Position numbers and translations under genes: made by a program | Source: Patescibacteria group bacterium | GTDB lineage: Bacteria; Patescibacteriota; Patescibacteriia; UBA1558; GWA2-36-10 | Assembly (NCBI GenBank): GCA_041665545.1 | Contig: JBAYIQ010000003.1 | Location: 3,222-67,221, forward strand | Reading direction: 5' to 3' | Length of the DNA: 64,000 bases | Notes under the pieces: model-generated | Database searches by the model: none | What the model saw: only the letters and a program-made list of their open reading frames with translations | Told to the model about the DNA's origin: nothing | Part shown: positions 1 through 64,000 of the stretch, in pieces | Position numbering within the stretch: position 1 is the first letter of the stretch | How the letters are laid out: every line of letters begins with the position of its first letter

Positions 1-262
1 TCCCTAACTTATCGCTAAATCGCGCGCGATCTAGGGACGCTCTGGTGACATAAAAAATCACCCAGAGCATTAAATAACTGTTCCTTGACTAGAGAGAATT
101 GTGACTGCGTTTTAGGCCTATGGTCACTGTGATTAGAAAGGTCGATCGCCCTTTGGGCGGAGTCCTTTGATTCATAGTTTAGTCTTGCTTTGATCAAGCA
201 GGATGCCTACTACTTACGGCTTTTTTCAAAAGTTTTTGGGACATTATAATTAACAAAGAAAA

Positions 263-3200
263 ATGAATTTATTAAAAAAATTGTTCGTATACTCCGTGGT
301 AATTACCACTGTGTTATGGTCAGTTGGCGCATCTTTTGCACCTTTGGCCGCTAACGCTGCTGGTAGCTACCCAGCCGGCTCACTTTTGGCTATGAAAGGC
401 CAGAGTGGCGCTGCTGTATACTTGATCGGTGCTGATGCCAAGAAATATGTTTTTCCAAGTCAGAAAGAGTATTTCACTTGGTATCCAAACTTTGACAAAG
501 TTGTCAGAGTAACTGTTGCCGAGCTAGATATGTATCCAGACGGTGGTGCTGTGACTGTACGTCCAGGCACCAAATTAGTTACTCATATGAATACTGCCAA
601 GGTTTATGCTATTGAACCAGGCGGAATTTTGCACTGGATCCCAACCGATACCATTGCCAAAGCTTTATATGGTACTAATTGGACCTCACGTTTAGTTGAC
701 GTGATCCCAGGTTATTTCACTTCCTACAAAGCCACTGGCGCTGATGTTTCAGACAAATATGTCACTGGTACTGTAGTCAAGATGGGTACCACCTATTATT
801 ATATTGATGGTACTACCAAGAGAGCTTTTGCCTCTGACGCTGCTTTTACAGCCAATGGCTTGGTAGCCGCTGATGCTGTGGCCGTCACTACCCTTACCGG
901 CTATACTGATGGCACTTCTATCACTGGCGCTGAGACCGCTATCAAGGACTTCACTCCAAATGACACTACAGTTCCAGTAATTGCTGGTAATTTATCAGTT
1001 TCTTTGGCTAGTGACACTCCAGCTTCTGGCGTAGCATATATGAATGCTACCCACGTTGCTTTCACTAAAGTGAAATTGACTGCTGGCAGTAACCCAGTCA
1101 CTATCGATTCTATGGTAGTCAAGAGAACTGGCGTTCCAGCCAGTGATGGCGCTTTTACTGGCGTCAACATCTTGAAAGATGGCGCTATGTTGAGCTCTTC
1201 TTATAAAGCTCTTAACTCCACTCATGAAGCCAACTTCACTGAGGACGTAGTTGTTCCAGCCAATGGTACAGTTTACTTGACCTTGGTTGGTAAGATGGCT
1301 GATGTAACCACCTATGCTGGTGAGACACCAACTTTGTCTTTGACGGGTATTACCACTCTTTCCACTATTACCGGTTCTTTGCCAATCGTAGGCAACGCCA
1401 TGACCACCAATGGTACTATCAATATTGGTGATATAACTATTTCAGAATCCCCAGATTTAAGTACTTTAACTGAAGAAGTTGGTACAGAAAATGTGGAGTT
1501 CTTGAATGTCAAAATGGCTAATGACAGCGCCTCAGCTGATATCCGTGTTGACTCAATCAGATTCAACAATGTTGGTTCAGCTAATGATGCTGATGTTAAC
1601 AATTTAGAGTTAGTAGTTGACGGCAACGTCATTGCTACTGGCTCTATGGTTAGCAATTATGTCAAGTTTGACTTGAGCGCTTGTGGTACTTCTTGTTTGA
1701 TTCAAGATGGCAAGAACGAGACCTTTACCTTGCGCGGCGACATAGTCGGTGGTTCTGGTAGAACTTTGGATTTTGATGTCAAAAGAGCCGATGATATCAT
1801 GGCTTATGATACATTGAACATGACCTATGTTACTCCATCAGCCGCTATTGATGGCGGAAGAACTGTGACTATTAGCCGTGGTATTTTGACTGTCACTAAA
1901 TCCAATGTGGTTCTAGCTGGCAATGTGTCTGAAGCTACAACTGATTTGAATTTAGGTTCTTGGAACTTCAAGGTCCAAGGTGAATCAATAACTATCAGTA
2001 CTATCAAGTTTGATATTAATGTGGAGGGCACAGTCAGTTCCTCTGACTTTACTAATTTGAAATTAGTAAAAGGTGGCACTAGCTTGACAGGTGCTACTGA
2101 TGGCGCTGATGGTTCCACTTCATCCAAAGATGGTGCAGTGACCTTCTCTGACGCCTTTACTTTGCCAATAGGTGATAATGCTATTACTTTAGTTGGTACC
2201 TTGAGTTCTGATGCGGCCAATGCTGACACTGTTCAATTTGGTGTTGACTTTACAGCTGCTTCAACCAATAACTTGGATGCCACTGGTGATGTGACTGGTG
2301 ACGCCATTGCTTTGAGCGCTGTAGCAGCCACTAACTACGCCAATCCTTATGGTGTAGAAATTGATGCTAACTTGATTACTATTACCGACCTAGCCTTATC
2401 AGTGACTACTTTAGGAAGTCCAGCTGGTTCGACAGTGGCGGCCGGCACAGCTGCTCAAACGTTCTCAACCATTCGTTTTGACGCTTCTGCTTCGTCAGAA
2501 AATGTCAAAGTGACTGCCTTTGAGTTTCAATTGACTCCAGCGGCTGGTGGCTACGCCAACCAAATACAGAATATTACCTTCACAGTTAACGGCACTCCAT
2601 TGTCTATCACCAAGAGTGGTACCAGTGCTGTACTAAACACTGCTGAAGAAATTACTGTTTCTTTGTCAGGCGCTGATCAGTTTGTAATACCAAAGGGTAC
2701 AGCCGTGAACATGATTATCAAAGGTGATATATCAGCTAGCGCATCTGCTGCCGCTACATTCAAGATGGATATTACATCCACCAACTCCAATGTAGTGACT
2801 GCTTCTGGTGCTACCTCTGGCAACGATATAGCCGTTGCCGAAGGCACTGCTGTTGCTAATAATATGACCATTGGTACGTCCGGTGGTATTTTGGAAGTCA
2901 GCTTGGCTTCTAACAATCCAGACGCTGCTTTGTTGGCTGGTGGTACAACCGTGTCTTTAGCTAATTTCAAATTCTACGCTACTTCAACTGAAGATGTAGA
3001 GTTAGATTATCTATATCTGACACAAGTTTCCACCGATACTGCTTCTTCTTCATACCTGGATTATGATGAGATCTGGTTTGTGGACGAAGCTGGTACTGAA
3101 ATTGTCGGTACTCGTATGACTCCAACCAGCACCACACCATATATCAACTTTGCTGACAACGCTTTTGTTGTAAACTATTCAGATACTAATGGCGAAATTT

Positions 3201-3967
3201 TGACCTTGAAGGCCAAGCTAGCCACTATTGGTACAGGTTATAATGGTGCCTCTGATCATTATATTGGTTATAAGATCAATGCTACTGCCGATGTAGTGGC
3301 CAAAGGTGATATGACTGGCAATGCTACTGCTGAATATATAAGTACTACCGCTGCTCCAACTGGCAACACTTACTATGTGTACAAGAGTTACCCAATATTT
3401 GCTAGAGTCAATTTGACTGGTGCATTATCCAATGGCACAAAAGATTTGTACAAATGGACTGTAACTGCTGTCAACAATGACCTTGCTTTATACAAGTTCA
3501 TGTTTGATATCGTTACTACAACTGCTATAGTCACAAACTTTTATGTCTATGATGTCACTGGTACAGAAGTTGTCCTAGACGACGCAGCTACTCAAGCCGC
3601 AGGTCCTAGCAGTACTGGTATGACTATTACTACTATCGGTACTTCATGGGATGGTGCTTACCAAACACAAGATGAGGTTGTGGTTTCTAGCGGTACCACT
3701 CGTACCTTTGTGCTAAGAGGCGATGTCACTTTAGCTGCTGCTGGTACTTCCGTATCTGTCAGAATGGCTGGCGACGGAGCCCATGTAGTTGGTACAACTA
3801 CTTTGTTACATAGCGCTACTAACGTTGACGCTGATGCTGAAGATGACTTTATCTGGTCAGATATGAGCGCTTCTTCTCATAGCGATACAACTGTTGACTG
3901 GACCAATGGCTTCTTAGTCTCAGGTTTAGCTAGTCCTTCCACTTCTGCCCAAGTAACTGCTCTATAA
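263..3967 (+). CDS. large secreted Thr/Ser-rich surface protein (S-layer-like; candidate cell-surface glycoprotein)
   Basis: 1234-aa ORF. Signal peptide MNLLKKLFVYSVVITTVLWSVGASFAPLAANAAG. Three ~60-aa N-terminal repeats (G..V...G..AVY.I...K..F.S...F....). Long T/S/A/G/V-rich body with many N-x-T/S sequons. Hairpin terminator directly downstream. Confidence 0.6.
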   Translation: MNLLKKLFVYSVVITTVLWSVGASFAPLAANAAGSYPAGSLLAMKGQSGAAVYLIGADAKKYVFPSQKEYFTWYPNFDKVVRVTVAELDMYPDGGAVTVRPGTKLVTHMNTAKVYAIEPGGILHWIPTDTIAKALYGTNWTSRLVDVIPGYFTSYKATGADVSDKYVTGTVVKMGTTYYYIDGTTKRAFASDAAFTANGLVAADAVAVTTLTGYTDGTSITGAETAIKDFTPNDTTVPVIAGNLSVSLASDTPASGVAYMNATHVAFTKVKLTAGSNPVTIDSMVVKRTGVPASDGAFTGVNILKDGAMLSSSYKALNSTHEANFTEDVVVPANGTVYLTLVGKMADVTTYAGETPTLSLTGITTLSTITGSLPIVGNAMTTNGTINIGDITISESPDLSTLTEEVGTENVEFLNVKMANDSASADIRVDSIRFNNVGSANDADVNNLELVVDGNVIATGSMVSNYVKFDLSACGTSCLIQDGKNETFTLRGDIVGGSGRTLDFDVKRADDIMAYDTLNMTYVTPSAAIDGGRTVTISRGILTVTKSNVVLAGNVSEATTDLNLGSWNFKVQGESITISTIKFDINVEGTVSSSDFTNLKLVKGGTSLTGATDGADGSTSSKDGAVTFSDAFTLPIGDNAITLVGTLSSDAANADTVQFGVDFTAASTNNLDATGDVTGDAIALSAVAATNYANPYGVEIDANLITITDLALSVTTLGSPAGSTVAAGTAAQTFSTIRFDASASSENVKVTAFEFQLTPAAGGYANQIQNITFTVNGTPLSITKSGTSAVLNTAEEITVSLSGADQFVIPKGTAVNMIIKGDISASASAAATFKMDITSTNSNVVTASGATSGNDIAVAEGTAVANNMTIGTSGGILEVSLASNNPDAALLAGGTTVSLANFKFYATSTEDVELDYLYLTQVSTDTASSSYLDYDEIWFVDEAGTEIVGTRMTPTSTTPYINFADNAFVVNYSDTNGEILTLKAKLATIGTGYNGASDHYIGYKINATADVVAKGDMTGNATAEYISTTAAPTGNTYYVYKSYPIFARVNLTGALSNGTKDLYKWTVTAVNNDLALYKFMFDIVTTTAIVTNFYVYDVTGTEVVLDDAATQAAGPSSTGMTITTIGTSWDGAYQTQDEVVVSSGTTRTFVLRGDVTLAAAGTSVSVRMAGDGAHVVGTTTLLHSATNVDADAEDDFIWSDMSASSHSDTTVDWTNGFLVSGLASPSTSAQVTAL

Positions 3968-4010
3968 TTTTTATAAAGCAAGTTGTTTAGTTAAGCAGAT
4001 TTGAAATAGA

Positions 4011-4040
4011 AAAGACCCCACTGTGGGGTCTTTTCTATTT
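4011..4040 (+). terminator. rho-independent terminator
   Basis: Stem GACCCC (4014-4019) pairs with GGGGTC (4025-4030) around an ACTGT loop (A/T can extend the stem), followed by TTTTCTATTT. Sits immediately after the stop of the surface-protein gene. Confidence 0.7.
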
Positions 4041-4082
4041 GGGTTTTTTATGTTAAAGTAGAGGGGCATTTAGGCTATTTTA

Positions 4083-4787
4083 TTGGTAATTTATAAACAT
4101 ATTATGCAAAAAAGAAAAAAAATCTATTTATTGTTAGTCGTATTTTTATTAGTAATTGGTAGTCTTTTTGTTTGGTGGTATCAAAATCAACAAAGTAAAA
4201 TAAAAGTAGATTGGGATAGTCCGGACTATGTATTTGATATCAAGATACCAGACGATTTTGATCAGACAAAAAAAGACAGATTAGAGTTGAAATTGACCGA
4301 GGCTCGTAAAGCTTATGCCGAGAAAAAAGAAGATAACTATACTTGGGATATCATTGGCAATATGTATGAGTTTGTTAGAGATTATGATCGCGCTTTGGTG
4401 GCCTATCAGAAGTCAGTTGCCAAACAACCCAAGGACGTCATAGCCATTTTAAATATTGCTACTATCTATGAGGAGCAAAAAAAAGACTACCAAGAGGCAG
4501 AAAAATATTATTCACAAGCCGTTGTTATTTTTCCTCAAATGTCGGATCTCTATCAGCGTTTGGCCAATTTATATTGGCATAAAATGAATAAATTACAAGA
4601 AGCAGAAACAACCTATGTGCAGGGGATCGAGCAAACAAGTAATAAGCCAGAGTTGATTACTAGCTTGATAAATTTTTATGAGAAGACTGGACAAATTGAT
4701 AAACAAAAGGCATCTGCTAGGAAACTTTTGGAGCTATATCCAGATAATGAAGTTTACAAGAAGGATTATGGTTATTTAGTTAAGTAA
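4083..4787 (+). CDS. membrane-anchored TPR-repeat protein
   Basis: N-terminal TM helix (IYLLLVVFLLVIGSLFVWW) followed by TPR-like helical repeats (YEFVRDYDRALVAYQKSV, YEEQKKDYQEAEKYYSQAV, LANLYWHKMNKLQEAETTY). Confidence 0.5.
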   Translation: MVIYKHIMQKRKKIYLLLVVFLLVIGSLFVWWYQNQQSKIKVDWDSPDYVFDIKIPDDFDQTKKDRLELKLTEARKAYAEKKEDNYTWDIIGNMYEFVRDYDRALVAYQKSVAKQPKDVIAILNIATIYEEQKKDYQEAEKYYSQAVVIFPQMSDLYQRLANLYWHKMNKLQEAETTYVQGIEQTSNKPELITSLINFYEKTGQIDKQKASARKLLELYPDNEVYKKDYGYLVK

Positions 4788-4794
4788 AAATGTT

Positions 4795-7029
4795 ATGCAA
4801 AAAATTTTAGAAAAAATATTTATTTATGGATTGATAGCCATTTTATTTACGCCACTACTGATAGGCGATAGCCTGGTTTTTCCATTTATAACTACCAAGG
4901 CCTATTATTTTTATATTGTAGTAGATATTTTACTAGCAGCTTATTTATTGATTTTGACTAAAAAACCACTATACCCCAAGAAGAATAAATATTTTTTATT
5001 TTTTATTATTTTGACATTAGTTGGTTTTGTGTTTGATTTATTTGGGGTCAAGTTTTTAAATAGTTTTTGGGGGAATTATGAAAGAATGATGGGTATCTAT
5101 ACTTCCCTTCATTTTTTGGCCTATCTTTGGTTGTTGTTAAGCGTGTTTAATACTAAAGAAAAATATTTAAAACTTTTTAAAATAAGTCTAGTGATTAGTT
5201 TTTTGGTAGGTATTTATGCTATTTTGCAGAAAATGCAGGTTGTTTTTTATGGTATGTTGAATATAGATGAAAACCGTAGTTCGGCTACCTTTGGTAATCC
5301 AGCATATTTTGCTGGTTATTTGTTGATCTTCATTTTTATGGCGGCTTATATGCTATTGAGATCAAAACAGGATTTGGTTCTTGATCAGCAACTAACAAAA
5401 CAATCAACGATGATTGCCAAGAGTAAAAAATCTGATAAATATTGGTCTTATTTTTATGTTTTATCTATCTTGTTAAATACAGTAATTTTGTATTTTACAG
5501 CTACTCGTGGTGCTTTACTGGGTTTGGTTGGGGGCGCCATTGTTGGGATTATTTTGGTTATTATATTTCATCATAATCGCAAAATAAAAGTAATTGCCTT
5601 GACTTTATTGTTAGTAGTGGCTTTGGGTTTGTCCTCAATATTTATTTTTAAGCAGTCGTCATTTATAAAAAATAATCTTACCCTAGCTCGTATTAGCGAG
5701 ATTAGCATGAATGATGTCACCACTGCGTCTCGTATCAGACTTTGGAAAATGAGCGTCAAGGCAGTTCAAGATAGACCAATTTTTGGCTATGGCGCTAATA
5801 ACATGAGATTGCCACTTGATAAATATCATGATTATAATCTCTTTGAGGATTGGTTTGATAGCTCACATAACAAATTTTTTGACGAATTGTTGGCCCATGG
5901 CTATATTGGGCTAGGATTACAAATAGCTTTTTTTGTAGCACTGTTTATTTTAATTTTAAAAAAAATCAATGAGGATTTATTGGGCAATGCAACATTATTT
6001 GCCTTATTGGTAGCTTATGTTGTACAGGCGATGTTTATTTTCGATGTTTTTATTGTTAATTTATCATTTATACTTATCTTGGGATTTTTATTTTTAAATT
6101 TTACTGACAAAACCCAAACTAATATTCGACAAAAAAAGATTTCAGTTCATTTAGCTGTGCCAGTTATTATTATTATGGTTTTTGTTTTTTCGTATATTTA
6201 TAGCCACGCTATTAGGCCAGCACACAATATTATTTTAGCTGGTAATTTGACGAACAATGACATGAGTACAGCCATTGATATATATAAAAAAGTTGATAAT
6301 GATTTGTTTGCTAATTATGATATTTTTGCCTCAGCTATGGCAAAAACAGCTATGGAAGTTTTTAAAAATAATCAGCAATATACCGATGTTCAGATTCAGG
6401 GTTTTGTTACACAACTGACAAAAGTATACGAACGCGCCATAGAGGATTCCGGAGGGTATTCGTATTTTTATATCAATTTAGCCAAAATGTATCAGATTGC
6501 CTCAGTATCCCCACGTTTAGACTATCTTGATCAATCATTGACTTTGTTGAATACAGCGTTGGTCAAAGCTCCGAATCGTTTAGATATTTATTATGCTTTG
6601 GCGCAAGGATATTTTATGAAGGGCGATGTTGTAAACGCAGAAGATAATTTAAATAAAGCCCTGGCCTTGGGTGTCAGGCAAGGTGAGATATATTATAAAT
6701 TAGCAGAAATAAGGGCCAGAAAAGGTGACCCAGAATTAGCCATGTCAAATATCAATAAATCTATTGAATTTGGTAAAATTTTAACTTTTGAAGAATTAGA
6801 AAGTTTTGCTAAGTTATTTATTGACAGAGAAAGGTGGTCTGAAGCAGTGCAAATTTTTATCAAAATGGATGAAATGCAGCCAAATAGCGCTGATACTTAT
6901 GCCAACATTGCCTTGACTTATAGTAAGTTGGGTGACAAGCAAAAAGCCATTGAATGGATAAATAAAATTTCCGTTCTTGATCCCAGTAAGGCTGATCAGG
7001 TAAAGGAATTCATAAGAGGATTAAAATAA
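4795..7029 (+). CDS. O-antigen ligase (Wzy_C) family membrane protein with C-terminal TPR domain (candidate oligosaccharyltransferase/polymerase)
   Basis: About 12 predicted TM helices. Wzy_C-type motifs: ATRGALLGLVGG, then a large loop with SSHNKFFDELLAHGYIGLGL. Residues ~470-744 are soluble with TPR-like repeats (YYALAQGYFMKGDVVNAEDNLNKALAL, YYKLAEIRARKGDPELAMSNINKSI). Confidence 0.6.
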   Translation: MQKILEKIFIYGLIAILFTPLLIGDSLVFPFITTKAYYFYIVVDILLAAYLLILTKKPLYPKKNKYFLFFIILTLVGFVFDLFGVKFLNSFWGNYERMMGIYTSLHFLAYLWLLLSVFNTKEKYLKLFKISLVISFLVGIYAILQKMQVVFYGMLNIDENRSSATFGNPAYFAGYLLIFIFMAAYMLLRSKQDLVLDQQLTKQSTMIAKSKKSDKYWSYFYVLSILLNTVILYFTATRGALLGLVGGAIVGIILVIIFHHNRKIKVIALTLLLVVALGLSSIFIFKQSSFIKNNLTLARISEISMNDVTTASRIRLWKMSVKAVQDRPIFGYGANNMRLPLDKYHDYNLFEDWFDSSHNKFFDELLAHGYIGLGLQIAFFVALFILILKKINEDLLGNATLFALLVAYVVQAMFIFDVFIVNLSFILILGFLFLNFTDKTQTNIRQKKISVHLAVPVIIIMVFVFSYIYSHAIRPAHNIILAGNLTNNDMSTAIDIYKKVDNDLFANYDIFASAMAKTAMEVFKNNQQYTDVQIQGFVTQLTKVYERAIEDSGGYSYFYINLAKMYQIASVSPRLDYLDQSLTLLNTALVKAPNRLDIYYALAQGYFMKGDVVNAEDNLNKALALGVRQGEIYYKLAEIRARKGDPELAMSNINKSIEFGKILTFEELESFAKLFIDRERWSEAVQIFIKMDEMQPNSADTYANIALTYSKLGDKQKAIEWINKISVLDPSKADQVKEFIRGLK

Positions 7030-7043
7030 CATTCTAGAAATAA

Positions 7044-9050
7044 ATGCCAGATAAAAATTTAATAAATACTATAAAATTTTTCTTGTTTTTGGGGTTATTG
7101 GTGCCATTAATAGTTGAAGGCAATACTATTTTTCCTTTTATTTTTTCTAAAGTTATTTTTTTTAGAATAATTGTTGATATTGCGGTGCTACTATTTTTAT
7201 GGACACTATGGTCGAAAAAAAATAAGCGCCTTACATTCCATTGGCCGGATATATTATTGTTAGTTTTTGTGTTGTGGGCAATCATATCGGCATTTTGGGG
7301 TGTTGATTTGCAGTATAGCTGGTGGACTGGCCAAGAGAGAATGAGCGGTTTAGTATCATTACTTCATTTTGTAGCTTATTTGTATTTGTTAGTCAATGTG
7401 TTTTCAGCCAAGGATTGGCTTTATTTTTTTAGAGGAATTTTAGCAGTAGGAATTATTATTTTTTTGAAGTCAATAAATGAATTGAACATCGGCCAACAAC
7501 GCGCCTCGGGGCCATTGGGCAATCCTATTTATTTAGGAGAGTATTTTCTTTATTTATTTTGGTTTGCTGGCTTATTATTTTTTATTAATAAAAATAAAAT
7601 TGAACGCTGGATAATGGCTATTTTTTTGTTCTTGGGCATTGTTGGTATTTTTATTTCCGGTAGTCGTGGACCATTGATGTCTTTGGCAGTAGCCCTAGTG
7701 CTTTATTTACTGTGGAATATTCTTCATATAAAAAAATTAAGTATTAAATTAGCACTAGTTTTTTTCGGCATTTCTATTGCCACGGTGATTGGTATGGGAA
7801 TTTTTACACCACAAATTGGTTTTATAAAAAACACGCCGATATTAAATAATTTAGCAGAAGTTAAAAATTTTAGTGGGTCATTGGCCAATAGATTCATAGT
7901 TAGTGGTATTGCCTGGCAATCATCTTTAGAGCGTCCTTTTGGTTGGGGCTGGGAAAATTTTCCTACGGCTTTTAGCATCCACTATAAGCCAGAATTATTA
8001 AAACGCGGTTGGGGTGATAGTAACTTTGATTCAGCTCACAATTTATACTTGGATATTTTAGTTGGCGCCGGTTTTGTCGGTTTATTTTTATGGCTAGCTT
8101 TTTTTGCCTTTATTATTTTTTACATTGGGCGTTTGTATAAAAAATCGGCCAACGAAAAGAATAAATATATTTTACTGATGGCTTTTGTGCTTTCTATTTT
8201 AACCCAATTTTTTGTGGCCTTTTTGCATCCCAGTGGTTATTTGCTTTTATTTATATTGTTAGCTTACATAATTTTTTGTATTAGGCAATCAGACAGCAAG
8301 CAGTTTACAATTGATTCACCTAAAATTATAGTCAAAAGTTTAATTATTATTTTTACTTTGCTGACTTTAATTTTTGTTTATCAAAATTTTAAGGCCTATA
8401 GCGAAAATAAAAATCAGCAAAAAGCTTATCGCAACATTGCCTATCAAAATTATACAGAAGCAGAAAATATTATTAAGGCCAGTTGGGGCTCTTGGGGTCC
8501 CTATGAACGGGATATTTTGCGCAATTATACTGAATATATTGAAGGTATTGGCCTTGGTAATCTGCCGCTAGAACTGCGTAGTGCTTATATACAAATTGTT
8601 AAAGATATAGCCTTAGAAACAGAGAAAAATATTGATAAATACAACAAAAAAAGCCCCACAGAGTACGAGTCCATGTTACGTTCTTATGTTATGCTCTGGG
8701 GAGCTGGCGATAAAAATGAGAATAAAATTAACGAAACATACCAAAAATTATTGGCTATCAATGATAAAAATCAGGCAGTTAATTTTACTTACTTCAACTA
8801 TTTGGCTATCAGCGGACAATGGGACAAGGCCATAGTCCTATTGGATAAAGTGATTAGTGATGAACCAGATATTTATTATGCCTATTGGTACAAAGCCAAA
8901 ATTTATCTTTATTTGAAAGATTATCAAAAGGCCTATGATAATTATTTGTTGGCCAAAGACAGGGGTTTTGCGCCTGACGGACTTGCTGATCAAAATTTAG
9001 TTAAATTGTTTGAGCAGTTAAAAGCTAGCTCTACTAGTCAGCTAAAGTAA
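7044..9050 (+). CDS. O-antigen ligase (Wzy_C) family membrane protein with C-terminal TPR domain (paralog 2)
   Basis: Same architecture as 4795-7029: polytopic N-terminal domain with SGSRGPLMSLAVALV and DSAHNLYLDILVGAGFVGLFL motifs; C-terminal TPR-like region (YYAYWYKAKIYLYLKDYQKAYDNYLLA). Confidence 0.6.
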   Translation: MPDKNLINTIKFFLFLGLLVPLIVEGNTIFPFIFSKVIFFRIIVDIAVLLFLWTLWSKKNKRLTFHWPDILLLVFVLWAIISAFWGVDLQYSWWTGQERMSGLVSLLHFVAYLYLLVNVFSAKDWLYFFRGILAVGIIIFLKSINELNIGQQRASGPLGNPIYLGEYFLYLFWFAGLLFFINKNKIERWIMAIFLFLGIVGIFISGSRGPLMSLAVALVLYLLWNILHIKKLSIKLALVFFGISIATVIGMGIFTPQIGFIKNTPILNNLAEVKNFSGSLANRFIVSGIAWQSSLERPFGWGWENFPTAFSIHYKPELLKRGWGDSNFDSAHNLYLDILVGAGFVGLFLWLAFFAFIIFYIGRLYKKSANEKNKYILLMAFVLSILTQFFVAFLHPSGYLLLFILLAYIIFCIRQSDSKQFTIDSPKIIVKSLIIIFTLLTLIFVYQNFKAYSENKNQQKAYRNIAYQNYTEAENIIKASWGSWGPYERDILRNYTEYIEGIGLGNLPLELRSAYIQIVKDIALETEKNIDKYNKKSPTEYESMLRSYVMLWGAGDKNENKINETYQKLLAINDKNQAVNFTYFNYLAISGQWDKAIVLLDKVISDEPDIYYAYWYKAKIYLYLKDYQKAYDNYLLAKDRGFAPDGLADQNLVKLFEQLKASSTSQLK

Positions 9051-10232
9051 CCCTAGGTATACTTTTTCAGTCTGTTCAATAGTTTTAGCTAAAGAAAAGT
9101 TTTCTTTGATGTTAATATAATTATTTTCTGCTATAATTTGTGCCTGTTCGGCATTGTTAGTTAGTTCAAGTATTACATTTTTTAAAGATAGAGGATTGGC
9201 CGGTGGTACTAGATAGCCGGTTTCTTTATTTTTTAATATTTCTGGGATGCCGCCGACTTCAGTGCTGATCACTGGTATCTTGGCTAGGCCAGCTTCTAGT
9301 ATGGCATAAGGCAGACCCTCTTTGACTGATGGCAAGATAAAATAATCAAAGCCGAGCAAAAATTTCCAGTCTTCATCACTTGGTTTTATGATTTTTATAT
9401 AGTCAGTAAGATTGTTTTCGTTTAAGTATTTTTTTATATTTACTAATTCTGGGCCATCGCCAATGAAAACAAAACGGTTGTCTTTCAAAAATTCTGGCGA
9501 TTCATCGCGAATTATTTTAATGGCCTCGGTCAAATAGTTGTAACCCTTGGCTTTGTAAAAACTGCCAATAGTACCAAAATATTTATATTGTCCATCAAGC
9601 TTGAGCAAAACTTTGGCTTTTTCTTTAGCCAAAAAATTGTATTGTTCAGAATCAACTCCGTTATGAACTACAACAATTTTGTTGGGCAAGCAAATTTTGT
9701 TGCTAATAGCTGACTGCTTGTCGTAATCTGACACAGCGATAATTCTATTTTGCAGGCCAGCCGAGAATGTTTCGGATAATATGTAGGCCTTGCGAACAAA
9801 TTTGTTTAGTGGTTCATTGAAAACATAGCCGTGAGCCGTGTAAATTATGCGCGCCCTGACATTGAGTGGGTTGAAATTATAAAACATGCTGGCTAGAGCG
9901 CCGATAGCGCCGGCTTTGGAGCTATTGAGATGCAAAATATTATAATTACCCTTGTTTAGTAGTTTGGCAATTTCTTTGGTAGCCAAAAATTCATTACCCA
10001 TATCTATATTGCGAATGAGATATTTTATGGGTATAGTCTTGATGTTTAGCTTGTGGCAAGTATCCAAAAATTGCTGATTGGTATTACTGACTTCGCCATA
10101 GGCAATATGCACTTCGTTGTTTTTGGAGAAGTATTCAGCTAGTTCTAGGACATATTTTTGGGCACCACCCCATTTGGTTTGGGTGATGAGGTAGAGTATT
10201 TTCTTGCCAATAAGTTTTTTTTCTTCAGTCAT
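9042..10232 (-). CDS. glycosyltransferase family 4 (GT-B fold)
   Basis: 396 aa. C-terminal GT4 signature EGLPYAILEAGLAKIPVISTEVGGIPEIL. N-terminal Rossmann-like GT4 domain. Overlaps the convergent upstream gene by 9 nt. Confidence 0.65.
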   Translation of the reverse strand: MTEEKKLIGKKILYLITQTKWGGAQKYVLELAEYFSKNNEVHIAYGEVSNTNQQFLDTCHKLNIKTIPIKYLIRNIDMGNEFLATKEIAKLLNKGNYNILHLNSSKAGAIGALASMFYNFNPLNVRARIIYTAHGYVFNEPLNKFVRKAYILSETFSAGLQNRIIAVSDYDKQSAISNKICLPNKIVVVHNGVDSEQYNFLAKEKAKVLLKLDGQYKYFGTIGSFYKAKGYNYLTEAIKIIRDESPEFLKDNRFVFIGDGPELVNIKKYLNENNLTDYIKIIKPSDEDWKFLLGFDYFILPSVKEGLPYAILEAGLAKIPVISTEVGGIPEILKNKETGYLVPPANPLSLKNVILELTNNAEQAQIIAENNYINIKENFSLAKTIEQTEKVYLGLL

Positions 10233-10269
10233 ATATTGACATTAGGGCTAATTTTAGCCAATTTATATA

Positions 10270-10298
10270 TTGATTATTTCTTCCGATTCTGTTATAAT
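10270..10298 (+). promoter_or_regulatory. sigma70-type promoter (TTGATT-17-TATAAT) upstream of the GIY-YIG gene
   Basis: TTGATT at 10270-10275, 17-nt spacer, TATAAT at 10293-10298. About 60 nt upstream of the ATG at 10362. A 14-bp palindrome GGCTAATTTTAGCC (10243-10256) lies in the same divergent intergenic region. Confidence 0.45.
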
Positions 10299-10361
10299 TT
10301 TATAGAATTAATTGATTTAAAGCAAGTATTATTAGCTGAAATACTGATTAGAAAAGTGATT

Positions 10362-10652
10362 ATGTATGGCAAGCAATATTTTGTCTATATTTTGTCTAAT
10401 AAAAATAATACAGTTTTGTACATCGGTATTACTAGTAATTTGTTAGGCCGCATATTTCAACATAAAGATCAAGCAACCAAAGGTTTTACGAGTAGATACA
10501 ATGTAGATAAGTTAGTTTATTATGAAATTTATGAAGATGTTTATGAGGCTATTTCTAGAGAAAAGCAATTAAAGTCAGGGTCAAGACGGAAAAAGGTAGA
10601 TTTAGTAAATAATTTTAATAAACAGTGGGAAGATTTGTGTAATAAGCTATAA
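10362..10652 (+). CDS. GIY-YIG nuclease superfamily protein (UPF0213/YhbQ-like)
   Basis: Start moved to the internal ATG at 10362 (MYGKQYFVYILSNKNNTVLYIGITSNLLGRIFQHK...GFTSRY...LVYYEIYEDVYEAISREKQLKSGSRRKK). This is the canonical GIY-YIG single-domain pattern. The upstream part of the listed ORF has no coding character. Confidence 0.6.
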   Translation: MYGKQYFVYILSNKNNTVLYIGITSNLLGRIFQHKDQATKGFTSRYNVDKLVYYEIYEDVYEAISREKQLKSGSRRKKVDLVNNFNKQWEDLCNKL

Positions 10653-10659
10653 ATATTTT

Positions 10660-10751
10660 TGTCATTGCGAGCGATCCGCCGGTTGGCGGAGAGCGTGGCA
10701 ATCCCAATGAGATTGCCGCGTCGTTCATTGCATTCACTCCTCGCAATGACA
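10660..10751. other. GC-rich 92-bp element bounded by 12-bp perfect inverted repeats (candidate MITE or structured small RNA)
   Basis: TGTCATTGCGAG (10660-10671) and CTCGCAATGACA (10740-10751) are perfect reverse complements. Internal hairpins CCGCC-GGTT-GGCGG and GGCAATC-CCAATGA-GATTGCC. GC content far above the local genome. No convincing ORF. Lies between the GIY-YIG gene and the next GT gene. Confidence 0.4.
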
Positions 10752-10761
10752 TGTGTAAATT

Positions 10762-11880
10762 ATGAAAATACTAATTGCTACAGGCATATTTACTCCAGAG
10801 ATAGGCGGTCCAGCTACCTATGTGCCTCTTGTGGCCGAACAATTTTTGCATTTGGGTCATGAAGTGGCAGTGATAAGTTACTCTGATAAAACTAGTTATG
10901 AGCAGGATAAGACCTTGTCTTACCCTGTCACTCGAATAGTACGCAGTAATAAAATTAGTAATTATTGGCGTTATTTTAGAGCACTTTTTAAGTTGGCACC
11001 AAAATATGACCTGATTTATTGTTTTGATCATTTTAGTGCTGGATTGCCAGCAGCTACTGTTAGCCAAATATTTGGAAAACCTTTATATGTTAGAGTGGGC
11101 GGTGATTTTATCTGGGAAAGATATGTGGAGCACAATTCAGTCACCTTGGAGCAATACTATGAACATGGCTTGTATAAAAAAGATATCAATCGTTTCAAAC
11201 TGATAAATTGGGTGTTCCAAACTAGTCGAGCCATTATATTTACGACCGATTGGCAGAAAAATATTTTTTCCAAGTATTATAATTTGGGAAATAAAAAATT
11301 ATTTGTTATCAATAATCCCATTGATCAAAAATTAGATATTCGGCGTGATGAAAACAACATTTCTAATGACATTATTTTTGCTGGACGTTTTATTAATAAA
11401 AATAATATTTTTAATTTGATCAAAGCTTTTGTGGCTTGGTCGCAGGATAAGTATAAATTAGTCTTGATCGGTGAAGGGCCACTGAAAAATAAGTTGGAGA
11501 ATTTAATTATTGAGAATAATTATCAAAATATTATAATCTTAGATAAATTATCACGAGTGGAATTAGTAAAAAAAATGGCTCAAAGTTGGTTGGTGGTTTT
11601 CCCATCACTTAGTGACATCAGTCCCAACACCATGCTGGATTGTGTGCAAGCCAAGATTCCTTTTGTCAGTACGCAAGAAATGGGTTTTGATTGGTTAAAA
11701 AATAATATAAAATTATTTGATCCCACAAAGTCGGCCGAGATTACGGGCTGTTTGGAATATTTAGCCGATGAGAATAATTATAGTCGTTACACAAAAAATA
11801 TTTCGGAGTTAGTATATTCATATTTTTATAAACAGGCCGCTGAAGATACTATTAAAATTTTTGAAAATAAAAATCAGTAA
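10762..11880 (+). CDS. glycosyltransferase (GT4-like, GT-B fold)
   Basis: 372 aa. N-terminus MKILIATGIFTPEIGGPATYV is typical of GT4 N-terminal domains. C-terminal nucleotide-sugar binding half present. Confidence 0.55.
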   Translation: MKILIATGIFTPEIGGPATYVPLVAEQFLHLGHEVAVISYSDKTSYEQDKTLSYPVTRIVRSNKISNYWRYFRALFKLAPKYDLIYCFDHFSAGLPAATVSQIFGKPLYVRVGGDFIWERYVEHNSVTLEQYYEHGLYKKDINRFKLINWVFQTSRAIIFTTDWQKNIFSKYYNLGNKKLFVINNPIDQKLDIRRDENNISNDIIFAGRFINKNNIFNLIKAFVAWSQDKYKLVLIGEGPLKNKLENLIIENNYQNIIILDKLSRVELVKKMAQSWLVVFPSLSDISPNTMLDCVQAKIPFVSTQEMGFDWLKNNIKLFDPTKSAEITGCLEYLADENNYSRYTKNISELVYSYFYKQAAEDTIKIFENKNQ

Positions 11881-11885
11881 TATTT

Positions 11886-13325
11886 GTGATGAAAAAAATT
11901 ATATTAGCACAAATCAACTATTCTCAAGATCGTTCAGAAAAAATTCTGCCAATGGGAATTTTGTGCGTTGGTAGTACTTTAAAAAAAGCGGGTTATGATG
12001 TTGAGCTTGTCAATATCAATGAAAAGGAAATAGCTAAAACAGCTGATTATATAGTCCAACAAGACCCCCTGTATGTCGGCTTGTCAGTGATGACTGGTAT
12101 TCAGACCCAGCATAGCGCCGAGTTATCTAAAAAGATTAAGGCCAAGAAAAATATTCCAATTGTGTGGGGCGGCATTCATCCCTCGCTTTTGCCAGAGCAA
12201 TGTTTGGGTGAGGATTATATTGATTACATAGTAATTTCTGAAGGAGAAATCAGTATTGTGGAGTTGACGGAAAAAATTATTCACCAGGAAGAGCCAGAGG
12301 ATGTATTGGGTGTTGCTTATAAAATAGCCGGTCAAGTCAAAATAAATCCTAGCCGACCTTTTATTACCGATCTAGATGAATACCGAATAGATTTTTCTTT
12401 GATTGATATAGAAAAATTTATTTTTCCCCTAGATAAATATAAGCGGGTAATTGCTTATAAGGCCTCACGTGGCTGTCCTTTTAATTGCGCTTTTTGTTAT
12501 AACAATTTATTTAATAAAAATCGTTGGCGTGTCTGGTCAATTGATACTGTCGTGGAAGATATACAATTTTTAAAAGACAAATATCAGATCGATGCGGTCA
12601 AGTTTTATGACGATAATTTTTTTGTCAGTAAGAGTCGAGCTTTAGAGATTTTAGAAAAAATAAACTTACCCTCACATTTAGAGATTAGGATTGATTCTAT
12701 TAACGAAGAAACTGCCATTAAGCTCAAGGAATACAAAGTTTTTGATATGCTCATAGGAGTAGAATCAGGTAGCGATAGGTTGTTGCAAATGATTGATAAA
12801 AAGTTTACAGTTGAAAAAGTTATGGAGTCTGTGAAGTTATTAGCTAAATATGATTTGCCGGCCTCATACTCGGTAATAGTTGGTTTACCGACCGAAACTA
12901 GCGAAGAGTTTGAGTCTACCATTAATTTGCTTTACAAAATTTATAAAGTTCACTCTAAGGCCGTTTTTACCTTAGGTGCGTATTTGCCTTACCCAGGATC
13001 GCGGATGTATGATTTTGCCATTGCTAATGGTTTCAAGCCACCAGTTAAGACCGAAGGGTGGGGTGCCATTGATCGCTTTCGTAAGAACTTTGACTCGCCT
13101 TGGGTTAATGTCCAAAAAGTTTGGCGAATTAGAGAGTATTTTAAGTTTTTAAACTGGAAATTAGGACCATTGATCAAGTGGTTTGAGTGGCGAATCAAGC
13201 ATCGTTTTTTTAATTTTCCAATCGATATTTATTTAACTGAATATTTTGCTGGTCTAGCGATTGAGCAAAAAGGTTGGTTGGGAAAAAGTTTGCGCCAAGT
13301 TTATAATCTAGCCAAAAGAGTTTAA
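11886..13325 (+). CDS. B12-binding domain radical SAM protein
   Basis: 479 aa. N-terminal cobalamin-binding Rossmann-like domain (GILCVGSTLKKAGYDVELVNI...). Radical SAM cluster motif CPFNCAFC (CxxxCxxC) in ASRGCPFNCAFCYNN. Confidence 0.65.
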   Translation: MMKKIILAQINYSQDRSEKILPMGILCVGSTLKKAGYDVELVNINEKEIAKTADYIVQQDPLYVGLSVMTGIQTQHSAELSKKIKAKKNIPIVWGGIHPSLLPEQCLGEDYIDYIVISEGEISIVELTEKIIHQEEPEDVLGVAYKIAGQVKINPSRPFITDLDEYRIDFSLIDIEKFIFPLDKYKRVIAYKASRGCPFNCAFCYNNLFNKNRWRVWSIDTVVEDIQFLKDKYQIDAVKFYDDNFFVSKSRALEILEKINLPSHLEIRIDSINEETAIKLKEYKVFDMLIGVESGSDRLLQMIDKKFTVEKVMESVKLLAKYDLPASYSVIVGLPTETSEEFESTINLLYKIYKVHSKAVFTLGAYLPYPGSRMYDFAIANGFKPPVKTEGWGAIDRFRKNFDSPWVNVQKVWRIREYFKFLNWKLGPLIKWFEWRIKHRFFNFPIDIYLTEYFAGLAIEQKGWLGKSLRQVYNLAKRV

Positions 13326-13345
13326 ATCTAAATTGTTTTATAATA

Positions 13346-14443
13346 ATGAAAATATTAGGTATCAGCTTAGACCCCAGTATTTTGGACAAAGAATCAATAC
13401 CAGCCCAAAGGATTATTAAATTTGGACAAAATTTGGACAAATATTATTTATTAGTGCCAACTGATAAAGATCAAAAAAGTCAGCTAGCTGCTAATATATT
13501 TGTCGAATCATTGGGTTCTCATAACAAATTTTTCTTATTTTTCAAAATATACAAAAGAATAAGTGAAATAATAAAAAATGAAAAATTTGATCTACTGACT
13601 ACTCAGGATGCCTATTTTTTATCATTGATACTTATTTTTTTAAGTAGGAAACATGGAATAAAATTTGAAGTGCAGATTCATGGTTTTGAAAAATATCACG
13701 GTTTAAGAAAATTATTAGCTAATTATTCTTTGAGACAAGCGGATATCATCAGAACAGTTAGTATCAAAACCAAAGAATATTTAGTGGATAATTTTTCCAT
13801 ACCAGCCAAAAAGATTTATGTGTCTCCAGTGTTTGTAGATCGGCAAAAAATAGAAAATAGCAAAAATGAATTTAGTCTCCGAGATCTATATCAAAATGAT
13901 TTTATTTTTTTGACCGTCGGTAGATTGGTGCCAGTAAAAAATATTGTTCTGCAGATTAGGGCCATCAAGAAATTGAATTTAGATAAAGTGAAATTAGTTA
14001 TTGTTGGCGAGGGGCCAGACAAAGCCAATCTGCAAGCATTGGTTGCTCGCGAAAATCTAAATAAATCTATTATTTTTGTTGATGGCTATATAAAAAATTT
14101 AGCTGATTATTATAAAAGTGCTGATTGCCTATTGATAACCTCTAATATGGAGGGGTATTGTATGGTAGTGGCCGAAGCAGTATTGGCCGATCTACCGGTG
14201 ATTATGACCGATGTTGGCTGTGCCAATGATTTAGTGGAAAATAATATAAATGGTTTTGTTATTCCAATAAATAATTTAGATGTTTTAGTAGCTAAAATGA
14301 AAAAAGTAGTTGAAGATCAGAAATTATTAACAGAATTTAAAACAAGGCACACAGCCTATAAGGAAAAGATTTTGAGTCAGCAGGCTTTGTCTGATATTAT
14401 TATTGATAATTGGCAAAAAGTAATATACGGGCATGAAAAATAA
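13346..14443 (+). CDS. glycosyltransferase family 4
   Basis: 365 aa. C-terminal GT4 motif EGYCMVVAEAVLADLPVIMTDVGCANDLV. Confidence 0.6.
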   Translation: MKILGISLDPSILDKESIPAQRIIKFGQNLDKYYLLVPTDKDQKSQLAANIFVESLGSHNKFFLFFKIYKRISEIIKNEKFDLLTTQDAYFLSLILIFLSRKHGIKFEVQIHGFEKYHGLRKLLANYSLRQADIIRTVSIKTKEYLVDNFSIPAKKIYVSPVFVDRQKIENSKNEFSLRDLYQNDFIFLTVGRLVPVKNIVLQIRAIKKLNLDKVKLVIVGEGPDKANLQALVARENLNKSIIFVDGYIKNLADYYKSADCLLITSNMEGYCMVVAEAVLADLPVIMTDVGCANDLVENNINGFVIPINNLDVLVAKMKKVVEDQKLLTEFKTRHTAYKEKILSQQALSDIIIDNWQKVIYGHEK

Positions 14444-15470
14444 ATTGTTGATTATCACACAAAAGGTTGATAAAAATGACCCAGTGCTTGGCTTTTTTCA
14501 TGGCTGGCTTTTAGAGTTTGCAAAAAAATATGAAAAAATTACGGTAATTTGTTTAGTTAAGGCAGAATATAATTTACCAAGTAATATAAAAGTGTTGTCG
14601 TTGGGCAAGGAAAATAGAATTTCTCGTTTAAATTACGTTATTAATTTATATAAGTATATTTGGCAAGAGCGCGCTAATTATGATCAGGTGTTTGTGCACA
14701 TGAATCCGGAATATTTAGTTTTAGCTGGTTGTTTTTGGCGTTGCTGGGGCAAGCGCATAGGGTTCTGGTATAATCATGCCAAGGGTGGTATTAAGGCTAA
14801 ATTAGCCATTAAATTGGCCCACAAGGTATTTTATACTTCTTCTTACGCTTTTGCAGCTCGATATCAAAAATCACAGGTCATGCCAGTGGGTATTGCGACT
14901 GATATTTTTAAAATTAATAAATTGAAACAAGTATCTGAACCTTTCAGGTTGTTGAGCTTGGGCCGCATTTCACCAGTTAAAGATTTAGAAACACTGGTGG
15001 CAGCAGCTAAAATTTTGGCTAAAGAAAATTTTGATTTTTTGTTAGATATTTATGGTACGGCACCAGTTCAGGACGAGGATTATTATAAAAAAATAAGAGA
15101 GCAGGCAAAGACTTTGGAGGTAGATAATAAAATAATTTTTCATTCGTCTGTAGTTTATCAGCAAACGCCAGACATTTATAATAGTCATGATCTTTTTATT
15201 AATTTAACTCCCAGCGGTAGTTTTGATAAAACTATTTTAGAAGCCATGGCTTGTGGTACTTTAGTTTTGATTTGTAATAAGTCTTTACACGACGATTTGC
15301 CTGATAATTTTTTATTTAAAGAGCACGAGGCCATTGACTTGGCTAGGAAAATAAAGGCCATATCTTTAATTGATAAACAGAAATATCAAGAGAAATTTAG
15401 GCAGTATGTTTTAGAAAAACACAGTGTGGATATTTTAATTAGTCGTTTACAGCAAGTATTGGGTGAATAA
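14433..15470 (+). CDS. glycosyltransferase family 4
   Basis: 345 aa. GT4-type C-terminal motif DKTILEAMACGTLVLICN. Start overlaps the previous gene by 11 nt (translationally coupled). Confidence 0.55.
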   Translation: MKNKLLIITQKVDKNDPVLGFFHGWLLEFAKKYEKITVICLVKAEYNLPSNIKVLSLGKENRISRLNYVINLYKYIWQERANYDQVFVHMNPEYLVLAGCFWRCWGKRIGFWYNHAKGGIKAKLAIKLAHKVFYTSSYAFAARYQKSQVMPVGIATDIFKINKLKQVSEPFRLLSLGRISPVKDLETLVAAAKILAKENFDFLLDIYGTAPVQDEDYYKKIREQAKTLEVDNKIIFHSSVVYQQTPDIYNSHDLFINLTPSGSFDKTILEAMACGTLVLICNKSLHDDLPDNFLFKEHEAIDLARKIKAISLIDKQKYQEKFRQYVLEKHSVDILISRLQQVLGE

Positions 15471-15488
15471 TAAATAGAGCAACTTAAA

Positions 15489-16613
15489 ATGGATAAAAAA
15501 ATTAAAATTTTATTTGCTATTGATTATTTTGCTGTTGGTGGAGCTCCACTAGTGGTGTTAAATCAAATTAATGGTCTAAACAAAGGTTTATTTGATCCTT
15601 ATATTTTGGTTCTTTATAAGACAGAGAAACCAACATTTTTTGCTGAATTGAATTTTGGACCGGATAAGATTTTCCAGATGAATTTAAAAAATCGTCGCCT
15701 TTTTGATTATAAAACTTGGCGTATGATTTTTAAGATTTTAAAGCGAGAAAAATTTGATGTGGTTTATACTCACTTATTCTTGACCAATTTAATTGTCAGA
15801 TCACTGGCAATTTTAGTCAGAGTTCCAGTCATTATTTCTTTTGAGCATAGCTCTTACTCAGGTAAGCATTTGTGGCAAATTTTTATTGACAAAATCCTTT
15901 CTTTTTTTACCAATCGTATTATTGTCTCTACTAAATCTGTGGCTGAATTTACTGCTAGGCAAGAGAAAATTTCTATTAAAAAATTTGTGGTAATAGCTAA
16001 TCCAGTTATTTTGCCAAAAAAAAATGAGTTTGCTATTTCTGAATTAAGAAAAAAGTTGAATTTGCCATTAGGTTCTTTTGTGGTCATGACACTAGGAAGG
16101 TTTTCCGAAGAGAAGGGTTTGGAATACTTTTTGCAAGCAGCTAAAATAATTTCTCCACTCATAAAAAATGTTTATTTTTTGCTGGTAGGTTATGGTGGAC
16201 TTCAACAAAAGTTAAGGCAAAAGATATTGGAGTTAGAGCTAGAAGATAAATGTAGTCTAGTAATTGATCCTCAACACGCTAAAGAATATTTGTATATTAG
16301 CGATTTATTTGTTCTACCCTCTTTAAGGGAGGGGCAGTCAATAGTCACCTATGAAGCAATGACGGCAGGATTGCCCGTAATTGCTTCGCGTCTGGATAGC
16401 CTTACTGATATTATTGATGATGGTAGGAGCGGAGTTTTAGTAGAGCCAAAAGATAGTGATGCTATAGCTGAAAAAATAATTTATCTTTACCAAAATCCTG
16501 CTATCAGACAGAAATATAGTGAAGCTGGTAAAGAAAAAACTAAAGAATATAATCTTGAAAGAAATATAAAAGAATTTGAAATTTTAATTAAAAATTTAAT
16601 TCAAAAGCAATGA
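15489..16613 (+). CDS. glycosyltransferase family 4
   Basis: 374 aa. EGQSIVTYEAMTAGLPVIASRLDSLTDIIDDGRSGVLVEP (E-x7-E GT4 signature). Confidence 0.65.
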   Translation: MDKKIKILFAIDYFAVGGAPLVVLNQINGLNKGLFDPYILVLYKTEKPTFFAELNFGPDKIFQMNLKNRRLFDYKTWRMIFKILKREKFDVVYTHLFLTNLIVRSLAILVRVPVIISFEHSSYSGKHLWQIFIDKILSFFTNRIIVSTKSVAEFTARQEKISIKKFVVIANPVILPKKNEFAISELRKKLNLPLGSFVVMTLGRFSEEKGLEYFLQAAKIISPLIKNVYFLLVGYGGLQQKLRQKILELELEDKCSLVIDPQHAKEYLYISDLFVLPSLREGQSIVTYEAMTAGLPVIASRLDSLTDIIDDGRSGVLVEPKDSDAIAEKIIYLYQNPAIRQKYSEAGKEKTKEYNLERNIKEFEILIKNLIQKQ

Positions 16614-17923
16614 ATACTGATAAAATTATAAATTTTTCCGATAATATAATCGATAATAAGCTTATAGATTATCTGGCCGGAAGAGATGAGGTAGGGCAGA
16701 TAGTTATTGGCCAAGATTATCATTTGAAAAAGAATAAAATATATGACTTTGGCGATGGTTATATAATGCCAACTAGTATAGCCATTGTGTCAGAAAAACA
16801 TATTTTTCCCAGAATTAATTCTAATACTGGCTGTACCATGGCCACGATAGTTATAACTGATTTTTTTAAGCAGTTTCCTAATTTTGATAAGGCCGACTTT
16901 ATTAAATTGACTGAATATATAATTGGGGGGTTCTTTTATCATTTACAATTTAAACTAAATTATTTTTCGCCGTTAGTAGAAAGAAATAAGTTTGATATTA
17001 ATAGTGAGCAATATTTTAAAAATATATTACGTTACGGTGATCGAGCGGTGGTAGATAATTTTAGTTCAGAGATAAGATATTCAGAGGGACTAAAAGATGG
17101 TCACGAAAAACTTGAAATGGATGTTGAGGAATTGTTAAAATTAGTAAAAATAAAACTTGGCCGGGAATTTTATATTATGCCAAAAAAATATTTTGGTTCA
17201 TTTTTTGGTGGTAATCATTTTTTTGAGTTGCAAGTCGCAGACAATAATAAGGATGATTTATTTATAACTTTCCATACGGCGGGGGATAATTTATTAAGAA
17301 TTTTAGATAAGGAAAGCGATTTTTATAAATTTATTGTAGGTAATGGTTTAGAGCCAGTTAACATTGAAACCGGTCAAGCAAAAATGTTTTTAGAAATTGT
17401 AAAATTATTTATAAATTATAATCGAGCCTATATAGCCAACACCATGATCATGATTGAAAATTATTTTAATAAAATAAAACCAGGGTTGATTATTAAAATT
17501 TTAGCGATAGATCGACATGACGGTTTATTTAAAGAAAAAGTCAATGGTAAAGATTATTACATTTTCCGTCAAGGCAGTATTAGCTCGGTTCCTGGTCAAA
17601 CCCACATTCTTTCGGGCTATTACAATGCTAATTCATTTCTTTGGCAGGCCGGCGAAAACATTGGTGCTGCCTATAATACAATTGATCATGGTATGGCCAC
17701 AAGTATTAGTAGTCGTAGAAGGGAAAAGTTATCTGATAATAAAGTGACATTGGTTAGATTAAAAAAGTTAGTAAATTGGTGGCCACTTAGAACTATCAGT
17801 CAGGTAGAATTAATAGATTTAGAGAATGATTTTGTTCGACATCTTGAGAAAAAGAAATTAATTAAAATTGTGAGTAGGCTTAAGCCAATTTATAACATAA
17901 AAACAAATATTAATGGCGATTAA
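16610..17923 (+). CDS. divergent RtcB-like (RNA 3'-phosphate ligase fold) protein
   Basis: 437 aa. Matches to the metal/GTP-binding signature blocks of RtcB in the right order: NSNTGCTMA (cf. VDIGCGMNA), FGGNHFFELQV (cf. GTGNHFIEI), ITFHTAGDN (cf. MLHSGSRG), IDRHDG, NTIDHGMATSISSRRREK (cf. SCSHGAGRVMSRTKAKK). The first Asp of the DxGC block is replaced by Asn. Confidence 0.4.
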   Translation: MNTDKIINFSDNIIDNKLIDYLAGRDEVGQIVIGQDYHLKKNKIYDFGDGYIMPTSIAIVSEKHIFPRINSNTGCTMATIVITDFFKQFPNFDKADFIKLTEYIIGGFFYHLQFKLNYFSPLVERNKFDINSEQYFKNILRYGDRAVVDNFSSEIRYSEGLKDGHEKLEMDVEELLKLVKIKLGREFYIMPKKYFGSFFGGNHFFELQVADNNKDDLFITFHTAGDNLLRILDKESDFYKFIVGNGLEPVNIETGQAKMFLEIVKLFINYNRAYIANTMIMIENYFNKIKPGLIIKILAIDRHDGLFKEKVNGKDYYIFRQGSISSVPGQTHILSGYYNANSFLWQAGENIGAAYNTIDHGMATSISSRRREKLSDNKVTLVRLKKLVNWWPLRTISQVELIDLENDFVRHLEKKKLIKIVSRLKPIYNIKTNINGD

Positions 17924-18725
17924 AAATATGTCACATGGCTTTCTTAAAAATTTTTTATTAGTTAAAAAGACTAAAGATAATATTAAGAATGGAAATAAAA
18001 TTTTGTGCGGCTATCGTTTACCCAGTTTATTTTTTAAAAAGTATTGGTTATGGTTTTCCGATCCGATTGACATAAAGGGTGCAGACATGGTGAATTTTTT
18101 TTCTTATAATAAGATTGATCGAGATGAATTTTATTGCAAAGAGGGTATGACTACAGTAATTGATTTAAATCAGGGTATTGAGGCCATTTTTTCGAAAATG
18201 AGAAATAACTTTATTATTAAACAAATTAGAAAAGGGGAGAGAAATGGTATTGTTATTAAGCTGGATAAAAATTTTAGCGAGTTTAAAAATATATATTATG
18301 TGTTTAGGAAGAGTAAAAATTTGACGAAAGATAACCCCAATGTTTTAGCGGATAATGGTATTTTATTTTCGGCTTATTATAATAATAGTATGATTGCCGG
18401 CGGTATATTTATTTCAGATGGTGTAAACATAAGAGCTTGGGTATTGGCGTCGCTAAGAAAAGTAAGTGGTTCAAAGGATCGGGAAATAATTGGCCAAGCT
18501 AATAGAATGGTCATCACTGAAGCTATTAAGTATGCAAAGAATAGTGGCCACAAACAGTTTGATTTGGGTGGTATAAATCCATATTCTACCGATATTGGAG
18601 AAAAAAATTTGGCTGAGTTTAAAGAGAGTTTCGGTGGCGCGAGAATAAAATGTTATTATTACTATAAAGTCTATTCAAAATTGTTAAAACTTTTGATGAG
18701 ATTTAGGGGATTTAAAAAAGTATGA
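17913..18725 (+). CDS. FemAB-like / GNAT-fold (Acetyltransf_6-like) protein
   Basis: 270 aa. C-terminal ...GGINPYSTDIGEKNLAEFKESFGG resembles the F-K-x-x-F-G-G terminus of FemABX family proteins. Central beta-rich region GGIFISDGVNIRAWVLAS. Low-confidence family call. Confidence 0.3.
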   Translation: MAIKNMSHGFLKNFLLVKKTKDNIKNGNKILCGYRLPSLFFKKYWLWFSDPIDIKGADMVNFFSYNKIDRDEFYCKEGMTTVIDLNQGIEAIFSKMRNNFIIKQIRKGERNGIVIKLDKNFSEFKNIYYVFRKSKNLTKDNPNVLADNGILFSAYYNNSMIAGGIFISDGVNIRAWVLASLRKVSGSKDREIIGQANRMVITEAIKYAKNSGHKQFDLGGINPYSTDIGEKNLAEFKESFGGARIKCYYYYKVYSKLLKLLMRFRGFKKV

Positions 18726-19660
18726 AGTTTATTATTACTGTCGATACAGAAGGTGATAATCAGTGGTCTAAAGAAAAAAAAATTACCACGGAAAATTTAA
18801 AATTTTTGCCGCGCTTTCAGAGATTGTGCGAAAGATATGGTTTTATTCCGACTTATTTATTGTCTTATGAGGTAACCCAAGATGAAACAGCGGTTAAAAT
18901 ATTGTCCGATTGGCAAGGGCTTAAAAAGGCTGAAATTGGAGCACATTTGCATCCGTGGGTGATGTCAGATTATAAGGGTGAAGGGCAGGCTTACCCGAGC
19001 GAGTTGACTGATCATGATTTAAAGCAACAACTTGAAATGTTGACATGGGCAATTGAAGAAAAATTTAATAATCGTCCGACCAGTTATCGGGCCGGCCGTT
19101 GGGGTTTTAATGAAAGGCAGGCTAAAATTTTGAAAAATTTAGGATATTTGGTTGACTGTTCAATTACGCCGAAAATCAACTGGGCAAAAACTTTAGGGTT
19201 GATCGGAGGACAAGGCGGACCAGATTTTCGCTTTAGCCAAGTCATGCCTTATTATATTTTTGATGGTTTGCTGGAAATTCCGATGACAATTTTATTTACT
19301 GGCATATTAAAAAAAGAAAAAAATGCCTGTGCTAATTTTTTTCTAGGTTTAACAAATGGATTTTTGAAAAAAATATTAAATAAAATATTGTTTCGTCAAA
19401 AGTGGCTCAGAATTTTTCCTGGCAGCGGGGAGGGAGATTGGATTAATATTTATAAATCGGCTAAACTTAATAAATTACCATGTCTTGAGTTCATGATTCA
19501 TTCGTCAGAACTGATGCCGGGCGGCAGCCCTTACGCCAAGGATGAGGCGGCCGTGGAATTAATTTATGATCAATTGGAAAAAATGTTTAATTATTTTAAC
19601 AGCCAAGGTCTAGCCGGCGCGAGTTTAAGTGAATTCGCCAGAGATTATAAAAATTATTAA
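18722..19660 (+). CDS. putative polysaccharide deacetylase / carbohydrate-esterase-like protein
   Basis: 312 aa. N-terminal FIITVDTEGDN (cf. NodB/CE4 TFDDG motif) and GAHLHPW histidine motif. Cytoplasmic; no signal peptide seen. Confidence 0.3.
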   Translation: MKFIITVDTEGDNQWSKEKKITTENLKFLPRFQRLCERYGFIPTYLLSYEVTQDETAVKILSDWQGLKKAEIGAHLHPWVMSDYKGEGQAYPSELTDHDLKQQLEMLTWAIEEKFNNRPTSYRAGRWGFNERQAKILKNLGYLVDCSITPKINWAKTLGLIGGQGGPDFRFSQVMPYYIFDGLLEIPMTILFTGILKKEKNACANFFLGLTNGFLKKILNKILFRQKWLRIFPGSGEGDWINIYKSAKLNKLPCLEFMIHSSELMPGGSPYAKDEAAVELIYDQLEKMFNYFNSQGLAGASLSEFARDYKNY

Positions 19661-20456
19661 TAGATTTATGACTTTTTTAGAATTTAAAGAAAAATGCCTC
19701 AGGCCGAAATTAAACAAAATGTCAGGCGATAGAATCTATCGTTGGGAAAGAAATTTTTCCGTAAGGTTGTCATGGTTGCTTGTAAAAATATTCCCAAAAT
19801 TAAAAGCTAATCAAGTGACGGTAATTTCCTTGTTTTTATTATTAATAATTTTTTTAGCAAATTTTTTTAAAACAAATGCAGTAGAAAATTTTTATATCGC
19901 TTTAATACAGTTGATAACCCTATACTTTGTTGGCATATTGGATAAAATTGATGGAGAAGTTGCCAGATATAGAGATCAATATTCGCAAAGGGGTATCTAC
20001 TATGATAGGATGGTTCATTTTTTTTACCCCCTGGTTTTTTATTTTTCCATCGGACATTTTTATTATTTTATCAGCAACTATGCAGCTATATTTTTTCTTA
20101 CAATTTTATTAGCAGTATTTTCAATAAATTATGTATTTTTTACAGAGGCTATATGTTACATTGGCGTTAGAATGAAACAAGCAGATTATGTTTTCTATGA
20201 TCTAATACCCGAGGGTACTAAAAAAAAGTCAAAACGTTTGCCTATTTTTTTGCGACTACTTGATTATTTGACTTATATGATGTACACTTGGACGCTTTTT
20301 TATTATATTGCCGTCACAGTGGTAAGTTTGGGAAATTTTATGCTTAGTTATTATTTTTATATATTTCAAATTATATTATCATTGTTCGTTGTTGGTTATA
20401 AGATTTTTTATTTCTTACCAAGAGAAAAAATGTATGATGAAGCATTTTTAAAATGA
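19629..20456 (+). CDS. CDP-alcohol phosphatidyltransferase family membrane protein
   Basis: Polytopic membrane protein with DKIDGEVARYRDQYSQRGIYYDRMVH. This fits D-G-x2-A-R-x8-G-x3-D of the CDP-alcohol phosphotransferase signature (last D is H). Alternative non-overlapping start ATG at 19668. Confidence 0.55.
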   Translation: MNSPEIIKIINRFMTFLEFKEKCLRPKLNKMSGDRIYRWERNFSVRLSWLLVKIFPKLKANQVTVISLFLLLIIFLANFFKTNAVENFYIALIQLITLYFVGILDKIDGEVARYRDQYSQRGIYYDRMVHFFYPLVFYFSIGHFYYFISNYAAIFFLTILLAVFSINYVFFTEAICYIGVRMKQADYVFYDLIPEGTKKKSKRLPIFLRLLDYLTYMMYTWTLFYYIAVTVVSLGNFMLSYYFYIFQIILSLFVVGYKIFYFLPREKMYDEAFLK

Positions 20457-21613
20457 GCATGATTATGAAGATAATTTATATAGCTAATTCAAGAATACCA
20501 ACGGAAAAGGCTCATGGCCACCAGATTTGTCAGATGTGCTCTGAATTTTCGCGACTCGGTTACGAGACGGAATTATGGTTACCCACAAAAGATAATAATA
20601 TTAAACAAGATATTTTTACATATTATAAAATGGAAAAAACTTTCAAAATAAAAATTATTGAAAGTTATGATTTTATCCGTTTTGATAGATTTTTGTTTAA
20701 CAGGAGTTATTGGTTGCAGAGTTTAAATTTTTCTCTAAAGATAATGTTTGAAAAAATTCAACCGGGGGATTTAATTTATACTAGGGATATTTTAACCGCT
20801 TTTATGTTGAGCCTTAGGGGTGGGCAGGTGTCTTACGAATGTCACAGCCTGATAAAATACGCATGGTTGTTGAAATCATTAAGCCGGCCTATAAAAAAAA
20901 TAATTGTATTAACTCAAGGAATTAAAAATATTTTTGTAAGCTTGGGGTACAAAGAAGAAAATATAATAGTTGGTCCCGATGCGGTTGATATAGAAAAATT
21001 TGATCTGGATTTAACTATAGAAAAGGCTAGATCTAAATTGAGCTTACCGAGCGAAAAGAAAATTCTTGGGTTTACGGGTAGTTTTACCACCATGAATCAG
21101 GATAAAGGAATTAAAGATATTTTATTAGCGCTAAAAATTATATCGAAAAAAAAAGATATTTTATTTGTCGCGATCGGTGGCAATCAAAGTGATATAAATT
21201 TTTATCGACAGACAGCGGATGATCTCGGTGTAGGTGAGAGTGCTTTGTTTTTACCTAAAGTTGATCAGAATATTTTAGCGGTTTATCAGAAGGCTTTTGA
21301 TGTATTGTTGATGCCTTTTCCCAATACGACTCATTATGCTTTTTATATGTCGCCTTTAAAAATGTTTGAATACATGGCTTCTCAACGTCCGATTGTTTCC
21401 TCTGATTTAGTAACTATTAGGGAGGTTCTTAATGAAAATAATTGTCTTTTTTGTCGCTCAGATGATCCGGTTGATTTAGCTTTAAAAATAAAAATTATTT
21501 TGAAAAATCCATATTTAGCTAAAAAAATAAGTCAACAAGCCTATCAAGATGTACAGTCTTATACTTGGGAAAAGAGAGCAGAAAACATTATAAATTTTAT
21601 AAATAAAAATTAA
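20453..21613 (+). CDS. glycosyltransferase family 4
   Basis: 386 aa. C-terminal MSPLKMFEYMASQRPIVSSD (GT4/GT1 E-x7-E region). 4-nt overlap with the upstream gene. Confidence 0.55.
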   Translation: MSMIMKIIYIANSRIPTEKAHGHQICQMCSEFSRLGYETELWLPTKDNNIKQDIFTYYKMEKTFKIKIIESYDFIRFDRFLFNRSYWLQSLNFSLKIMFEKIQPGDLIYTRDILTAFMLSLRGGQVSYECHSLIKYAWLLKSLSRPIKKIIVLTQGIKNIFVSLGYKEENIIVGPDAVDIEKFDLDLTIEKARSKLSLPSEKKILGFTGSFTTMNQDKGIKDILLALKIISKKKDILFVAIGGNQSDINFYRQTADDLGVGESALFLPKVDQNILAVYQKAFDVLLMPFPNTTHYAFYMSPLKMFEYMASQRPIVSSDLVTIREVLNENNCLFCRSDDPVDLALKIKIILKNPYLAKKISQQAYQDVQSYTWEKRAENIINFINKN

Positions 21614-21679
21614 GAGGGATATTAAAAAATAGCCTGTTTTTCTATAAATTTATCTAAATTTGGTTTATAATGGTACTTA

Positions 21680-21708
21680 TTGACACCTTTTGATACTTTG
21701 GCTATAAT
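21680..21708 (+). promoter_or_regulatory. consensus sigma70 promoter (TTGACA-17-TATAAT)
   Basis: TTGACA at 21680-21685, 17-nt spacer, TATAAT at 21703-21708. ATG of the HTH gene is 10 nt downstream. Both hexamers perfect. Confidence 0.65.
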
Positions 21709-21717
21709 ACAGGTTAT

Positions 21718-21969
21718 ATGAATAACCAAGAAATAAAATCTAACGCAGTCTATACAACAAAGGAAACTCAGGAATTACTCAAAATTAGCAGTAGTACTAT
21801 TAAAAGGATGCTTAAAAATGGCCTAATTAAAGCCAATAAAGTTGGTGGTCAATACAGAATTTTAGGCAAAGAAATTCTGCGATTGGTATCGCCGAAAGTT
21901 GAGCAGGAAGCCATTCAATCTTATTTAAGTTTAAAGCAAAAAGTAGTAAATAAAATTAATAGATGGTAA
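21718..21969 (+). CDS. helix-turn-helix DNA-binding protein (excisionase/MerR-like HTH family)
   Basis: 83 aa. VYTTKETQELLKISSSTIKRMLKNGLIKANKVGGQYRI matches the excisionase-type HTH DNA-binding domain (TIGR01764-like). Confidence 0.55.
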   Translation: MNNQEIKSNAVYTTKETQELLKISSSTIKRMLKNGLIKANKVGGQYRILGKEILRLVSPKVEQEAIQSYLSLKQKVVNKINRW

Positions 21970-21996
21970 TTTAAGAAAAATAAGTATCTTTATTAT

Positions 21997-23787
21997 ATGA
22001 ATTTTTTTAAAAAAAATAAAATTTTTATTTTTTTGCAACTAATCTATCGCGGTTATAGAGAATATAAATGGCGGATAGTTATGTTGATTTTTCTCGGTTT
22101 TTTTGGTGGTTTATTGGAGGGCGTCGGTATAAATTCGATTATCCCCTTGTTTTCTTTTTTAGTAGGGAATGATCCAGCGGGGAGCAATTTTATTGCTCGT
22201 GCCATGGAAAAAATTTTTATATTTGCGGGGATTCAATTTAGTTTGCGCAACCTGCTTATTTTTATAATCTTTTTGTTTCTTTTTAGAGCGGTGGTTTTAC
22301 TTATTTCCAGTTATATTAAAATATCAACCTCTACTCGTTATGAGGAAAAAACTAGAAATAAATTATTTAGGTTGACGTTGAACGCATCATGGGCCTATCT
22401 CTTAAATCAAAAAATTGGACATCTTGAAAGTTTATTGATTACTAATATAAATTATAGCAGCGGTCTATTTAATCAGATTACTACGGCCATCACTCTTTTG
22501 GGTAGCTTGTTTATGTATATTCTAGTGGCGATCAACATCTCTTTTCCGATCACTTTGTTTACTATTGGTGTCGGCGCCATATCCTTAATAATTTTTCAGC
22601 CATTGGTTTTTAGATCAAGGCTCACTGCCCAGAAAAGAGAAATATTAAATCGAGAAATCGCTCACTTTATTAATGAAAATATTGTTGGCATGAAGACTTT
22701 AAAAGCTTCTTTTGCTAACTTGATTGTGGTAGAAATAGGTAAAAATTATTTTGCGCAGTTAAGGCTATTAGTTAGGAAAGCAACAATGCTCAAGATTTAT
22801 TCCGATGCTTTTATACAGCCGATTGGGGTTATATTTATTTGTGGTATTTTCACTTTTTCTTATAAATCGTCTAATTTTAATTTAGCAGCATTAGTGGCCG
22901 TTATCTATTTGATTCAAAAAATTTTTGTTTATGTGCAGCAGCTCCAGGGGACCTTGCACGAAGTTAATGAATTCACACCATATTTAAAAAGTATTTTGGC
23001 ATATGAGGACGCGGTCAGCCAATGCGAAGATGTTGATAATGGCAAACAAACTTTTATTTTTAAGGATAGTATAGAATTTAAGAATGTAGATTTTTATTAT
23101 AATCAGAACAAAAAAATATTTTCAAAAATTAATTTTAAAATAAAGAAGTCAGAAATGGTTGGGTTGATTGGTTCCTCGGGCGGAGGTAAGAGTACCTTGG
23201 CGGATTTAATTTTACGTTTTTTTGAGCCAACAGGCGGAGAAATTTTAATTGACGGTCAAAATATTAACGATTTTAAACTTAAAGAGCTGCGTCTTAATAT
23301 TGGTTATGTGTCTCAAGATGCTTTTATAAAAAATGACACCATAACTAATAATATAAAGTTTTATGACGAGACAATAACTGATGAGCAAGTTGAGAAAGCG
23401 GCTAAAATGGCTGATATTTATGATTTTATTATGAGCCTGCCTAAAAAATTTGAGACGGTAGTTGGTGAGCGAGGTGTATTATTTTCCGGCGGTCAGCGGC
23501 AAAGAATCGTCATTGCTCGGGTTTTAGTCAGAAGCCCACAAATTTTGATTTTAGACGAAGCCACTAGCGCCCTAGATAATGAATCGGAAATTCAAGTGCA
23601 AAAAGTTATTGAAAATTTAAAAAATAAAGTCACGGTTTTATTAATTGCTCATCGCCTGTCAACTGTGATGAATTGCGACAAACTGTTAGTTTTACAAAAC
23701 GGAGAAATAAAGGAGCAGGGTTCGCCGAAAAAATTATTATCTGACGAAGAATCTTATTTTTATAAAGTTTATAACTTGAAAAATTAA
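21997..23787 (+). CDS. ABC transporter permease/ATP-binding fusion (MsbA/PglK-like type I exporter; candidate lipid-linked oligosaccharide flippase)
   Basis: 596 aa. Six N-terminal TM helices, then Walker A GSSGGGKST, signature LFSGGQRQRI, Walker B ILILDEATSALD, H-loop LIAHRLS. Confidence 0.75.
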   Translation: MNFFKKNKIFIFLQLIYRGYREYKWRIVMLIFLGFFGGLLEGVGINSIIPLFSFLVGNDPAGSNFIARAMEKIFIFAGIQFSLRNLLIFIIFLFLFRAVVLLISSYIKISTSTRYEEKTRNKLFRLTLNASWAYLLNQKIGHLESLLITNINYSSGLFNQITTAITLLGSLFMYILVAINISFPITLFTIGVGAISLIIFQPLVFRSRLTAQKREILNREIAHFINENIVGMKTLKASFANLIVVEIGKNYFAQLRLLVRKATMLKIYSDAFIQPIGVIFICGIFTFSYKSSNFNLAALVAVIYLIQKIFVYVQQLQGTLHEVNEFTPYLKSILAYEDAVSQCEDVDNGKQTFIFKDSIEFKNVDFYYNQNKKIFSKINFKIKKSEMVGLIGSSGGGKSTLADLILRFFEPTGGEILIDGQNINDFKLKELRLNIGYVSQDAFIKNDTITNNIKFYDETITDEQVEKAAKMADIYDFIMSLPKKFETVVGERGVLFSGGQRQRIVIARVLVRSPQILILDEATSALDNESEIQVQKVIENLKNKVTVLLIAHRLSTVMNCDKLLVLQNGEIKEQGSPKKLLSDEESYFYKVYNLKN

Positions 23788-23797
23788 TCAAAGTTAT

Positions 23798-24910
23798 ATG
23801 AGGTATTGCAAAAAATGCATTCAGCCAGACACTCGTCCCAATGTTAAGTTTGATAGTAAGGGTATATGTTTAGCTTGTCGTTTTGCTGAGAAACAAAATA
23901 AAATTGATTGGGCTGCTCGGCGACGTGAATTAGATAAGATAGTTGAGTTTGGTAAAAAATATAATGTTTCGGGTTATGATTGTATTATTGGTGTCAGTGG
24001 TGGCAAGGACAGCACGCGACAAGCACTTTTTGTGAGGGATGAGCTTAAAATGAAACCATTGTTAGTTTCTTGTTCATATCCTCCAGAACAATTGACTGAG
24101 ATAGGGGCACATAATATTTCTAATTTAATTTCTTTGGGTTTCGATTGTATTAATGTTAGTCCAGATCCAGTCGTCTGGAAAATTTTAATGCGTGAAGGTT
24201 TTCTGCGTTTTGGTAATTGGTGTAAATCAACAGAGTTAGCCCTTTATGCTAGTGCTCCTAAAATTGCCATTGCTTATCATATTCCAATTATATTTCTTGG
24301 TGAGAATCCAGCTATTGCTTTTGGCGACCTGAGCGTCGGTTCAACGACCGGAGATGCCAATAAAATGAAATATTGTCATACTTTAAAAGGCGGGACAGAA
24401 GTTTTGGTGACTAATGAAATATCAGAAAAAGATCTTTTTTGGTATTACTATCCTTCGGATGAGGAAATGGAGTGGATAAAGATGCGCATTGTTTATTTGG
24501 GTTATTATGTGCATGATTTTACTAGATTTAAGAATGCGGAATTTGCCATGAAGCGAGGCTTACGTATACGTAAAGATTCACCCCAAGATACTGGGGATGT
24601 TTATGGATTTGAGGCACTAGATGATGATTTTGTTATTATTAATCAGATGTTTAAATATTTAAAATTTGGTTTTGGCAAATCCAATGATCAATTAAGCGAA
24701 GCTATTAGGTTAGGTTTAACAACCCGTAAAAAAGCAATCAGTTTAGCTAAAAAGTACGATGGAAAATGTGCTCCTCGTTTTATAAAAAAGTTTTGTAGCT
24801 ATATTGGTATTAGTGAAAAAAAGTTTTGGGAGATTGCGGAAAAATTTCGCAATAATGACATCTGGCAGAATATCGGAGGGGAATGGCATATAAAAACCGT
24901 ACTAGAATAA
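23798..24910 (+). CDS. N-acetyl sugar amidotransferase (PseA/WbuX-like PP-loop enzyme)
   Basis: N-terminal Cys pairs (CKKC...CLAC) and PP-loop GVSGGKDS. Sits directly upstream of HisH/HisF-like genes, as in WbuXYZ/PseA loci. Confidence 0.6.
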   Translation: MRYCKKCIQPDTRPNVKFDSKGICLACRFAEKQNKIDWAARRRELDKIVEFGKKYNVSGYDCIIGVSGGKDSTRQALFVRDELKMKPLLVSCSYPPEQLTEIGAHNISNLISLGFDCINVSPDPVVWKILMREGFLRFGNWCKSTELALYASAPKIAIAYHIPIIFLGENPAIAFGDLSVGSTTGDANKMKYCHTLKGGTEVLVTNEISEKDLFWYYYPSDEEMEWIKMRIVYLGYYVHDFTRFKNAEFAMKRGLRIRKDSPQDTGDVYGFEALDDDFVIINQMFKYLKFGFGKSNDQLSEAIRLGLTTRKKAISLAKKYDGKCAPRFIKKFCSYIGISEKKFWEIAEKFRNNDIWQNIGGEWHIKTVLE

Positions 24911-24919
24911 ATATAAATT

Positions 24920-25558
24920 ATGGGGACAAAAATTTTAATTATTGATTACAAAGTAGGTAATCATCAATCAATAGTTAATGCTCTGAATTTTTTAGGGTAT
25001 GATTTTATTGTTTCTAGCCGTAAATCAGATATTATCAAAGCGCAATCTTATATTTTACCAGGAGTGGGTGCTTTTGGAGAGGCGATGAAAAATTTTAATA
25101 AGTTAGATATTTTAGATTGCTTACAGGAGCAAGTGTTGATAAAGAAAAAGCCTATTTTGGGCATTTGTCTGGGTATGCAGATTTTGGCCAAAGATTCAGA
25201 AGAGAGTGGTTTTTGTCAGGGACTTGGCTGGATTGATGGTCATGTGGTTGCTCTTAATAAAGCAAAAGATCTAAGGATACCTCATGTGGGCTGGGATAAT
25301 ATTAAATTAATAAAAAAAGATCCACTTTTTTTACGGACTGACAATAAAGAATTGAATTATTATTTTGATCACAGTTATCATTTTGTTTGTGCTGATAAAT
25401 TTATTTCCGCCAGATGTTATTATGGGGAAGATTTTGCGGTAGCAGTGCAAAAGAATAATATTTTTGGTGTTCAATTTCATCCGGAGAAGAGTCAGCGTAA
25501 TGGTTTAAAATTATTGCGTTGTTTTTTGGATATATCATTAAAATATCATAGCGTTTAA
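24920..25558 (+). CDS. hisH: glutamine amidotransferase, HisH-like (WbuY-like)
   Basis: 212 aa. Class I GATase catalytic motif GICLGMQIL and FHPEKS His/Glu. Confidence 0.7.
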   Translation: MGTKILIIDYKVGNHQSIVNALNFLGYDFIVSSRKSDIIKAQSYILPGVGAFGEAMKNFNKLDILDCLQEQVLIKKKPILGICLGMQILAKDSEESGFCQGLGWIDGHVVALNKAKDLRIPHVGWDNIKLIKKDPLFLRTDNKELNYYFDHSYHFVCADKFISARCYYGEDFAVAVQKNNIFGVQFHPEKSQRNGLKLLRCFLDISLKYHSV

Positions 25559-25562
25559 AATA

Positions 25563-26429
25563 ATGTTAAAAAAAAGATTAATTGCAGTTTTAGTAATAAA
25601 AAATGGTCTAGTCGTGCAGAGCATTGGTTTTAGAAAATACTTGCCAATTGGAAAACCCGATATTGCTGTTGATTTTTTAAACTCCTGGGGTATTGATGAA
25701 ATTGTTGTTTTGGATATTGATGCTAGTACACAAAAAAGGGGTCCAGATTTTGCCATGATAGAGAAACTTTCTAGAAAAAATTTTACACCATTGTCGATTG
25801 GTGGAGGCATCTCCAGCGTAGCAGAAATGAAAAAAGTGATTCATTTTGGTGCAGAAAAAATTGTTATTAATAAAGCAGCTTTACAAAATCCAAATTTAAT
25901 TTCCCAGGCAGTTGATATTTTGGGTCGCCAATCTGTTATTGTTTCGGTTGATGTCAAAAAATTTGGTAATAAATATTTTGTTTTTTCTGATTCAGGGAGC
26001 AGAAAAACTTTACTTGAGGTGACGGAATGGGTTAAAAAAATAGAAGAATTGGGGGCTGGGGAAATATTTTTAAATTCAATAGATAGAGATGGAACAAAAA
26101 TGGGATACGACCTGGCTTTGATAAAATTAGTGTCACGTTCAGTTACTATTCCAGTTATTGCTTGCGGTGGAGCTGGTCAGCCTAAGCATTTTATTCAAGC
26201 CTTTGAAAATGGAGTTGTAGCGGTAGCTGCTGGTAATTTTTTCCATTTTACAGAGCATTCCCCAGTTGTTCTAAAGGCTTTTATGAAGAATATAGTTAGT
26301 AATGTTCGTATAGAAACTAATTATGATTATGATGGCTTTGGTTTTTTAGCAGACGGTCGAATTGCAAAAAAATCCGAAACATATTTAGATAAGATTAGAT
26401 TTGAATATCAAGCAAAAGAAATTATATGA
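25563..26429 (+). CDS. hisF: imidazole glycerol phosphate synthase cyclase subunit HisF-like (WbuZ-like)
   Basis: 288 aa. (beta/alpha)8 HisF-like motifs VVLDIDAS...LSIGGGISS...ACGGAGQPKHF. Confidence 0.6.
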   Translation: MLKKRLIAVLVIKNGLVVQSIGFRKYLPIGKPDIAVDFLNSWGIDEIVVLDIDASTQKRGPDFAMIEKLSRKNFTPLSIGGGISSVAEMKKVIHFGAEKIVINKAALQNPNLISQAVDILGRQSVIVSVDVKKFGNKYFVFSDSGSRKTLLEVTEWVKKIEELGAGEIFLNSIDRDGTKMGYDLALIKLVSRSVTIPVIACGGAGQPKHFIQAFENGVVAVAAGNFFHFTEHSPVVLKAFMKNIVSNVRIETNYDYDGFGFLADGRIAKKSETYLDKIRFEYQAKEII

Positions 26430-27685
26430 TGTATTGCCAGAGATGTCTTTATCCAGCTAATCATCCCTTAAATATTGTCTTTGATGACGAAGGTGTTTGC
26501 AGTGGCTGTCGCGTACATGAAGAAAAAGATCAACTTGATTGGGACGCCAAAGCTAAAGATTTAGAAAAGATATTAGTTCAATATAGAAGTAAGACAGGTA
26601 AAAGTTATGATTGTATAATTCCGGTTAGTGGGGCTAGGGATTCTTATTTTATTGTTTATACCATAAAAAATGTTTATAAAATGAATCCTTTATTGGTAAC
26701 TTATAATAAACAATATAATACCAGTACTGGTATTCGAAATTTGGCTTATCTTAAAACTTTGTTAGGTTGTGATGTACTCATGCTCACAGTTTCACCAGCT
26801 AAAGTAAAAAAGATTACCAGAGTAACAATTAAAAAATTAGGTAGTATTTATTGGCATTGTCTGGCTGGTCAAACAGTTTTTCCTGTTCAGACAGCTGTGC
26901 GCCTAAAAATACCCTTAATTATTTGGGGAGCTCATCAGGGCATGGAACAAGTGGGTATGTTTTCTCACTTGGATAAAGTTGAAATGACTCGTAAATATCG
27001 TAAGGAGCATGATTTAATGGGCCTTGAGGCAGAGGATTTAATTGGCGAAGAAGGAATCACGTCTGATGATATTTTACCCTTTATTTATCCACATGATAAA
27101 GAAATAGAGAGAGTTGGTGTTAGGGGAATTTATTTAAATAATTACATACGTTGGGATTCAAAACAACAGCATGAAAAAATGATTAAGCTTTATAATTACG
27201 AAACTACAAAACAGCAAAGGACTTTTGATACATATAATGATGTTGATTGTTTTAATTATTCAGATTTACACGATTATATTAAATTTTTAAAATGGGGTTA
27301 TGGTAAGGTGACTGACCATGCTTCTAGGGAAATCAGATTAAAAAGATTAACGCGGGAGGAGGGAATTGATTTGGTTAGACAATATCAAAATAAAAAATAT
27401 AACCCTCGTCATTTTAAAATGTTTCTTGCTTGGGTGGGAATGAAAGAGTTTGATTTTTGGCAGCATATTAATAAAAAGCGCGATTTAAATATTTGGGGTA
27501 AAGATAAAAATGGCAAATGGATTTTAATTGATTCGATTTTAAATCACGTTAAAGATGGGGGTGTTAAAAAGGTGAAGCTTGGTAAGATTGATAATTGCTA
27601 TTTTAAAGTTACACCTTCACGCAGTCATTCCAGCAGGGAAAATGATTATATTTTAATTGGACGTGGCTATGTTGATAAAAAATAA
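26426..27685 (+). CDS. N-acetyl sugar amidotransferase (second PseA/WbuX-like paralog)
   Basis: 419 aa. N-terminal CQRC...CSGC zinc-ribbon-like region and PP-loop IPVSGARDS. Paralog of 23798-24910. Confidence 0.55.
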   Translation: MMYCQRCLYPANHPLNIVFDDEGVCSGCRVHEEKDQLDWDAKAKDLEKILVQYRSKTGKSYDCIIPVSGARDSYFIVYTIKNVYKMNPLLVTYNKQYNTSTGIRNLAYLKTLLGCDVLMLTVSPAKVKKITRVTIKKLGSIYWHCLAGQTVFPVQTAVRLKIPLIIWGAHQGMEQVGMFSHLDKVEMTRKYRKEHDLMGLEAEDLIGEEGITSDDILPFIYPHDKEIERVGVRGIYLNNYIRWDSKQQHEKMIKLYNYETTKQQRTFDTYNDVDCFNYSDLHDYIKFLKWGYGKVTDHASREIRLKRLTREEGIDLVRQYQNKKYNPRHFKMFLAWVGMKEFDFWQHINKKRDLNIWGKDKNGKWILIDSILNHVKDGGVKKVKLGKIDNCYFKVTPSRSHSSRENDYILIGRGYVDKK

Positions 27686-27699
27686 ATAAGTATAAATTT

Positions 27700-28245
27700 A
27701 TGCAAGAAAAAAAAGGATACTTAATAAAGGGGCAAAACTTAGCTTTACGTAAACTATTATTAACTGATGTTAATAAGGTTTATTTATCTTGGCTGAATGA
27801 TAAAAGCATCCAAAAATATACGCGACGTCGAGGTCAGAAAATGACTATGCTTGGTTTAAAAAAGTTTGTAAAGAGTATTGAAAAATCAAAAGATTGGCAT
27901 TTTGCTATAATTATTAAAGATAGCAAAAAGCACATTGGTAATGTTTTTTTAAACTTAGTTGATGATCTAAATAAAAGTGCTGATTTATCGATTATGATAG
28001 GTGATAAAAATGAATGGGGCAAAGGATATGCTGGTGAAGTGATTAAACTGGCTACGCAGTTTGCTTTTAAGGAGTTAAAGCTGCATCGATTATCGGCTGG
28101 TTCTCCTAATCCAGCTTTTAACACTGTAGTGAAAAAATTAGGATGGACGCTTGAGGGGAAAAGGAGGGACGCTTTCTTTTTTGAAAGAAAATTTATTGAT
28201 ATATCGTGTTGGTCAATTTTAAAAAATGAGTGGAAAAATAAATAA
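27700..28245 (+). CDS. GNAT family N-acetyltransferase (PseH/RimL-like)
   Basis: 181 aa. GNAT fold motifs FAIIIKDSKKHIGNVFLNLVD...GKGYAGEVIKLATQFAFKELKLHRL. Confidence 0.6.
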   Translation: MQEKKGYLIKGQNLALRKLLLTDVNKVYLSWLNDKSIQKYTRRRGQKMTMLGLKKFVKSIEKSKDWHFAIIIKDSKKHIGNVFLNLVDDLNKSADLSIMIGDKNEWGKGYAGEVIKLATQFAFKELKLHRLSAGSPNPAFNTVVKKLGWTLEGKRRDAFFFERKFIDISCWSILKNEWKNK

Positions 28246-29272
28246 TATTAAAAATATGTTCAAAAAAAATTCAACATTTATTATTGCGGAAGCGGGTATA
28301 AATCACAACGGTGATTTTGCAACAGCTAAAAAATTGATTATTGAAGCAAAAAAATGCGGAGCTGATGCCATAAAGTTTCAGTCTTTTAAGGCCGATGAGC
28401 TTATTATCGAAAAAGCCCAGAAGGCTAAGCATGTTAAGGGTGAAAAAAGTTTTTTTGATATGTTAAAAAGTTGGGAATTAACCGCCAATGATTATGTAAA
28501 ATTAGCGGCTATTGCTAAAAAAGAGGGGATTATCTTTTTTGCTTCCGTTTTTGGAAGACAGTCTTTGGCTTTAATGAAAAAGGTTGGCGCACCACTTTTT
28601 AAAATTGCTTCTTGTGATTTAAATAATCATTTTTTACTTAAAGAAGTGGCTAAAACTAAAAAACCAGTGATTATTTCAACTGGCATGGGGAGTGCTGAAG
28701 AAATAAAGCAGGCCATAAAAATATTGGCCAAAGGCACACGAGAATTGGGTATTTTACACTGTATTTCGCTTTATCCACCACAAGCAGAAGAATTAAACCT
28801 CCAAAGAATTTCAATTTTAAAAAAGATGTTTCCCAAGCATGTTATTGGCTATTCTGACCATACTCTAGATATTTTTACTTCATCCGCTACTATTCTTTTG
28901 GGAGCTAAAATAATTGAAAAGCATTTTACCTTGGATAAGCATATGCCCGGCCCAGATCAGCCAAGTTCGGCCGATCCAAAAGAATTTAAAAAAATGGTAG
29001 AACAAATTAGATTTTTAGAAAAGGCCATTCAGGAAAAAGAAATAAAAATTAATCCTGGAGCTCGAGAAAAAGAAATGAAGAAGGCCTTTCGACGTAGTTT
29101 GGTAGCCAATGAATTTATTGCCAAAGGAACAGTGATAAGCGAAAAAATGTTAGCAGTAAAGCGACCAGGCACAGGTATTCCTTCTTCAGAGATGGGTAAA
29201 TTGTTGGGCAAAAAAGCTAAAAATAATTTAGAAAAAAATACCATAATTAGTTATTCAGACATAACTCGATGA
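28226..29272 (+). CDS. neuB: N-acetylneuraminate synthase family (NeuB/PseI/LegI-like nonulosonic acid synthase)
   Basis: 348 aa. N-terminus FIIAEAGINHNGDFATAKKLIIEAKKCGADAIKFQSF is the hallmark NeuB TIM-barrel start. C-terminal SAF/antifreeze-like domain present. Confidence 0.75.
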   Translation: MSGKINNIKNMFKKNSTFIIAEAGINHNGDFATAKKLIIEAKKCGADAIKFQSFKADELIIEKAQKAKHVKGEKSFFDMLKSWELTANDYVKLAAIAKKEGIIFFASVFGRQSLALMKKVGAPLFKIASCDLNNHFLLKEVAKTKKPVIISTGMGSAEEIKQAIKILAKGTRELGILHCISLYPPQAEELNLQRISILKKMFPKHVIGYSDHTLDIFTSSATILLGAKIIEKHFTLDKHMPGPDQPSSADPKEFKKMVEQIRFLEKAIQEKEIKINPGAREKEMKKAFRRSLVANEFIAKGTVISEKMLAVKRPGTGIPSSEMGKLLGKKAKNNLEKNTIISYSDITR

Positions 29273-30246
29273 TTAATATTATAGGAAAAATTAATAAAGA
29301 TAATTATCGCGAATTCACTAATTCAGATTTTTTCGGCTATGAGGTATTTTTAGCATCGGAAGAGGATTTTCATTATTTGCCAGACATGATATCAAAGTTG
29401 AATATTGTTTCTGTTCATCAGCCAAGTCGTAATTTTAATTTATGTAATGAGGGGCAGCAAGGAGAAGGCTCTTTCCGGTTATTAGAGCGGCTACTTTCAA
29501 TACTTGATAATAATAACTTCAAAGGGGTTCTCGTTGTACATGGAGCTTATTTTGATGAGCTTAGTTCGCAGCGAGATAAACATTTGGAGATTATGGCTAA
29601 GAGAATAGACATCTTGTCAGAGAATTTTGCTAATATTAAAATTTCTCTGGAGAATGACGTGTGGTTTTTAAACCAGATAAAAAAGCGTCGGGCACTTTTA
29701 GCTGAACCCAAAGACTTTTTTGATTTAAGAGAAAAAATGACTAGCCATCTTTACATTACTCTTGATTTTGAGCATATGTGGATTTCTTCTATTTTTTCAT
29801 CATTTTTTAAAGAAAATGAATCTTTTTGTGTGCAGGTCAATGACACAAGTGATTTGAATAAACCGGAAGTTATTTTAGCTAAAAAAACTTGGTTTACTTT
29901 TATTGAAAATAATAAAAATAATCTAGAGAAATTAGTGTCCAAAAATATCAAGGAATATCATGAATTGCAATCATCAATTGTTAATTTTCACCTTAATGGC
30001 TCAAATATGTTTAACTACTGGTTTGATGAAAAAATATTTATCCCTTATCTTGGTGAACATTTGTGTATTCAAGAAGAGGATGATAATATAAATTATAATC
30101 TTATTAGGGAAAATTTAGATAAATTAACCAAGCAGAAAGATATTAATATAGTTTTGGAAATTTGGCCACGGGAAAAATCTAGGTATGTAGTAGAATTGAA
30201 AAAATCTGGTAACTTGGCTCGAGAAATATTTAAAAACATTAAATAA
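29269..30246 (+). CDS. hypothetical protein, possibly xylose-isomerase-like TIM-barrel (sugar phosphate isomerase/epimerase)
   Basis: 325 aa. Scattered His/Glu/Asp motifs (VSVHQPS, VVHGAYFDE, LENDVW, TLDFEHMW, NFHLNG) are reminiscent of AP-endonuclease-2/xylose isomerase-like barrels. Weak. Confidence 0.25.
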   Translation: MINIIGKINKDNYREFTNSDFFGYEVFLASEEDFHYLPDMISKLNIVSVHQPSRNFNLCNEGQQGEGSFRLLERLLSILDNNNFKGVLVVHGAYFDELSSQRDKHLEIMAKRIDILSENFANIKISLENDVWFLNQIKKRRALLAEPKDFFDLREKMTSHLYITLDFEHMWISSIFSSFFKENESFCVQVNDTSDLNKPEVILAKKTWFTFIENNKNNLEKLVSKNIKEYHELQSSIVNFHLNGSNMFNYWFDEKIFIPYLGEHLCIQEEDDNINYNLIRENLDKLTKQKDINIVLEIWPREKSRYVVELKKSGNLAREIFKNIK

Positions 30247-30255
30247 ACTAAAAAA

Positions 30256-30939
30256 ATGAAAAATATTTGTATTATCCCAGCTCGGGGTGGATCCAAGAGA
30301 ATTCCCAAAAAAAATATAGTCGATTTTTATGGTAAGCCGATGTTGGCTTATACTATTGAGGCGGCTATTAAATCTGGTTTATTTGGTGAGAATATTTTTG
30401 TTAGTTCAGATTCAGAGGAGATCTTAGCAGTCGCCAATAACTATCCGGGCGTGCAGAGCATTTTGCGCCCAGCAGAAATTTCTGGAGACACAGCAACATT
30501 AGAGGAAGCAACCTTGCATTTGTTAAATAATGCTAGTGGTAATTTTGATTATTTGTGTATGCTTATGCCCAATTGTCCTTTACGCAACGAAGAGGATATA
30601 AAAATTTCTTTTGCTGAAATAACTAAAGCTGGTGCTACCTGTTCAATGAGTGTAGTTGATTATTATTGGCTCTACCCATTTTGGGCTTTACAAGAAAAAG
30701 AAACTGGCTTGGAATTATTTTTTGGTAAAGAATATCTGATTGATTCAAAAAAATTGCCCAAGGTTTATTGTCCTTCGGGGGCAGTTCGTTGGGTAAAGGT
30801 AGATAATTTCAAGGAGGAAAAAAAGTTTTATGGTAAGGGCTTGATGAAATATGTTATTCCTTTTGAAAGGAGTGTGGATATTGATAACTTTGAGGATTTA
30901 GAATTAGCTAAAAAGATTTATAAAATCGTAAATGCCTAG
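30256..30939 (+). CDS. neuA: acylneuraminate cytidylyltransferase family (CMP-nonulosonic acid synthetase, NeuA/PseF-like)
   Basis: 227 aa. N-terminus MKNICIIPARGGSKRIPKKNI is the canonical CMP-NeuAc/CMP-Kdo synthetase P-loop-like motif. Confidence 0.75.
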   Translation: MKNICIIPARGGSKRIPKKNIVDFYGKPMLAYTIEAAIKSGLFGENIFVSSDSEEILAVANNYPGVQSILRPAEISGDTATLEEATLHLLNNASGNFDYLCMLMPNCPLRNEEDIKISFAEITKAGATCSMSVVDYYWLYPFWALQEKETGLELFFGKEYLIDSKKLPKVYCPSGAVRWVKVDNFKEEKKFYGKGLMKYVIPFERSVDIDNFEDLELAKKIYKIVNA

Positions 30940-31741
30940 AAAAAAGAAAAACCTTAATATAATTTTTTTAGGGCGTAAAGTCGGAGCTGTTGAAGCAGTC
31001 CAGCATTTATTAAAATCCGGAGCCTCTGTAAAGTTAATCGTGGCTCCACGCGAAGAGGATTATAAGCCGACTTTAAGGGAATTAGCGCGCAAACATAAAA
31101 TCCCCTTTTTATATGATGACACAAAATTATATAATTTAATTAAAAATAGGAAGAGTTTGATTTTAGATACGGATTTAGTAATTTCTTATCTTTATTGGAG
31201 AAAAATAAAACAACCGTTATTTAATTTGCCAAAATTAGGTTGCATTAATTTTCATCCAGCACCTTTGCCAGACTACAAAGGACGAGCCGGTTATAATACG
31301 GCTATTTTGAATCAAAGTAAGTTTTTTGGAGCCTCGGCGCACTTTATTGATTCGGAAGAGTTTGATGTTGGTCCGATAATCAAAGTAAAAAGATTTCCAA
31401 TTAATTCTGAAAATGAAACCGCTTTTTCCCTAGAAGCTAAAACACAGACAGAATTATTGGCTCTTTTTAAAGAGGTGATGGCTGATTTCTTGGTTGGTAA
31501 AAAGATAAAAACTAAGCCAAATAAAGAAGGGATATACTGGAGTGGTAAATATTTAGAAGAAGCAAAAAAAATTAATCTAGATCAAGATTCGGTAGCTGAT
31601 ATTGATAGAAAAATTAGGGCTTTCTTTTTTCCGCCCTATAGCGGTGCTTGGGTAGAAATAGGTGGTAAGAAATTTACTCTTATAAATGATCAGATCTTAA
31701 ATTTAATTAAAAAAATAATTGATGATAGAAAAAATAAATAA
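30932..31741 (+). CDS. formyltransferase family protein (Fmt/PurN-like N-terminal domain)
   Basis: 269 aa. NFHPAPLPDYKGRAG matches the formyl-transferase H-x-S/A-x-L-P-x-x-R/K-G catalytic motif. Candidate sugar N-formyltransferase. Confidence 0.55.
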   Translation: MPRKKKNLNIIFLGRKVGAVEAVQHLLKSGASVKLIVAPREEDYKPTLRELARKHKIPFLYDDTKLYNLIKNRKSLILDTDLVISYLYWRKIKQPLFNLPKLGCINFHPAPLPDYKGRAGYNTAILNQSKFFGASAHFIDSEEFDVGPIIKVKRFPINSENETAFSLEAKTQTELLALFKEVMADFLVGKKIKTKPNKEGIYWSGKYLEEAKKINLDQDSVADIDRKIRAFFFPPYSGAWVEIGGKKFTLINDQILNLIKKIIDDRKNK

Positions 31742-32852
31742 GAAATACCCAATTGCTAAACCTTTTATTGGTATCGAGGAAAAACGGGAGGTTTTGAAGG
31801 TTTTAAATTCCGGTCATCTCAGTCTTGGTCCTTATTACAAAAAATTTGAGGCTAGTTTTGCTAAAAAAATTGGTGTCAAATATGCCTGCGCAGTTAATAG
31901 TGGCACAGCTGGTCTTCATTTAGCCATGCTTTGTGCTGGAATAAAGCCGGGTGATGAAGTAATTACTTCGCCGTTTTCTTTCGTGGCTTCGGCTAATTGT
32001 ATTTTATATGTTGGAGCAACACCTATTTTTGTTGATATTGATCCCATTACCTACAATATTGATCCTTTGGAAATTGAGAAAAAAATTACTCCAAAAACAA
32101 AAGCAATTTTGCCAGTGCATATTTTTGGACAATCCGCTAATATGACTGTGATTGTTAAAATTGCTAAAAAGTATAATTTAAAAATTATCGAAGATGCTTG
32201 TGAATCTTTGTTGGCAAGTCATAATGGTCAGCAAGTAGGTACTTTCGGCGAGTCAGCAGTTTTTGCCTTTTATCCAAATAAACAGATGACAACCGGTGAA
32301 GGTGGTATGCTGGTAACCAATAAAAAAGAAATATATGAGCTAGCTTGCAGTTTGCGTAATCAAGGTCGTGGTGAAAATATGCAGTGGCTTGATCATGAAA
32401 GACTTGGTTATAATTATCGCCTTGATGAAATGAGTGCAGCCATTGGCTTGGTGCAGCTTAAAAAAATCGATTGGTTAATAAAGGAAAGAAGAAAGATAGC
32501 TAATTTATATCAAAAATTTTTTTCTCCCCACCATGATTTAATTCAAATTCCGCAAATTAATAAAGGCAATACTCATACTTGGTTTGTTTACGCGCTAAAA
32601 ATAAAAGATAAAAAAATTAAGACAGATCAATTAATAGATAAATTAAGAAAAGAGGGTATTAGTTCAAAACCTTATTTGCCATCAATCCATTTATTTAAAT
32701 TTTATCAAGATAAATTTGGTTTTAAAGAGGGCGATTTTCCGATTTCAGAAGAAATCAGTCGATATTCTTTAGCTATGCCTTTCTACATTGGCTTAAAAGA
32801 AAAAGATGTTAAACATATTGTTAATAAATTGATTAAAATTTTAAAAAAATGA
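31719..32852 (+). CDS. DegT/DnrJ/EryC1/StrS family PLP-dependent sugar aminotransferase (PseC-like)
   Basis: 377 aa. DACESLLASHNGQQVGTFGESAVFAFYPNKQMTTGEGGMLVTN is typical of the DegT family. Confidence 0.7.
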   Translation: MMIEKINKKYPIAKPFIGIEEKREVLKVLNSGHLSLGPYYKKFEASFAKKIGVKYACAVNSGTAGLHLAMLCAGIKPGDEVITSPFSFVASANCILYVGATPIFVDIDPITYNIDPLEIEKKITPKTKAILPVHIFGQSANMTVIVKIAKKYNLKIIEDACESLLASHNGQQVGTFGESAVFAFYPNKQMTTGEGGMLVTNKKEIYELACSLRNQGRGENMQWLDHERLGYNYRLDEMSAAIGLVQLKKIDWLIKERRKIANLYQKFFSPHHDLIQIPQINKGNTHTWFVYALKIKDKKIKTDQLIDKLRKEGISSKPYLPSIHLFKFYQDKFGFKEGDFPISEEISRYSLAMPFYIGLKEKDVKHIVNKLIKILKK

Positions 32853-33838
32853 TCAAAGCTTTTAAGGGTAAAATTATTTTAGTAACTGGAGGAGCTGGTT
32901 CAATCGGCTCAGAATTAGTAGAGCAGCTTTTGCAGTATAAACCTAAACAAATTAGAGTACTTTCGCGTGATGAAAGTAAACAATATGAACTTTTAGAAAA
33001 ATTGAGTCATCCCAAAAATTTGCGCTTATTTATTGGTGATGTCAGGGATAAAGAGAGGCTTGATTTGGCTTTTAAAAATGTTGATATTGTAATTCACGCA
33101 GCAGCACTTAAACACGTACCTTTTTGTGAGTATAATCCATTTGAGACAATTAAAACCAATATTGTTGGCTCCCAAAACGTAATTGAGGCGGCTCTCAAAA
33201 ATAAAGTAAAAAAAGTTATTGCCATTTCCACCGATAAAGCGGCTAACCCAAATAATGTCATGGGAGTTTCAAAATTGATGATGGAAAAATTATTTGTTAA
33301 CGCTAATTATTATGGCTCAGCTGGGACTATATTTTCCTGCGTTAGATTTGGCAATGTTGCTTGGGCCAGGGGCTCAGTTTTACCTTTTTGGCAAAAACAA
33401 GCTGAGCGATTTAGTAAAATTAATGTCACTAATAGCGAGATGACTAGATTTTTGATGTCAAAAAAGGAAGCATGCAATTTGATTCTTAAAGCTATTGAGC
33501 TGGCTAGAGGTAAAGAGATTTTTGTTTTAAAAATGCCAGCTATTAAATTAGGTGATTTGGCTAATTTGTTTATTAAAAAATATTTTTTCAATAAAAACAT
33601 AAAAATTAAAAATGTCGGAAGTCGAGCAGGAGAAAAAATGCACGAGGAGTTGCTTAATGCCAGTGAGGATTTGAAAATTTTGTCTAACCACCGAATGTTT
33701 ATCATTTTACCAAAGGTAAAGATTTATGGTTTAGAAGAAAAGAAAATTAAAAATTATCCCGGCTTTAAAGAAGTAAAAGTTTGTACTTATTCTTCTAATC
33801 TCTATTTAGATAATAAAAAAATAAACGAAATAATTTAA
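32849..33838 (+). CDS. pseB: UDP-GlcNAc 4,6-dehydratase, short-form CapD/FlaA1/PseB-like
   Basis: 329 aa. KGKIILVTGGAGSIGSELVEQLL...IRVLSRDESKQ is the characteristic PseB/FlaA1 N-terminus (SDR Rossmann). Confidence 0.7.
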   Translation: MIKAFKGKIILVTGGAGSIGSELVEQLLQYKPKQIRVLSRDESKQYELLEKLSHPKNLRLFIGDVRDKERLDLAFKNVDIVIHAAALKHVPFCEYNPFETIKTNIVGSQNVIEAALKNKVKKVIAISTDKAANPNNVMGVSKLMMEKLFVNANYYGSAGTIFSCVRFGNVAWARGSVLPFWQKQAERFSKINVTNSEMTRFLMSKKEACNLILKAIELARGKEIFVLKMPAIKLGDLANLFIKKYFFNKNIKIKNVGSRAGEKMHEELLNASEDLKILSNHRMFIILPKVKIYGLEEKKIKNYPGFKEVKVCTYSSNLYLDNKKINEII

Positions 33839-33841
33839 TTT

Positions 33842-35146
33842 ATGAAAGAGCAGAAACTAGCACTGTTGGGAGGAGCTCCTATTTTAAAAAAACCTTTTGC
33901 TACTTATAATTCTTTGGGTGCGGAAGAAAAAAAAGCGGTGATAAAAGTTATGGACGAAAGAATTATTTCTGATTTTTTGGGTTCGGCTGGTGAAAAATTT
34001 TTGGGCGGGAAATATGTTAGAGAGTTTGAGGGTCGTATTTGTGATTTATTCAAGGTTAAACATGCGATAAGCTTTAATTCGGCTACCACGGCCCTACAAG
34101 GGGCAATGGGAGCTATTGGTATGGGCCCAGGAGACGAGGTTATTACCTCTCCTTATAGTATGTCGGCCACTCCATCGGCCATTTTATTAAACAATGCTAT
34201 TCCAGTTTTTGCCGATATTGATTGGAATAATTATTGTTTAGACCCAAAATCCATTGAAGCAAAAATTACCAAGAGAACAAAAGCCATTTTTTTGGTTAAT
34301 ATTTTTGGTGGTACAGGAAATTTTTCAAAAATATTAAGTTTGGCTAAAAAATATAAACTAAAAGTAGTGGAAGATAACGCCCAGGCAATTGGTGCTAAGT
34401 ATAAAAATAAGTTTTTAGGAACCATAGGAGATGCTGGGGTTTTTAGTTTTAATGTCCATAAAAATTTGCAGTGTGGTGAGGGTGGTGTACTAACGACCAA
34501 TAACGATAAAATAGCTTTTCGAGCACAACTTATTAGAAATCACGGAGAAGCAGTTTTAGACGATGATTATTATCGGAATAGAAAAATTTTTGAACCACTT
34601 ATTGGCAGTAACTATCGTTTAAGCGAGCTTCACGCGGCTGTAGCCATTGAGCAGTTAAAAAAAATTAAAGTTTTAAATGGTGCTCGAGTTAGTTTGGCTA
34701 ATTATTTGAACTCTCTTTTATCTAAGATAGATTGGCTAGAGCCAGTCAAGGTCACTACTCACAGTACTCATGTTTATTATTTTTATCCTTTTAAGATAAA
34801 TAATAAAGCAGGAATTAAAAGATCGACTTTTGTTAAAGCCATGGTTGCCGAGGGATTTTTAGTTAGAGAAGGCTACGTTAAGCCCCTTTATCTCCTACCA
34901 ATTTATCAAAAAAAGAAAATTTTTATTAATTCGCAATATCCTTTTGTTTCAAAAGATTTTAAAACAAACGTAAGTTATAATAAAGGAATTTGTCCTGTAG
35001 CTGAAAAATTATGGGAAGAAAATCTTTTAATAACTAGTATTTGCCATTACCCTAGAACAAAGAAAGATATTGATAATTTTTTTAAAGCTATATTAAAGAT
35101 TGATAAAAATCGTAAAGCCCTGGCCCTTTATGAAAAGCAGAAATAA
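33842..35146 (+). CDS. DegT/DnrJ/EryC1/StrS family aminotransferase (second paralog)
   Basis: 434 aa. DegT-family fold with N-terminal extension (GDEVITSPYSMSATPSAIL...). Exact activity (aminotransferase vs dehydratase) not resolvable by eye. Confidence 0.6.
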   Translation: MKEQKLALLGGAPILKKPFATYNSLGAEEKKAVIKVMDERIISDFLGSAGEKFLGGKYVREFEGRICDLFKVKHAISFNSATTALQGAMGAIGMGPGDEVITSPYSMSATPSAILLNNAIPVFADIDWNNYCLDPKSIEAKITKRTKAIFLVNIFGGTGNFSKILSLAKKYKLKVVEDNAQAIGAKYKNKFLGTIGDAGVFSFNVHKNLQCGEGGVLTTNNDKIAFRAQLIRNHGEAVLDDDYYRNRKIFEPLIGSNYRLSELHAAVAIEQLKKIKVLNGARVSLANYLNSLLSKIDWLEPVKVTTHSTHVYYFYPFKINNKAGIKRSTFVKAMVAEGFLVREGYVKPLYLLPIYQKKKIFINSQYPFVSKDFKTNVSYNKGICPVAEKLWEENLLITSICHYPRTKKDIDNFFKAILKIDKNRKALALYEKQK

Positions 35147-36038
35147 AAATTTATTGATAGTGGCGCATGACGCTGGAGGAGCTAATATTTTAGCGGCCTG
35201 GGTAGTCAAAAATTTTAAAAAATATAATTTTTTATTTTGTTTAGAAAATCCAGCTTTAAAAATTTTTCAGGATAAGAAAATAGTATTTAAAAATATTAAA
35301 TATAAAAATTTAAATTTCGTATGGGATAAAATTGATTTTATATTGACTGGTACAAGTTATCCGGCTGATTTAGAAAGATTGTTAATTGCTCAAGCAAAAA
35401 AGAAAAAGATTAAAAGTGCTTCTTTTATTGATCATTGGGTTAATTATCGTAAAAGATTTTTACCATTAGGCCATGAGGGGAAAGTACAAAATTTTCTTCC
35501 CGATGAAATTTGGGTAGGTGATAGATTTGCCTTAAAAATGGCTTTAGAAGAGGGCTTTACTAGAAATAAGCTTAAATTAATACCCAATCCTTATTTTCAG
35601 GAAGTAAGAAAAATTAAACAAAATATACAAAACAGTGGCAAAATTGCTCAAAGAAAAAAAATTCTTTTTCTGTCGTCAATTTTTTCGGAAAATAATTTTA
35701 ATGAGTTTGATTTTTTAGAGGAATTTTTAAAAATTTTAAAATCATCTGGTAAAAAAATAGAAATTACCATCAAGCTACACCCCAGTGAGAAAATTGGTAA
35801 ATATAATAAGTTGATTAAAAAATATCCAGAATTAAAGATAAATCAATCAAAAAGTCAAAATTTGGTCCAGGAAATAAATAAAGCGGATTTAGTTATTGGT
35901 CAAGAGACTATGGCACTAGTTGTGGCGATGTTATTGAGCAAGACGGCTCTAAATTATAAGCCCAACGGGCTTTCAGCCATTCCTTTTAGAAAGATAAAAA
36001 TAATAACTTCTTTAAGTAAAATAGAGAAATATTTATGA
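35100..36038 (+). CDS. hypothetical GT-B-like protein (possible PseG-like UDP-sugar hydrolase)
   Basis: 312 aa. Two Rossmann-like halves. N-terminal LLIVAHDAGGANILAAW sits where PseG/MurG-like proteins have a G-x-G-H motif. Its position in the nonulosonic acid pathway block suggests a PseG role. Weak. Confidence 0.25.
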   Translation: MIKIVKPWPFMKSRNKNLLIVAHDAGGANILAAWVVKNFKKYNFLFCLENPALKIFQDKKIVFKNIKYKNLNFVWDKIDFILTGTSYPADLERLLIAQAKKKKIKSASFIDHWVNYRKRFLPLGHEGKVQNFLPDEIWVGDRFALKMALEEGFTRNKLKLIPNPYFQEVRKIKQNIQNSGKIAQRKKILFLSSIFSENNFNEFDFLEEFLKILKSSGKKIEITIKLHPSEKIGKYNKLIKKYPELKINQSKSQNLVQEINKADLVIGQETMALVVAMLLSKTALNYKPNGLSAIPFRKIKIITSLSKIEKYL

Positions 36039-37033
36039 AAAAATTATACAAAGCAGCAGTTATTGGGTGCGGTAGAATTGGAGCATTGCCAGTTAGTTTA
36101 AAAAAAAGCAATCGTCCCAAAACTCACGCTGAGGCTTATCAGTTAAATAGTAAAATTCAACTGGCTGGTTTGGTTGATACCGATAAAAATAAATTAAAGT
36201 TGGTAAAAAAATTTTATCCGGGTGTGCCCATTTTTACCGATCCTATTGAGATGCTCGAAAAAATTAAACCAGACATTGTTTCTATTACTACTGCGCCAAA
36301 ATCTCATTCTAAGTTGATTTGTCTAGCAGCCAAAAGTGGTTGTCGACTTATTTTTTGTGAAAAGCCCATTTCTTTGTCAATAAATGAAGCGGAAGAGGCA
36401 GTTAAGTATTGTCAAAAGCGGGGTAGTAAATTATTAATTAATCATCATCGTCATTTTGATCCGCTTGTTAATAAATGGAAAAAGAAAATAGACGATGGTT
36501 TGATTGGGCCAATATATCAAGGAACCGCTTATTATCACAATGGTTTTTTTAACTATATGACCCATATGCTTGATTTAATGCGAATGGTTTTGGGTGAAGC
36601 TGATTCCGTTTGTGGTTGGTATAATAAAATTACTTCAAGTGAAGATAGTGATGTAAATATTGATGGTTGGATAAAATTTAAAAAAGGAACACTTGTTTCT
36701 ATTCATTCCTTGACTAAAGATTATGGTTTTTTTGACTTGGATTTATTGGGTGAAAAAGGCAGAGTAACTTTTAAGGCTTTTGGGTCGACAAAAATTGAAT
36801 ATCAGAAAAAGATAAAAAACAAATTTTATTCTGGCTATTATGATTTATCAGAACCCAAGAAAGAAGGAAAATTAAGAAGCCCAATTCAAATTTCAATAAA
36901 TCGGGCAGTTTCTGTTCTGGATGGAAAGTCAAAACAGATAAGCACGGGTCAGGATGCCATGGTAATTTTAAAAATTCTTTTAGCCTTTAAAAAAAGTGCG
37001 GATCTGGGAAATAAGGAGATTAAGTTAAAATAA
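36035..37033 (+). CDS. Gfo/Idh/MocA family NAD(P)-dependent oxidoreductase
   Basis: 332 aa. N-terminal Rossmann motif KAAVIGCGRIG and a GFO_IDH_MocA-type C-terminal domain. WbpB-like sugar 3-dehydrogenases belong to this family. Confidence 0.65.
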   Translation: MKKLYKAAVIGCGRIGALPVSLKKSNRPKTHAEAYQLNSKIQLAGLVDTDKNKLKLVKKFYPGVPIFTDPIEMLEKIKPDIVSITTAPKSHSKLICLAAKSGCRLIFCEKPISLSINEAEEAVKYCQKRGSKLLINHHRHFDPLVNKWKKKIDDGLIGPIYQGTAYYHNGFFNYMTHMLDLMRMVLGEADSVCGWYNKITSSEDSDVNIDGWIKFKKGTLVSIHSLTKDYGFFDLDLLGEKGRVTFKAFGSTKIEYQKKIKNKFYSGYYDLSEPKKEGKLRSPIQISINRAVSVLDGKSKQISTGQDAMVILKILLAFKKSADLGNKEIKLK

Positions 37034-37042
37034 TGTTTTTTT

Positions 37043-38587
37043 ATGAATAAAGATTTAAGAGGAAAAAAAGTTCTAATTTTACAGCAGCGGGGTTGGGCTA
37101 TTACTATTGGTCATAATCTGGCTAAAAAATTAAAGCAAGAGGGTTGCGAGCTTATTGCAGTGACGTTAAAACGCGATACTTATGATTTTATTGTTAATCA
37201 GAAGGACGTAAATTATGAAGCCATTGTTAGCATTGATGATATTATGGAGGATCCAGAGAAAGTCTTGGCGGGAGAGGATATTTCTTTGGAGAAAATATGT
37301 AGTGACTTGGGAATTGATACGATCTGGCCGTTTATTTATAGTAATCGACTTCTGGTTTATTCCTACCGGGAGAAATATTATTATAGTTATCGGCAGAACG
37401 TTTCAGATGAGTTCATGGTTAACTACGTTAAGGCATATTACAAAAGTCTACGTGATTTGTTTGAAAAATTTAAACCAGACGTTGTTTTTTTAGCTGCTTT
37501 TATTTCCGATATTCATGCCATTTTAAATCTACTAGCCAAGAAGTACGGCATACCCACAGTTTCTATCATTAATACTAGAATTGATGATTTTCATGTATTT
37601 ACCGGAAGTTGTTATAATGAATCTGGTGAGTTTTTTGATTATTTAAAAAGTTTAAATAATAGTAAAATAGAAGGTAAAAATAAAGATCGCGCTCGAAAGT
37701 ATATTGATGAATTTAGGGCAAATTTTAAAAAACCATGGGATTTAGTTGATCATCTAAAACAAGTTAACACCAAAAAAAGCTGGAAAAAAATAATTCGTCA
37801 TGAATTATCTCCATATTATCATTCTTTGATGTGGTATTTTCAAGATTCGTCCAAAAATTATATAAAAAGCATTGGCTCTACTCTTGACTATAGAACGCCA
37901 CGGGTTATTTTGAGGGATTTTTACGGCTATAAGCGATACAGGAAGGCGATGGAAAATTTTAAGTACTATCCTTTGGAAAAAATAGGTAAATGTGTTTATT
38001 TTCCTCTACAGTTTCAGCCAGAAGGAGCGATCGACTATATGGCGACATTTTTTAGCAACCAAATAGAGGTTGCCAGATTGATAGCCATGTCATTACCTGG
38101 GGACTATACTTTGATGGTAAAAGATCATCCGGGCATGCTTGGCTATCGCTCTCCTTCATATTTGGAAAAAATTTTTAGAACTCCTAATATTAAATTAATA
38201 GATTATCGAATACCAACAGAACTTATTTTGAAAAAAGCTGATTTAGTGTTGAGCCCCAATAGCACTACTCTTCTAGAAGCAGCTTTTTTGAATAAACCAG
38301 CCATTCAGTTTGGTAACATGGGTACAACTCTAGAGTTACCAAATGTTATTAAACACACCGATTTTACAACCCTATCTTCAAAAATCAAAGAAAGGCTTTC
38401 TTTAAATTTGATTAGCGATGATTATGAGAGAAAACTTGAAAATTACGTGACAGCAATTTTTGACACAGGTTTTGATATTAATTACAGTAGAATATGGGAA
38501 AAAGGAAAAAAAATGTCGGATGATTTTTTAATCGATAAACTAATTGGAAAAATAGCGGAGGTTATTAATAAATCCAAAAATGCCTAA
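37043..38587 (+). CDS. Capsule_synth (KpsC/KpsS/LpsZ-like) family glycosyltransferase, candidate CMP-(non)ulosonic acid transferase
   Basis: 514 aa. VYFPLQFQPEGAIDY and VKDHPGM motifs resemble the P-L-Q and H-P hallmark motifs of PF05159 beta-Kdo-transferase-like proteins. C-terminal ADLVLSPNSTTLLEAAFLNKPAI. Moderate-low confidence. Confidence 0.4.
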   Translation: MNKDLRGKKVLILQQRGWAITIGHNLAKKLKQEGCELIAVTLKRDTYDFIVNQKDVNYEAIVSIDDIMEDPEKVLAGEDISLEKICSDLGIDTIWPFIYSNRLLVYSYREKYYYSYRQNVSDEFMVNYVKAYYKSLRDLFEKFKPDVVFLAAFISDIHAILNLLAKKYGIPTVSIINTRIDDFHVFTGSCYNESGEFFDYLKSLNNSKIEGKNKDRARKYIDEFRANFKKPWDLVDHLKQVNTKKSWKKIIRHELSPYYHSLMWYFQDSSKNYIKSIGSTLDYRTPRVILRDFYGYKRYRKAMENFKYYPLEKIGKCVYFPLQFQPEGAIDYMATFFSNQIEVARLIAMSLPGDYTLMVKDHPGMLGYRSPSYLEKIFRTPNIKLIDYRIPTELILKKADLVLSPNSTTLLEAAFLNKPAIQFGNMGTTLELPNVIKHTDFTTLSSKIKERLSLNLISDDYERKLENYVTAIFDTGFDINYSRIWEKGKKMSDDFLIDKLIGKIAEVINKSKNA

Positions 38588-38614
38588 CTTATTTTATCTT
38601 TTCAAATAAAAAAC

Positions 38615-40084
38615 ATGATAGATTCTGTTTTATTAATCAGACCATGGGGTATTGGAAAAAAAGAATTTCCAGTTGGCTTGCTTTATGTTGGCACGGCTCT
38701 TGAAAAAAGTGGTTATAAGGTAAAAATAATTGATTTACAAGATGATCCTTCTGCTGAGAATAAAATTATTGATATTTTATCCAATTCGGAAAATACCATG
38801 CTTGGTATCAGTGCTTTGTCTTTACATTATCGCTGGTTAAAAAATTTTACACTTAGATTAAAAGAGGCCTCACCTAAAACCAAAATTTTAGTCGGCGGAC
38901 ATATTTCAGTTATTCATAATATTTTACTTAAAAAAACGGGTACTGACTTCGTTTGTTTGGGCGAGGGGGAGGAATTATTTCCCGAGCTGATTGAAAAAAT
39001 AAATAGAAGTGGATCACTTGACGATATTCTAGGGTTGGCTTACAAGGTAAATGAAAATATTATTAAAACTGGTCGTCGACAGTTTTTAAAAAATTTTTTA
39101 ATACCGAACTATGACCTCGTTGATGTTAATAGGTATGTTATTCACCCGAGTCAGGACAAATTTTTTCAAAGGTCAGCTGAGTATGGCTCTCATCAAAGGC
39201 CCGATGATAAATTAGGAGTAATAATGTTTTCTCGTGGTTGTGTGGGTGCTTGTACTTTTTGTTACCGTCATTTGCCAGGTTTTCGACAGGAATCAGTTGA
39301 GTGGAGCTGGAACCATCTACTACTTTTGCGCGAAAAGTATGGCATTAAATATTTTCGGATAGATGACGAACTTTTTACCAATAATCCGGTGTGGCTTGAT
39401 AATTTTTGTGAAAAATTAAAAGACTTGAAGGGTGATATTCTTTTTCGCGTTGGAGGATTACGAGTAGATTTAATAAATGGTGAACAATTAAAATCGCTTA
39501 AAGAGGTAGGTTGTATTGGTATTAATTACGGCATAGAATCTGGTTCACAAAAAATATTAGATAAAATGAATAAAAGAACCACCGTTGCTCAGAATTTATT
39601 TACTTTAAAACAGACACTTGATCACGGAATACAAACAATGGCTTATATGATGCTTGGTTATGAGGGGGAGGATAAAAAAACCTTGAGCGAGACCCTTTCT
39701 TTGATTTTAGACGCAGGTTTATCACCTGAGAGCGTGTCGCCAGCTTACACAATCGCTTTACCAGGAACTCGTATTTATGACAACTGTCTAAAGAGTGGAA
39801 AAATAAAAAATGAGGAAGAATATTTAGAAAATTGCGCCCCTTATATAGAGCAGGAAAAAGAATCATATGAGCGCTATATATTAAATTTATCAGATGTAAG
39901 TATAATTACCCTGAGAAGATGGGAGAAACTCCTTCCTATTTTCATTAAGTTAAATAAAAAATTAAAAAATCAACCCAAGTTATTCAAAATGATAAGAAGT
40001 ATTATTTTTTTCATACCAGCTAATCCAGTTATAATGTGGCTGGAGAGGCGAATTTGGAAATCATTGAGTTTTTTGAGAATATAA
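38615..40084 (+). CDS. B12-binding domain radical SAM protein (paralog 2)
   Basis: 489 aa. N-terminal B12-binding-like domain (GLLYVGTALEKSGYKVKIIDL). Radical SAM motif CVGACTFC in FSRGCVGACTFCYRH. Same architecture as 11886-13325. Confidence 0.65.
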   Translation: MIDSVLLIRPWGIGKKEFPVGLLYVGTALEKSGYKVKIIDLQDDPSAENKIIDILSNSENTMLGISALSLHYRWLKNFTLRLKEASPKTKILVGGHISVIHNILLKKTGTDFVCLGEGEELFPELIEKINRSGSLDDILGLAYKVNENIIKTGRRQFLKNFLIPNYDLVDVNRYVIHPSQDKFFQRSAEYGSHQRPDDKLGVIMFSRGCVGACTFCYRHLPGFRQESVEWSWNHLLLLREKYGIKYFRIDDELFTNNPVWLDNFCEKLKDLKGDILFRVGGLRVDLINGEQLKSLKEVGCIGINYGIESGSQKILDKMNKRTTVAQNLFTLKQTLDHGIQTMAYMMLGYEGEDKKTLSETLSLILDAGLSPESVSPAYTIALPGTRIYDNCLKSGKIKNEEEYLENCAPYIEQEKESYERYILNLSDVSIITLRRWEKLLPIFIKLNKKLKNQPKLFKMIRSIIFFIPANPVIMWLERRIWKSLSFLRI

Positions 40085-40100
40085 AATTATATTAATATTT

Positions 40101-40958
40101 ATGAACAAGATTAAAAAAATAGTTAAATATTTTCGTTATTTTAAAAATCCCCTAGTTGTTTTAATGTTTAAGCGAGGTTTTTTTCCTAAGGGTAGGAAAA
40201 TAAAAATTTTACCTAGATTGGGCCCGGCTTTTTGGGTGGCTCGTTCAGGTGATAATTGGTTGCTCGATAAAGTTTTAAATGGTAGTGAAGTTGAGGTGTC
40301 GGGTGAAGATTTTATCATTCAAGATAATATATATTTACGACAAGGAACTTCAGATACTTTTGTTTATAAAGAAATATTTATTGATAAGTCTTATGAAAAC
40401 TGTGTTGCGGCATTGTCCAAAGAAAGTACTGTAATTGATTTGGGTGCGCATATAGGCATGTTTTCGATTTATTGCGCTGGTCGTTGTCAGCAAGTATTTG
40501 CTTATGAAGCGCACAGGAAAAATTTTGATTTGGCCAAAAAAAATATAGTTAATCTTAATATTTCCAATGTGTCATTATTTAATTTAGCGGTTTGGTCAAA
40601 ATCTGATGAAATTGTTTATTTAGATGACACAGAAACAGCACAAACAGGTGAATATGCAATAAATAGAGATGGTAAAATGGAAGTTAAGACAATTTCTTTG
40701 GTTGATATTTTTAGTTTTAATAATATTAATTTTTGTGATTTATTAAAAATTGATATTGAAGGAGCTGAGTATGAAGTTTTAATGTCAGCGCCAATAGATA
40801 TTTTTCAGAAAATTAAAGTCATTTTTTTTGAATATCATCAAGATTTAACTAATCAGAAAACAGTGGTTGATTTGGAGGAGTTTTTAAAAAAAATAGGTTT
40901 TAAAATTGAAAAAACAGAATTTAATAGTCTAGCTGGTTTGATAAAAGCGGAAAAATAA
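40101..40958 (+). CDS. FkbM family methyltransferase
   Basis: 285 aa. SAM-binding VIDLGAHIGMFSIYCA and the characteristic C-terminal IDIEGAEYEVL of the FkbM domain. Confidence 0.65.
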   Translation: MNKIKKIVKYFRYFKNPLVVLMFKRGFFPKGRKIKILPRLGPAFWVARSGDNWLLDKVLNGSEVEVSGEDFIIQDNIYLRQGTSDTFVYKEIFIDKSYENCVAALSKESTVIDLGAHIGMFSIYCAGRCQQVFAYEAHRKNFDLAKKNIVNLNISNVSLFNLAVWSKSDEIVYLDDTETAQTGEYAINRDGKMEVKTISLVDIFSFNNINFCDLLKIDIEGAEYEVLMSAPIDIFQKIKVIFFEYHQDLTNQKTVVDLEEFLKKIGFKIEKTEFNSLAGLIKAEK

Positions 40959-40962
40959 TTTT

Positions 40963-41781
40963 ATGAAAATTAGCTGTATTATCCCAACTTGTGATCGCAG
41001 TAGTTATTTAATCAAAGCGCTAGAATCTGTTTTCAATCAAACAGTTTTGCCCTTTGAAATTATTGTTATTAATAATGGCCAGAAAAAATTGGAGTTACCA
41101 GAAGATATTTTTAAAAAAATTACCATAAGCAATACTCCGCCTTATATTGGGGCAGCTCAGGCTAGAAATCTAGGCGTTGAAATAGCTCGGGGAGATTTTC
41201 TGGCTTTTTTAGACGATGATGATGTTTGGGACAATAATTATTTAAAAAATGTGACAGTAGCTATTGCCAGGGGAGCTAAATTTATCGTCAGTCGAATGGA
41301 TATCTTGGAAAATGGTAAAGTAAAAATATTTAAAAATCCCAGCGGTCAGGTAAATTTAAAAAATCTTTTAGTGGAAAATCCAGGGGTTGGTGGTTCTAAT
41401 GTTGTTATCGCTAGAAAATTATTTTTAGAAATTGGCGGCTATGATAAAAACTTAATAACATCAGAAGACAAGTCGTTAGCCATTGAAACAATTAAAAAAA
41501 GAATACCAATAACAGTGTTGTCAGAAAATCGAGCGATAGTTGACGTTAGTTTGGGACTACCCGGACTACGTGATAATGATAAGATGGCCGAGGGCACCTA
41601 TCAATTTATTAAAAAATATAAAAGTATAATGACTCGGCAACAATACGCCTTTAATTGGTATAAAGTATTTCGTTATCGTTATAAATCAGGTAGAAAAATA
41701 ATGATTATTCCCTATTTCTTTCTTACTTTATTCTTCGCACCTAAAGATTTATTTAAGATTATTACAAAGAAGATATTTTAA
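40963..41781 (+). CDS. glycosyltransferase family 2
   Basis: 272 aa. MKISCIIPTCDRSSYLIKALESVFNQT...FLDDDDVWD (GT2 DxD region). Confidence 0.7.
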   Translation: MKISCIIPTCDRSSYLIKALESVFNQTVLPFEIIVINNGQKKLELPEDIFKKITISNTPPYIGAAQARNLGVEIARGDFLAFLDDDDVWDNNYLKNVTVAIARGAKFIVSRMDILENGKVKIFKNPSGQVNLKNLLVENPGVGGSNVVIARKLFLEIGGYDKNLITSEDKSLAIETIKKRIPITVLSENRAIVDVSLGLPGLRDNDKMAEGTYQFIKKYKSIMTRQQYAFNWYKVFRYRYKSGRKIMIIPYFFLTLFFAPKDLFKIITKKIF

Positions 41782-41794
41782 GTGAATAGATATT

Positions 41795-43159
41795 TTATCT
41801 TCCTAAAGCAATATTAAACATGGCGTTGATAGTTTTGAGGATAATAGAGACATCCAAGGCCACGGATTGATTTTTGATATAAAATAAATCGTATTGCAAT
41901 TTTTCTTTGGCGTCAGCCACAGATGCTCCGTAGGGGTAATTTATCTGTGCCCAGCCAGTGAGTCCCGGCTTGATCAAATGCCGTTCGTTATAAAATGGTA
42001 TTTCTTGTCTGAGTTGCTCCACAAACTCCGGTCTTTCGGGCCTAGGGCCCACAAAACTCATATTGCCAATAATAATATTAAGAAATTGTGGTATTTCATC
42101 CAAGCGAGTGCGTCGCAAAAGCTTGCCAATTCGAGTGATGCGGGCATCATTGATTGAGGCCCAGACAGCGCCGTTTTGCTCAGCATTTTCCTGCATAGTG
42201 CGGAATTTATATACTTTGAATTTTTTGTTGTTTAAGCCAACTCGTTCTTGTTGGTAAATTATTTTTCCTTTGGATTCTAGCTTTATAGCTATGGCGATAA
42301 AAGGAATCAAAATAAGCGATATCAAGCCAAAGAACCAGGCAAAAAATAAATCAATAAATCTTTTAGCAATTTCAAAACCATTTTTACTTCGGCTATTGAA
42401 GTTTTCCAAAAACCAATTTTTCTCCAAGAGCATCAAGGGGATTTTGCCAATTATTTTTTCATAAAAATTGGTTAGGTTGTAGTACTGGATTTTTAGATTG
42501 ATATTTTCAAATAAGTAGCGGGACACTTCGGCAGCATATTTAGGATTATTAACCACTACCACTGTTTGAATCTTGTGTTTCAAAAATTCATTTTTCAGAT
42601 CATTTAAGTTTTTACTGATCGGAATAATTTGGAATTTTTCCGGTACAGTGACAAAATCCGGGTTGATAATCAATTTTAATTGGTAGCCCAGTTGTGGTTT
42701 ATTAATTATTTCTTCGGCTAGGGCTAGCGATTCATCATTGAGGCCGATCAGCGCTAAATTACTACCCAAAGATCGGCTGGATATTAGTTTGTAAAAAGAT
42801 TTTCGCCAAACAAAAAATAAGCTTGCATAAACAGCCAGGAGAATTAAGAGTATGGTTTGTGGTCTCATCTGGCCAAAATCATCGGAAAAAATGTAGAAAA
42901 AAACAACAGCCAAAGCGGCGTTGATGCCAAGGTTTTGTAATAGGTTGCTGTAGAAACTAAAATCAACACGGACTTTTTTGAATTCGTACAGCCCGTTGAT
43001 AAAAAAGACAATCAGCCAGATAGCAAAAATAATGCTGAACGGCCATAAGTGCCTATTCCATAAATTCTGGTTAAGATAACCATAGCGTATCCAGAGAGTT
43101 AGGGCTAAGCTGAAATAGAGTACGAATATATCGCCTAGTAGTAATAGTCCTTTTTTCAT
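41795..43159 (-). CDS. polyprenyl-phosphate sugar phosphotransferase (bacterial sugar transferase, WbaP/PssY-like initiating enzyme)
   Basis: 454 aa. N-terminal TM helices, Rossmann-like middle, C-terminal catalytic domain KPGLTGWAQINYPYGASVADAKEKLQYDLFYIKNQSVALDVSIILKTI (Bac_transf). Confidence 0.75.
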   Translation of the reverse strand: MKKGLLLLGDIFVLYFSLALTLWIRYGYLNQNLWNRHLWPFSIIFAIWLIVFFINGLYEFKKVRVDFSFYSNLLQNLGINAALAVVFFYIFSDDFGQMRPQTILLILLAVYASLFFVWRKSFYKLISSRSLGSNLALIGLNDESLALAEEIINKPQLGYQLKLIINPDFVTVPEKFQIIPISKNLNDLKNEFLKHKIQTVVVVNNPKYAAEVSRYLFENINLKIQYYNLTNFYEKIIGKIPLMLLEKNWFLENFNSRSKNGFEIAKRFIDLFFAWFFGLISLILIPFIAIAIKLESKGKIIYQQERVGLNNKKFKVYKFRTMQENAEQNGAVWASINDARITRIGKLLRRTRLDEIPQFLNIIIGNMSFVGPRPERPEFVEQLRQEIPFYNERHLIKPGLTGWAQINYPYGASVADAKEKLQYDLFYIKNQSVALDVSIILKTINAMFNIALGR

Positions 43160-43243
43160 GAATTTGTATTTATACTTAGTTTATATTATAATAACAAATA
43201 CCCCTTTTTGTCAAATATTAATTCATTAGTTTTTAATTAAAAT

Positions 43244-45406
43244 ATGTTAAAATTTTCCAGTTATTTTTCTGAAAAAGATGCGATTTGGAAATTAATTATT
43301 CGTTTAGGTTTGGTGTTGGTACTTTTTGCACCGCTGGTTATTTATAATGGCTCTTATTTTCCTTTTATATTTCCGCGCAATATTTATTTTCGCCTGATTA
43401 TCGATATTATTTTTCCGCTTTATTTGTGGCTAGTAATTAAAAACACCTACCAGTGGCCAAAGTTTAATAAGGGTCTAATCTTCTTTGTCTTATTTATTTT
43501 GACGCTTACTATATCAAGTATTTTTGGCGGACATTTTCTTTTTAGTTTTTGGAGCACTTTTGAGAGAATGGATGGCCTGGTCAACTGGTATCACATTTTG
43601 ATGTATGTCATTGTTTTATTAGGTGTCAATCGCAGTGAAAAAGATTGGCATGTTTTGTTTAAGACCTCAATATTTGTGGCTTGGATTGTGGCTTTTTATG
43701 CTCTTGGTCAAGCCATGAATTTGAGCTTTGTAATGCCTTCGTCTGGTGGTCAGCGTTTGGCCAGCTTATTAGGCAATGCGGCCTATGTTGGCTCCTATTT
43801 ATTCTTGAATATCGTGATAGCCGTCTATTTGATAGTCAAGAAAATTCAAAATAAAGACTTTTTTTCTTGGGGAGTTTTTTATTACGCTTTAGGTATTATT
43901 TTGTTTGTGGCTATTTTGTTAGCCACCGAGACCAGGGGCGCTTTCTTAGGTTTATTTTTGTTTGTTTTTTTATTTTTGTTGGCTTATTTATATTATGAGC
44001 GGCGCAAAAGAAATATTTTTTATTATGTTGTTGTCGGGCTTATGGTCTTGGGGCTTATTTTTATCAGTTCTATTTTTACCCAAAAAAATAGTGCTTGGGT
44101 AAAATCAGTACCAACTTTTTCTCGTTTAGCCAACATATCTTTGACTGACACCACTACTCAATCGCGATTAATGATTTGGAAAAACAGTGTTTTGTATTCT
44201 TTTAAAGAAAAGCCATTGTTGGGCTGGGGTGAGGAAAATTTTGCCGATGCTTTTAATAAATATTTTCCTTCCGAGATTTTTGTGAGTATGGGCAGTGAGA
44301 TCTGGTATGACCGGCCACATAATATTTTGGTGCAACATCTAGTGCAGGGCGGCTTAGTGGGTTTTGGTCTTTATTTGGCAATTTTTATTTATTTGCTTTT
44401 ATATTTAAAAAAATTGATCAAGCAAAATAATAGCTGGCCGGTGCCAGTGCTGTGGGCGGCATTTTTGTTTGGCTTTTTGGCGCAAGATTTTTTTATTTTT
44501 GACAATCTTAATGTTAATGTTGTTTTTTACCTAATATTGGCCTATTTATTTTCATTGGTAGTGCCAGCCGGCCAATTTAATTCTCGATTTTATAACTGGT
44601 TTTTAGCTTGGCGAGATAAATTAAATCAAAGACGGACAAACTTACTTATCAGGGGAATACTACTAGTACTATTAAGTATTTCTTTGGTTTATTTTATGAT
44701 TTGGAAACCCTGGCAAAGTAACACAATTTTTGTAAAAACACTTTCTTCGGCTTCGCAAGCCAAGACAGCCGAAGATTTTGCCAAAGTAAAAAATGATTGG
44801 TTGCGCGCCTACTATACTGTACCCTTGGGTGATAAGGAAAAAATCGCTGGTTTGAATGATCTATTGGGCTTGATAATTGCTAATCCTTATGCTACTAACG
44901 ATGTCAGATTTGAATTTATTAATTTAACTGGGCAATATTTGGAAGCCAATTATGAAAAATATCCCATGGATATTCGGTCGGGCATGTTTCTGTCTAATTT
45001 TTATCAGTTTTTAGGCACTTTTGATAATTCCTTTATTGATCAAGATATTGTCTTACTGGAGCGCATGGCCAAGCTTGCGCCACAAAGATTAGAGATAAAA
45101 TTCGCTTTGGAAAATGATTATATAAAGAAAGGTGATTTAGTGAAAGCCAAAGAGCAAGTTTTGTTGGCCATAGATTTGGCGCCAAAGTCCAGAGATGTTT
45201 ATTGGAAGTTAGTGGAAATATATTGGCGGACTCAAGAATATCAAGAATTTGATGTGACTGTACAAAAAGTACGCGATTGGAATGGCGAAACAAACATGGG
45301 TAAATTTGACCAAACACAGAAATCTGATTTAAATAATTATTTACAGCAGGCCAAATCCGCCAAGCAAAAAGAATTAGTTGATATGCTAGAGGATTTTTTG
45401 CGGTAA
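43244..45406 (+). CDS. O-antigen ligase (Wzy_C) family membrane protein with C-terminal TPR domain (paralog 3)
   Basis: 720 aa. Polytopic N-terminal domain with TETRGAFLGLFLF and YDRPHNILVQHLVQGGLVGFGLYL motifs. C-terminal TPR-like repeats. Confidence 0.6.
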   Translation: MLKFSSYFSEKDAIWKLIIRLGLVLVLFAPLVIYNGSYFPFIFPRNIYFRLIIDIIFPLYLWLVIKNTYQWPKFNKGLIFFVLFILTLTISSIFGGHFLFSFWSTFERMDGLVNWYHILMYVIVLLGVNRSEKDWHVLFKTSIFVAWIVAFYALGQAMNLSFVMPSSGGQRLASLLGNAAYVGSYLFLNIVIAVYLIVKKIQNKDFFSWGVFYYALGIILFVAILLATETRGAFLGLFLFVFLFLLAYLYYERRKRNIFYYVVVGLMVLGLIFISSIFTQKNSAWVKSVPTFSRLANISLTDTTTQSRLMIWKNSVLYSFKEKPLLGWGEENFADAFNKYFPSEIFVSMGSEIWYDRPHNILVQHLVQGGLVGFGLYLAIFIYLLLYLKKLIKQNNSWPVPVLWAAFLFGFLAQDFFIFDNLNVNVVFYLILAYLFSLVVPAGQFNSRFYNWFLAWRDKLNQRRTNLLIRGILLVLLSISLVYFMIWKPWQSNTIFVKTLSSASQAKTAEDFAKVKNDWLRAYYTVPLGDKEKIAGLNDLLGLIIANPYATNDVRFEFINLTGQYLEANYEKYPMDIRSGMFLSNFYQFLGTFDNSFIDQDIVLLERMAKLAPQRLEIKFALENDYIKKGDLVKAKEQVLLAIDLAPKSRDVYWKLVEIYWRTQEYQEFDVTVQKVRDWNGETNMGKFDQTQKSDLNNYLQQAKSAKQKELVDMLEDFLR

Positions 45407-45433
45407 TAAAGCCAGGTTTTTATAATGAACACT

Positions 45434-45470
45434 AGAGAGCTTTATGCACACAAAGCTCTCTTTGTTTTTG
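45434..45470 (+). terminator. rho-independent terminator
   Basis: AGAGAGCTTT (45434-45443) pairs with AAAGCTCTCT (45452-45461) around an 8-nt loop, followed by TTGTTTTTG. Confidence 0.65.
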
Positions 45471-45489
45471 AGTCAAAATATGTTATAAT
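45462..45489 (+). promoter_or_regulatory. putative promoter with extended -10 (TTGTTT-16-TGTTATAAT)
   Basis: TATAAT at 45484-45489 preceded by TGT (extended -10). Weak -35 TTGTTT overlaps the terminator T-tract. About 20 nt upstream of the MCP-like gene. Confidence 0.35.
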
Positions 45490-45510
45490 TTAATCAACAA
45501 AAATAAAAAA

Positions 45511-46653
45511 GTGAAGTTAGTAGAAACAAAAATATACCTCAAGTTTATTCTCTGGTTTTTGGCTGTGGCTCTTTTGCCACTAGCAGTTTTATTAGGTGCT
45601 TTTTCTATTTCTGAGCAGTACCGCGGTTTTTTCCAAATGGGCAATTTACCAGCTAATGTTTTGATTGGTATCTTTGTTTCTTTGGCTATGGTTTTGGGAC
45701 TTTCTATGATGGCCACTAGGCGTTTGAGTAAAAGTATTACAGCACCAGTCCAAAGCTCGGTCAAAGAATTAAGTAAAGTGGTGAATTTGCTTCTTAATTC
45801 AATTCAGGGCTTATCAGATATTAGCCAAACCAATAATCAGATTTCTCAGTTTTTAACAACTTCCTCTCAACAACAACAAAGTGGCTTGAAATCAGGCAGT
45901 CAGTCATTATCCAAAATGGTGCGCTCTTTAGTAGAGATTACTCATAAGACCGGAGCAGCAACTACTAGCGTGAACAAGGCCAATAAGTTGGCTGAAGAGG
46001 GCAAGGCGCAGTCGGAGAATGCTTTGGCTAGCTTGGTGGCTGTGAAAAATCTTTTGACTGATACCCAAAAGTTGAGCCAAGCCCTTGATCAGTATGCCCA
46101 ACAAGTAGCCGAGATTGCCAAAAGAGTTGAGGCCGTAGCTGAAACAACCAAGTTCTTTAGCTTGAATATGTCTATAGAGGCCAAAAAAGCCCCATACAGC
46201 GAGGAATTTACCGGTCTGGTGGCTCAGATAAGAGATCTTAACAATATTAGCGAACAAGCGGCTAGTAGCATCCAAACACTGGCTCAAGATATGCATCGTC
46301 AAATTGATCAGTCCAAAAAGTCAGCCGTTTATGAATGGCAGGAAACCAACAAAAGCATCAATGTCGTTAGTCAAACCTTGAGTTTTTTAACAAAAATTAT
46401 CAGTAATATTTCAAGCATTGCTCACGATATTCAAGTGGTAAATACTGAAACTACCAAAACATCTCAAGATGCTGATCAGGTCAATAAAGTCATTTCTAAT
46501 ATTTCCCAACAGTCAAAATTGCTAGTCAAGCAGACGGACGATATTACCAAAGTCATACAGGAACAGTTGGTGGTCACGAGATCGCTTAATAAATCCTCGG
46601 TGGCTTTAAATAAAGTGACTGATACCTTGAATGATTTAGTGGGAAAGAATTGA
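45511..46653 (+). CDS. methyl-accepting chemotaxis protein-like transducer (divergent, no periplasmic sensor domain)
   Basis: 380 aa. Two N-terminal TM helices separated by only ~15 residues. Long Q/S-rich coiled coil. Core TTKFFSLNMSIEAKKAPYSEEFTGLVAQIRDLNNISEQAASSI parallels the MCP signalling-domain core ([32 protein letters not shown]). Confidence 0.45.
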   Translation: MKLVETKIYLKFILWFLAVALLPLAVLLGAFSISEQYRGFFQMGNLPANVLIGIFVSLAMVLGLSMMATRRLSKSITAPVQSSVKELSKVVNLLLNSIQGLSDISQTNNQISQFLTTSSQQQQSGLKSGSQSLSKMVRSLVEITHKTGAATTSVNKANKLAEEGKAQSENALASLVAVKNLLTDTQKLSQALDQYAQQVAEIAKRVEAVAETTKFFSLNMSIEAKKAPYSEEFTGLVAQIRDLNNISEQAASSIQTLAQDMHRQIDQSKKSAVYEWQETNKSINVVSQTLSFLTKIISNISSIAHDIQVVNTETTKTSQDADQVNKVISNISQQSKLLVKQTDDITKVIQEQLVVTRSLNKSSVALNKVTDTLNDLVGKN

Positions 46654-46654
46654 T

Positions 46655-47071
46655 ATGCCGGTCAAAAAACAACAATTTATTACTTTCAAGATAGCCGGAC
46701 AGATTTTGGCCGCTCCTTTGAATAAAGACAGTCAATTTTTTAGTTGTGAATATTTGTTGCCACTGCCTATAAATAATAAATATTTAGCCGGGATTTCTTA
46801 TCTCAATGGTCAATTAGTGACAATCTTACGAACAGATAAATTTTTTGGCTTAAATTGGAAGATGCCTAGCAATCCGCAGTGTTTGCATTTTAGTTACCGT
46901 GAGGATTTTTATGGTTTGGCAGTTGATCAGGGCTTGGACACTATTTCGGTCACTCAAATTTTTCAAGAAAAAAGCAGAAATATTTTTAATAAATATATAA
47001 AAATAAATAAGCAAAAAGTTTATATTGTGGATGTAGAGAAGATATTTTCTGAATTAAAAATCTATGTTTAG
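46655..47071 (+). CDS. cheW: CheW-like coupling protein
   Basis: 138 aa. QFITFKIAGQILAAPLNKDSQFFSCEYLLPLPINNKYLAGISYLNGQLVTILRTDKFFGL fits the CheW domain pattern. 8-nt overlap with the downstream cheA-like gene. Confidence 0.55.
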   Translation: MPVKKQQFITFKIAGQILAAPLNKDSQFFSCEYLLPLPINNKYLAGISYLNGQLVTILRTDKFFGLNWKMPSNPQCLHFSYREDFYGLAVDQGLDTISVTQIFQEKSRNIFNKYIKINKQKVYIVDVEKIFSELKIYV

Positions 47072-48614
47072 CGAAAAGTACAAAGATTTGTATTTGTCCA
47101 CTACCCAAGCCAAGCTCAAAGAAATGGCCGATGTTTTGCTTTTGTTAGAAAAAAATCCTAAAAATCAAGAGTATTTAAAAACTTTATTTATCAGTTTGCA
47201 TGCCATGAAGGGCTCGGCGGCCACCATGGGTTACAAAGGCACTATTGTTTATTTACATCAGGTAGAGTCCGTGATTCAAGCTATGATTAATGGCACTTTG
47301 CCAGTTGGCAAAGATAATTTGGATCTTATTTTTAGAGCTTGTGATACCTTGCAGGCCAATTTGCAAAACATAAATCATCATAGCCAAGAACTTGATTTTC
47401 AGACATTTATTGCTGAACTAGAAAAAATATTAAAATCTCCTGTAAAAATAAAAAAAACAGATAAGACTGTAAGCAAGCAAGAGCCAGTTGATTTGGTGGC
47501 TCCCCATGAAAACACAGAGATGATTGTGGCTGCCAAACAGCTTGATAAGATACAAAATATACTCGATGATTTGTTGGTAAATATCATGGGTATCAAGGGG
47601 GCGGCTGTCAAAAGTGGCCAGAGCCAAATTTTGTCCAGCACCATGACGGCGGATACCTTGGCCAACAACTTACGGCGCGAACTAGAAAGGATGCGCATCG
47701 TGCCTTTGGAGCAGGTGTTTTCCAATCTGCCTTATTTGGTGCGCTCTATAGCTCATGATGAGCGCAAAAATGTCAATTTAGTCATTGAACACAATAATAT
47801 ATCGCTTGATAAATCAATTTTGGATGAGTTGGTAGAAATTATCGTGCAGTTGATCAAGAATTCGGTTGTTCATGGTATCAAATCCAAGCCATCAGCCGGG
47901 CAAATATTATTGAGCGCCAATATAGAATCTGATGAGCTAGTGGTGACGGTCAGTGATAATGGCCGAGGCATTGATTGGTCAAAAGTTCTGGCTCTAGCTG
48001 TCAATAAACGCGTCATCAGTGTCGAGGAAAGTCGTAAAATAAAATTGTCTGATATTCCTAGCCTGCTTTTTCATACTGGCATGTCCAGCAAAAAAAACAT
48101 GGATATTCATGCTGGCCGAGGAGTGGGTTTGAGCGTGGTCAAAGATCGCTTGAAAAAATTAAACGGCCAGGTGGAAGTAGTCAGCGCCCTAAACAAAGGC
48201 ACCAAGTTTATTTTGCATTTGCCTTTACCTTTATCAATTTTTCGCAGTATTGCCTGGCAAGTAGGCGATTGGCCAATGGCTATACCACTGTCTTATGTTG
48301 AGCGGGTGATCAAACTGCCGGAAGTAAAGGATGTCAGCAATGATAAATATTTTGTTTATAATAAAAAAAAGATAAAATTGCTAAACTTAAGATCAATATT
48401 GCCGCTAGATATCAAAGCGCCAGCTAAATATATTTTATTTTTGAATATCCAAAAAAATATTTTTGCTTTACCAATATCCAGTAATATCAAAGAAAGTGAA
48501 TTAGTAATGAAAAAAAATCCTTCTATTATGAAGCTCTTGCCAAAATTTAGGGGCCTAGCAATTTCTTCTTCTGGTAAAGTCAACTTGATTTTAGATATTA
48601 ATAATTTGCTATAG
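47064..48614 (+). CDS. cheA: CheA-like histidine kinase
   Basis: 516 aa. HPt domain with phospho-His motif LHAMKGSAATMGYKG (His codon 47199-47201), dimerisation helix, HATPase_c (VVTVSDNGRGIDWSKV; GRGVGLSVVKDRLKKLNGQVEVVS) and C-terminal CheW-like domain. Confidence 0.7.
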   Translation: MFSEKYKDLYLSTTQAKLKEMADVLLLLEKNPKNQEYLKTLFISLHAMKGSAATMGYKGTIVYLHQVESVIQAMINGTLPVGKDNLDLIFRACDTLQANLQNINHHSQELDFQTFIAELEKILKSPVKIKKTDKTVSKQEPVDLVAPHENTEMIVAAKQLDKIQNILDDLLVNIMGIKGAAVKSGQSQILSSTMTADTLANNLRRELERMRIVPLEQVFSNLPYLVRSIAHDERKNVNLVIEHNNISLDKSILDELVEIIVQLIKNSVVHGIKSKPSAGQILLSANIESDELVVTVSDNGRGIDWSKVLALAVNKRVISVEESRKIKLSDIPSLLFHTGMSSKKNMDIHAGRGVGLSVVKDRLKKLNGQVEVVSALNKGTKFILHLPLPLSIFRSIAWQVGDWPMAIPLSYVERVIKLPEVKDVSNDKYFVYNKKKIKLLNLRSILPLDIKAPAKYILFLNIQKNIFALPISSNIKESELVMKKNPSIMKLLPKFRGLAISSSGKVNLILDINNLL

Positions 48615-48616
48615 CT

Positions 48617-49033
48617 ATGCCAAATCCAAAGATACTATTTGTGGATGATGACAATTTTTTGCGCAAGGTCTATGAAGCCGAATTGAAGGAAAAGAATTTT
48701 GAGGTTGTTCTAGCGTCTGATGGCGAAGAGGGTTTGGAAAAAGCCCAACTGGAAGATCCCGATTTGATAATTTTGGACATGATCATGCCCAAGAAAAGCG
48801 GTTTTGAAGTGTTGACCGAATTACAACGCAATCCAAAAACCAGAAACATTCCGGTGATTATTTTATCCAATCTTGGTCAGGAAGACGACAAGAAAAAGGG
48901 AATTGATTTGGGGGCAGTTGATTATTTGATTAAGGACAATATAACTCTCGGCATACTGGTTGATAAAATAAATCAGTATTTAAACTCGCGTACGCAGAGC
49001 AAACAAGCCAAAATTAATTCAGTAAAAATATAA
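48617..49033 (+). CDS. cheY: CheY-like single-domain response regulator
   Basis: 138 aa. KILFVDDDNFLRKVYE...DLIILDMIMPKKSGFEVL...LSNLGQEDDKKKGIDLGAVDYLIK. Acidic pocket, phospho-acceptor Asp and conserved Lys present. No output domain. Confidence 0.7.
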   Translation: MPNPKILFVDDDNFLRKVYEAELKEKNFEVVLASDGEEGLEKAQLEDPDLIILDMIMPKKSGFEVLTELQRNPKTRNIPVIILSNLGQEDDKKKGIDLGAVDYLIKDNITLGILVDKINQYLNSRTQSKQAKINSVKI

Positions 49034-49036
49034 GCC

Positions 49037-50722
49037 ATGGCCATAGTTACTGATGAAAAAGTTTATCAAATTATTAATAAATACGGTTTGATTAAGCCTG
49101 ATGTTTTGGATACGGCCTTAAAAACCGCTCAGGCCCAAAAATTGGATTTTGTTAGTTTTTTGATTGATCAGGAATTGATAAAAGCCCTGGAAATTGGCCA
49201 GCTGATTGCTAATAATTTACACGTCAAATATGTAAATTTGGCTAAGGAAAATATAAAAGCCGAAATTCTGACGCAATTGCCAGAAATTGTGGCTCGTAAG
49301 CAGAAGATGCTTATTTTTAAGCGTGATGCTGAAGGCACTCATGTAGCCATGGCCGATCCTTTTGACTACCCAATGGTCAAGGCCTTGGAGAAAAAATTGG
49401 GTGACAAAGTAATTCCTTATTATTCTACGGAGCATGAGCTAGAAGAAGGATTACGTTTGTACAAAAAAAGTATACAGACTGAATATGTCAGTAATATCCA
49501 AAAAAATGCCATCAAGGCCCAAGGGGCTTCCAAGGAGGATGTTTCGGTCATTAGATTGGTTGATGATATTATCAATTACGGTTTTATGAATCATGCTTCG
49601 GATATTCATATTGAACCAACAGAAAAAGAAATTGTGATTAGATTCCGAATTGATGGCTTGCTTTATGACATCATGAATTTGCCAAAAAACATTTTGGACA
49701 TGATTGTCACTAGAGTCAAGATTTTGGCCAAGTTGCGCACTGATGAAACCAGAGCTTCGCAAGATGGAAAAATAATGACGGAGGTAGAGGGCAGTAAGCT
49801 AGATGTCAGAGTTTCAGTTTTGCCCATCGTGCATGGTGAAAAAATAGTTATGCGTCTTTTGTCTTCCCAGGGAAAATATTTTACTTTGGAAGAATTAGGT
49901 ATGAATGAAAAGGATTTAACAGCGATCAATGAAGCAATTAGTAAGCCCTATGGCATGGTCTTGTCCACTGGTCCGACTGGTTCTGGTAAAACTACCACCT
50001 TATATTCACTAATAAAAATACTTAACAAACGCGATATAAACATCTGTACTATTGAGGATCCAGTAGAGTATAGTTTGGATGGTGTCAATCAAGTGCAGGT
50101 CAATCCCGCCACTAATTTGACTTTTGCGGCTGGCTTGCGTTCCTTGCTTAGACAAGATCCAGACATTATAATGGTTGGTGAAATTCGCGACAATGAAACA
50201 GCTGGTATTGCCATCAACTCGGCCATGACCGGTCATTTGGTTTTGTCTACCTTACACACCAATGACGCCGCCACAGCCCTACCCAGGTTCCTTGATATGC
50301 AGATTGAGCCATTTTTGGTGGCCTCGACTGTTAATATTATCATTGGGCAAAGATTGATCAGGAAAATTTGTATGAAATGCATTTATAGCTATACACTTTC
50401 AGCTCAAGAAATTGCCGATATAAAAAGAGAAATCAATATTGATAAATTTGTCAACACTGCCCAAGTCAAAGAAATTCGTCTGTATCGCGGCAAAGGATGT
50501 GATGCCTGCAACCACACCGGCTATACTGGTCGTATTGGTATTTTTGAAGTTTTAAAAATTGAAGAAAATATCAGAGAGTTGATTGTAGCCAGAGCTGATT
50601 CTGATCAACTAAGTAAAGTAGCCATTAGCAATGGCATGACTACCATGCTGGAAGACGGTTTCACCAAAGCTTTTTCTGGCAAAACAACTATTGAGGAAAT
50701 ATTTAGAGTGACCAAACAATAA
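49037..50722 (+). CDS. pilB: type IV pilus assembly ATPase PilB/GspE family
   Basis: 561 aa. N-terminal T2SSE_N-like domain. Walker A GPTGSGKTT. MVGEIRD Asp box. Tetracysteine CMKC...CDACNHTGYTGRIGIFE. Confidence 0.8.
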   Translation: MAIVTDEKVYQIINKYGLIKPDVLDTALKTAQAQKLDFVSFLIDQELIKALEIGQLIANNLHVKYVNLAKENIKAEILTQLPEIVARKQKMLIFKRDAEGTHVAMADPFDYPMVKALEKKLGDKVIPYYSTEHELEEGLRLYKKSIQTEYVSNIQKNAIKAQGASKEDVSVIRLVDDIINYGFMNHASDIHIEPTEKEIVIRFRIDGLLYDIMNLPKNILDMIVTRVKILAKLRTDETRASQDGKIMTEVEGSKLDVRVSVLPIVHGEKIVMRLLSSQGKYFTLEELGMNEKDLTAINEAISKPYGMVLSTGPTGSGKTTTLYSLIKILNKRDINICTIEDPVEYSLDGVNQVQVNPATNLTFAAGLRSLLRQDPDIIMVGEIRDNETAGIAINSAMTGHLVLSTLHTNDAATALPRFLDMQIEPFLVASTVNIIIGQRLIRKICMKCIYSYTLSAQEIADIKREINIDKFVNTAQVKEIRLYRGKGCDACNHTGYTGRIGIFEVLKIEENIRELIVARADSDQLSKVAISNGMTTMLEDGFTKAFSGKTTIEEIFRVTKQ

Positions 50723-50724
50723 AT

Positions 50725-51939
50725 ATGCAGTTTAATTATAAATTAACTGATAACAAAGGAAAAATTAGCAAAGGCAAATTAGAAGCTGCTAATATTCAGG
50801 AAGCTCGCAATCGCTTGGCTTTGCAAGAGGGGACTTTGGTTTCTTTGGAACAGCGCGGTCAAGAAAAAGAAGGTGCTTTAAAGAAGCAGTTTATTATTGG
50901 CAATATGCGCTTGGTAGATCGAGTCATGATGTCCAAGCATTTGTCAGTCATGATAAAATCTGGCATGTCTATTGATAGTGCTTTGGAAGTCTTAGGCGAT
51001 GGTTCTTCGCCCCTGATTCGTGATCGTATGATTGGCCTACTCAATGAAGTGCGCAAGGGTAATTCTTTTGCTAATGCTTTAAAAAAATATCCCAAAGATT
51101 TTAATAAATTGTTTGTCAACATGGTGGCGGTCGGGGAGTCATCAGGCACTTTGGCCAAAAATTTGGAAATTTTGGCTGTTCAGCAACACAAAACTTATGA
51201 GTTGCGCAGTAAGATAAAAGCCGCTTCAATTTATCCCATAATAGTTTTGATTGCGGTCTTGGGCTTGATGACCATGGTGTCCACGCTGGTTTTGCCAAAA
51301 CTCAAAACTTTTTTTACGGCCTTAGGTGATAATATGCCGCCCTTAACTAGATTTTTGCAGGCGGCTTCTAGTTTCTTAAGTAGCTATTGGTGGCTAATTA
51401 TTGCCTGTGTTGTTGGTATCACTGTGCTAGCCCAAGTGCTAGAGCGTTTTTATAACACTCGTCTTTGGCTACACTATTTTTATTTAAAAATACCAATAGT
51501 CGGGCACATTATTCGTCAAATGAATCTAGCTTTGTATTGTCGGACCATGGCTTCATTATTGAATAGTGGCATCACGATTGACCAGTCGTTAAAAATTGTT
51601 TCTGATACTTTGACCAACGCCGTTTATCGCGAACAATTACTCATTGTTTATCACAATATTTTGAAAGGTAATGCTCTGTCTGATGCCATGGCTAATCGCC
51701 ATTATTTTCCGCCAATGCTTTTTCGTATGATCAAAGTTGGAGAAAATTCTGGCAACTTAAGCGAAGTGCTGGACTACTTGGCTGATTTTTATGAGGAAGG
51801 TGTTGACAATGCTGCTAAAAATTTTTCAAGCACCTTAGAGCCGGTATTGTTGATTATGATTGGTTTGACAGTTGGTGTGGTGGCTCTTGGTATTATCCAA
51901 CCAATATTTAAGTTAATGGAATTGTCTGGGGGTCAATAA
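50725..51939 (+). CDS. pilC: type IV pilus platform protein PilC/GspF family
   Basis: 404 aa. Two T2SSF repeats, three TM segments, typical GspF-family layout (…LLNSGITIDQSLKIVSDT…). Confidence 0.75.
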   Translation: MQFNYKLTDNKGKISKGKLEAANIQEARNRLALQEGTLVSLEQRGQEKEGALKKQFIIGNMRLVDRVMMSKHLSVMIKSGMSIDSALEVLGDGSSPLIRDRMIGLLNEVRKGNSFANALKKYPKDFNKLFVNMVAVGESSGTLAKNLEILAVQQHKTYELRSKIKAASIYPIIVLIAVLGLMTMVSTLVLPKLKTFFTALGDNMPPLTRFLQAASSFLSSYWWLIIACVVGITVLAQVLERFYNTRLWLHYFYLKIPIVGHIIRQMNLALYCRTMASLLNSGITIDQSLKIVSDTLTNAVYREQLLIVYHNILKGNALSDAMANRHYFPPMLFRMIKVGENSGNLSEVLDYLADFYEEGVDNAAKNFSSTLEPVLLIMIGLTVGVVALGIIQPIFKLMELSGGQ

Positions 51940-51973
51940 TATTTCAAAAAAATAATTTACCCCATTAGAGAAG

Positions 51974-52549
51974 TTGATTAATTTTAATTTGAATTTTCCA
52001 GTGAACAAAAGTATAAAAAAATTATTTATTGTTGAAAATAACGACTTTGATTTTTCTAGGGCTGGTTTTACTTTGCTTGAGGTTTTGTTGGTTATAGCAA
52101 TTATGCTGATTTTATTATCCTCAAGTGCCTCACTCTTGGGTAGTCGTACTCAAGAAAAGGGTTTGGATGCTAGCGCCCGAGCAGTAGTGGAACATATTAG
52201 TAAAGCTAGGAATTACGCGGCTACTGGTTATTTTTCTGATGCTTGGGGTGTAAAAATACTGGACAACAATTCAGCCTGTTTCAATAGCGGAGATTGCGTG
52301 GTAGTTTTTAAGGGTAAAAATTATACTACCCGTGATAGCGTTTATGATAGTATTTTTGATTTAAAAAATGGCGTTTCGTTATCTAGCAATCAACAAAACG
52401 AATTTTATTTTTCCCAAGTAGCTGGTTGGCTGAGTACTACGACAGTTGCTTATGAAATGACCGAACAGCGAATAATTTTGGTCAATACGGTTAGTCAACA
52501 AAAAATAGTCAGCACCACACCGGCTGGCTTAGTTTATTATGGCGATTAA
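51974..52549 (+). CDS. prepilin-type N-terminal cleavage/methylation domain protein (minor pilin/pseudopilin)
   Basis: 191 aa. Class III signal ...SRAG|FTLLEVLLVIAIMLIL (Gly -1, Phe +1, Glu +5) preceded by an unusually long 32-aa leader. True start may be an internal non-ATG codon. Confidence 0.6.
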   Translation: MINFNLNFPVNKSIKKLFIVENNDFDFSRAGFTLLEVLLVIAIMLILLSSSASLLGSRTQEKGLDASARAVVEHISKARNYAATGYFSDAWGVKILDNNSACFNSGDCVVVFKGKNYTTRDSVYDSIFDLKNGVSLSSNQQNEFYFSQVAGWLSTTTVAYEMTEQRIILVNTVSQQKIVSTTPAGLVYYGD

Positions 52550-52552
52550 GTT

Positions 52553-55500
52553 ATGCCAAAAAGAATTAAAATAAAAATTTTAAAAAAATTGTCGGGCTTT
52601 TCTCTGGTAGAATTAATAGTGGCTATTGGCATTTTTTCTATTTTAGCTTCGGGCGTGGTTTATGTTTTTGTCACCTCTTACAAAAATTTTTTTGGTGTTG
52701 GCGATAAACAAGTCGTAGTCCAGTTTGCCCAAGAAGGTATGGAAGCGGCGCGTAGCATCAGAGATAATGGCTGGCAAACTATAGTAGAAAATGCCGATGG
52801 TGATCCCAAGGGCGTGCAAAAAACCAATGGCCTTTGGCAGTTTAGTGGCGTTGATAATACTTTAGGTGATTTGACTAGAGTGATAGTAGTCAGCGCTGTC
52901 GAGCGCAATAGTACTGGTTCTATCGTAGATTCAGGTGGTACTGATGACCCAGATACAAAAAAAGTTACGGTCACTGTATCTGGCACAGGCATAGCCGATT
53001 ATGTTTTGGTTACTTATTTTACCAATTGGTCAGCCAAAACTTGGGAGCAGTCTGACTGGTCTGGCACTGGCTCAAATGAGTTCTGGGCGAGTATGATTAC
53101 GGCTTCATCTTCCTATAGTGATATAAGCACCACTACTGCTGGTCAACTGACTCTTACTTCGCGATCTGGCACTTCTATGAGTTGGAATGCTTGGGCTGAT
53201 CTAGAGCCAGACACAACCACCAACTATATTGCTTATCGTGATGCCTATGATATTCATATGTCAAGCGACAACAACAGCATGTATGTTGTGGGCACAACAA
53301 ATCATCAATTATTAAAATATGATATTTCTAAGGCCTATGCTGGTATTGTGTCCATCCAATTAAAAAAAGTATTGCCTTGGCACATGAGTCAAATGGTTTT
53401 AAATCCCAATGGTAATTATGCCTACCTTGGTCGTAGGGCGCATGCTTATGGTGTTGGCGCGGTTTGTGTGGCCGATTTGACCAATACTAATACTATTGTC
53501 TCGGGAGATTGTGTGAATGTTACATCGGCTTACACAGGTGTTTTTATTATGGATATGGTGGTTACGGCGGCTGGTGATTGGTTATACATGTTTGATAATC
53601 AGGGCTATGCTTATTCTTTTGCTATATCAAATGGAGGTGCCACCTTGACTCTGGTTAATGATGCTCAGCTTATAGCGTCAGCTGGAGGTAATAGTATCAA
53701 TGGTGTTTATTTGGATGAATCGGGGGCTAGTCCATATATTTATATAGTGAGTGATGATAATTCTGGGGAATTTAGGAAAATGGGGGTCAATGTTGGCTTT
53801 TATTTTAGTTCTACTTCTACCTCCGCTTATGTTGATAGCACCTATACTACTGATATTACTAGCCTAAAATTTTTAGAAGCAGTGTCTAGTAAGAATAGAT
53901 TTATTTTTGGCACAGAAAATTCTTCAGCTGAATTATTGATAGTCGAAGATCAGGGGAGCTCTTTGACACAATTGGGTAGCTATAATTTATCAACTAGTCA
54001 AAGTTCGGCGGTAGTTGATTATGACGGAGCTAATACGGCTTTTATTTATTATTATAGTCCGGCTGGGTTGTATACGGTAGATATAACCAATAGATCCAAT
54101 CCAATTGACGGCGGTTTAGTAAAAAGTTTTGCTCGCCGAGCAAATGACTATCCTTATTCTGGCTTGGCTTATAGTTCAACAGCGCATGGTTTGTTTTTAT
54201 TGGAACACAATACTACCGATAATACGGTTAATTTATATTATGTAGGAAAACCACTGACCAGAGCTACAGGCGGTACTTATAATTATAAACGAAAGATTAC
54301 TTTGGGTCTTACTGATAAAGTTTCTGCTGGGCCACACACTGATTTTCCAGTAGTGATTTCGGAAACTCAAGATTATCTAAAGTCAGTGGCCAATGGGGGC
54401 AAAGTGGAAAGCGCTAATGGCTATGATATTATTTTTACTTCTGATGTGGATGGCAACACGCTCCTGGATCACGAAGTAGAGTATTATGATCCGGTTACTG
54501 GTGAATTTACGGCCTGGGTAAAAATTCCTTCACTAGCCAGCAACACAGAAATTTATATGTTTTATGGCAATACCAGCGTTACTGCTAGTCAGGAAGATGT
54601 GTCTGGTGTTTGGAGTAATAGCTATCAAATTGTCAATCACATGGTTGATGATTCAACAACTGGCACAAAAACAAGTATTTATGGGGGCAATTCGGCCTAT
54701 AAGAATGGCGTCAACTCTCCTATTCAGTCCACTGGTAAAATTGGACGCGGTCAAGCTTTTGATGGCGACAAGATCACTACGCCCTATGATTGGATTACTA
54801 TAGATAATTCGCCAAATAAGATACAAGGTACCAGTGATTTTACAGTAGAGTTTTGGATCAATCCATCTTCTACTTATACTATTGCCAATGAAGCACCGGT
54901 TTATTTTGGTTGTGGAGATCTGGGTAAGCAAGATGGTTGGATGTTTGCTTATGATCCTGCTAGCACTAAAAGACTGCGTTTTGCCATGGGCGACAATAAT
55001 GTTACTAATTTAAGTGGTTTATATACGACCGCTTTGACTAGTGATATTTGGACCCATGTGGCCTTGACTGTAGATAGAGATCTTGGTTATCAAGCGTATA
55101 TAAATAGCAATACAGATAGTAGTTGTTTAGTTGCTCCGTGTAATGATACTATTGCTTATTCAATTGGAGAAGTATATTCCGGATATCTTGGTAGATGGTG
55201 GTCAGCTACGGATTATTTTTTTAAGGGTGATTTGGATGAGTTTAGAGTATCTTTGACCAAGCGTGCTCAGGGCTGGATTACCACTGGCTATAATAACATG
55301 AATGCCACTTCTACTTTTTATAGTATTGACACAGAGAGCATAGCCAACGGCTATGAGCCCTCGGGTTATATTTATTCTTCCATTTATGATCTTGGTTCTA
55401 CTGACAAAGTATTGACTAGTTTGAATGTTAATCAAAATGTGCCAAGTGGTTGCTCACTGTCAGTAACTTTGGAAGGATCCAATGATGCTTCATTTGCTAC

Positions 55501-55666
55501 TTATACCAGCAAAGAAGTGACTGATAATAGTGTAGCTAATTTTACCACTAGCACTCCGGCTACTCTGAATAATTTTAGATATGTAAGATATCGCTTGGCT
55601 CTTACATCCTGCAATAATAATACGCAAACTTCCACTTTATATTCTTTGCGTTTAAATTTTCGTTAA
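52553..55666 (+). CDS. giant prepilin-type protein with DUF2341 and concanavalin-A-like (LamG) domains (candidate pilus-tip adhesin)
   Basis: 1037 aa. N-terminal LSG|FSLVELIVAIGIFSILASGVV prepilin motif. Central YKRKITLGL...DFPVVISE...DIIFTSDVDGNTLLDHEVEYYDPVTGEFTAWVKIPSL...IYMFYGN matches the DUF2341 pattern. C-terminal LamG-type motif GDLDEFRVSLTKRAQGW. Confidence 0.6.
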   Translation: MPKRIKIKILKKLSGFSLVELIVAIGIFSILASGVVYVFVTSYKNFFGVGDKQVVVQFAQEGMEAARSIRDNGWQTIVENADGDPKGVQKTNGLWQFSGVDNTLGDLTRVIVVSAVERNSTGSIVDSGGTDDPDTKKVTVTVSGTGIADYVLVTYFTNWSAKTWEQSDWSGTGSNEFWASMITASSSYSDISTTTAGQLTLTSRSGTSMSWNAWADLEPDTTTNYIAYRDAYDIHMSSDNNSMYVVGTTNHQLLKYDISKAYAGIVSIQLKKVLPWHMSQMVLNPNGNYAYLGRRAHAYGVGAVCVADLTNTNTIVSGDCVNVTSAYTGVFIMDMVVTAAGDWLYMFDNQGYAYSFAISNGGATLTLVNDAQLIASAGGNSINGVYLDESGASPYIYIVSDDNSGEFRKMGVNVGFYFSSTSTSAYVDSTYTTDITSLKFLEAVSSKNRFIFGTENSSAELLIVEDQGSSLTQLGSYNLSTSQSSAVVDYDGANTAFIYYYSPAGLYTVDITNRSNPIDGGLVKSFARRANDYPYSGLAYSSTAHGLFLLEHNTTDNTVNLYYVGKPLTRATGGTYNYKRKITLGLTDKVSAGPHTDFPVVISETQDYLKSVANGGKVESANGYDIIFTSDVDGNTLLDHEVEYYDPVTGEFTAWVKIPSLASNTEIYMFYGNTSVTASQEDVSGVWSNSYQIVNHMVDDSTTGTKTSIYGGNSAYKNGVNSPIQSTGKIGRGQAFDGDKITTPYDWITIDNSPNKIQGTSDFTVEFWINPSSTYTIANEAPVYFGCGDLGKQDGWMFAYDPASTKRLRFAMGDNNVTNLSGLYTTALTSDIWTHVALTVDRDLGYQAYINSNTDSSCLVAPCNDTIAYSIGEVYSGYLGRWWSATDYFFKGDLDEFRVSLTKRAQGWITTGYNNMNATSTFYSIDTESIANGYEPSGYIYSSIYDLGSTDKVLTSLNVNQNVPSGCSLSVTLEGSNDASFATYTSKEVTDNSVANFTTSTPATLNNFRYVRYRLALTSCNNNTQTSTLYSLRLNFR

Positions 55667-57067
55667 ATGAAATTTGTTAAATCAAAATCAGCTGCCGGGT
55701 TTACCAAGTTAGAGAAATTAGTTAATTTTAATTTTTATTTAAAAGTGGAAAAATTTAGCAAAAAAATATTTAATTTTAAAAATAAGAATTTAGGTGTTTC
55801 TCTAACTGGGTTCACTCTATTGGAGGCTATAATTTATCTAGCTATAGTTGGCATTATCATCTCAGCGGTAGTTGATTTTGCAATTACTATGGGCAACACC
55901 ACGGCCAAGATGAGTGCCAATATTGATGCTTCGCGCAATCGTCGCTTTGCTTTGACCACGGTCAATTATTTGATTAGAAATGCTGATGGACTATTGAAAG
56001 ATGTTAATGGTGATTGTTCCAATTTGAGTGTCAATCCGCCAATACTAGCTTTGTATTTTGATAATGATAATTATCTGCCGGGTACCTGTGTCGAAAAAGG
56101 CGGAGGAGTAAAAATTACAGTTGTTAATAACAGGTTGAAGCTGACTTGTTACCCCAACATTACTAACAACGGCCAATATAACGCTTGCGCGGCTACGGCT
56201 GATGCCACTTATTTTTTGACTGGTCCGGAAGTGCTAGTCACTAATAATAATTTAGACTTTACAACTAGCACAGCTTCTACAACAGCCAATAGCTATAGCA
56301 CAGTCACCACGCACCTGAAAGCTACCTTGCCCTCGGCTGACCAAATAAGCTTACGCGCTAGCTCGGAAGCAACCAGTACGGCTGTGATGCGCAATGAACA
56401 ACCCAATGGTCTTATTTCTTGGTACAAATTTGATGATTTAGTTACCACGGCATCAGTAGACAATGTCAATGGCAATACCCTGACTTGCGATGGTTCGCCA
56501 GCTATTGGACCAGTTACACCGGGCCTAGTTACTGGTTCTACGGGATCCTTTGATTTTGAATTCAGTAATAGCAATTCATGTTATACTAGTTCTGATCCAG
56601 CTAATCTGAATTTTAACAATGCCTTTACTTTGGCGGCTTGGATCAAGCCAGAATCTCTGGGCGACAATTATCGAATTATTGACAAAGGTGACGGGGCTAG
56701 TAATTATAAGGGCTATGAAATGTGGGTTAATGCTGATGGCACATTGAATTGCCGCGTCTACAATGGCACGACCGATCAGACCATCAGCTCAGTTTCCGGC
56801 GATATAGTGGCTGGCAATACCTATCACGTAGCTTGCGTTTATGATAGAGTGGCTGGTATTTTCCAAGTTCATGTTTATAAAAAAGCCGTTGGTGGAGTGT
56901 CAACTTCCACCTCACCCACAACAGTAAATTATTTAGTAAATTTTAGTCAGGTTTTTCAAGTTAGTAAAAATGCTTATTTTGATGGGGTTATTGATGAACT
57001 AAGAGCATATAATCGTGCTTTATCAAATTCAGAGGTTTGGGCTCTACAATCCCAAGGAGCAAATTAA
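55667..57067 (+). CDS. prepilin-type protein with C-terminal LamG/concanavalin-A-like lectin domain
   Basis: 466 aa. LTG|FTLLEAIIYLAIVGIIISAVV prepilin motif after a long leader (an earlier degenerate GFTKLE motif also present). C-terminal GVIDELRAYNRALSNSEVWALQS is a classic LamG_3 signature. Confidence 0.6.
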   Translation: MKFVKSKSAAGFTKLEKLVNFNFYLKVEKFSKKIFNFKNKNLGVSLTGFTLLEAIIYLAIVGIIISAVVDFAITMGNTTAKMSANIDASRNRRFALTTVNYLIRNADGLLKDVNGDCSNLSVNPPILALYFDNDNYLPGTCVEKGGGVKITVVNNRLKLTCYPNITNNGQYNACAATADATYFLTGPEVLVTNNNLDFTTSTASTTANSYSTVTTHLKATLPSADQISLRASSEATSTAVMRNEQPNGLISWYKFDDLVTTASVDNVNGNTLTCDGSPAIGPVTPGLVTGSTGSFDFEFSNSNSCYTSSDPANLNFNNAFTLAAWIKPESLGDNYRIIDKGDGASNYKGYEMWVNADGTLNCRVYNGTTDQTISSVSGDIVAGNTYHVACVYDRVAGIFQVHVYKKAVGGVSTSTSPTTVNYLVNFSQVFQVSKNAYFDGVIDELRAYNRALSNSEVWALQSQGAN

Positions 57068-57068
57068 T

Positions 57069-57962
57069 ATGTTGAGTAAAACAAAAAAATTAAATTCTGG
57101 TTTTGTGGCTCTGATATTTGTGATCATGGTTACGTCGCTTTTTATTGTTTCTAGTGTTATTATCGCTATGGTCAATACTTCCAACAACATGGCCAATTAT
57201 CACGTGGCAGAATCAGACGATGTCATGTATAATATTGATGCTTGCCTGAGCGATGCCATGTGGCAGATTGCTTCTAGCACTAGTGCTTCAGGCGATTATT
57301 CTATCAGTAATGTCGGGGGCATAACTTGCGTTTATCAGATTTCTGCTACGGCCTCTGGTTTAAAAACAGTCACTTCCACAGCTACTACTACCTCTGATGT
57401 TGGCTCTTGGAATCGTTCGGTAGTAATGAGAGTCAATGTTTCTAGCTCGCCGTTTTTTATTCAATCGCACAAGGATTATTTGGCCGGAACGTGTTTGAAC
57501 AATTCCTGTTGTGATGATGGCGTCTGCAATGCTACGGAAACTTGTAGCACCTGCTCGGCTGATTGTGGGACTTGTCCGGTCTGTGGCAATGGCACCCCAG
57601 AAACAGGAGAGGACTGCGACGATGGCAATGCCATCAACACCGATGATTGCCTTGATACTTGTGTTAGCCCTTCTTGTGGTGATACTTTTACTTGGGCTGG
57701 ACATGAAGCTTGTGATGATGGTAATGCGATCAATACAGATGATTGCCTTAACACTTGTGTTAGCCCCTCTTGTGGCGATACCTTTATTTGGGCTGGTCAT
57801 GAAACTTGTGAATTTACGGATGAATCTTATTATTGCGAGCCACGAGCTGAGGATTGGTGTGGAAACTGCGTGGATAGTCCAGTGGTTTGTCCTAGCAGAG
57901 AAGACAGTGCTTATTTTTGTCACCAGTGTGTATCCAATAGATTCCTCTGCACAGGTTGTTAA
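57069..57962 (+). CDS. PilX_N-like minor pilin with tandem Myxococcus-type cysteine-rich repeats
   Basis: Start moved to ATG 57069 (the listed ORF begins inside the previous gene). N-terminus KLNSGFVALIFVIMVTSLFIV resembles the PilX N-terminal domain. C-terminal half has two 32-aa Cys-rich repeats (CDDGNAINTDDCL.TCVSPSCGDTF.WAGHE) plus further Cys pairs. Confidence 0.5.
   Translation: MLSKTKKLNSGFVALIFVIMVTSLFIVSSVIIAMVNTSNNMANYHVAESDDVMYNIDACLSDAMWQIASSTSASGDYSISNVGGITCVYQISATASGLKTVTSTATTTSDVGSWNRSVVMRVNVSSSPFFIQSHKDYLAGTCLNNSCCDDGVCNATETCSTCSADCGTCPVCGNGTPETGEDCDDGNAINTDDCLDTCVSPSCGDTFTWAGHEACDDGNAINTDDCLNTCVSPSCGDTFIWAGHETCEFTDESYYCEPRAEDWCGNCVDSPVVCPSREDSAYFCHQCVSNRFLCTGC
57612..57803 (+). 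repeat. 96-bp tandem duplication (2 copies) inside the Cys-rich pilin-like gene
   Basis: Copy 1 ~57612-57707, copy 2 ~57708-57803. Nucleotide differences are mostly third-codon-position (GGC/GGT, GCC/GCG, ACC/ACA); protein repeats are near-identical. Confidence 0.6.
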
Positions 57963-58003
57963 CAAGATATAACGCAAAATAAATTTATTAATTTTATATT
58001 AAA

Positions 58004-59758
58004 ATGGCCAAAGATATTATAGGTCTAGATATGTCAGATGCCTCGATAGAGGTCATAGTACTGAATAAACGCGGTACTGGTTTTAGCGTAACTAGCTATT
58101 CCAGGTACAAAATTTCCCCAGACATTATAGAAGCTGGGCGCATTATCAAAGAGGACCGCTTGAAAGAAGCTCTTTTGGGTATGTTCAAAAATGGTCAGCC
58201 AAAGCCCATCAATCCCGATAAAGTATATTTTTCTATTCCCGAGTCTAGGGCTTTTATCCGCAATATCAGCGTTCCTAAAGTTTTGAAGTCTAAGGAAATA
58301 CCGGAAGCCATACAGCATCAAGCTGAAGAGACCATACCCGAAGCTTTTGATAATTTATTGACGGCTTATCAAGAATTGTCGGTCAATAATAATCACCGGG
58401 AATTTACTTATATTGCCGCTCAAGCTGATATAGTCAGATCATATTTAAAATTATTCAAGGATTTGGGTATAGAAGTGGCTGGTATTACCACGGAGTCAAT
58501 TGCCGCCATTGCGGGCTTGAATGATAAATTTAAAAAAAATACCACCTTACTTTTGGACTTGGGCTCCAAGGTGACTATTGCCAGCATTTATGATTCGCGC
58601 GGGATCAAAGCTTCAATCAATATTGACATTGGTGGCAACGCTATGCTGGTGGCTGTCCAAGAAAGATTCAATATCAGCTACGCTGATGCCGAAAACAGAT
58701 TGCGCGATGTTGGCCTGACCTCGGCTCCCGGTGATGGTGAAGTGATGCTGTTGTTGCAAGGACAGCTCCAGCCGCTGACGGATGAAATAAAACACTTTGT
58801 AGCTTATTGGCAAGAGATGGCTAATATTAAAATTGAACAAGTGGTGCTGGTTGGTGGCTTGACTCAGATGCGTGGTTTGGTGGATTATTTTAGCGCCAAT
58901 TTAGCCGTGCCAGTTTTTATTGGTGAAAGTTTTTTAGTTGATCATCAAGACAAAGATCAAGTGGTATTTACCAAATACATTAATGCTTTGGGTTTGGCCA
59001 GATTAGCCAGTACCAGAAATGAGCTAAATTTTTATAACGACAAAAATAAAGATAAGCTGGGTGTGGTCTCCGACCAGTCAGCGTTTAAAATCCAAGAAGA
59101 CGCTAAATCAGGAAATATTTCAGATCAGGACGAGGTGCTTAAGAAGCCCGTTTGGAAAAAAATATTAACCAACGTTTATTTTATTATTGCTATTATTTTG
59201 GTGGGCTTGGCTGGCGCTGTTTGGTTTTTACGCGCGCCTATCAAAGCACTGCTTAATCCCAAAGTAAGTTTTGATTTTACTAACAAAGCAGTGATAGTCG
59301 GCGTGGCCAATAAGAGCGGGGTTAAAGATTTTGTTTATGCTCAACTAGCGCCTTTTACTTTGACTCAACAGCGTGACTACAAAGACCTAAACTACGATCA
59401 GGTCAAAAGTAATATTTTGGCTGATATGAGCAAACAACTGATTGATGGCTTGAACAAGGAATATACCAAAGGAGCTTTTTACCTTATACCAGCCGTGGTC
59501 AGCACTACTATTGACAGCATACAGCCCAGTCAAGAAAGTTTTGTGCTTGGCCAAGCCATGACTATCAAGGCCACTTTTCAGGTTTTGGCTATCAATCAGT
59601 TTGATATCAAAAACGTTTTGGTTAATCAATTAGAAGCTAGCGATAAATCAAAAGCCGCTAATTTAGATATTAAAGCTTTTAATTATAATATTCAGAGCAT
59701 TGACGCCAATAGCCAAACTGCCAATTTGCAGGTAAATATGACAATTTCTAATAAATAG
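58004..59758 (+). CDS. pilM: type IV pilus assembly PilM-PilN fusion protein
   Basis: 584 aa. N-terminal actin-like ATPase fold with IIGLDMSDASIEVIVL (PilM/FtsA-like). A single TM helix at ~residue 385-407 (ILTNVYFIIAIILVGLAGAVWFL) is followed by a periplasmic domain, consistent with a fused PilN/PilO part. Confidence 0.6.
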   Translation: MAKDIIGLDMSDASIEVIVLNKRGTGFSVTSYSRYKISPDIIEAGRIIKEDRLKEALLGMFKNGQPKPINPDKVYFSIPESRAFIRNISVPKVLKSKEIPEAIQHQAEETIPEAFDNLLTAYQELSVNNNHREFTYIAAQADIVRSYLKLFKDLGIEVAGITTESIAAIAGLNDKFKKNTTLLLDLGSKVTIASIYDSRGIKASINIDIGGNAMLVAVQERFNISYADAENRLRDVGLTSAPGDGEVMLLLQGQLQPLTDEIKHFVAYWQEMANIKIEQVVLVGGLTQMRGLVDYFSANLAVPVFIGESFLVDHQDKDQVVFTKYINALGLARLASTRNELNFYNDKNKDKLGVVSDQSAFKIQEDAKSGNISDQDEVLKKPVWKKILTNVYFIIAIILVGLAGAVWFLRAPIKALLNPKVSFDFTNKAVIVGVANKSGVKDFVYAQLAPFTLTQQRDYKDLNYDQVKSNILADMSKQLIDGLNKEYTKGAFYLIPAVVSTTIDSIQPSQESFVLGQAMTIKATFQVLAINQFDIKNVLVNQLEASDKSKAANLDIKAFNYNIQSIDANSQTANLQVNMTISNK

Positions 59759-59780
59759 AGCTTGTGGATAAGTTAAAAAT

Positions 59781-59809
59781 TTTCAAAAAAAGTCAAAAAG
59801 TGCTATAAT
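59781..59809 (+). promoter_or_regulatory. putative pilin promoter with extended -10 (TGCTATAAT)
   Basis: TATAAT at 59804-59809 preceded by TGC. Weak -35 TTTCAA at 59781-59786 with a 17-nt spacer. About 65 nt upstream of the pilin ATG. Confidence 0.4.
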
Positions 59810-59874
59810 ATAGTTTAAGTTAAATAGTGGGTAGGTAAAATAAAAATATAAGTAATAATTTTAATAATAAAAAT

Positions 59875-60378
59875 ATGCTAAAAAAATTAATTAAAGGTTT
59901 TACTTTAATTGAGTTAATAATCGTGATTGCCGTTATTGCCTTGCTGGCAGCCGCGACCTTTGTGGCTATCAATCCAGCCAAAAGAGTAGGTGATGCCAAC
60001 AATGCCAAGCGTTGGTCTGACATTACGGCTATTGCCGATGCTTATAATGCTTATTTGGCTGATAATTCTGGTACCAACCCCACCACTACTCCAGCACCAA
60101 CAGCGGGTGTCACCTATTCGATAGCTTCTACCACTGGTGGTCTTGTTTTTGCTACTTGTGAGGCAGTTGCCAATGGTAATCCCACGACTACCACAGCTTT
60201 GATTGACTTATCAGCTTTAGTGACAGCTGGCTATATTGGCCAAATTCCAACTGACCCTAGTTATGTTGTTGGTGATTTGTATAATACTGGTTATTATTTT
60301 TATAGAGAATCCACTGGCAAAATGATAGTGGGAGCCTGCGATACTTACAACACTACAAACATTGAGGTGGTTAGGTAG
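59875..60378 (+). CDS. pilA: type IV major pilin (PilA-like)
   Basis: 167 aa. Textbook prepilin N-terminus MLKKLIKG|FTLIELIIVIAVIALLAAATFVAI (short leader, Gly-1, Phe+1, Glu+5). Thr/Pro-rich region NPTTTPAPTAG. C-terminal Cys pair (C...C) for a disulfide loop. Confidence 0.8.
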   Translation: MLKKLIKGFTLIELIIVIAVIALLAAATFVAINPAKRVGDANNAKRWSDITAIADAYNAYLADNSGTNPTTTPAPTAGVTYSIASTTGGLVFATCEAVANGNPTTTTALIDLSALVTAGYIGQIPTDPSYVVGDLYNTGYYFYRESTGKMIVGACDTYNTTNIEVVR

Positions 60379-60576
60379 TTGTAGTTTATTGGTAAATTCG
60401 TTTATTTAGTAGTTTTGTGGTTTATCTGGCGGGGTATTATTATGTTGACCCTCCTTCCCCTAAACCGATCACTTACGCTCTGGTTTATGGTTCGGATGGC
60501 AAGATATGGTGCTTGATTATCTTTGGGGGGCAATGAATAAAAGTTTAGTGTTTATTATAGGGGTACATCAATTAAA

Positions 60577-60605
60577 TTGACAAAAAATAATTAGCACTCT
60601 ATAAT
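60577..60605 (+). promoter_or_regulatory. consensus sigma70 promoter (TTGACA-17-TATAAT) with -10 inside a hairpin/operator-like inverted repeat
   Basis: TTGACA at 60577-60582 and TATAAT at 60600-60605. The -10 lies in the loop of AGCACTC (60593-60599) / GAGTGCT (60609-60615). About 150 nt upstream of the HlyD-family gene. Confidence 0.55.
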
Positions 60606-60755
60606 ATGGAGTGCTAATATGTTATATTAAACTTTACAAATATTTATGAATCCGGTTAGAAATTCAACGTATAATGTTTAGTAATATGTGTATAAATTAT
60701 TTAGCAAAATTTTACTTTAGTAATCAAATATTTAATTATTTAAATTTCTAACCTG

Positions 60756-62432
60756 ATGAAAACATTCTTTTTACAGCTCAAGAAAAAAAGATATTGGATC
60801 CCTCTAGTTATTGTTGGCCTTATTGTGGCTTCGCTTGTTTGGGGGGCTATCAATAAAAATAAAGTGGTTTACACCACTGAAGACGCAGTGCTCAAAAATC
60901 TCAAACAAACCGTAGAAGTGACTGGCACTGTCGAGTCGGCCGATGATATTAATCTTAATTTTGCGGCCAGCGGACGGGTCGGGGCTACACTAGTCAAGAT
61001 TGGTGACCAAGTCAAAGCCAATCAAATACTAGCCAGATTGTCAGCCGGGGATGTGGCTTCACAGGTAGCTGATGCTCAAGCTGCCCTTGATGTGGCCAAA
61101 AGCAATTTAGCGCAACTAATGGCCGGTGCCAGTTCTGAGGATATAAACGTCACACAGAGAGAGTTGGAAAATGCTAAAACCACTTATCAAACAGCTCTTG
61201 ATTCTCTGGCCAATTTACAACAGACCAGCGACGAAGAAATGACCAATTATCGCACTGTGGGTATCAATACTCTGAGCGATAAATTATTTACTATTTCGTA
61301 TGCTTTGGATATTGTGGAAGATGCTATCATGGATAATGACGCTGATACCTATTTGTTTGTCACCAATGTTCAGTTGTTGAATAATAGTAAAGATTTATAT
61401 ACTCAGGTGCTTAAACAAAACACTACTTTAGCGCCCTATATAGAAAAAGCTAAAACTACTAAAGATCAGGCAGATATTTTGACAGCATTGGATGTGTTAA
61501 AACAAACTTTAGAAATGACCTCAAATTTGGTTTCAGATACTTATGACTTGATGCTGGTGACCGTGACCACTGATGTTTATACTCCGACCATAGTCAATTC
61601 TTTCAAATCCAGTCTCAACACTCAAAGTTCTACTTTGAATACAGCGATTACTTCGGTGCAAACTGCGGCTAGTAACATTACAAATAAAGAAACATATTAT
61701 CAGGGACAAATAACGGCCGCTAATAACAGCGTAACATCTGCTTTGAATAGCTTGAATTTAGCGCAAGCGCGTCTTGATTTAAAAAAAGCGCCAGCCAGAT
61801 CATTTGAAATTGACGTAGCTCAAGCCAATATTAGACGAGCGCAAGCCACGGTGGCCAGGTATTACAGCATGATGTCTGACACCATGATCAAAGCGCCAGT
61901 TGATGGCATTGTAACCAAAATCAATGTGGATGTAGGTGAACAATCTAGCGCTTCACAAGCGGCTATTTCTATGATTGGTCTGAGTAATACTCAGATAAAA
62001 GTAGATGTGCCTGAATCAGATATTACCAAAATTAAAGTTGGCAATACGGTTGATATTACCTTGGATGCTTTTGGTAATGATCAGGTATTCAATGGTACGG
62101 TGACATTTATTGATCCAGCATCTACTGTAATTAGCGAAGTAATATATTATAAAGTGACAGTTGGTTTTAATGTTAAAGATGAAAAAATAAAATCAGGCAT
62201 GACTGCCAATTTGACTATCCTGACCAACAATAAAGACAATGTATTGGTAGTGCCTTCTAGGGCTGTATCAGCCAGAGGCGATACTAGATATGTTCAGGTT
62301 TTGATTGATGACAAAGCAGTAGAAAAAGAAGTTCAGGTTGGCTTAAAAGGCGATGATGGTCTGTGGGAAATCACTTCTGGCCTCAATGCCGGTGAAAAAG
62401 TAATTATTTCCACCAAAAACGGTAAAAAATAA
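60756..62432 (+). CDS. HlyD/MacA family periplasmic adaptor (efflux transporter membrane-fusion protein)
   Basis: 558 aa. N-terminal TM anchor, biotinyl/lipoyl-like half-motifs flanking a very long coiled-coil hairpin, C-terminal beta-barrel region (…VQVGLKGDDGLWEITSGLNAGEKVII). Confidence 0.65.
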   Translation: MKTFFLQLKKKRYWIPLVIVGLIVASLVWGAINKNKVVYTTEDAVLKNLKQTVEVTGTVESADDINLNFAASGRVGATLVKIGDQVKANQILARLSAGDVASQVADAQAALDVAKSNLAQLMAGASSEDINVTQRELENAKTTYQTALDSLANLQQTSDEEMTNYRTVGINTLSDKLFTISYALDIVEDAIMDNDADTYLFVTNVQLLNNSKDLYTQVLKQNTTLAPYIEKAKTTKDQADILTALDVLKQTLEMTSNLVSDTYDLMLVTVTTDVYTPTIVNSFKSSLNTQSSTLNTAITSVQTAASNITNKETYYQGQITAANNSVTSALNSLNLAQARLDLKKAPARSFEIDVAQANIRRAQATVARYYSMMSDTMIKAPVDGIVTKINVDVGEQSSASQAAISMIGLSNTQIKVDVPESDITKIKVGNTVDITLDAFGNDQVFNGTVTFIDPASTVISEVIYYKVTVGFNVKDEKIKSGMTANLTILTNNKDNVLVVPSRAVSARGDTRYVQVLIDDKAVEKEVQVGLKGDDGLWEITSGLNAGEKVIISTKNGKK

Positions 62433-62435
62433 AAG

Positions 62436-63140
62436 ATGATAGAACTTATTAATCTTAACAAAGATTATACTAACGAAGAAGTAGTTACACCTGTTTTGCA
62501 TGATATTAATTTGAAGATTGCCAAAGGAGATTTTTTGGCTATCATGGGTCCTTCTGGTTCTGGCAAGTCAACCCTTATGCATATCTTGGGTTTTTTAGAC
62601 ACCTTGACCACTGGTAAATATATTTTTCAAGACAAAGATGTTTCATCTTTGGACGATGATACTTTGGCTGTCTATCGCAACCAAAAAGTTGGTTTTGTTT
62701 TTCAAAGTTTTAACTTGTTACCCAAAACATCAGTCTGGGAAAATGTGCGTTTGCCCTTGCTTTATGCGCAAGATGCTGATGAAAAAAAAGTTGACCAAGC
62801 CATTGCTAGTGTTGAGCTTACTCATCGTTCCAAATATTTATCCAATCAATTGTCTGGTGGCGAAAAACAAAGAGTGGCTATTGCGCGCGCCTTGGTCAAC
62901 AATCCAGATATTATTTTTGCTGATGAACCGACTGGAAATTTAGATTCCAGATCCGGTACGCAGATTATGGCAATTTTACAGAAGCTAAATGCCGAGGGGC
63001 ATACTATTATTTTGGTCACTCACGAAACTAATACCGCCAAGCACGCCAAGCGTATTGTCCGTATCAGAGATGGTGAGATTGTCAGTGATGAGAAAAATGA
63101 TGATCAAATAATTGCTGAAAAAACGGAGTTAGTAAAATGA
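62436..63140 (+). CDS. ABC transporter ATP-binding protein (MacB/LolD-type)
   Basis: 234 aa. Walker [10 protein letters not shown], signature [15 protein letters not shown], Walker [14 protein letters not shown]-loop VTHE. Confidence 0.8.
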
Positions 63141-63216
63141 CGAAGTCATCCCGCGCCCTTCAGTCCCGAGACTTCAGGGTCGAGGGAAAAGCAGGGATCC
63201 ATTAATTTCTAACAGT

Positions 63217-64000
63217 ATGTATTTTGATTGGCATCCAGTAATCACTACTTGGCAGATGATCAAGCGTAATAAGATGCGCTCTTTTTTGACTTCCTTGGGT
63301 ATTATTATTGGTATTTCTTCGGTCATTATTATTATTTCTTTGGGTGCTGGTGCTCAGAGTTTGATAGTCAATCAAATCAAGGGTATGGGTTCTGATTTAA
63401 TTGGGGTATTACCGGGCGCCAGTGAGGCCGATGGTCCGCCAGCTTCAGTGATGGGTATAAATATTACTACTCTCAAATACTCCGATGGAGAGGCAGTTAT
63501 GTCTCAGGTGCCGGCTTTGGAGGATTTTACGGCCTATGTAAGTGGTGCGGCTACTGTCAGTTGGCAAAATAAGACCAAAGACACTAGCTTTGCTGGAGTC
63601 AATCATAGCTATATATTTGTCGAAGCTGCTGATGTAGAAAAAGGTCATTTTTTTACCGAAGAAGAAGAGAATTCATCCGCTAGAGTGGTAGTGCTTGGCA
63701 GTGAGGTGGCTGAAGCTTTGTTCGGAAGCAGTGACCCACTCAATGCTCGGGTCAAGATTAATAAGGAAAATTTTGAAGTCATTGGAGTAATGAAAGTTCG
63801 GGGTAGCACTTTTTTTCAAAGTCAGGATAATCAAGTTTTTATTCCACTAAACACCGCCCAGAAAATAATGTTGGGTATTAATTATGTTAATTTATTGCGT
63901 TTTAAGATGGCACCTGGCGCTGATTTGGATTTTACTATTGAAAACATAAAAAGTGTTATTAGGGATAGGCACGGTGTATCTGATCCAGAGCAGGATGATT
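63217..64000 (+). CDS. ABC transporter permease, MacB/FtsX-like (3' end truncated by window edge)
   Basis: ORF from ATG 63217 runs to the window end without a stop. N-terminal TM helix (SFLTSLGIIIGISSVIIIISLGAGAQ) then a MacB-type periplasmic domain start (VNQIKGMGSDLIGVLPG...). Missing from the ORF track because no in-window stop. Confidence 0.6.
   Translation, partial: MYFDWHPVITTWQMIKRNKMRSFLTSLGIIIGISSVIIIISLGAGAQSLIVNQIKGMGSDLIGVLPGASEADGPPASVMGINITTLKYSDGEAVMSQVPALEDFTAYVSGAATVSWQNKTKDTSFAGVNHSYIFVEAADVEKGHFFTEEEENSSARVVVLGSEVAEALFGSSDPLNARVKINKENFEVIGVMKVRGSTFFQSQDNQVFIPLNTAQKIMLGINYVNLLRFKMAPGADLDFTIENIKSVIRDRHGVSDPEQDD

Follow-up and report, generated by a model that had tools for sequence, protein, structure and literature searches.

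Wzy_C-TPR proteins linked to a large surface-protein gene in a Patescibacteria genome: candidate protein O-oligosaccharyltransferases

The analysed DNA (hereafter the window) is a 64-kb stretch of a Patescibacteria (Magasanikbacteria-like) genome, in keeping with an identical protein annotated from a Patescibacteria MAG, and the lineage is of the monoderm type. Its first part, from about 0.1 kb to 45.4 kb, can be read as a surface-glycoprotein island. The features considered here are the following.

124-181, + strand: conserved structured element, about 100-125 nt 5′ of the surface-protein start codon
263-3967, + strand: secreted surface protein (1234 aa), candidate acceptor and candidate S-layer-type protein, with a signal-peptide-like N-terminus
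4004-4040, + strand: strong intrinsic-terminator-like hairpin (17-bp stem and T run) directly 3′ of the surface-protein gene
4104-4787, + strand: TPR-only protein with a membrane anchor (227 aa, counted from the ATG at 4104), matching Pfam TPR families at 1e-9 to 1e-13
4795-7029, + strand: W1 (744 aa), Wzy_C ligase-type enzyme with a TPR domain of about 270 aa (about seven repeats)
7044-9050, + strand: W2 (668 aa), divergent Wzy_C ligase-type paralogue with a weak TPR-like tail
9042-10232, − strand: GT4 glycosyltransferase, opposite in strand to W2
10762-41781, + strand: glycan biosynthesis cluster with GT4/GT2 transferases, two B12-radical-SAM enzymes and an FkbM methyltransferase
19629-20456, within the cluster: CDP-alcohol phosphatidyltransferase
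21997-23787, within the cluster (+): fused ABC exporter of the MsbA/PglK/HepA type
23798-24910 and 26426-27685, within the cluster (+): WbuX amidotransferases with GATase and HisF-like partners
28226-29272 and 30256-30939, within the cluster (+): NeuB and cytidylyltransferase of a nonulosonic-acid pathway, which continues with a formyltransferase, two DegT aminotransferases and a PseB/PglF-like dehydratase (32849-33838)
41795-43159, − strand: initiating phosphoglycosyltransferase (Bac_transf, WbaP/PglC type), divergent from W3
43244-45406, + strand: W3 (720 aa), third Wzy_C ligase-type enzyme with an outward TPR tail, at the far end of the glycan cluster
59875-60378, + strand: type IV major-pilin candidate (167 aa) with Thr-rich stretches NPTTTPAPTAG and GNPTTTT

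The surface protein, described in an earlier note on this DNA as a secreted T/S-rich neighbour of W1, indeed combines its signal-peptide-like N-terminus with a content of 13.9% Thr and 8.8% Ser. Small alpha/beta repeats at the N-terminus are followed by about eight beta-sandwich domains. The top fold matches of the AF2 model (pLDDT 89) were Ig-like domain arrays of Gram-positive surface proteins, and none of the fold matches was specific to a known S-layer protein. No Pfam match was found for this protein. Its gene showed the strongest codon bias in the window (Nc 39.4). Homologues formed at least 324 clusters; among the 120 listed, lengths were about 970-1370 aa and all source names were Patescibacteria/CPR. 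The protein may form an S-layer.

The element at 124-181 consists of an outer stem, a 5′ bulge (nnAAGGUCGr) and an inner hairpin (CGCCC-TTT-GGGCG), with an invariant GGTCG at positions 140-144. It was found in all 16 loci examined, distant loci L026-L028 included, with three to six base-pair types at each stem position and a folding z-score of -5.1 in the window. It had no match in Rfam, and we list it only as associated with the surface-protein module. At the other end of the gene, the hairpin at 4004-4040 suggests that the surface gene is a separate transcription unit, as has also been reported for glycosylated S-layer genes (PMC2943079). The TPR-only protein encoded next has a K/R-rich N-terminus followed by one transmembrane helix, and its TPR part is predicted to lie outside. 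By analogy with WsaA, it is a candidate accessory or acceptor-binding partner. In the mechanical ORF list, this gene begins at the TTG at 4083 instead of the ATG at 4104.

W1, W2 and W3 scored 74.0, 64.7 and 78.4 bits against the Wzy_C family (Pfam PF04932; cut-off 31.7 bits). W1 and W3 shared 30% identity over 671 aligned columns (E 4e-66), W2 and W3 29% (E 1e-31), and W1 and W2 26% in an alignment of the membrane part only (E 9e-34). Judged by these alignments, the three are paralogues with 26-30% identity. The earlier note had given them a 12-TM Wzy_C domain and a C-terminal TPR domain each. Its coordinates, family assignment, paralogy and TPR tails stood, whereas hydropathy and AF2 secondary structure predicted 13 helices in the membrane core, and the tails were of unequal strength. 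The W1 tail matched many Pfam TPR families (1e-9 to 1e-11). The W3 tail had no match to Pfam TPR families at E 0.01, but matched consensus TPR proteins in the PDB (E 5e-34) and could be aligned to the W1 tail. Only a weak signal was obtained for the W2 tail (TPR_19, 1.5e-3; YrrB, 4e-4). Among the 150 relatives closest to the W2 membrane part, about 136 were at least 600 aa long with that part N-terminal. The 13th predicted helix places the TPR domain outside the cell and, together with the K/R-rich inner loops, the topology predicts an outward orientation for all invariant residues as well as for the TPR domain. A protein-interaction domain predicted to lie outside is a hallmark of the Wzy_C-TPR family. 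The AF2 model of W1 (pLDDT 94.8, pTM 0.91) superposed on the WaaL structure 7TPG_B with a TM-score of 0.63 over 462 columns.

Residues R238, R313 and H358 of W1 aligned with R191, R265 and H313 of CmWaaL. This Arg/Arg/His set was invariant in 94 homologues and in 43 sequences from three clades, and the Wzy_C-TPR proteins carry the motif H-N-x9-G-xx-G. In E. coli WaaL the corresponding residues are essential, and PglL conserves them (PMC3643930); PglS and TfpM likewise need the His (PMC12800693, PMC9829042). The membership of W1, W2 and W3 in the WaaL/PglL ligase-type group of Wzy_C proteins is therefore supported. Within this superfamily, sequence does not tell apart protein, lipid and glycan acceptors (PMC3643930; TacL, PMC5727136). 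The PglL-specific Pfam model PglL_A (PF15864) gave no match even at E 10. Accordingly, the comparison with PglL and PilO/TfpO drawn in the earlier note holds for the ligase-type core with its intact Arg/Arg/His, but not for these enzymes as the closest comparators.

The glycan genes have a GC content of 32%, versus 37-40% in the pilus region. The initiating enzyme matched PF02397 with 222.7 bits, and the only exporter in the window is the fused MsbA/PglK-like ABC protein. No match to the Wzx, Wzz/PCP or LCP families was found among ORFs of at least 120 aa in the window. The earlier note had regarded a wzx/wzz-dependent polymer pathway as evidence against protein glycosylation; neither Wzx nor Wzz is encoded here.

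The new evidence comes from synteny, which shows a close and widespread linkage of Wzy_C-TPR genes to the gene of a large secreted protein. We compared 18 genome-contig loci (species representatives), 16 with any downstream sequence and 15 with enough of it. The surface gene (product about 1,200 aa) was followed by a gene for a membrane-anchored TPR-only protein (about 225 aa) in 16 of 16 loci, and then by one or two Wzy_C-TPR genes in 15 of 15 loci. The arrangement is also kept in L001-L004 and, at 30-35% surface-protein identity, in three distant lineages, namely Komeilibacteria, Falkowbacteria and one more (L026-L028), where the TPR-only orthologue lies inside the gene run 3′ of the surface gene; overall, one to three Wzy_C-TPR genes are present. 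In 8 of the 18 loci, the W2 clade supplies the sole Wzy_C gene paired with the surface gene. No glycan cluster is present in L027, where ribosomal protein L25 and FtsW genes border the module, indicating that the ligase has stayed there with the surface gene rather than with glycan genes. Both L026 and L027 have a PMT-family GT-C enzyme within the module. At the position of the reverse-strand gene at 9042-10232, L001-L003 and L028 also have a GT4 enzyme, and L010-L017 a reverse-strand ORF of comparable length. Distant family members reside in glycan or teichoic-acid-like clusters (Wzx, TagF-like, TagD-like, sulfatase) with no surface gene nearby; therefore, the family as a whole is not tied to the surface protein. 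Gene linkage has served as a heuristic before, in assigning targets to PglL enzymes (PMC3643930). The recurrence of the arrangement across the phylum suggests that W1, W2 and W3 probably attach sugars to the surface protein.

The best-supported reading is that W1, W2 and W3 are O-oligosaccharyltransferases, and we give transfer to protein about an even chance. The WbaP-type phosphoglycosyltransferase would begin an undecaprenyl-pyrophosphate-linked oligosaccharide, which cytoplasmic GT4/GT2 enzymes would extend to a product probably containing a nonulosonic acid with an acetamidino or formyl modification. The single MsbA/PglK-like ABC exporter would flip the glycan to the outer face of the membrane. 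There, W1, W2 and W3 may transfer it en bloc to the 1234-aa surface protein, onto hydroxyls of Ser/Thr (or Tyr), at a WaaL/PglL-type site formed by R238, R313, H358 and other invariant outward-facing residues. The acceptor may be held by their TPR domains on the outside and by the TPR-only protein anchored in the membrane, and the paralogues probably divide up glycans or sites. TPR domains are found in polysaccharide export scaffolds too. The presence of a surface (S-layer) gene beside glycan genes could equally be caused by synthesis of a layer-anchoring polymer.

In an unlikely alternative, the enzymes are TacL- or WaaL-like ligases of a monoderm that transfer an Und-PP-glycan to a membrane glycolipid or another envelope polymer. 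A lipoglycan or secondary wall polymer that anchors or coats the surface protein would account for the gene linkage, and such ligases would need the same catalytic residues and outward topology. TacL is a Gram-positive Wzy_C enzyme that joins teichoic acid to a glycolipid (PMC5727136). The cluster in the window includes a CDP-alcohol phosphatidyltransferase, L005 lies amid TagF-like, TagD-like and sulfatase (LtaS-like) genes, and the L027 module carries a sulfatase gene. Since the window has no LCP ligase, another enzyme must attach any wall polymer. However, TacL and WaaL are about 400 aa long and lack TPR (PMC5727136), in contrast to the outward interaction domain of the present family, and the L027 module stands beside the surface gene without a glycan or teichoic-acid cluster. 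Moreover, no SLH, CWB2 or other polymer-binding domain was recognisable in the surface protein.

It is rather improbable that one or more of W1-W3 are Wzy-type polymerases for a capsule-like or S-layer-glycan polymer, with the final transfer made by another paralogue or enzyme. The Pfam Wzy_C family includes polymerases, three paralogues in a single island invite a division of labour, and distant relatives (L006 and L007) adjoin Wzx flippases. A faint match of W1 to TIGR04370 (“oligosaccharide repeat unit polymerase”; 16 bits, E 0.004) is, however, far under the 40-bit cut-off. The window lacks Wzx and a chain-length regulator, its sole exporter being of the fused ABC type, and the complete ligase set, including the His of the H-N/S-x9-G motif, is kept in the three paralogues and in 43/43 sequences of the three clades. 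In many genomes a single Wzy_C gene lies beside the surface gene, and it cannot be both polymerase and ligase.

The earlier note also proposed the downstream pilins as acceptors, so that W3, or all three enzymes, would be pilin O-oligosaccharyltransferases of the PilO/TfpO/PglL kind. The major pilin does carry the Thr-rich stretch cited there, pglL adjoins pilin genes in 21 of 31 cases (PMC3643930), and pilin glycosylation has been proposed in Saccharibacteria (PMC11623550). Nevertheless, we consider this quite improbable. The link consists only of the position of W3, which precedes the Pil-Chp and type IV pilus cluster by about 4 kb, with nine or more genes between W3 and the pilins, and conservation gives it no support: none of about 25 related loci examined had a Wzy_C-TPR gene directly beside a pilin gene, and the tree places W3 closest to P0105 (833 aa), a protein from a Komeilibacteria surface-protein module. 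The enzymes also gave no PglL_A match. As general O-oligosaccharyltransferases modify several proteins, pilin modification would be compatible with glycosylation of the surface protein.

A classical WaaL role, transfer of O-antigen to lipid A-core, is very improbable despite the database annotation (“O-antigen ligase family protein”) and WaaL as the best solved-structure match, given that described CPR bacteria are monoderm (PMC8871954), in line with the earlier note's suggestion of an organism without LPS, that LPS genes are absent from the window, that the TPR extension is foreign to WaaL, and that the linkage is to a protein gene and not to a core-oligosaccharide locus.

The sequence search of solved structures found only WaaL of Cupriavidus metallidurans (PDB 7TPG/7TPJ; E 4.6e-4), and all other structures among the 50 listed fold matches were TPR proteins. 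WaaL shares the Arg/Arg/His positions with the window enzymes but, unlike them, has about 400 aa and 12 TM helices with both ends inside and no TPR, and its acceptor, lipid A-core, is not an expected product of a monoderm lineage. TacL of Streptococcus pneumoniae resembles them in that it is a Wzy_C enzyme, comes from a bacterium lacking LPS and attaches an Und-PP-linked polymer to an acceptor at the outward side of the membrane (PMC5727136); it differs in its size (397 aa), glycolipid acceptor, and lack of TPR and of linkage to a surface-protein gene. The Gram-negative enzymes PglL, PglS, TfpO, TfpM and PilO have in common with them the Wzy_C domain and the required His and Arg (PMC3643930, PMC9829042). 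PglS likewise has 13 TM helices and an outward (periplasmic) C-terminal domain with a cleft at the active site (PMC12800693), and the genes of PglL-type enzymes often adjoin the target gene. However, the C-terminal domain is small in PglS and a TPR array of about 220-275 aa here, PF15864 is matched by none of the window enzymes, and the candidate target encoded next to them is not a pilin but a multi-domain protein of 1,200 aa.

By analogy, a much closer precedent than PglL or PilO would be the Gram-positive S-layer system of WsfB (Paenibacillus alvei) and WsaA and WsaB (Geobacillus stearothermophilus NRS 2004/3a), which we set beside W1, W2 and W3 by their descriptions and not by sequence. 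In the S-layer glycosylation (slg) clusters of these monoderm species, a WbaP-like initiator and an ABC transporter occur together with a Wzy_C O-oligosaccharyltransferase, which has either a C-terminal TPR domain (WsfB) or a TPR-only gene in front of it (WsaA-WsaB); the S-layer gene close to the clusters is monocistronic, and their G+C content is below that of the respective genome (PMC2943079). The Geobacillus and Paenibacillus transferases are themselves termed “predicted” in that review (PMC2943079). The window organism belongs to another phylum, its surface protein is unrelated to the slg S-layer proteins and only a candidate for that role, its exporter is a fused half-transporter in place of Wzm/Wzt, and its glycan probably contains a nonulosonic acid instead of being a rhamnan. 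Up to three paralogous ligases occur, and the fused TPR domain and the small TPR-only gene directly upstream are both present. All the listed features of the slg clusters were seen in the window, including the WbaP-like initiating transferase, ABC-transporter export in place of Wzx/Wzy, a surface-protein gene close by that is separately transcribed judging from the terminator-like hairpin at 4004-4040, and a G+C content lower than that of the surroundings.

W1, W2 and W3 belong to the ligase type of Wzy_C enzymes and have a TPR domain that is predicted to face outward. Their Wzy_C domains (Pfam PF04932) all score above the gathering cut-off of 31.7 bits:

4795-7029 (+): W1, 744 aa, Wzy_C at 74.0 bits
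7044-9050 (+): W2, 668 aa, Wzy_C at 64.7 bits
43244-45406 (+): W3, 720 aa, Wzy_C at 78.4 bits

The paralogy proposed in the earlier note was confirmed by pairwise alignment: W1 and W3 are 30% identical over 671 aligned columns (E = 4e-66), while W1/W2 (26%, E = 9e-34) and W2/W3 (29%, E = 1e-31) align in the membrane part only. In databases, the identical protein is annotated as "O-antigen ligase family protein" from a Patescibacteria MAG. The TPR tails, which had been assigned to all three, were recovered in W1 (many Pfam TPR families) and in W3, where Pfam missed TPR at E 0.01 and PDB consensus TPR proteins were matched at E = 5e-34; the W2 tail is only weakly TPR-like (TPR_19, 1.5e-3; YrrB, 4e-4). 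An exhaustive HMMER search with the membrane part of W2 returned 3,104 cluster representatives at E ≤ 1e-10, of which 316 had E ≤ 1e-30. About 136 of the best 150 relatives are at least 600 aa long with an N-terminal membrane part, and the C-terminal extension is therefore a family hallmark. This search and ORF-plus-HMM locus scanning superseded a word-indexed homologue search with W2, which, owing to the fast divergence of the W2 clade, retrieved just 18 proteins.

In an alignment of 94 homologues, E96, R97, M98, R161, G167, N168, R238, R313, G331, G333, D355, H358, G369 and F416 (W1 numbering) were invariant. The same residues were invariant among 43 sequences from the three clades found beside surface genes, except M98 and F416 (41 of 43). 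The motif H-N-x9-G-xx-G, reportedly defined by Schild et al. in 2005, is readable in W1, W2 and W3 alike. R238, R313 and H358 of W1 pair with R191, R265 and H313 of Cupriavidus metallidurans WaaL (PDB 7TPG; phmmer, E = 4.6e-4), the only related solved structure. These positions are R215/R288/H338 in Escherichia coli WaaL and R224/R298/H349 in PglL (PMC3643930), and the histidine is needed in PglS and TfpM too (PMC12800693, PMC9829042). The AF2 model of W1 (pLDDT 94.8, pTM 0.91) matched 7tpg_B over 462 columns in Foldseek (TM(target) 0.63, E = 2.6e-5). With the full model this membrane match stood at rank 38 in a list dominated by TPR proteins, which likewise filled the results when a full-length-alignment profile was searched against PDB sequences; a single-sequence PDB search with the membrane part of W3 gave nothing relevant.

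Hydropathy together with AF2 secondary structure gave 13 transmembrane helices rather than the 12 counted in the earlier note. By hydropathy, an 85-90-residue loop between TM9 and TM10 holds R313 and H358. From the helix order, the K/R-rich inner loops and the large loop (285-359), we infer by the positive-inside rule and the WaaL topology that all the invariant residues lie on the outer face. The loop before the extra helix (436-450) contains four K/R and is predicted inside, so that helix 13 (451-470) would carry the TPR array, modelled as about 15 helices (residues 473-743), outward.

The TPR-only gene, W1 and W2 are tightly packed, with gaps of 7 and 14 nt, and belong to a neighbourhood with the following features:

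4004-4040: terminator with a 17-bp stem, at the end of the surface gene
4104-4787: TPR-only gene (Pfam TPR), ending 7 nt upstream of W1
21997-23787: fused ABC exporter, the only one in the window; best NCBIfam matches to HepA, MsbA and PglK types
41795-43159: Bac_transf initiating phosphoglycosyltransferase, divergent from W3

The TPR-only protein has one N-terminal helix behind a K/R-rich start, and its TPR part should therefore also face outward. Directly downstream of W2 lie a reverse-strand GT4 gene and then more GT4 and GT2 enzymes, in a glycan cluster that includes a CDP-alcohol phosphatidyltransferase. Two WbuX N-acetyl-sugar amidotransferases (320 and 330 bits) surround a GATase/HisF-like pair at 23798-27685, and NeuB, a CMP-sugar cytidylyltransferase, a formyltransferase, two DegT aminotransferases and a PseB/PglF-like dehydratase are encoded at 28226-33838. 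Together, these genes predict an acetamidino- and/or formyl-modified sugar of the pseudaminic or legionaminic type. An FkbM methyltransferase follows the nonulosonic-acid genes, before Bac_transf. Among the less usual members of the cluster are a weakly RtcB-like protein (RNA ligase family; 16610-17923), two B12-binding radical-SAM proteins (11886-13325 and 38615-40084) and a faintly FemAB-like protein (17913-18725). Between two divergent GT4 genes lies a GIY-YIG nuclease ORF (10158-10652, forward strand; Pfam 65.8 bits), possibly inserted into the cluster in the manner of a homing endonuclease; as called mechanically, it overlaps the 5′ end of the GT4 on the reverse strand.

Downstream of W3, a chemosensory set (MCP, CheW, CheA and CheY; 45511-49033) directly precedes a type IV pilus region (49037-60378) with PilB/PilC, several pilin-like proteins and PilM, in a Pil-Chp-like arrangement. 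A 315-aa ORF (57015-57962) has acidic repeats rich in cysteine. Beyond the pilus genes are a 1037-aa protein that combines a pilin-like N-terminus with LamG/DUF2341 (lectin-like) domains, and a 466-aa protein with LamG, both candidate host-binding tip adhesins.

The gene order recurs around orthologues of W1 at 53% and 39% identity, where ECF sigma and DUF5667 genes come first. A protein of about 1,220-1,264 aa is encoded next, then a TPR protein of about 230 aa; two Wzy_C genes follow, with a GT4 on the reverse strand behind them. The large proteins there are 51% identical to the surface protein of the window. A scan with the surface protein, taking one genome per species, yielded 18 loci, which were then scanned with ORFs plus HMMs. 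The TPR-only gene is next after the surface gene in all 16 loci with any downstream sequence, and one or two Wzy_C-TPR genes follow it in 15 of the 15 loci with enough sequence. In a neighbour-joining tree these Wzy_C-TPR genes fell into three clades: one with W1, one with W2, and a general one that includes W3. Eight species have the W2 type alone and two the W1 type alone; both types occur together in five loci including the window, and W1 with a W3-like gene in one.

Surface-protein homologues at just 30-35% identity still have the module. The order is surface gene, a 643-aa protein, PMT, TPR and two Wzy_C genes in Komeilibacteria (L026), and surface gene, Wzy_C-TPR, TPR, Wzy_C, Wzy_C-TPR and GT4 in a third distant lineage (L028). 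In Falkowbacteria (L027), surface gene, PMT, TPR and Wzy_C are followed by the genes for ribosomal protein L25 and FtsW; the ligase there goes with the surface gene, not with a glycan cluster. Farther members of the family (about 27% identity) have no adjacent surface gene; their clusters, of a glycan or teichoic-acid-like kind, contain Wzx, Bac_transf, PMT, TagF-like, TagD-like and sulfatase genes. This indicates that the family is broader than the surface-protein partnership.

Enzymes of the PMT/PMT_2 GT-C family are of the protein O-mannosyltransferase or ArnT type. In L026 (15175-16848) and L027 (12773-14416) one is encoded after the surface gene and before the TPR/Wzy_C genes; another adjoins a Wzy_C-TPR gene in a distant relative, L006 (12287-14062). 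They add outward-facing glycosyltransferases of a second kind to the module. The related loci come from Magasanikbacteria, Komeilibacteria, Falkowbacteria and other Patescibacteria MAGs. Some module-bearing MAG records (L008, L009, L010, L014-L017 and L024) are titled "uncultured Gammaproteobacteria bacterium", which is probably a taxonomic mislabel in the deposited assemblies, the module being clearly patescibacterial.

The adjoining surface gene (263-3967) encodes, as the earlier note had described, a 1234-aa secreted Thr/Ser-rich protein, with a signal-peptide-like N-terminus, 13.9% Thr and 8.8% Ser. Its homologues form at least 324 clusters. The 120 homologues listed are about 970-1370 aa long, are called "hypothetical" where named and, with the exception of a single hit in one protein, lack Pfam domains. 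The AF2 model (pLDDT 89, pTM 0.51) predicts about eight beta-sandwich domains behind three small alpha/beta repeats, and its best fold matches were Ig-like arrays (PrgB and AgI/II of Gram-positives), alpha-2-macroglobulins and integrin legs. The fold search gave no specific match to a known S-layer protein, and no wall-binding or sorting domain was matched at the protein ends among Pfam models or PDB sequences. Codon bias is stronger in the surface gene (Nc 39.4) than anywhere else in the window. Horizontal transfer was considered for its higher G+C content (43% vs 32%) and rejected: the excess is at codon position 2, reflecting a Thr/Ala/Gly/Ser-rich composition and not a foreign origin. The label "S-layer" is reasonable but unproven: the signs for it are indirect, namely the signal peptide, the Ig-like array, the codon bias, the terminator behind the gene, and a large family whose members vary little in length. 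S-layer proteins have been predicted in Patescibacteria in a preprint (10.1101/2024.05.28.596244), and these may or may not be of this family.

Genes for an ECF-type sigma factor and a DUF5667 protein precede the surface gene in every relative with upstream sequence; the corresponding place is just left of the start of the window. Coordinates of the pair in five loci and of a leader element in the window are as follows:

L001 3218-5150: ECF sigma/DUF5667 pair
L003 3073-4909: ECF sigma/DUF5667 pair
L026 6565-8383: ECF sigma/DUF5667 pair
L027 5110-8855: ECF sigma/DUF5667 pair
L028 6453-8585: ECF sigma/DUF5667 pair
Window 124-181: bulged hairpin with GGTCG at 140-144, 100-130 nt before the ATG of the surface gene

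The DUF5667 protein is likely the anti-sigma partner, and the pair suggests envelope-stress-type control of the surface protein. The hairpin occurs at the same place in L008-L018, L022, L023 and L025-L028, with GGTCG invariant in every locus. It consists of a 9-12-nt 5′ bulge (nnAAGGUCGr), then an inner hairpin flush with an outer stem, which in most loci encloses the two. According to an anchored pair-counting script, the stems covary between species, with three to six base-pair types per position across 16 loci, and folding z-scores range from -1.2 to -5.1. An Rfam search with the hairpin gave no match. Stems of unequal length lose register in a MAFFT alignment of the motif, for which reason RNAalifold predicted no pairs on it. 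The element is a candidate for a new cis-regulatory RNA of the surface gene, or possibly a DNA element.

The reading we favour, to which we give about an even chance, is that W1-W3 would be protein O-oligosaccharyltransferases (O-OTases) that serve the neighbouring surface protein, exclusively or among other targets, with the TPR partner assisting. Schulz et al. found that plain sequence comparison cannot tell WaaL from PglL and used adjacency of the target gene, in 21 of 31 cases (PMC3643930); our argument for the acceptor is the same adjacency, with much deeper conservation here. The main rival is a non-protein acceptor, since TacL is a Wzy_C enzyme of a monoderm with a lipid acceptor (PMC5727136). 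W1-W3 would then be lipid or wall-polymer ligases building the anchor of the surface layer, and the CDP-alcohol phosphatidyltransferase of the window and the TagF-like, TagD-like and sulfatase genes adjoining a relative (L005) can be read in this sense. TacL has about 400 aa, a glycolipid acceptor and teichoic-acid genes; W1-W3 are larger and TPR-tailed. We consider this alternative unlikely, though with an appreciable chance.

Polymerase activity of one or more of the paralogues is distinctly improbable. Wzx adjoins the Wzy_C gene in two distant relatives (L006 and L007). Among window ORFs of at least 120 aa, no match was found to Wzx (Polysacc_synt/MATE/MurJ-type), Wzz/PCP or LCP families; a polymerase locus would feature Wzx with Wzz/PCP, and the earlier note had named such genes as contrary evidence to its proposal of protein glycosylation. 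Searches with O-antigen_lig, Wzy_C_2 and named ligase and polymerase models (Pfam to E 10, NCBIfam to E 1) gave two sub-threshold hits only: W1 to the polymerase model TIGR04370 (16.1 bits vs a cut-off of 40; no match for W2 and W3), and W2 to TIGR03097, "putative O-glycosylation ligase, exosortase A-associated" (39 bits vs a cut-off of 188). As they point opposite ways, both were set aside. A slim chance, slightly below that of a polymerase, goes to O-OTases directed at pilins, a role not exclusive of surface-protein glycosylation. NPTTTPAPTAG was indeed found in a 167-aa pilin, and the pilus genes lie downstream of W3. A classical WaaL is very improbable: it shares fold and chemistry with W1 but has neither the 13th helix nor the TPR domain and needs lipid A-core, CPR bacteria described so far are monoderm (PMC8871954), and no lpx, kdt or lpt genes were found in the 64-kb window or the 20-kb loci.

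A wider proposal, which we put forward only tentatively, is that across Patescibacteria an Ig-like-domain protein of about 1,200 aa may be the main S-layer-type surface protein, glycosylated by a coupled TPR protein and one to three TPR-Wzy_C O-OTases. The paralogues would deliver different, fast-evolving glycans (here nonulosonic-acid-containing), and control would come from the ECF sigma/anti-sigma pair and the AAGGUCG hairpin leader. If true, the candidate phyla radiation (CPR) would here have both its first defined protein-glycosylation system and its first defined surface-layer cassette. Patescibacteria/CPR make up a large share of bacterial diversity and the ones cultivated to date attach to host cells, so that their surface is the site of symbiosis; to our knowledge, its composition is almost unknown. 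Our literature searches found no description of this family or module in Patescibacteria, and nothing for Candidate Phyla Radiation with O-antigen ligase; one Patescibacteria hit, the Lipocone preprint, deals with other proteins. A 2024 study of Saccharibacteria pili calls their glycosylation "unexplored" (PMC11623550). The surface protein, TPR partner, ligases and glycan genes provide a testable gene set for CPR surface glycosylation, and a major surface-protein family so far only "hypothetical" gains a candidate identity. Hundreds of "O-antigen ligase" annotations would be corrected in a lineage not expected to make LPS, and TPR-guided O-OTases could be of glycoengineering interest, should they follow acceptor rules other than those of PglL, PglS and TfpO.

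Among known O-OTases, PglL proper, which the earlier note had named among its comparators, is not the right home for W1-W3: PglL_A (PF15864), which sets PglL apart from WaaL (PMC3643930), had no match in the three membrane parts in Pfam even at E 10. The plan of W1 recurs in PglS, which is described as having 13 transmembrane helices and a C-terminal domain that lies in the periplasm and forms a cleft at the active site (PMC12800693). WsaB of Geobacillus stearothermophilus and WsfB of Paenibacillus alvei are Wzy_C proteins predicted to be S-layer O-OTases. WsfB has a C-terminal TPR and WsaB none, its gene being preceded by wsaA, which encodes a 168-aa TPR-only protein. Both clusters have a WbaP-like initiator, an ABC transporter and a G+C content below that of the respective genome, and the Geobacillus cluster lies near an S-layer gene transcribed on its own (PMC2943079). 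By the published description, the window shares each of these points: it has both fused and separate TPR domains, with the TPR-only gene 7 nt upstream of W1, as well as the Bac_transf initiator, the ABC exporter and the terminator (4004-4040) behind the surface gene. Of the listed points, the exporter alone differs: it is a fused MsbA/PglK-like protein in the window and Wzm/Wzt in the WsaB and WsfB systems.

What the first reader, a model, noticed from the sequence alone, without database searches (positions are those of the whole stretch)
11886..13325. Two paralogous B12-binding radical SAM enzymes inside the glycan cluster (second copy 38615-40084, next to an FkbM methyltransferase)
Both proteins combine an N-terminal cobalamin-binding domain with a CxxxCxxC radical SAM core (CPFNCAFC; CVGACTFC). 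Class B radical SAM enzymes typically C-methylate or otherwise modify unactivated carbons. Next to an FkbM O-methyltransferase (40101-40958) and many GTs, they point to a C-methylated or otherwise radical-tailored sugar in the exported glycan. This is unusual chemistry for a reduced genome that probably cannot make cobalamin.
Basis: partly seen in the sequence, partly recalled or inferred. Interest (0 to 1): 0.55.

Follow-up and report, generated by a model that had tools for sequence, protein, structure and literature searches.

The report
Two B12-type radical SAM glycan enzymes
Two distantly related radical SAM enzymes with cobalamin-type domains sit inside the surface-sugar gene cluster of a small-genome Patescibacteria (CPR) bacterium, where they most likely tailor the sugars by radical chemistry (probably C-methylation), but they belong to uncharacterised enzyme families and their exact reaction is unknown.

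Summary
ORFs 11886-13325 (rSAM-A) and 38615-40084 (rSAM-B) each combine a Pfam B12-binding domain with a CX3CX2C radical SAM core, both above the curated cutoffs. They are only 25% identical, so they are separate families and not recent paralogs. No curated NCBIfam model (BchE, MgmA, HpnJ, PhpK, AprD4, MiaB and others) reaches its cutoff.

Context ties both to glycan assembly. rSAM-A belongs to a large, highly conserved family (60-83% identity), almost all from Patescibacteria, that sits between GT4 glycosyltransferases. Elsewhere it is fused to a class I methyltransferase and, in one locus, to a GT4. rSAM-B belongs to a rare family that always follows a ~510-aa protein distantly resembling Pse/Leg transferases, inside nonulosonic-acid clusters. 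Elsewhere it is fused to a polysaccharide deacetylase.

Cobalamin use is likely but unproven. The N-terminal domains align with OxsB and TsrM, not with the cobalamin-free AprD4, and the lower-axial position is hydrophobic. The overall fold does not discriminate.

The window has no cobalamin gene. Related CPR loci carry a candidate uptake pair (DUF4430 with a CbrT-like DUF6580).

C-methylation is the favoured reaction but is not shown. B12-type radical SAM enzymes are common in CPR, not unusual. Verdict: new members of a known kind, of moderate interest.

The parts
11886..13325 (+). rSAM-A: B12-binding-domain radical SAM enzyme, 479 aa (likely true start ATG 11889, 478 aa)
   Evidence: ORF. Pfam domains above cutoff. 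Exact match to public protein P0001 from a Patescibacteria MAG. AF2 model pLDDT 91.
11946..12266 (+). rSAM-A N-terminal cobalamin-binding-type Rossmann domain (residues 21-127). Met69 (nt 12090-12092) occupies the column of the lower-axial residue of OxsB (N186).
   Evidence: Pfam PF02310, 67.2 bits. The family profile aligns with the OxsB and TsrM Cbl domains but not with the AprD4 N-terminal domain. M69 is invariant in 54 sequences.
12462..12932 (+). rSAM-A radical SAM core (residues 193-349) with the cluster motif CPFNCAFC at nt 12474-12497
   Evidence: Pfam PF04055, 86.4 bits. Motif located. C197, C201 and C204 invariant.
13038..13322 (+). rSAM-A C-terminal helical tail, basic and aromatic-rich (18 K+R and 20 W/F/Y in 95 residues), with no transmembrane segment. 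Possibly a membrane-interface or substrate-binding region (inference).
   Evidence: Composition and hydropathy. Many invariant W, R and F residues. Helices in the model.
10762..11880 (+). GT4 glycosyltransferase immediately upstream of rSAM-A (5-nt gap)
   Evidence: Pfam Glycos_transf_1 and Glyco_transf_4. A GT4 lies upstream of rSAM-A in most related loci. One locus (L012) has GT4 and rSAM-A in a single ORF.
13346..16613 (+). Three glycosyltransferase genes directly downstream of rSAM-A (13346-14443, 14433-15470, 15489-16613)
   Evidence: Pfam. The order rSAM-A, GT4, GT recurs in most of the 38 family-A loci.
38615..40084 (+). rSAM-B: B12-binding-domain radical SAM enzyme, 489 aa
   Evidence: ORF. 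Pfam domains above cutoff. Exact match to P0121 on the same 169,477-bp contig. AF2 model pLDDT 95.7.
38660..38989 (+). rSAM-B N-terminal cobalamin-binding-type domain (residues 16-125). Leu68 (nt 38816-38818) occupies the column of TsrM R69 and OxsB N186.
   Evidence: Pfam PF02310, 61.4 bits. The family profile aligns from residue 1-5 with TsrM and OxsB, while the AprD4 N-terminal domain scores -0.8 bits. L68 is conserved in at least 90% of 36 orthologs.
39224..39706 (+). rSAM-B radical SAM core (residues 204-364) with the cluster motif CVGACTFC at nt 39239-39262
   Evidence: Pfam PF04055, 53.9 bits. Motif located. C209, C213 and C216 invariant.
37043..38587 (+). 514-aa protein directly upstream of rSAM-B, the constant partner of family B. 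Candidate nonulosonic-acid transferase (weak evidence).
   Evidence: NCBIfam BFO_1060 family GT, 41.7 bits against a cutoff of 200; Pfam Capsule_synth, 24.8 bits. BFO_1060 is an ortholog of the validated Tannerella Pse/Leg transferases. A ~505-515-aa homolog lies 0-2 genes upstream of rSAM-B in 8 of 8 loci with upstream sequence.
40101..40958 (+). FkbM-family SAM methyltransferase directly downstream of rSAM-B
   Evidence: Pfam Methyltransf_21, 71 bits; NCBIfam fkbM_fam, 95 bits. FkbM is also in the P0126 locus module. Other loci have TylF, a class I MT or a pyruvyl transferase in this position.
40963..41781 (+). GT2 glycosyltransferase of the rSAM-B module
   Evidence: Pfam Glycos_transf_2, 74.5 bits. 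A GT2 is adjacent to rSAM-B in the P0126 locus and in L045.
23798..35146 (+). Nonulosonic-acid pathway block upstream of the rSAM-B module: WbuX x2, HisH/WbuZ, GNAT, NeuB-type synthase, CMP-transferase, formyltransferase, PseC-like aminotransferases, PseB-like dehydratase
   Evidence: Pfam. NCBIfam: WbuX 320 and 330 bits (above cutoff); PseB 332, PseC 322, PseF 169, NeuB 355 and WbuZ 262 bits (all below equivalog cutoffs).

Best explanation
Both proteins are class-B-type radical SAM enzymes: an N-terminal cobalamin-binding Rossmann domain followed by a CX3CX2C [4Fe-4S]/SAM core. They tailor the cell-surface glycan made by this cluster.

Proposed mechanism (inferred from the characterised family, not shown here). 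The reduced [4Fe-4S] cluster cleaves SAM to a 5'-deoxyadenosyl radical. That radical abstracts a hydrogen from an unactivated sp3 carbon of a sugar or of its N-acyl side chain. The substrate radical then takes a methyl group from methylcobalamin, and a second SAM re-methylates cob(I)alamin. The net result is a C-methylated sugar.

rSAM-A works within a conserved, mostly Patescibacteria GT4 glycosyltransferase module. rSAM-B works within a module that attaches and decorates a Pse/Leg-type nonulosonic acid: a ~510-aa transferase-like protein, rSAM-B, the FkbM methyltransferase and a GT2.

Both enzymes probably act at the cytoplasmic face of the membrane on a nucleotide-activated or lipid-linked intermediate. 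This is inferred from their basic, aromatic C-terminal helices and from the Bac_transf / ABC exporter / Wzy_C context. Cobalamin would have to be scavenged from the environment.
For: Shown:
- Both Pfam domains are above cutoff.
- All cluster cysteines are invariant.
- High-confidence models (pLDDT 91 and 96) have TsrM, OxsB, MgmA, TokK and CysS as top structural neighbours (E 1e-14 to 1e-22).
- The family profiles align through the N-terminal domain with the cobalamin domains of OxsB, TsrM, TokK and CysS. AprD4 aligns only over the radical SAM core.
- The motif is the canonical CX3CX2C. AprD4 shows CX3CX3C in the same alignments.
- The column of the lower-axial residue (TsrM R69, OxsB N186) is Met69 in A (invariant) and Leu68 in B (at least 90% conserved). 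The review reports hydrophobic residues there for radical methylases and polar ones for non-methylases.

Glycan link:
- Tight operon spacing of 5-27 nt.
- rSAM-A is flanked by GT4 genes in most of 38 loci. It is 60-83% conserved while the neighbouring GTs are only 25-50% identical.
- Family A fusions: to a class I MT (P0064, P0090, P0117) and to a GT4 (L012).
- rSAM-B lies 0-2 genes after the ~510-aa BFO_1060-like protein in 8 of 8 loci, next to NeuB, PseB/PseC-like genes and an ABC exporter.
- Family B is fused to a NodB deacetylase (P0128, P0136, P0140; long ORFs in L047 and L048 are of matching length) or is adjacent to one (L046).

Prior: most characterised B12-radical SAM enzymes are Csp3 methyltransferases, including the sugar methylase GenK.

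Cobalamin supply: a DUF4430 lipoprotein (the transcobalamin C-terminal domain family) and a DUF6580 protein (profile hit to the B12 transporter structure 6FNP, chain A, E 7e-4) lie 2-3 genes from rSAM-B orthologs in L005 and L044. DUF6580 also lies near rSAM-A orthologs in L003, L019 and L038.
Against: - No characterised family is matched. The best NCBIfam scores are 143 and 127 bits against a BchE cutoff of 481, so the reaction cannot be transferred by homology.
- AprD4, which does not bind cobalamin, is the best single-sequence PDB hit for rSAM-A. It has the highest TM-score for both models (0.67-0.74).
- The lower-axial argument rests on a handful of structures and on a sequence alignment, not on an inspected pocket.
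- The window has no cobalamin uptake, salvage or synthesis gene and no DUF6580 or DUF4430 homolog.
- The substrate is unknown, and no C-methyl sugar has been reported for these organisms in the papers searched.
- The window lacks the tandem second rSAM and the class I MT that accompany rSAM-A in many genomes, so the conserved pathway may be incomplete here.
Confidence: 0.45

Rival explanations
1. The enzymes are cobalamin-dependent but do not methylate. After H-atom abstraction they rearrange the sugar, by ring contraction or carbocycle formation as proposed for HpnJ (glucosamine to cyclitol ether) or shown for OxsB, or they catalyse another redox-neutral or oxidative change. This is most attractive for rSAM-B.
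For: The recurring combination of a glycosyltransferase, a deacetylase and a B12-rSAM mirrors HpnI (GlcNAc transfer), HpnK (deacetylation) and HpnJ (putative ring contraction). A GT2 is adjacent in the window, the P0126 locus and L045. A NodB deacetylase is fused or adjacent in at least four family-B loci. OxsB is among the best sequence and structure hits. Separate SAM methyltransferases (FkbM, TylF, class I MT) already sit in the modules, so methyl transfer need not come from the rSAM.
Against: The HpnJ model scores only 81 bits (B) and 115 bits (A) against a cutoff of 578. HpnJ's own reaction is genetic inference only. The window has no deacetylase. The hydrophobic lower-axial residue resembles the methylases more than OxsB or TsrM. 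Non-methylating members are a minority of the characterised enzymes.
Confidence: 0.2
2. The N-terminal domain is a degenerate Rossmann domain that binds no cobalamin, as in AprD4 and ArsL. The enzymes would then do 5'-dA-radical chemistry alone, for example 1,2-diol dehydration leading to a deoxy sugar, epimerisation or oxidation. This would remove the cobalamin-supply problem for a reduced genome.
For: AprD4 acts on an aminoglycoside sugar. It is the top single-sequence PDB hit for rSAM-A (E 6e-14), a top profile hit for both families, and has the best TM-scores. The review warns that such cobalamin-free enzymes sit inside B12-rSAM similarity networks. The window encodes no cobalamin-related function.
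Against: The similarity to AprD4 is confined to the radical SAM core, and its N-terminal domain does not align (score -0.8 bits). The Pfam B12-binding scores are about twice the cutoff. The motif is CX3CX2C, not AprD4's CX3CX3C. The AprD4 NCBIfam model scores 66 and 39 bits against a cutoff of 500. Candidate cobalamin capture and uptake genes co-localise with orthologs in other CPR genomes.
Confidence: 0.15
3. The substrate is not the glycan itself but something made alongside it: the polyprenyl or other lipid carrier, a lipid anchor, or a protein or peptide acceptor such as a pilin or S-layer protein.
For: Several of the best NCBIfam hits are lipid or peptide modifiers: the ladderane-lipid rSAM, HpnR, MgmA and RiPP C-methyltransferases. 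rSAM-A is far more conserved (60-83%) than its GT neighbours (25-50%), as expected for an enzyme acting on a conserved non-glycan or early precursor. The C-terminal tails are amphipathic. A type IV pilus cluster lies next to the glycan cluster.
Against: The fusion partners are carbohydrate enzymes (NodB deacetylase, GT4). The constant neighbours are glycosyltransferases and sugar-decorating enzymes. No precursor peptide or lipid-synthesis genes recur next to either family in the loci examined.
Confidence: 0.1

Closest known systems
Class I B12-dependent radical SAM enzymes with solved structures (MgmA/QCMT 9CCB, TokK, CysS, TsrM, OxsB)
   Same: N-terminal Rossmann cobalamin-type domain followed by a CX3CX2C radical SAM barrel. 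They are the top Foldseek hits (E 1e-14 to 1e-22) and profile hits that extend through the N-terminal domain. The lower-axial position is hydrophobic, as in the radical methylases.
   Different: Only 13-20% identity. The substrates differ: a protein glutamine, carbapenem or cystobactamid intermediates, tryptophan, and a deoxyadenosine phosphate. The window proteins are shorter, with their own basic, aromatic C-terminal helices. Cobalamin binding was not tested.
Sugar-modifying B12-radical SAM C-methyltransferases (GenK, GenD1/GntE, MoeK5, Fom3)
   Same: The same enzyme class acting on carbohydrate-type substrates inside clusters rich in glycosyltransferases. This is the closest functional analogy for the favoured mechanism.
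   Different: Those act on secondary-metabolite intermediates in actinomycetes, not on surface glycans. No sequences were available for a direct comparison and no NCBIfam model for them was matched, so the analogy is by class only.
AprD4 (radical SAM 1,2-diol dehydratase, 6FD2)
   Same: Similar size and overall fold (TM 0.67-0.74), a sugar substrate, and good sequence similarity across the radical SAM core.
   Different: AprD4 binds no cobalamin and has a CX3CX3C motif. Its N-terminal domain does not align with either family. The NCBIfam AprD4 model scores 66 and 39 bits against a cutoff of 500.
HpnJ with HpnI and HpnK (hopanoid cyclitol-ether side chain)
   Same: A glycosyltransferase, a sugar deacetylase and a B12-domain radical SAM working in series on a membrane-bound glycoconjugate. 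Family B shows the same trio as neighbours or fusions.
   Different: The HpnJ model scores 81-115 bits against a cutoff of 578. There are no hopanoid genes. The deacetylase here is of NodB type, and the window itself lacks one.
BchE (anaerobic Mg-protoporphyrin IX monomethyl ester cyclase)
   Same: Best-scoring NCBIfam model for both proteins, and the name JGI gives to many homologs.
   Different: Scores of 143 and 127 bits against a cutoff of 481. There is no chlorophyll pathway in this context, so the JGI name is an over-annotation.

Membership tests
B12-binding-domain (class B) radical SAM superfamily | Radical SAM core with a CX3CX2C cluster motif | tested here: met
   PF04055 scores 86.4 and 53.9 bits against a cutoff of 29.5. 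CPFNCAFC and CVGACTFC are present, and the cysteines are invariant.
B12-binding-domain (class B) radical SAM superfamily | N-terminal cobalamin-binding Rossmann domain recognisable by sequence | tested here: met
   PF02310 scores 67.2 and 61.4 bits against a cutoff of 32.1. The family profiles align with the Cbl domains of OxsB, TsrM, TokK and CysS.
B12-binding-domain (class B) radical SAM superfamily | Class I architecture (Rossmann domain N-terminal to the TIM-barrel-like core) | tested here: met
   The AF2 models (pLDDT 91 and 96) show an alternating strand/helix N-terminal domain followed by the barrel. The top Foldseek hits are TsrM, OxsB, MgmA and TokK.
B12-binding-domain (class B) radical SAM superfamily | Actual binding and use of cobalamin | not testable with these tools
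   The fold matches cobalamin-binding enzymes and cobalamin-free AprD4 equally well. Only indirect support is available: the hydrophobic lower-axial residue and the neighbouring DUF4430/DUF6580 genes in other loci.
BchE (TIGR02026) | Score at or above the curated equivalog cutoff (481 bits) | tested here: not met
   143 bits (A) and 126.8 bits (B).
MgmA / MCR glutamine C-methyltransferase (TIGR04014) | Score at or above the curated cutoff (360 bits) | tested here: not met
   108.4 bits (A) and 108.1 bits (B). The PDB 9CCB profile hit is E 4e-47 for family B but covers only residues 95-387.
HpnJ (TIGR03471) | Score at or above the curated cutoff (577.6 bits), with a hopanoid gene context | tested here: not met
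   114.9 bits (A) and 81.3 bits (B). The window has no hopanoid genes.
AprD4 family diol dehydratase (NF033070) | Score at or above the cutoff (500 bits), with a CX3CX3C motif | tested here: not met
   66.4 bits (A) and 39.3 bits (B). The window proteins have CX3CX2C, whereas AprD4 shows C-PYP-C-RFY-C in the alignments.
MiaB/RimO methylthiotransferases (TIGR00089 and relatives) | Score at or above the cutoff (251 bits), with UPF0004 and TRAM domains | tested here: not met
39.9 bits (A) and 19.4 bits (B). Pfam finds no UPF0004 or TRAM domain.
PhpK / Sden_1168 P-methyltransferases (TIGR04479, NF038361) | Score at or above the cutoffs (600 and 575 bits) | tested here: not met
   A scores 118 and 117 bits; B scores 72 and 50 bits. 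Pfam annotated no PEP mutase or other phosphonate gene in the window.

The most novel reading that the evidence does not exclude
Patescibacteria, which are not known to make corrinoids, may have made scavenged vitamin B12 a requirement for building their cell surface. On this reading, up to four separate B12-radical SAM families are wired into their glycan clusters. They are sometimes accompanied by a dedicated capture and uptake pair: a transcobalamin-like DUF4430 lipoprotein and a CbrT-like DUF6580 membrane protein. rSAM-B would be the first radical SAM enzyme dedicated to tailoring a nonulosonic-acid (Pse/Leg-type) glycan, yielding a C-methylated or skeletally rearranged sugar of a kind not yet described.
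Probability: 0.25. Interest if true: 0.65.

Novelty: new member of a known kind. Interest (0 to 1): 0.4.

Why it matters
CPR/Patescibacteria live attached to other cells and depend on their surface structures, yet the chemistry of those surfaces is essentially unknown.

If these enzymes are cobalamin-dependent glycan tailoring enzymes, three things follow:
- The surface glycan of a large part of the CPR would carry radical-installed modifications such as C-methyl branches or rearranged sugars.
- Surface biogenesis would depend on a vitamin the cell must obtain from a host or the community. That is a concrete, testable metabolic dependency.
- Family B would link radical SAM chemistry to nonulosonic acids, a sugar class important in host interaction.

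For enzymology, both families are compact (~480 aa) and model with high confidence. Family A is also strongly conserved. They are good candidates for assigning new functions within a superfamily of more than 220,000 members.

If they turn out to be ordinary C-methylases, the result is a modest extension of known chemistry to a new substrate class.

Tried and rejected
1. Function assignment by curated HMMs. None of 35 (A) or 28 (B) NCBIfam matches reaches its cutoff, so no name can be transferred. The JGI labels 'BchE' and 'YgiQ' are over-annotations.

3. Fold search to decide on cobalamin use. TsrM, OxsB, MgmA, TokK and AprD4 all match at similar E-values and TM-scores, so it does not discriminate. 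Model coordinates are not exposed, so the pocket could not be inspected.

4. Search of the window for partner genes seen elsewhere. No DUF6580, DUF4430, class I MT, NodB deacetylase, pyruvyl transferase, TylF, Epimerase_2 or further rSAM was found.

5. DUF6580 and DUF4430 against PDB sequences.
- The single DUF6580 sequence gave an insignificant hit to 6FNP (E 7.9).
- A 5-sequence DUF6580 profile raised this to E 7e-4.
- The DUF4430 profile only matched lipoprotein signal peptides. Its link to cobalamin therefore rests on the Pfam family's presence in transcobalamins.

6. Attempt to find a DUF6580 gene on the window's own 169,477-bp contig, using the longest-contig field. None was among the 120 listed of at least 3,909 hits, which is inconclusive.

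7. Metagenome scan for family B. Only 5 of 80 loci were orthologs, on short contigs. The 75 distant paralogs were not analysed.

8. Literature. No paper in the held library links radical SAM enzymes to nonulosonic-acid clusters or discusses B12-radical SAM enzymes in CPR.

9. Phosphonate (PhpK/Fom3-like) idea. It was dropped because Pfam annotated no PEP mutase or other phosphonate gene in the window; it was not followed further.
Full report
**Observation.** rSAM-A spans 11886-13325 on the + strand (479 aa from GTG; the public protein is 478 aa, so ATG 11889 is the likely start). rSAM-B spans 38615-40084 on the + strand (489 aa). Each has a Pfam B12-binding domain (67.2 and 61.4 bits; cutoff 32.1) followed by a Radical_SAM domain (86.4 and 53.9 bits; cutoff 29.5). 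The quoted motifs are at residues 197-204 (CPFNCAFC, nt 12474-12497) and 209-216 (CVGACTFC, nt 39239-39262). All six cysteines are invariant in the family alignments. The FkbM methyltransferase at 40101-40958 is confirmed. One correction is needed. The two proteins share only 25% identity (E 2e-29), so they are members of one superfamily and not recent paralogs.

**Source and setting.** Both proteins are identical to entries from a 169,477-bp contig of a 'Patescibacteria group bacterium' MAG. The window from about 4 to 43 kb is a single, mostly co-directional glycan block with ~32% GC against 38-43% in the flanks. It contains:
- three Wzy_C proteins (one also with Pfam TPR repeats) and a separate TPR protein (4083);
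- many GT4 genes;
- an ABC exporter;
- a nonulosonic-acid pathway: two WbuX, HisH/WbuZ, GNAT, a NeuB-type synthase, a PseF-like cytidylyltransferase, a formyltransferase, and PseC-like and PseB-like enzymes;
- two weakly sialyltransferase-like or BFO_1060-like proteins;
- a GT2 and a Bac_transf initiating transferase.

Downstream lie chemotaxis-type genes and a type IV pilus cluster. No gene in the window is related to cobalamin synthesis, salvage or transport.

**Classification.** No NCBIfam model reaches its cutoff. The best scores are BchE at 143 and 127 bits (cutoff 481). MgmA, ApyD, PhpK, the ladderane-lipid rSAM, HpnJ and BzaD all score around 80-125 bits. The two proteins therefore belong to uncharacterised subfamilies of a superfamily said to exceed 220,000 members. 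The 'BchE' and 'YgiQ' labels that JGI gives to homologs are over-annotations.

**Is cobalamin bound?** The nearest solved relatives disagree. MgmA/QCMT (9CCB), TokK, CysS, TsrM and OxsB all bind cobalamin, while AprD4 does not. High-confidence AF2 models (pLDDT 91.1 and 95.7) match all of these at E 1e-14 to 1e-22 and TM 0.6-0.74, so the fold alone does not decide.

Three sequence features favour a real cobalamin domain:
- The family profiles align through the N-terminal domain with OxsB, TsrM, TokK and CysS. AprD4 aligns only over the radical SAM core, and its N-terminal domain scores -0.8 bits.
- The cluster motif is the canonical CX3CX2C. AprD4 shows CX3CX3C in the same alignments.
- The column holding the lower-axial residue of TsrM (R69) and OxsB (N186) is Met69 in rSAM-A (invariant in 54 sequences) and Leu68 in rSAM-B (at least 90% of 36 orthologs). 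A 2026 review reports hydrophobic residues at this position in radical methylases and polar ones in non-methylases.

This evidence is suggestive only. It rests on few structures and on alignment, and I could not inspect the pocket.

**rSAM-A family.** The 120 best database clusters are all 61-83% identical, and the named ones are nearly all Patescibacteria. In species-representative genomes I recovered 38 loci. Thirty-two are at 60% identity or more; their record titles are mostly CPR lineages. Six are at 39-50% identity; four of these are titled Elusimicrobia, Nitrospirota, Poribacteria and Thermoleophilia, and two only 'bacterium'.

The neighbourhood is strongly conserved:
- A GT4 lies upstream.
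- Nineteen loci carry a second B12-rSAM of ~481 aa. It is usually immediately upstream of rSAM-A and is 30% identical to it.
- rSAM-A is followed by a GT4 and then another GT.
- A third rSAM (~449 aa) and class I methyltransferases often lie further along.

rSAM-A is much more conserved (60-83%) than the adjacent glycosyltransferases (mostly 25-50%). This suggests it acts on a conserved precursor or core structure (inference). Fusions tie it to its neighbours: rSAM-A::class I MT in P0064, P0090 and P0117, a class I MT gene directly after it in four loci, and a single 1,183-aa ORF containing a GT4 and rSAM-A in L012 (one example, to be treated with caution). The window has the GT4 / rSAM-A / GT / GT / GT arrangement but lacks the tandem rSAM and the class I MT.

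**rSAM-B family.** This family is rare. About 40 clusters at 90% identity are 40% or more identical to it, and below them identity drops abruptly to 34% or less. Only five orthologous loci appeared among 80 from the metagenome scan. In all eight loci with upstream sequence, rSAM-B lies 0-2 genes downstream of a ~505-515-aa protein. In the window that protein is 37043-38587. It weakly matches the BFO_1060 glycosyltransferase family (41.7 bits; cutoff 200) and Pfam Capsule_synth. BFO_1060 is an ortholog of the genetically validated Tannerella Pse/Leg-derivative transferases.

The intervening or following genes are interchangeable decorating enzymes (FkbM, TylF, a class I MT, a polysaccharide pyruvyl transferase) together with a GT2 or a GT4-like gene. 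The wider loci carry NeuB, PseB/PseC-like genes, a formyltransferase, Epimerase_2 and an ABC exporter. Three homolog clusters are fused to a NodB polysaccharide deacetylase (P0128, P0136, P0140; L047 and L048 have ORFs of matching length), and L046 has the deacetylase as the next gene. rSAM-B is thus a component of a module that attaches and decorates a residue of a nonulosonic-acid-containing glycan. Whether it acts on the nonulosonate or on a neighbouring sugar is not known.

**Mechanism.** The best-supported reading is that both are cobalamin-dependent radical SAM enzymes tailoring the glycan, most probably as Csp3 C-methyltransferases. The steps would be:
- SAM cleavage at the [4Fe-4S] cluster;
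- H-abstraction by the 5'-deoxyadenosyl radical;
- methyl transfer from methylcobalamin;
- re-methylation of cob(I)alamin by a second SAM.

These are the general steps for the class, not steps demonstrated here. The basic, aromatic-rich C-terminal helices have no transmembrane segment. Together with the Bac_transf / ABC exporter / Wzy_C context, this suggests action at the cytoplasmic membrane face on nucleotide-activated or lipid-linked intermediates (inference).

Three rivals remain:
- B12-dependent but non-methylating rearrangement. This is prompted by the parallel between the GT / deacetylase / rSAM combination and HpnI/HpnK/HpnJ and by the similarity to OxsB.
- A cobalamin-free AprD4-like dehydratase or other radical enzyme.
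- A non-glycan substrate (lipid carrier or protein).

I rate these at 0.45, 0.2, 0.15 and 0.1 respectively.

**Cobalamin supply.** The data point the other way. B12-domain radical SAM genes are a common feature of CPR glycan clusters, with four mutually distant families (25-30% identity) and up to three or four copies per locus.

A side finding bears on supply. In L005 and L044, two to three genes beyond the rSAM-B ortholog, lies a gene pair. One member is a DUF4430 protein with a lipoprotein-type N-terminus; DUF4430 is the C-terminal domain family of transcobalamin-type B12 binders. The other is a DUF6580 membrane protein. A 5-sequence DUF6580 profile hits chain A of the ECF-CbrT vitamin B12 transporter structure 6FNP (E 7e-4), with another ECF S-component second. 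That the 182-aa chain A is CbrT itself is my inference from its size. DUF6580 also lies near rSAM-A orthologs in L003, L019 and L038. It is abundant in CPR (at least 3,909 hits), and NCBI names it a 'putative transport protein'.

This is a plausible corrinoid capture and uptake module, but it is absent from the window. I could not establish whether the source genome has one.

**Comparison with the known, and novelty.** In how they work, the closest analogues are the sugar-modifying B12-radical SAM methylases of antibiotic pathways (GenK, GenD1, MoeK5, Fom3). The alternatives are HpnJ/OxsB-type rearrangement and AprD4-type dehydration. In membership, the proteins meet the sequence and fold criteria of the class B (class I architecture) B12-radical SAM superfamily. 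They fail every curated subfamily cutoff tested (see the membership table). I found no paper in the held library linking radical SAM enzymes to nonulosonic-acid clusters or discussing these families in CPR. That library is incomplete, so this is absence of evidence only.

**Verdict.** These are new members of a known kind. They are real, well-supported B12-type radical SAM enzymes that are functionally coupled to glycan assembly, with unknown substrates and an unproven cofactor. Interest is moderate (0.4). The most interesting angles are the dependence of CPR surface biogenesis on a scavenged vitamin and the link between rSAM-B and nonulosonic acids.

Noticed in passing
L005:11847-12765 and L044:10964-11937 (also DUF6580 alone at L003:4345-4911, L019:4343-4891, L038:1044-1574): A DUF4430 lipoprotein (the transcobalamin C-terminal domain family) is paired with a DUF6580 membrane protein. 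A DUF6580 profile hits chain A of the ECF-CbrT vitamin B12 transporter structure 6FNP (E 7e-4). The pair lies a few genes from B12-rSAM genes in other CPR glycan clusters and is a candidate corrinoid capture and uptake module. It is absent from the window.
   Followed up: partly
window 4000-43000: The whole glycan block has ~32% GC, against 38-43% in both flanks. This is typical of exchangeable surface-polysaccharide loci. I did not check for mobility signatures.
   Followed up: no
window 10158-10652 (+): A GIY-YIG nuclease-domain ORF (66 bits) sits in the middle of the glycan cluster. It overlaps the 5' end of the minus-strand GT4 gene 9042-10232. It may be a homing-endonuclease-like insertion.
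   Followed up: no
window 16610-17923 (+): A 437-aa ORF with a weak RtcB (RNA ligase) match (35 bits, cutoff 27) lies inside the glycan operon. It is followed by two ORFs with no Pfam family match (17913-18725, 18722-19660) and a CDP-alcohol phosphatidyltransferase-like gene (19629-20456). None of these is conserved in the 38 family-A loci.
   Followed up: partly
window 4795-9050, 43244-45406, 41795-43159 (-), 21997-23787: The cluster has three Wzy_C (O-antigen ligase/polymerase type) proteins (Pfam finds TPR repeats in 4795-7029), a Bac_transf initiating transferase and an ABC exporter. From my own knowledge of PglL/PilO-type systems, this looks like en-bloc lipid-linked glycan transfer, possibly protein or pilin O-glycosylation, given the adjacent type IV pilus cluster.
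   Followed up: no
window 23798-27685: Two WbuX N-acetyl-sugar amidotransferases (320 and 330 bits, above cutoff) flank a HisH/WbuZ pair. This implies acetamidino modification of the diamino sugar or nonulosonate, perhaps at two positions.
   Followed up: partly
window 28226-33838: The nonulosonic-acid genes best match PseB, PseC and PseF, but the synthase scores higher on the NeuB model than on PseI. All are below equivalog cutoffs, and no PseG or Epimerase_2 was recognised. The pathway is divergent and its stereochemistry is uncertain.
   Followed up: partly
window 49037-60378: A type IV pilus cluster: PilB, PilC, PilM and several N-methyl-motif pilins. One is a 1,037-aa pilin-like protein with Laminin_G_3 and DUF2341 domains (52553-55666), and a 466-aa Laminin_G_3 protein follows (55667-57067). 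Upstream are MCP-like and CheA-like genes (45511-48614).
   Followed up: no
window 263-3967 (+): A 1,234-aa ORF with no Pfam family match lies in the higher-GC (43%) left flank.
   Followed up: no
L012:5883-9434 (+): A single 1,183-aa ORF contains a ~300-aa unknown N-terminal region, a GT4 domain and an rSAM-A ortholog. This is an apparent GT4::rSAM fusion. It is one example only, and a sequencing error was not excluded.
   Followed up: partly
L004:17159-18208 (-): A TylCIII-type NDP-hexose C-methyltransferase (Methyltransf_13/14 domains) lies in the same cluster as an rSAM-B::deacetylase fusion. At least some of these CPR clusters therefore also encode the conventional, non-radical route to C-methyl sugars.
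   Followed up: no

What the first reader, a model, noticed from the sequence alone, without database searches (positions are those of the whole stretch)
16610..17923. Highly divergent RtcB-like protein embedded in a glycan biosynthesis operon
All five signature blocks of the RtcB RNA ligase fold can be aligned in order (…TGCTMA…, …GGNHFFE…, …FHTAGD…, …DRHDG…, …DHGMATSISSRRREK…). Several metal-binding residues are substituted (DxGC becomes NTGC; SRG missing). The gene is translationally coupled to the GTs upstream and to a FemAB-like gene downstream. Either a housekeeping RNA-repair enzyme has been captured by the operon, or this is an RtcB-fold enzyme repurposed for a nucleotidyl/ligation step on a non-RNA substrate.
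Basis: partly seen in the sequence, partly recalled or inferred. Interest (0 to 1): 0.6.

Follow-up and report, generated by a model that had tools for sequence, protein, structure and literature searches.

The report
RtcB-like enzyme paired with phosphotransferase
This gene encodes a real but strongly remodelled relative of the RNA ligase RtcB, from a rare clade that always sits beside a membrane CDP-alcohol phosphotransferase in sugar-polymer gene clusters, so it probably applies RtcB's GTP-driven phosphate-activating chemistry to a glycan or lipid and not to RNA.

Summary
ORF 16610-17923 (+, 437 aa) is a true RtcB homologue: Pfam PF01139 scores 35 bits (cut-off 27), the family profile hits P. 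horikoshii RtcB at E=1e-33, and the AF2 model (pLDDT 89.6) matches only RtcB structures. It keeps the His nucleophile, the Cys/His metal ligands and both guanine-reading residues. It lacks the M2 Asp, the Arg that grips the 5'-OH RNA strand and the HGAGR Arg.

It belongs to a rare clade (40 of 51 full-length hits) with a coordinated signature: Gly52→Lys, Asp75 lost, Arg189 lost, KG→HN. In all 20 informative loci (GC 23-66%) the clade gene lies next to, or within 1.7 kb of, a PF01066 phosphotransferase whose fourth signature Asp is His, usually with a GT4. Canonical RtcBs instead sit with RtcA/RtcR or archease.

A non-RNA role coupled to the PF01066 enzyme is well supported (~0.8). The exact step is inferred. 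My preferred model (~0.35) is GTP-dependent ligation of a phosphomonoester left by the PF01066 enzyme to a sugar hydroxyl. The close rival (~0.27) is synthesis of the NDP-alcohol donor. I found no paper on this pairing. NCBI already labels the protein "RtcB family protein".

The parts
16610..17923 (+). RtcB-like protein (437 aa; GenBank MFA6253165.1, 'RtcB family protein'). It is the most divergent member of a remodelled RtcB clade. Kept: C75, N202, H203, E206, H222, H303, H360, K431. Changed: N72 (Asp in RtcB), D226 (Arg), D304 (Asn), T364 (Arg), K41 (Gly).
19629..20456 (+). PF01066 CDP-alcohol-phosphotransferase-family membrane protein, 'His-variant' (D105-x2-D108-G-x2-A-R-x8-G122-x3-D126-x3-H130). 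It is the conserved partner of the RtcB-like clade, here two ORFs downstream. NCBI calls a 262-aa version (P0066), implying a start about 39 nt further in.
20453..21613 (+). GT4 glycosyltransferase directly after the partner. The same arrangement is found in at least 9 related loci. The best solved relative by profile is a sucrose-phosphate synthase (C-terminal domain only).
14433..15470 (+). ~340-aa GT-B/GT4-type protein of a specific family that recurs upstream of the pair in 8 loci.
15489..16613 (+). GT4 glycosyltransferase whose stop codon overlaps the RtcB-like start codon (ATGA).
17913..18725 (+). GNAT/FemAB-like ORF (sub-threshold hits only), overlapping the RtcB-like gene by 11 nt. It is conserved (55% identity) in relative L029, which lacks the RtcB-like gene, so it is not part of the family-wide module.
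18722..19660 (+). ORF with weak polysaccharide-deacetylase/GH57-like hits, conserved (53% identity) in L029. It is a lineage-specific insert between the RtcB-like gene and its partner.

Best explanation
General claim (confidence about 0.8): ORF 16610-17923 is a catalytically competent RtcB-fold enzyme of a distinct clade. It no longer works on RNA. It acts in the same pathway as the PF01066 membrane phosphotransferase (19629-20456) and the surrounding GT4 glycosyltransferases, making a phosphodiester-linked component of a surface glycan or glycolipid.

Committed mechanism (about 0.35). All steps below are inferred.
1. The enzyme reacts with GTP at a Cys/His-bound metal centre to form a covalent His360-GMP, as RtcB does.
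2. The PF01066 partner uses a CDP-activated donor and a phosphorylated polyol or sugar acceptor, as its nearest characterised relatives (DIPP, AIP and PIP synthases) do. This leaves a product ending in a phosphomonoester.
3. The RtcB-like enzyme transfers GMP to that phosphomonoester, giving X-pp-G.
4. A sugar or glycan hydroxyl attacks the activated phosphate, releasing GMP and forming a second phosphodiester bridge.

In short, RtcB's 3'-phosphate/5'-OH ligation chemistry is applied to a glycoconjugate. Shown here: homology, fold, residue conservation and loss, and gene linkage.
For: Homology and fold.

Catalytic core under selection at 20-30% identity. The invariant residues are C75, N202, H203, E206, H222, H303 and H360; K431 is nearly invariant. 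They correspond to Pho Cys98, Asn202, His203, Glu206, His234, His329, His404 and Lys480, whose roles are M1/M2 ligands, GTP phosphate contact, guanine N1/N2 and O6 readers, and nucleophile (PMC9745838).

RNA-specific feature lost. Pho Arg238 / Eco Arg189, which binds the first two phosphodiesters of the 5'-OH strand (R189A slows sealing 200-fold), is never Arg in the clade (PMC8051266).

Clade signature. 40 of 51 full-length hits share Gly52->Lys, loss of Asp75, loss of Arg189 and Lys299-Gly300->His-Asn, against 8 fully canonical sequences.

Linkage. The PF01066 partner is adjacent or within 1.7 kb in 20 of 20 informative non-redundant loci, with GC from 0.23 to 0.66. This includes a convergent arrangement (L008) and a 4.16-Mb genome (L027). 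Canonical controls lack it.

Partner relatives. The closest solved relatives are AF2299 and IPCT/DIPPS (E 4e-17 and 8e-14). The best NCBIfam hits are AIP, DIPP and PIP synthases. All of these use inositol-1-phosphate acceptors and leave a terminal phosphate (PMC4634129).

Nucleotide logic. The partner keeps the cytosine-contacting (P/A)(N/D)xx(T/S) motif (PMC4634129), while the RtcB-like enzyme keeps its guanine readers. The two enzymes therefore most simply use different nucleotides in consecutive steps.

No defence-system match was found.
Against: - No biochemical data exist. Every pathway step is inferred.
- In L028 an IPCT-like cytidylyltransferase occupies exactly the slot of the RtcB-like gene upstream of a His-variant partner. 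No NTP-transferase is found in the 20 RtcB-like loci. This pattern is what the rival donor-supply model predicts.
- The source of the partner's CDP donor is not identified, and no inositol-phosphate synthase was seen in the loci.
- The M2 Asp ligand is lost, and two members even replace the bridging Cys with Asp, so the metal and GTP chemistry may differ from RtcB.
- The window's own case is atypical. Its RtcB-like protein is a singleton (at most 31% identity to anything). Its partner lacks the RYxRK and ERFD motifs of the core partners. Its closest relative cluster, L029, has the partner but no RtcB-like gene within 8 kb.
- The AF2 alignment included canonical RtcBs, so the fold match is not fully independent of sequence homology.
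Confidence: 0.35

Rival explanations
1. Donor-supply model. The RtcB-like enzyme performs only RtcB steps 1 and 2 on a small polyol or sugar phosphate (GTP + X-P -> His-GMP -> X-pp-G) and releases an NDP-alcohol. The adjacent PF01066 enzyme then uses that as its donor. The RtcB-like enzyme would be a non-orthologous replacement of the cytidylyltransferase that normally accompanies, or is fused to, such transferases (IPCT in IPCT/DIPPS).
For: - L028 has an IPCT-like NTP_transferase directly upstream of a His-variant partner, in the same order as the fused IPCT/DIPPS and as RtcB-like->partner.
- No NTP_transferase homologue is present in the 20 RtcB-like loci.
- The residue lost (Arg189) is specific to step 3, and R189A barely affects RNAppG formation (PMC8051266).
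- RtcB is known to make stable DNA3'pp5'G caps (PMC8051266).
- Tailoring methyltransferases and AsnB-like genes next to the pair resemble pathways that modify a CDP-activated substituent before transfer (bioRxiv 10.64898/2026.02.12.704994).
Against: - Nucleotide mismatch. The RtcB-like clade keeps the guanine-specific Glu206 and Lys480 equivalents, whereas the partners keep the cytosine-contacting (P/A)(N/D)xx(T/S) motif and the rest of the nucleotide pocket (PMC9745838, PMC4634129).
- The positional argument rests on a single locus.
- L029 shows that the partner can exist without either supplier nearby.
Confidence: 0.27
2. It is still an RNA (or DNA) 3'-phosphate/5'-OH ligase, a housekeeping or repair enzyme that happens to lie in a glycan operon.
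For: It belongs to Pfam RtcB. The nucleophile, most metal ligands and the GTP contacts are retained. The FemAB-like neighbour would use aminoacyl-tRNA if its annotation were right (sub-threshold).
Against: - The linkage to PF01066 in 20 of 20 loci across unrelated lineages cannot be coincidence.
- No archease, RtcA or RtcR is present in the window or in the annotated loci, unlike the canonical controls.
- The 5'-OH strand-binding Arg and the M2 Asp are lost.
- NCBIfam RtcB equivalog models score 33 bits against a cut-off of 407.
- The window contains no tRNA or Rfam RNA.
Confidence: 0.07
3. Another role for the fold. It could be a non-catalytic subunit or scaffold of the PF01066 enzyme. It could be a guanylyltransferase making a GDP-sugar for the neighbouring GT4s. 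It could be a cyclic-phosphate hydrolase or cyclase acting on a polyol phosphate.
For: GT4 genes are almost always nearby. RtcB has an intrinsic 2',3'-cyclic phosphodiesterase step (PMC8051266). Overlapping start and stop codons with the partner in many loci suggest co-expression.
Against: Invariance of the full catalytic set at about 20% identity argues against a pseudo-enzyme. The strict neighbour is PF01066, not any one GT4 family. No specific evidence supports cyclic phosphates.
Confidence: 0.12

Closest known systems
Canonical RtcB RNA ligases (P. horikoshii PH1602, E. coli RtcB, human RTCB; Pfam PF01139)
   Same: Same fold (Foldseek prob 1.0, TM about 0.6) and homologous sequence. Same His nucleophile, Cys/His/His M1 site, His203, Asn202, and guanine readers Glu206 and Lys480.
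   Different: Lacks the M2 Asp95 (Asn here, Gly/Ser/Ala in the clade), Arg238/Eco Arg189 (5'-OH strand binder) and the HGAGR Arg. Gains an invariant Lys in the PDxHxG loop and His-Asn in place of Lys-Gly. The genomic context is glycan/PF01066, not RtcA/RtcR or archease. NCBIfam equivalog scores are far below cut-off.
RtcB-catalysed 3'-phosphate capping (DNA3'pp5'G)
   Same: It is a precedent that RtcB chemistry can stop at a stable X-pp-G product (PMC8051266), as the donor-supply model requires.
   Different: The substrate there is a polynucleotide end. Here a small-molecule, lipid or glycan phosphate is proposed but not shown.
Bifunctional IPCT/DIPPS (PDB 4MND) and AF2299 (4O6M): CDP-alcohol phosphotransferases with an attached donor-making or cytosolic domain
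   Same: They are the closest solved relatives of the partner protein (E 8e-14 and 4e-17). The upstream-activator, downstream-transferase layout mirrors RtcB-like->partner, and L028 has the unfused IPCT-like version.
   Different: The activator here has an RtcB fold, not an NTP_transferase fold. The partner has His in place of the fourth signature Asp, the proposed catalytic base (PMC4634129).
PIP, AIP and DIPP synthase pathways (PF01066 enzyme plus a phosphatase that removes the terminal phosphate)
   Same: The partner's best NCBIfam matches are these synthases. Their products end in a phosphomonoester that needs a dedicated follow-up enzyme (PMC4634129).
   Different: All scores are far below the family cut-offs (40-44 bits against 170-580). 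Here the follow-up enzyme would ligate and not hydrolyse. No inositol-phosphate synthase was seen in the loci.
CDP-activated phospho-substituent pathways of glycans (TarI/TagD + TagF/TarL; FtaB/FtaC/FtaD of C. difficile)
   Same: The pathway logic is the same: activate X-phosphate with an NMP, optionally tailor it (by a methyltransferase), then transfer X-phosphate to a sugar. Methyltransferase genes flank the pair in several loci (bioRxiv 10.64898/2026.02.12.704994).
   Different: Those pathways use classical cytidylyltransferases and TagF-type transferases that lack the CDP-AP motif. None involves an RtcB-fold protein.

Membership tests
RtcB (Pfam PF01139) | Sequence match to the family model above its gathering score | tested here: met
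   35 bits against a cut-off of 27, E=1.3e-8, query 133-431. The family profile against PhoRtcB gives 120 bits, E=1e-33.
RtcB (Pfam PF01139) | RtcB fold | tested here: met
   AF2 model with pLDDT 89.6 and pTM 0.91. The only significant Foldseek PDB hits are 16 RtcB chains, TM 0.57-0.64. Caveat: the alignment used for modelling contained canonical RtcBs.
RtcB (Pfam PF01139) | Histidine nucleophile that forms His-GMP (Pho His404 / Eco His337) | tested here: met
   H360 in DHG, invariant in all 51 aligned sequences.
RtcB (Pfam PF01139) | M1 metal ligands Cys98, His234, His329 | tested here: met
   C75, H222 and H303 are invariant in the family. Two distant clade members have Asp in place of Cys.
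RtcB (Pfam PF01139) | M2 metal ligands Asp95, Cys98, His203 | tested here: not met
   His203 and Cys are present, but Asp95 is N72 here and Gly/Ser/Ala in the clade.
RtcB (Pfam PF01139) | Guanine-specific contacts (Glu206 to N1/N2, Lys480 to O6) and Asn202 to the GTP phosphates | tested here: met
   E206 and N202 are invariant and K431 is nearly invariant. Roles are from PMC9745838.
RtcB (Pfam PF01139) | Arg238 (Eco Arg189) that binds the 5'-OH polynucleotide strand | tested here: not met
   D226 here. It is never Arg in 40 clade members and always Arg in 8 canonical ones. Role is from PMC8051266.
RtcB (Pfam PF01139) | Arg of the HGAGR motif (Eco Arg341) | tested here: not met
   T364 here and variable in the clade. 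I could not verify its exact role in the papers held.
RtcB (Pfam PF01139) | GTP/Mn2+-dependent joining of 3'-P or 2',3'>P with 5'-OH RNA ends | not testable with these tools
   Needs an enzyme assay.
RtcB equivalogs (NCBIfam PRK09588, TIGR03073) | Score above the curated equivalog cut-off | tested here: not met
   32.7 bits against 407, and 19.2 bits against 271.8.
CDP-alcohol phosphotransferase, class I (PF01066): partner ORF 19629-20456 | Match above the Pfam gathering score | tested here: met
   29.2 bits against 22. The partner-family profile against AF2299 gives E=3.8e-17.
CDP-alcohol phosphotransferase, class I (PF01066): partner ORF 19629-20456 | Eight-residue signature D1xxD2GxxAR...GxxxD3xxxD4 | tested here: not met
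   Seven of the eight residues are present. D4 is His130. The same is true of 16 of 17 RtcB-adjacent partners and 110 of 120 homologues. D4 is the proposed catalytic base (PMC4634129).
CDP-alcohol phosphotransferase, class I (PF01066): partner ORF 19629-20456 | P(D/N)xx(T/S) motif contacting the cytosine ring | tested here: met
   ANQVT here, with the Asn and Thr kept and Pro replaced by Ala. The motif is present in 15 of 17 partners and 114 of 120 homologues.
FemAB (PF02388): ORF 17913-18725 | Match above the Pfam gathering score | tested here: not met
   13 bits against 24 (E=0.044). The GNAT Acetyltransf_6 model scores 13.9 against 22. The homologue in L029 has only a 'faint' FemAB hit.

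The most novel reading that the evidence does not exclude
The remodelled RtcB clade is the first RtcB-fold enzyme family acting on a non-nucleic-acid substrate. It would be a GTP-dependent, His-GMP-mediated activator or ligase of phosphomonoesters, working with a His-variant CDP-alcohol phosphotransferase to build phosphodiester bridges in bacterial surface glycoconjugates (either model above, or a close variant).
Probability: 0.6. Interest if true: 0.85.

Novelty: new variant of a known kind. Interest (0 to 1): 0.7.

Why it matters
RtcB chemistry (His-GMP, then X-pp-G, then a phosphodiester) is so far known only for RNA and DNA ends. A clade dedicated to glycan or lipid phosphates would extend it to a new class of substrates. 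It would also give a function to a large uncharacterised His-variant branch of the CDP-alcohol phosphotransferases, and would point to an unrecognised route to phosphodiester-linked surface polymers in Patescibacteria and other bacteria. In practice, it warns that 'RtcB family protein' annotations in glycan clusters should not be read as RNA ligases. It also offers a well-defined pair of genes for biochemical testing.

Tried and rejected
- Single-sequence methods gave nothing: phmmer against PDB found no RtcB and single-sequence AF2 gave pLDDT 30.
- The word-indexed homology search found only the protein itself, and only 5 proteins with the family profile. The exhaustive search was needed.
- The search for related loci with the full alignment failed for lack of conserved stretches. 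A sub-alignment worked.
- 'The pair replaces a missing initiating phosphoglycosyl transferase': rejected for the window, which has a WbaP-type PF02397 gene at 41795-43159. L029 has one too.
- 'FemAB-like/tRNA link': rejected as a family feature. The FemAB-like and deacetylase-like ORFs occur only in the window and its relative L029.
- Defence-system context: no PADLOC hits.
- RNA features in the window: no tRNA and no Rfam hits.
- GT4 and GTB340 profiles against PDB gave only generic GT4 matches. The SPS hit covers only the donor-binding domain, so it says nothing about the acceptor.
- The plasmid search returned canonical RtcBs only, which served as a control.
- Literature searches for RtcB together with CDP-alcohol, phosphatidyltransferase, glycosyltransferase, polysaccharide or Patescibacteria found no paper on this association. 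The E. coli mutational paper (Maughan and Shuman 2016) is not held, so the roles of Eco Arg341 and Arg345 remain unverified.
Full report
**1. Observation**

Several independent tests show the similarity to RtcB is not chance:
- Pfam PF01139 scores 35 bits, above the 27-bit gathering score (E=1.3e-8).
- Pairwise BLASTP to E. coli RtcB (fetched) gives E=5e-9 with the motifs aligned.
- A profile of the protein's own family hits P. horikoshii RtcB at E=1e-33 and human RTCB at 2e-23.
- An AlphaFold model built on a 49-sequence alignment is confident (pLDDT 89.6, pTM 0.91). Its only significant matches among solved structures are 16 RtcB chains (E 1e-13 to 1e-16, TM 0.57-0.64), and the next hit has E=0.29.

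Single-sequence methods failed, which shows how divergent the protein is. NCBI already names it 'MAG: RtcB family protein [Patescibacteria group bacterium]' (MFA6253165.1), so family membership as such is not new.

The gene overlaps the upstream GT4 by 4 nt (ATGA) and the downstream ORF by 11 nt. It lies in a roughly 40-kb glycan region containing GT4s, three Wzy_C proteins, an ABC exporter, nonulosonic-acid genes, two B12-radical SAM genes and a WbaP-type transferase.

**2. A distinct, rare clade with a remodelled active site**

The word-indexed search of 5.8 billion clusters found only the protein itself. The exhaustive HMMER search of 1.84 billion representatives found 58 hits, none above 31% identity.

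I aligned the full-length hits with E. coli RtcB and took residue roles from PMC9745838 and PMC8051266.

Residues that are kept, in query numbering:
- the nucleophile H360
- the M1 ligands C75, H222 and H303
- H203 and N202
- the guanine readers E206 and K431

These are invariant or nearly so.

In 40 of 51 sequences a coordinated set of positions differs from the canonical state:
- Eco Gly52 becomes Lys.
- Asp75, the M2 ligand, becomes Gly, Ser, Ala or Asn.
- Arg189 becomes a non-Arg residue.
- Lys299-Gly300 becomes His-Asn.
- Arg341 is variable.

Eight sequences are fully canonical at all these positions, and three fit neither pattern. Arg189 (Pho Arg238) is the residue that grips the first two phosphodiesters of the 5'-OH strand. 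Its mutation slows sealing 200-fold but slows RNAppG formation only 3-fold.

The window protein is the most divergent member. It has QD for PD, HD for HN and FRQG for YRHN, but it keeps every invariant residue. Conservation of the catalytic set at 20-30% identity argues for an active enzyme that still binds GTP but no longer holds a polynucleotide.

**3. Genomic linkage**

I collected context from three sources:
- contig look-ups
- a genome-collection scan (annotated)
- a metagenome scan

I analysed these with local HMMs and all-against-all BLAST.

In all 19 informative non-redundant loci found from the RtcB side, plus L027 found from the partner side, a PF01066 gene lies beside the RtcB-like gene:
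- In 17 loci it directly abuts or overlaps. One of these (L008) is in convergent orientation.
- In L016 and L025 one small ORF intervenes.
- In the window two ORFs intervene (1.7 kb).

The loci range from 23% to 66% GC. By their record titles they include Patescibacteria/Saccharibacteria/Parcubacteria MAGs, a gammaproteobacterial MAG and a 4.16-Mb genome.

Other genes recur around the pair:
- A GT4 follows the partner in at least 9 loci.
- A specific ~340-aa GT-B protein recurs upstream in 8 loci (14433-15470 in the window).
- AsnB-like, methyltransferase and truncated UGDH-like genes recur less often.

Canonical RtcBs used as controls sit with rtcA/rtcR (E. coli) or archease (T. roseum). No archease, RtcA or RtcR, no tRNA or Rfam RNA, and no defence-system model was found here.

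**4. The partner**

The partner proteins form a PF01066 subfamily of 250-310 aa. Their signature is D-x2-D-G-x2-A-R-x8-G-x3-D-x3-H, so the fourth Asp, the proposed catalytic base whose D93N mutation nearly abolishes M. tuberculosis PIP synthase activity (PMC4634129), is His. This holds in 16 of 17 RtcB-adjacent partners and in 110 of 120 database homologues.

They keep the (P/A)(N/D)xx(T/S) motif that contacts the cytosine ring. Their closest solved relatives are AF2299 and the bifunctional IPCT/DIPPS. The best NCBIfam hits are AIP, DIPP and PIP synthases, all far below cut-off.

**5. Reverse test**

I looked up three members of the partner subfamily.
- **L027:** an RtcB-like gene lies directly upstream.
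- **L028:** an IPCT-like NTP_transferase sits in exactly that slot, with no RtcB-like gene.
- **L029:** this is a relative of the window's organism, with these identities to the window proteins: WbaP 67%, FemAB-like 55%, deacetylase-like 53% and partner 38%. It has neither gene within 8 kb.

So the RtcB-like clade seems to depend on the partner, but the partner does not always need it. No IPCT-like gene occurs in any RtcB-like locus.

**6. Mechanism**

Firmly supported (about 0.8): this is a GTP-binding, probably self-guanylylating RtcB-fold enzyme. It works with the PF01066 enzyme on a non-RNA phosphate in glycoconjugate synthesis.

Two specific models remain.

*Model B (preferred, about 0.35).*
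- The partner, like its characterised relatives, uses a CDP donor and a phosphorylated acceptor, and leaves a terminal phosphomonoester. The RtcB-like enzyme guanylylates that phosphate and a sugar hydroxyl attacks it, forming a second phosphodiester.
- Only the substrates are new in this model. It also fits the nucleotide evidence: guanine readers are kept in the RtcB-like enzyme and cytosine contacts are kept in the partner.

*Model A (about 0.27).*
- The RtcB-like enzyme stops at X-pp-G and supplies the donor, replacing the cytidylyltransferase.
- This model best explains the L028 displacement and the absence of NTP-transferases in the RtcB-like loci. RtcB's DNAppG capping is a precedent.
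- It requires either CTP use by the RtcB-like enzyme or GDP-alcohol use by the partner, and the motifs argue against both.

A genuine RNA ligase (about 0.07) and other roles (about 0.12) are less likely.

**7. Caveats specific to this window**
- The window's RtcB-like protein is a singleton. Its partner has relatives at 83-43% identity, yet no RtcB-like relative above 31% identity exists in the databases.
- The pair is separated by two lineage-specific ORFs.
- The window's partner lacks the RYxRK and ERFD motifs of the core partners.
- The family-level inference may therefore apply less strictly to this copy.
- The rest of the genome could not be searched for a canonical RtcB.

**8. Novelty**

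Seven literature searches found no paper linking RtcB-family proteins to CDP-alcohol phosphotransferases or glycan synthesis. The family label is known. The clade, its signature, the conserved pairing and the implied non-RNA chemistry appear to be undescribed. I rate it a new variant of a known kind, of high interest if confirmed biochemically.

Noticed in passing
window 19629-20456 and P0061-P0180: A large subfamily of stand-alone PF01066 proteins (110 of the 120 listed) has His in place of the fourth 'absolutely conserved' Asp of the CDP-alcohol phosphotransferase signature. That Asp is the proposed catalytic base, and D93N nearly abolishes PIP synthase activity. No function is known for this variant.
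   Followed up: partly
L027:6593-7969 and P0022: Two members of the broader RtcB-like clade have Asp in place of the metal-bridging Cys (SINDGM versus S(L/I)NCGM). This suggests a different metal centre.
   Followed up: no
L028:7176-8849: An unfused IPCT-like cytidylyltransferase plus a His-variant PF01066 pair in a MAG (GCA_023384335.1). It is the split version of bifunctional IPCT/DIPPS, next to a YfhO-family membrane protein.
   Followed up: partly
L029 (whole locus) versus window 17913-20456 and 41795-46653: A related organism has a shorter syntenic cluster: FemAB-like, a 325-aa ORF, GT4, partner, flippase, WbaP, Wzy_C and MCP. It has no RtcB-like gene and lacks the roughly 20-kb nonulosonic-acid block, so the window's cluster looks like an expanded version.
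   Followed up: partly
window 263-3967: A 1234-aa ORF with no Pfam match lies in a segment of 43% GC, against about 32% GC for the glycan region that starts near 4 kb.
   Followed up: no
window 11886-13325 and 38615-40084: Two B12-binding radical SAM genes lie inside the glycan cluster. L013 also has one, next to a methyltransferase. They may be sugar C-methylases or similar tailoring enzymes.
   Followed up: no
window 23798-27685: A HisH/HisF-like glutamine amidotransferase/cyclase pair (24920-26429) is flanked by two paralogous ORFs with no Pfam match (23798-24910 and 26426-27685).
   Followed up: no
window 27700-37033: A complete-looking nonulosonic-acid block: GNAT, NeuB, a CMP-sugar synthetase-type cytidylyltransferase, a formyltransferase, two DegT aminotransferases, a PseB-like dehydratase, a weak polysialyltransferase-like ORF and a GFO/IDH oxidoreductase.
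   Followed up: no
window 4795-7029, 7044-9050, 43244-45406: Three large Wzy_C (O-antigen ligase/polymerase-like) membrane proteins in one region. TPR repeats are clear in the C-terminal part of the first and only weakly hinted in the second.
   Followed up: no
window 21718-21969: An 83-aa ORF between the GT4 and the ABC exporter. Its sequence looks like a small helix-turn-helix DNA-binding protein. This was not tested.
   Followed up: no
L002:4728-5708: A CofD-family gene (PF01933) lies in a cluster that carries the RtcB-like/PF01066 pair. From general knowledge, CofD transfers a phospho-alcohol from a GDP-activated donor (LPPG), which is a precedent for GDP-alcohol phosphotransfer. It was seen in one locus only.
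   Followed up: no
L007:10225-12108: In a 1.27-Mb Parcubacteria contig both the RtcB-like gene and its partner are split into several short ORFs, as are most neighbouring genes. This is probably due to frameshift errors in the assembly and not to pseudogenes.
   Followed up: no
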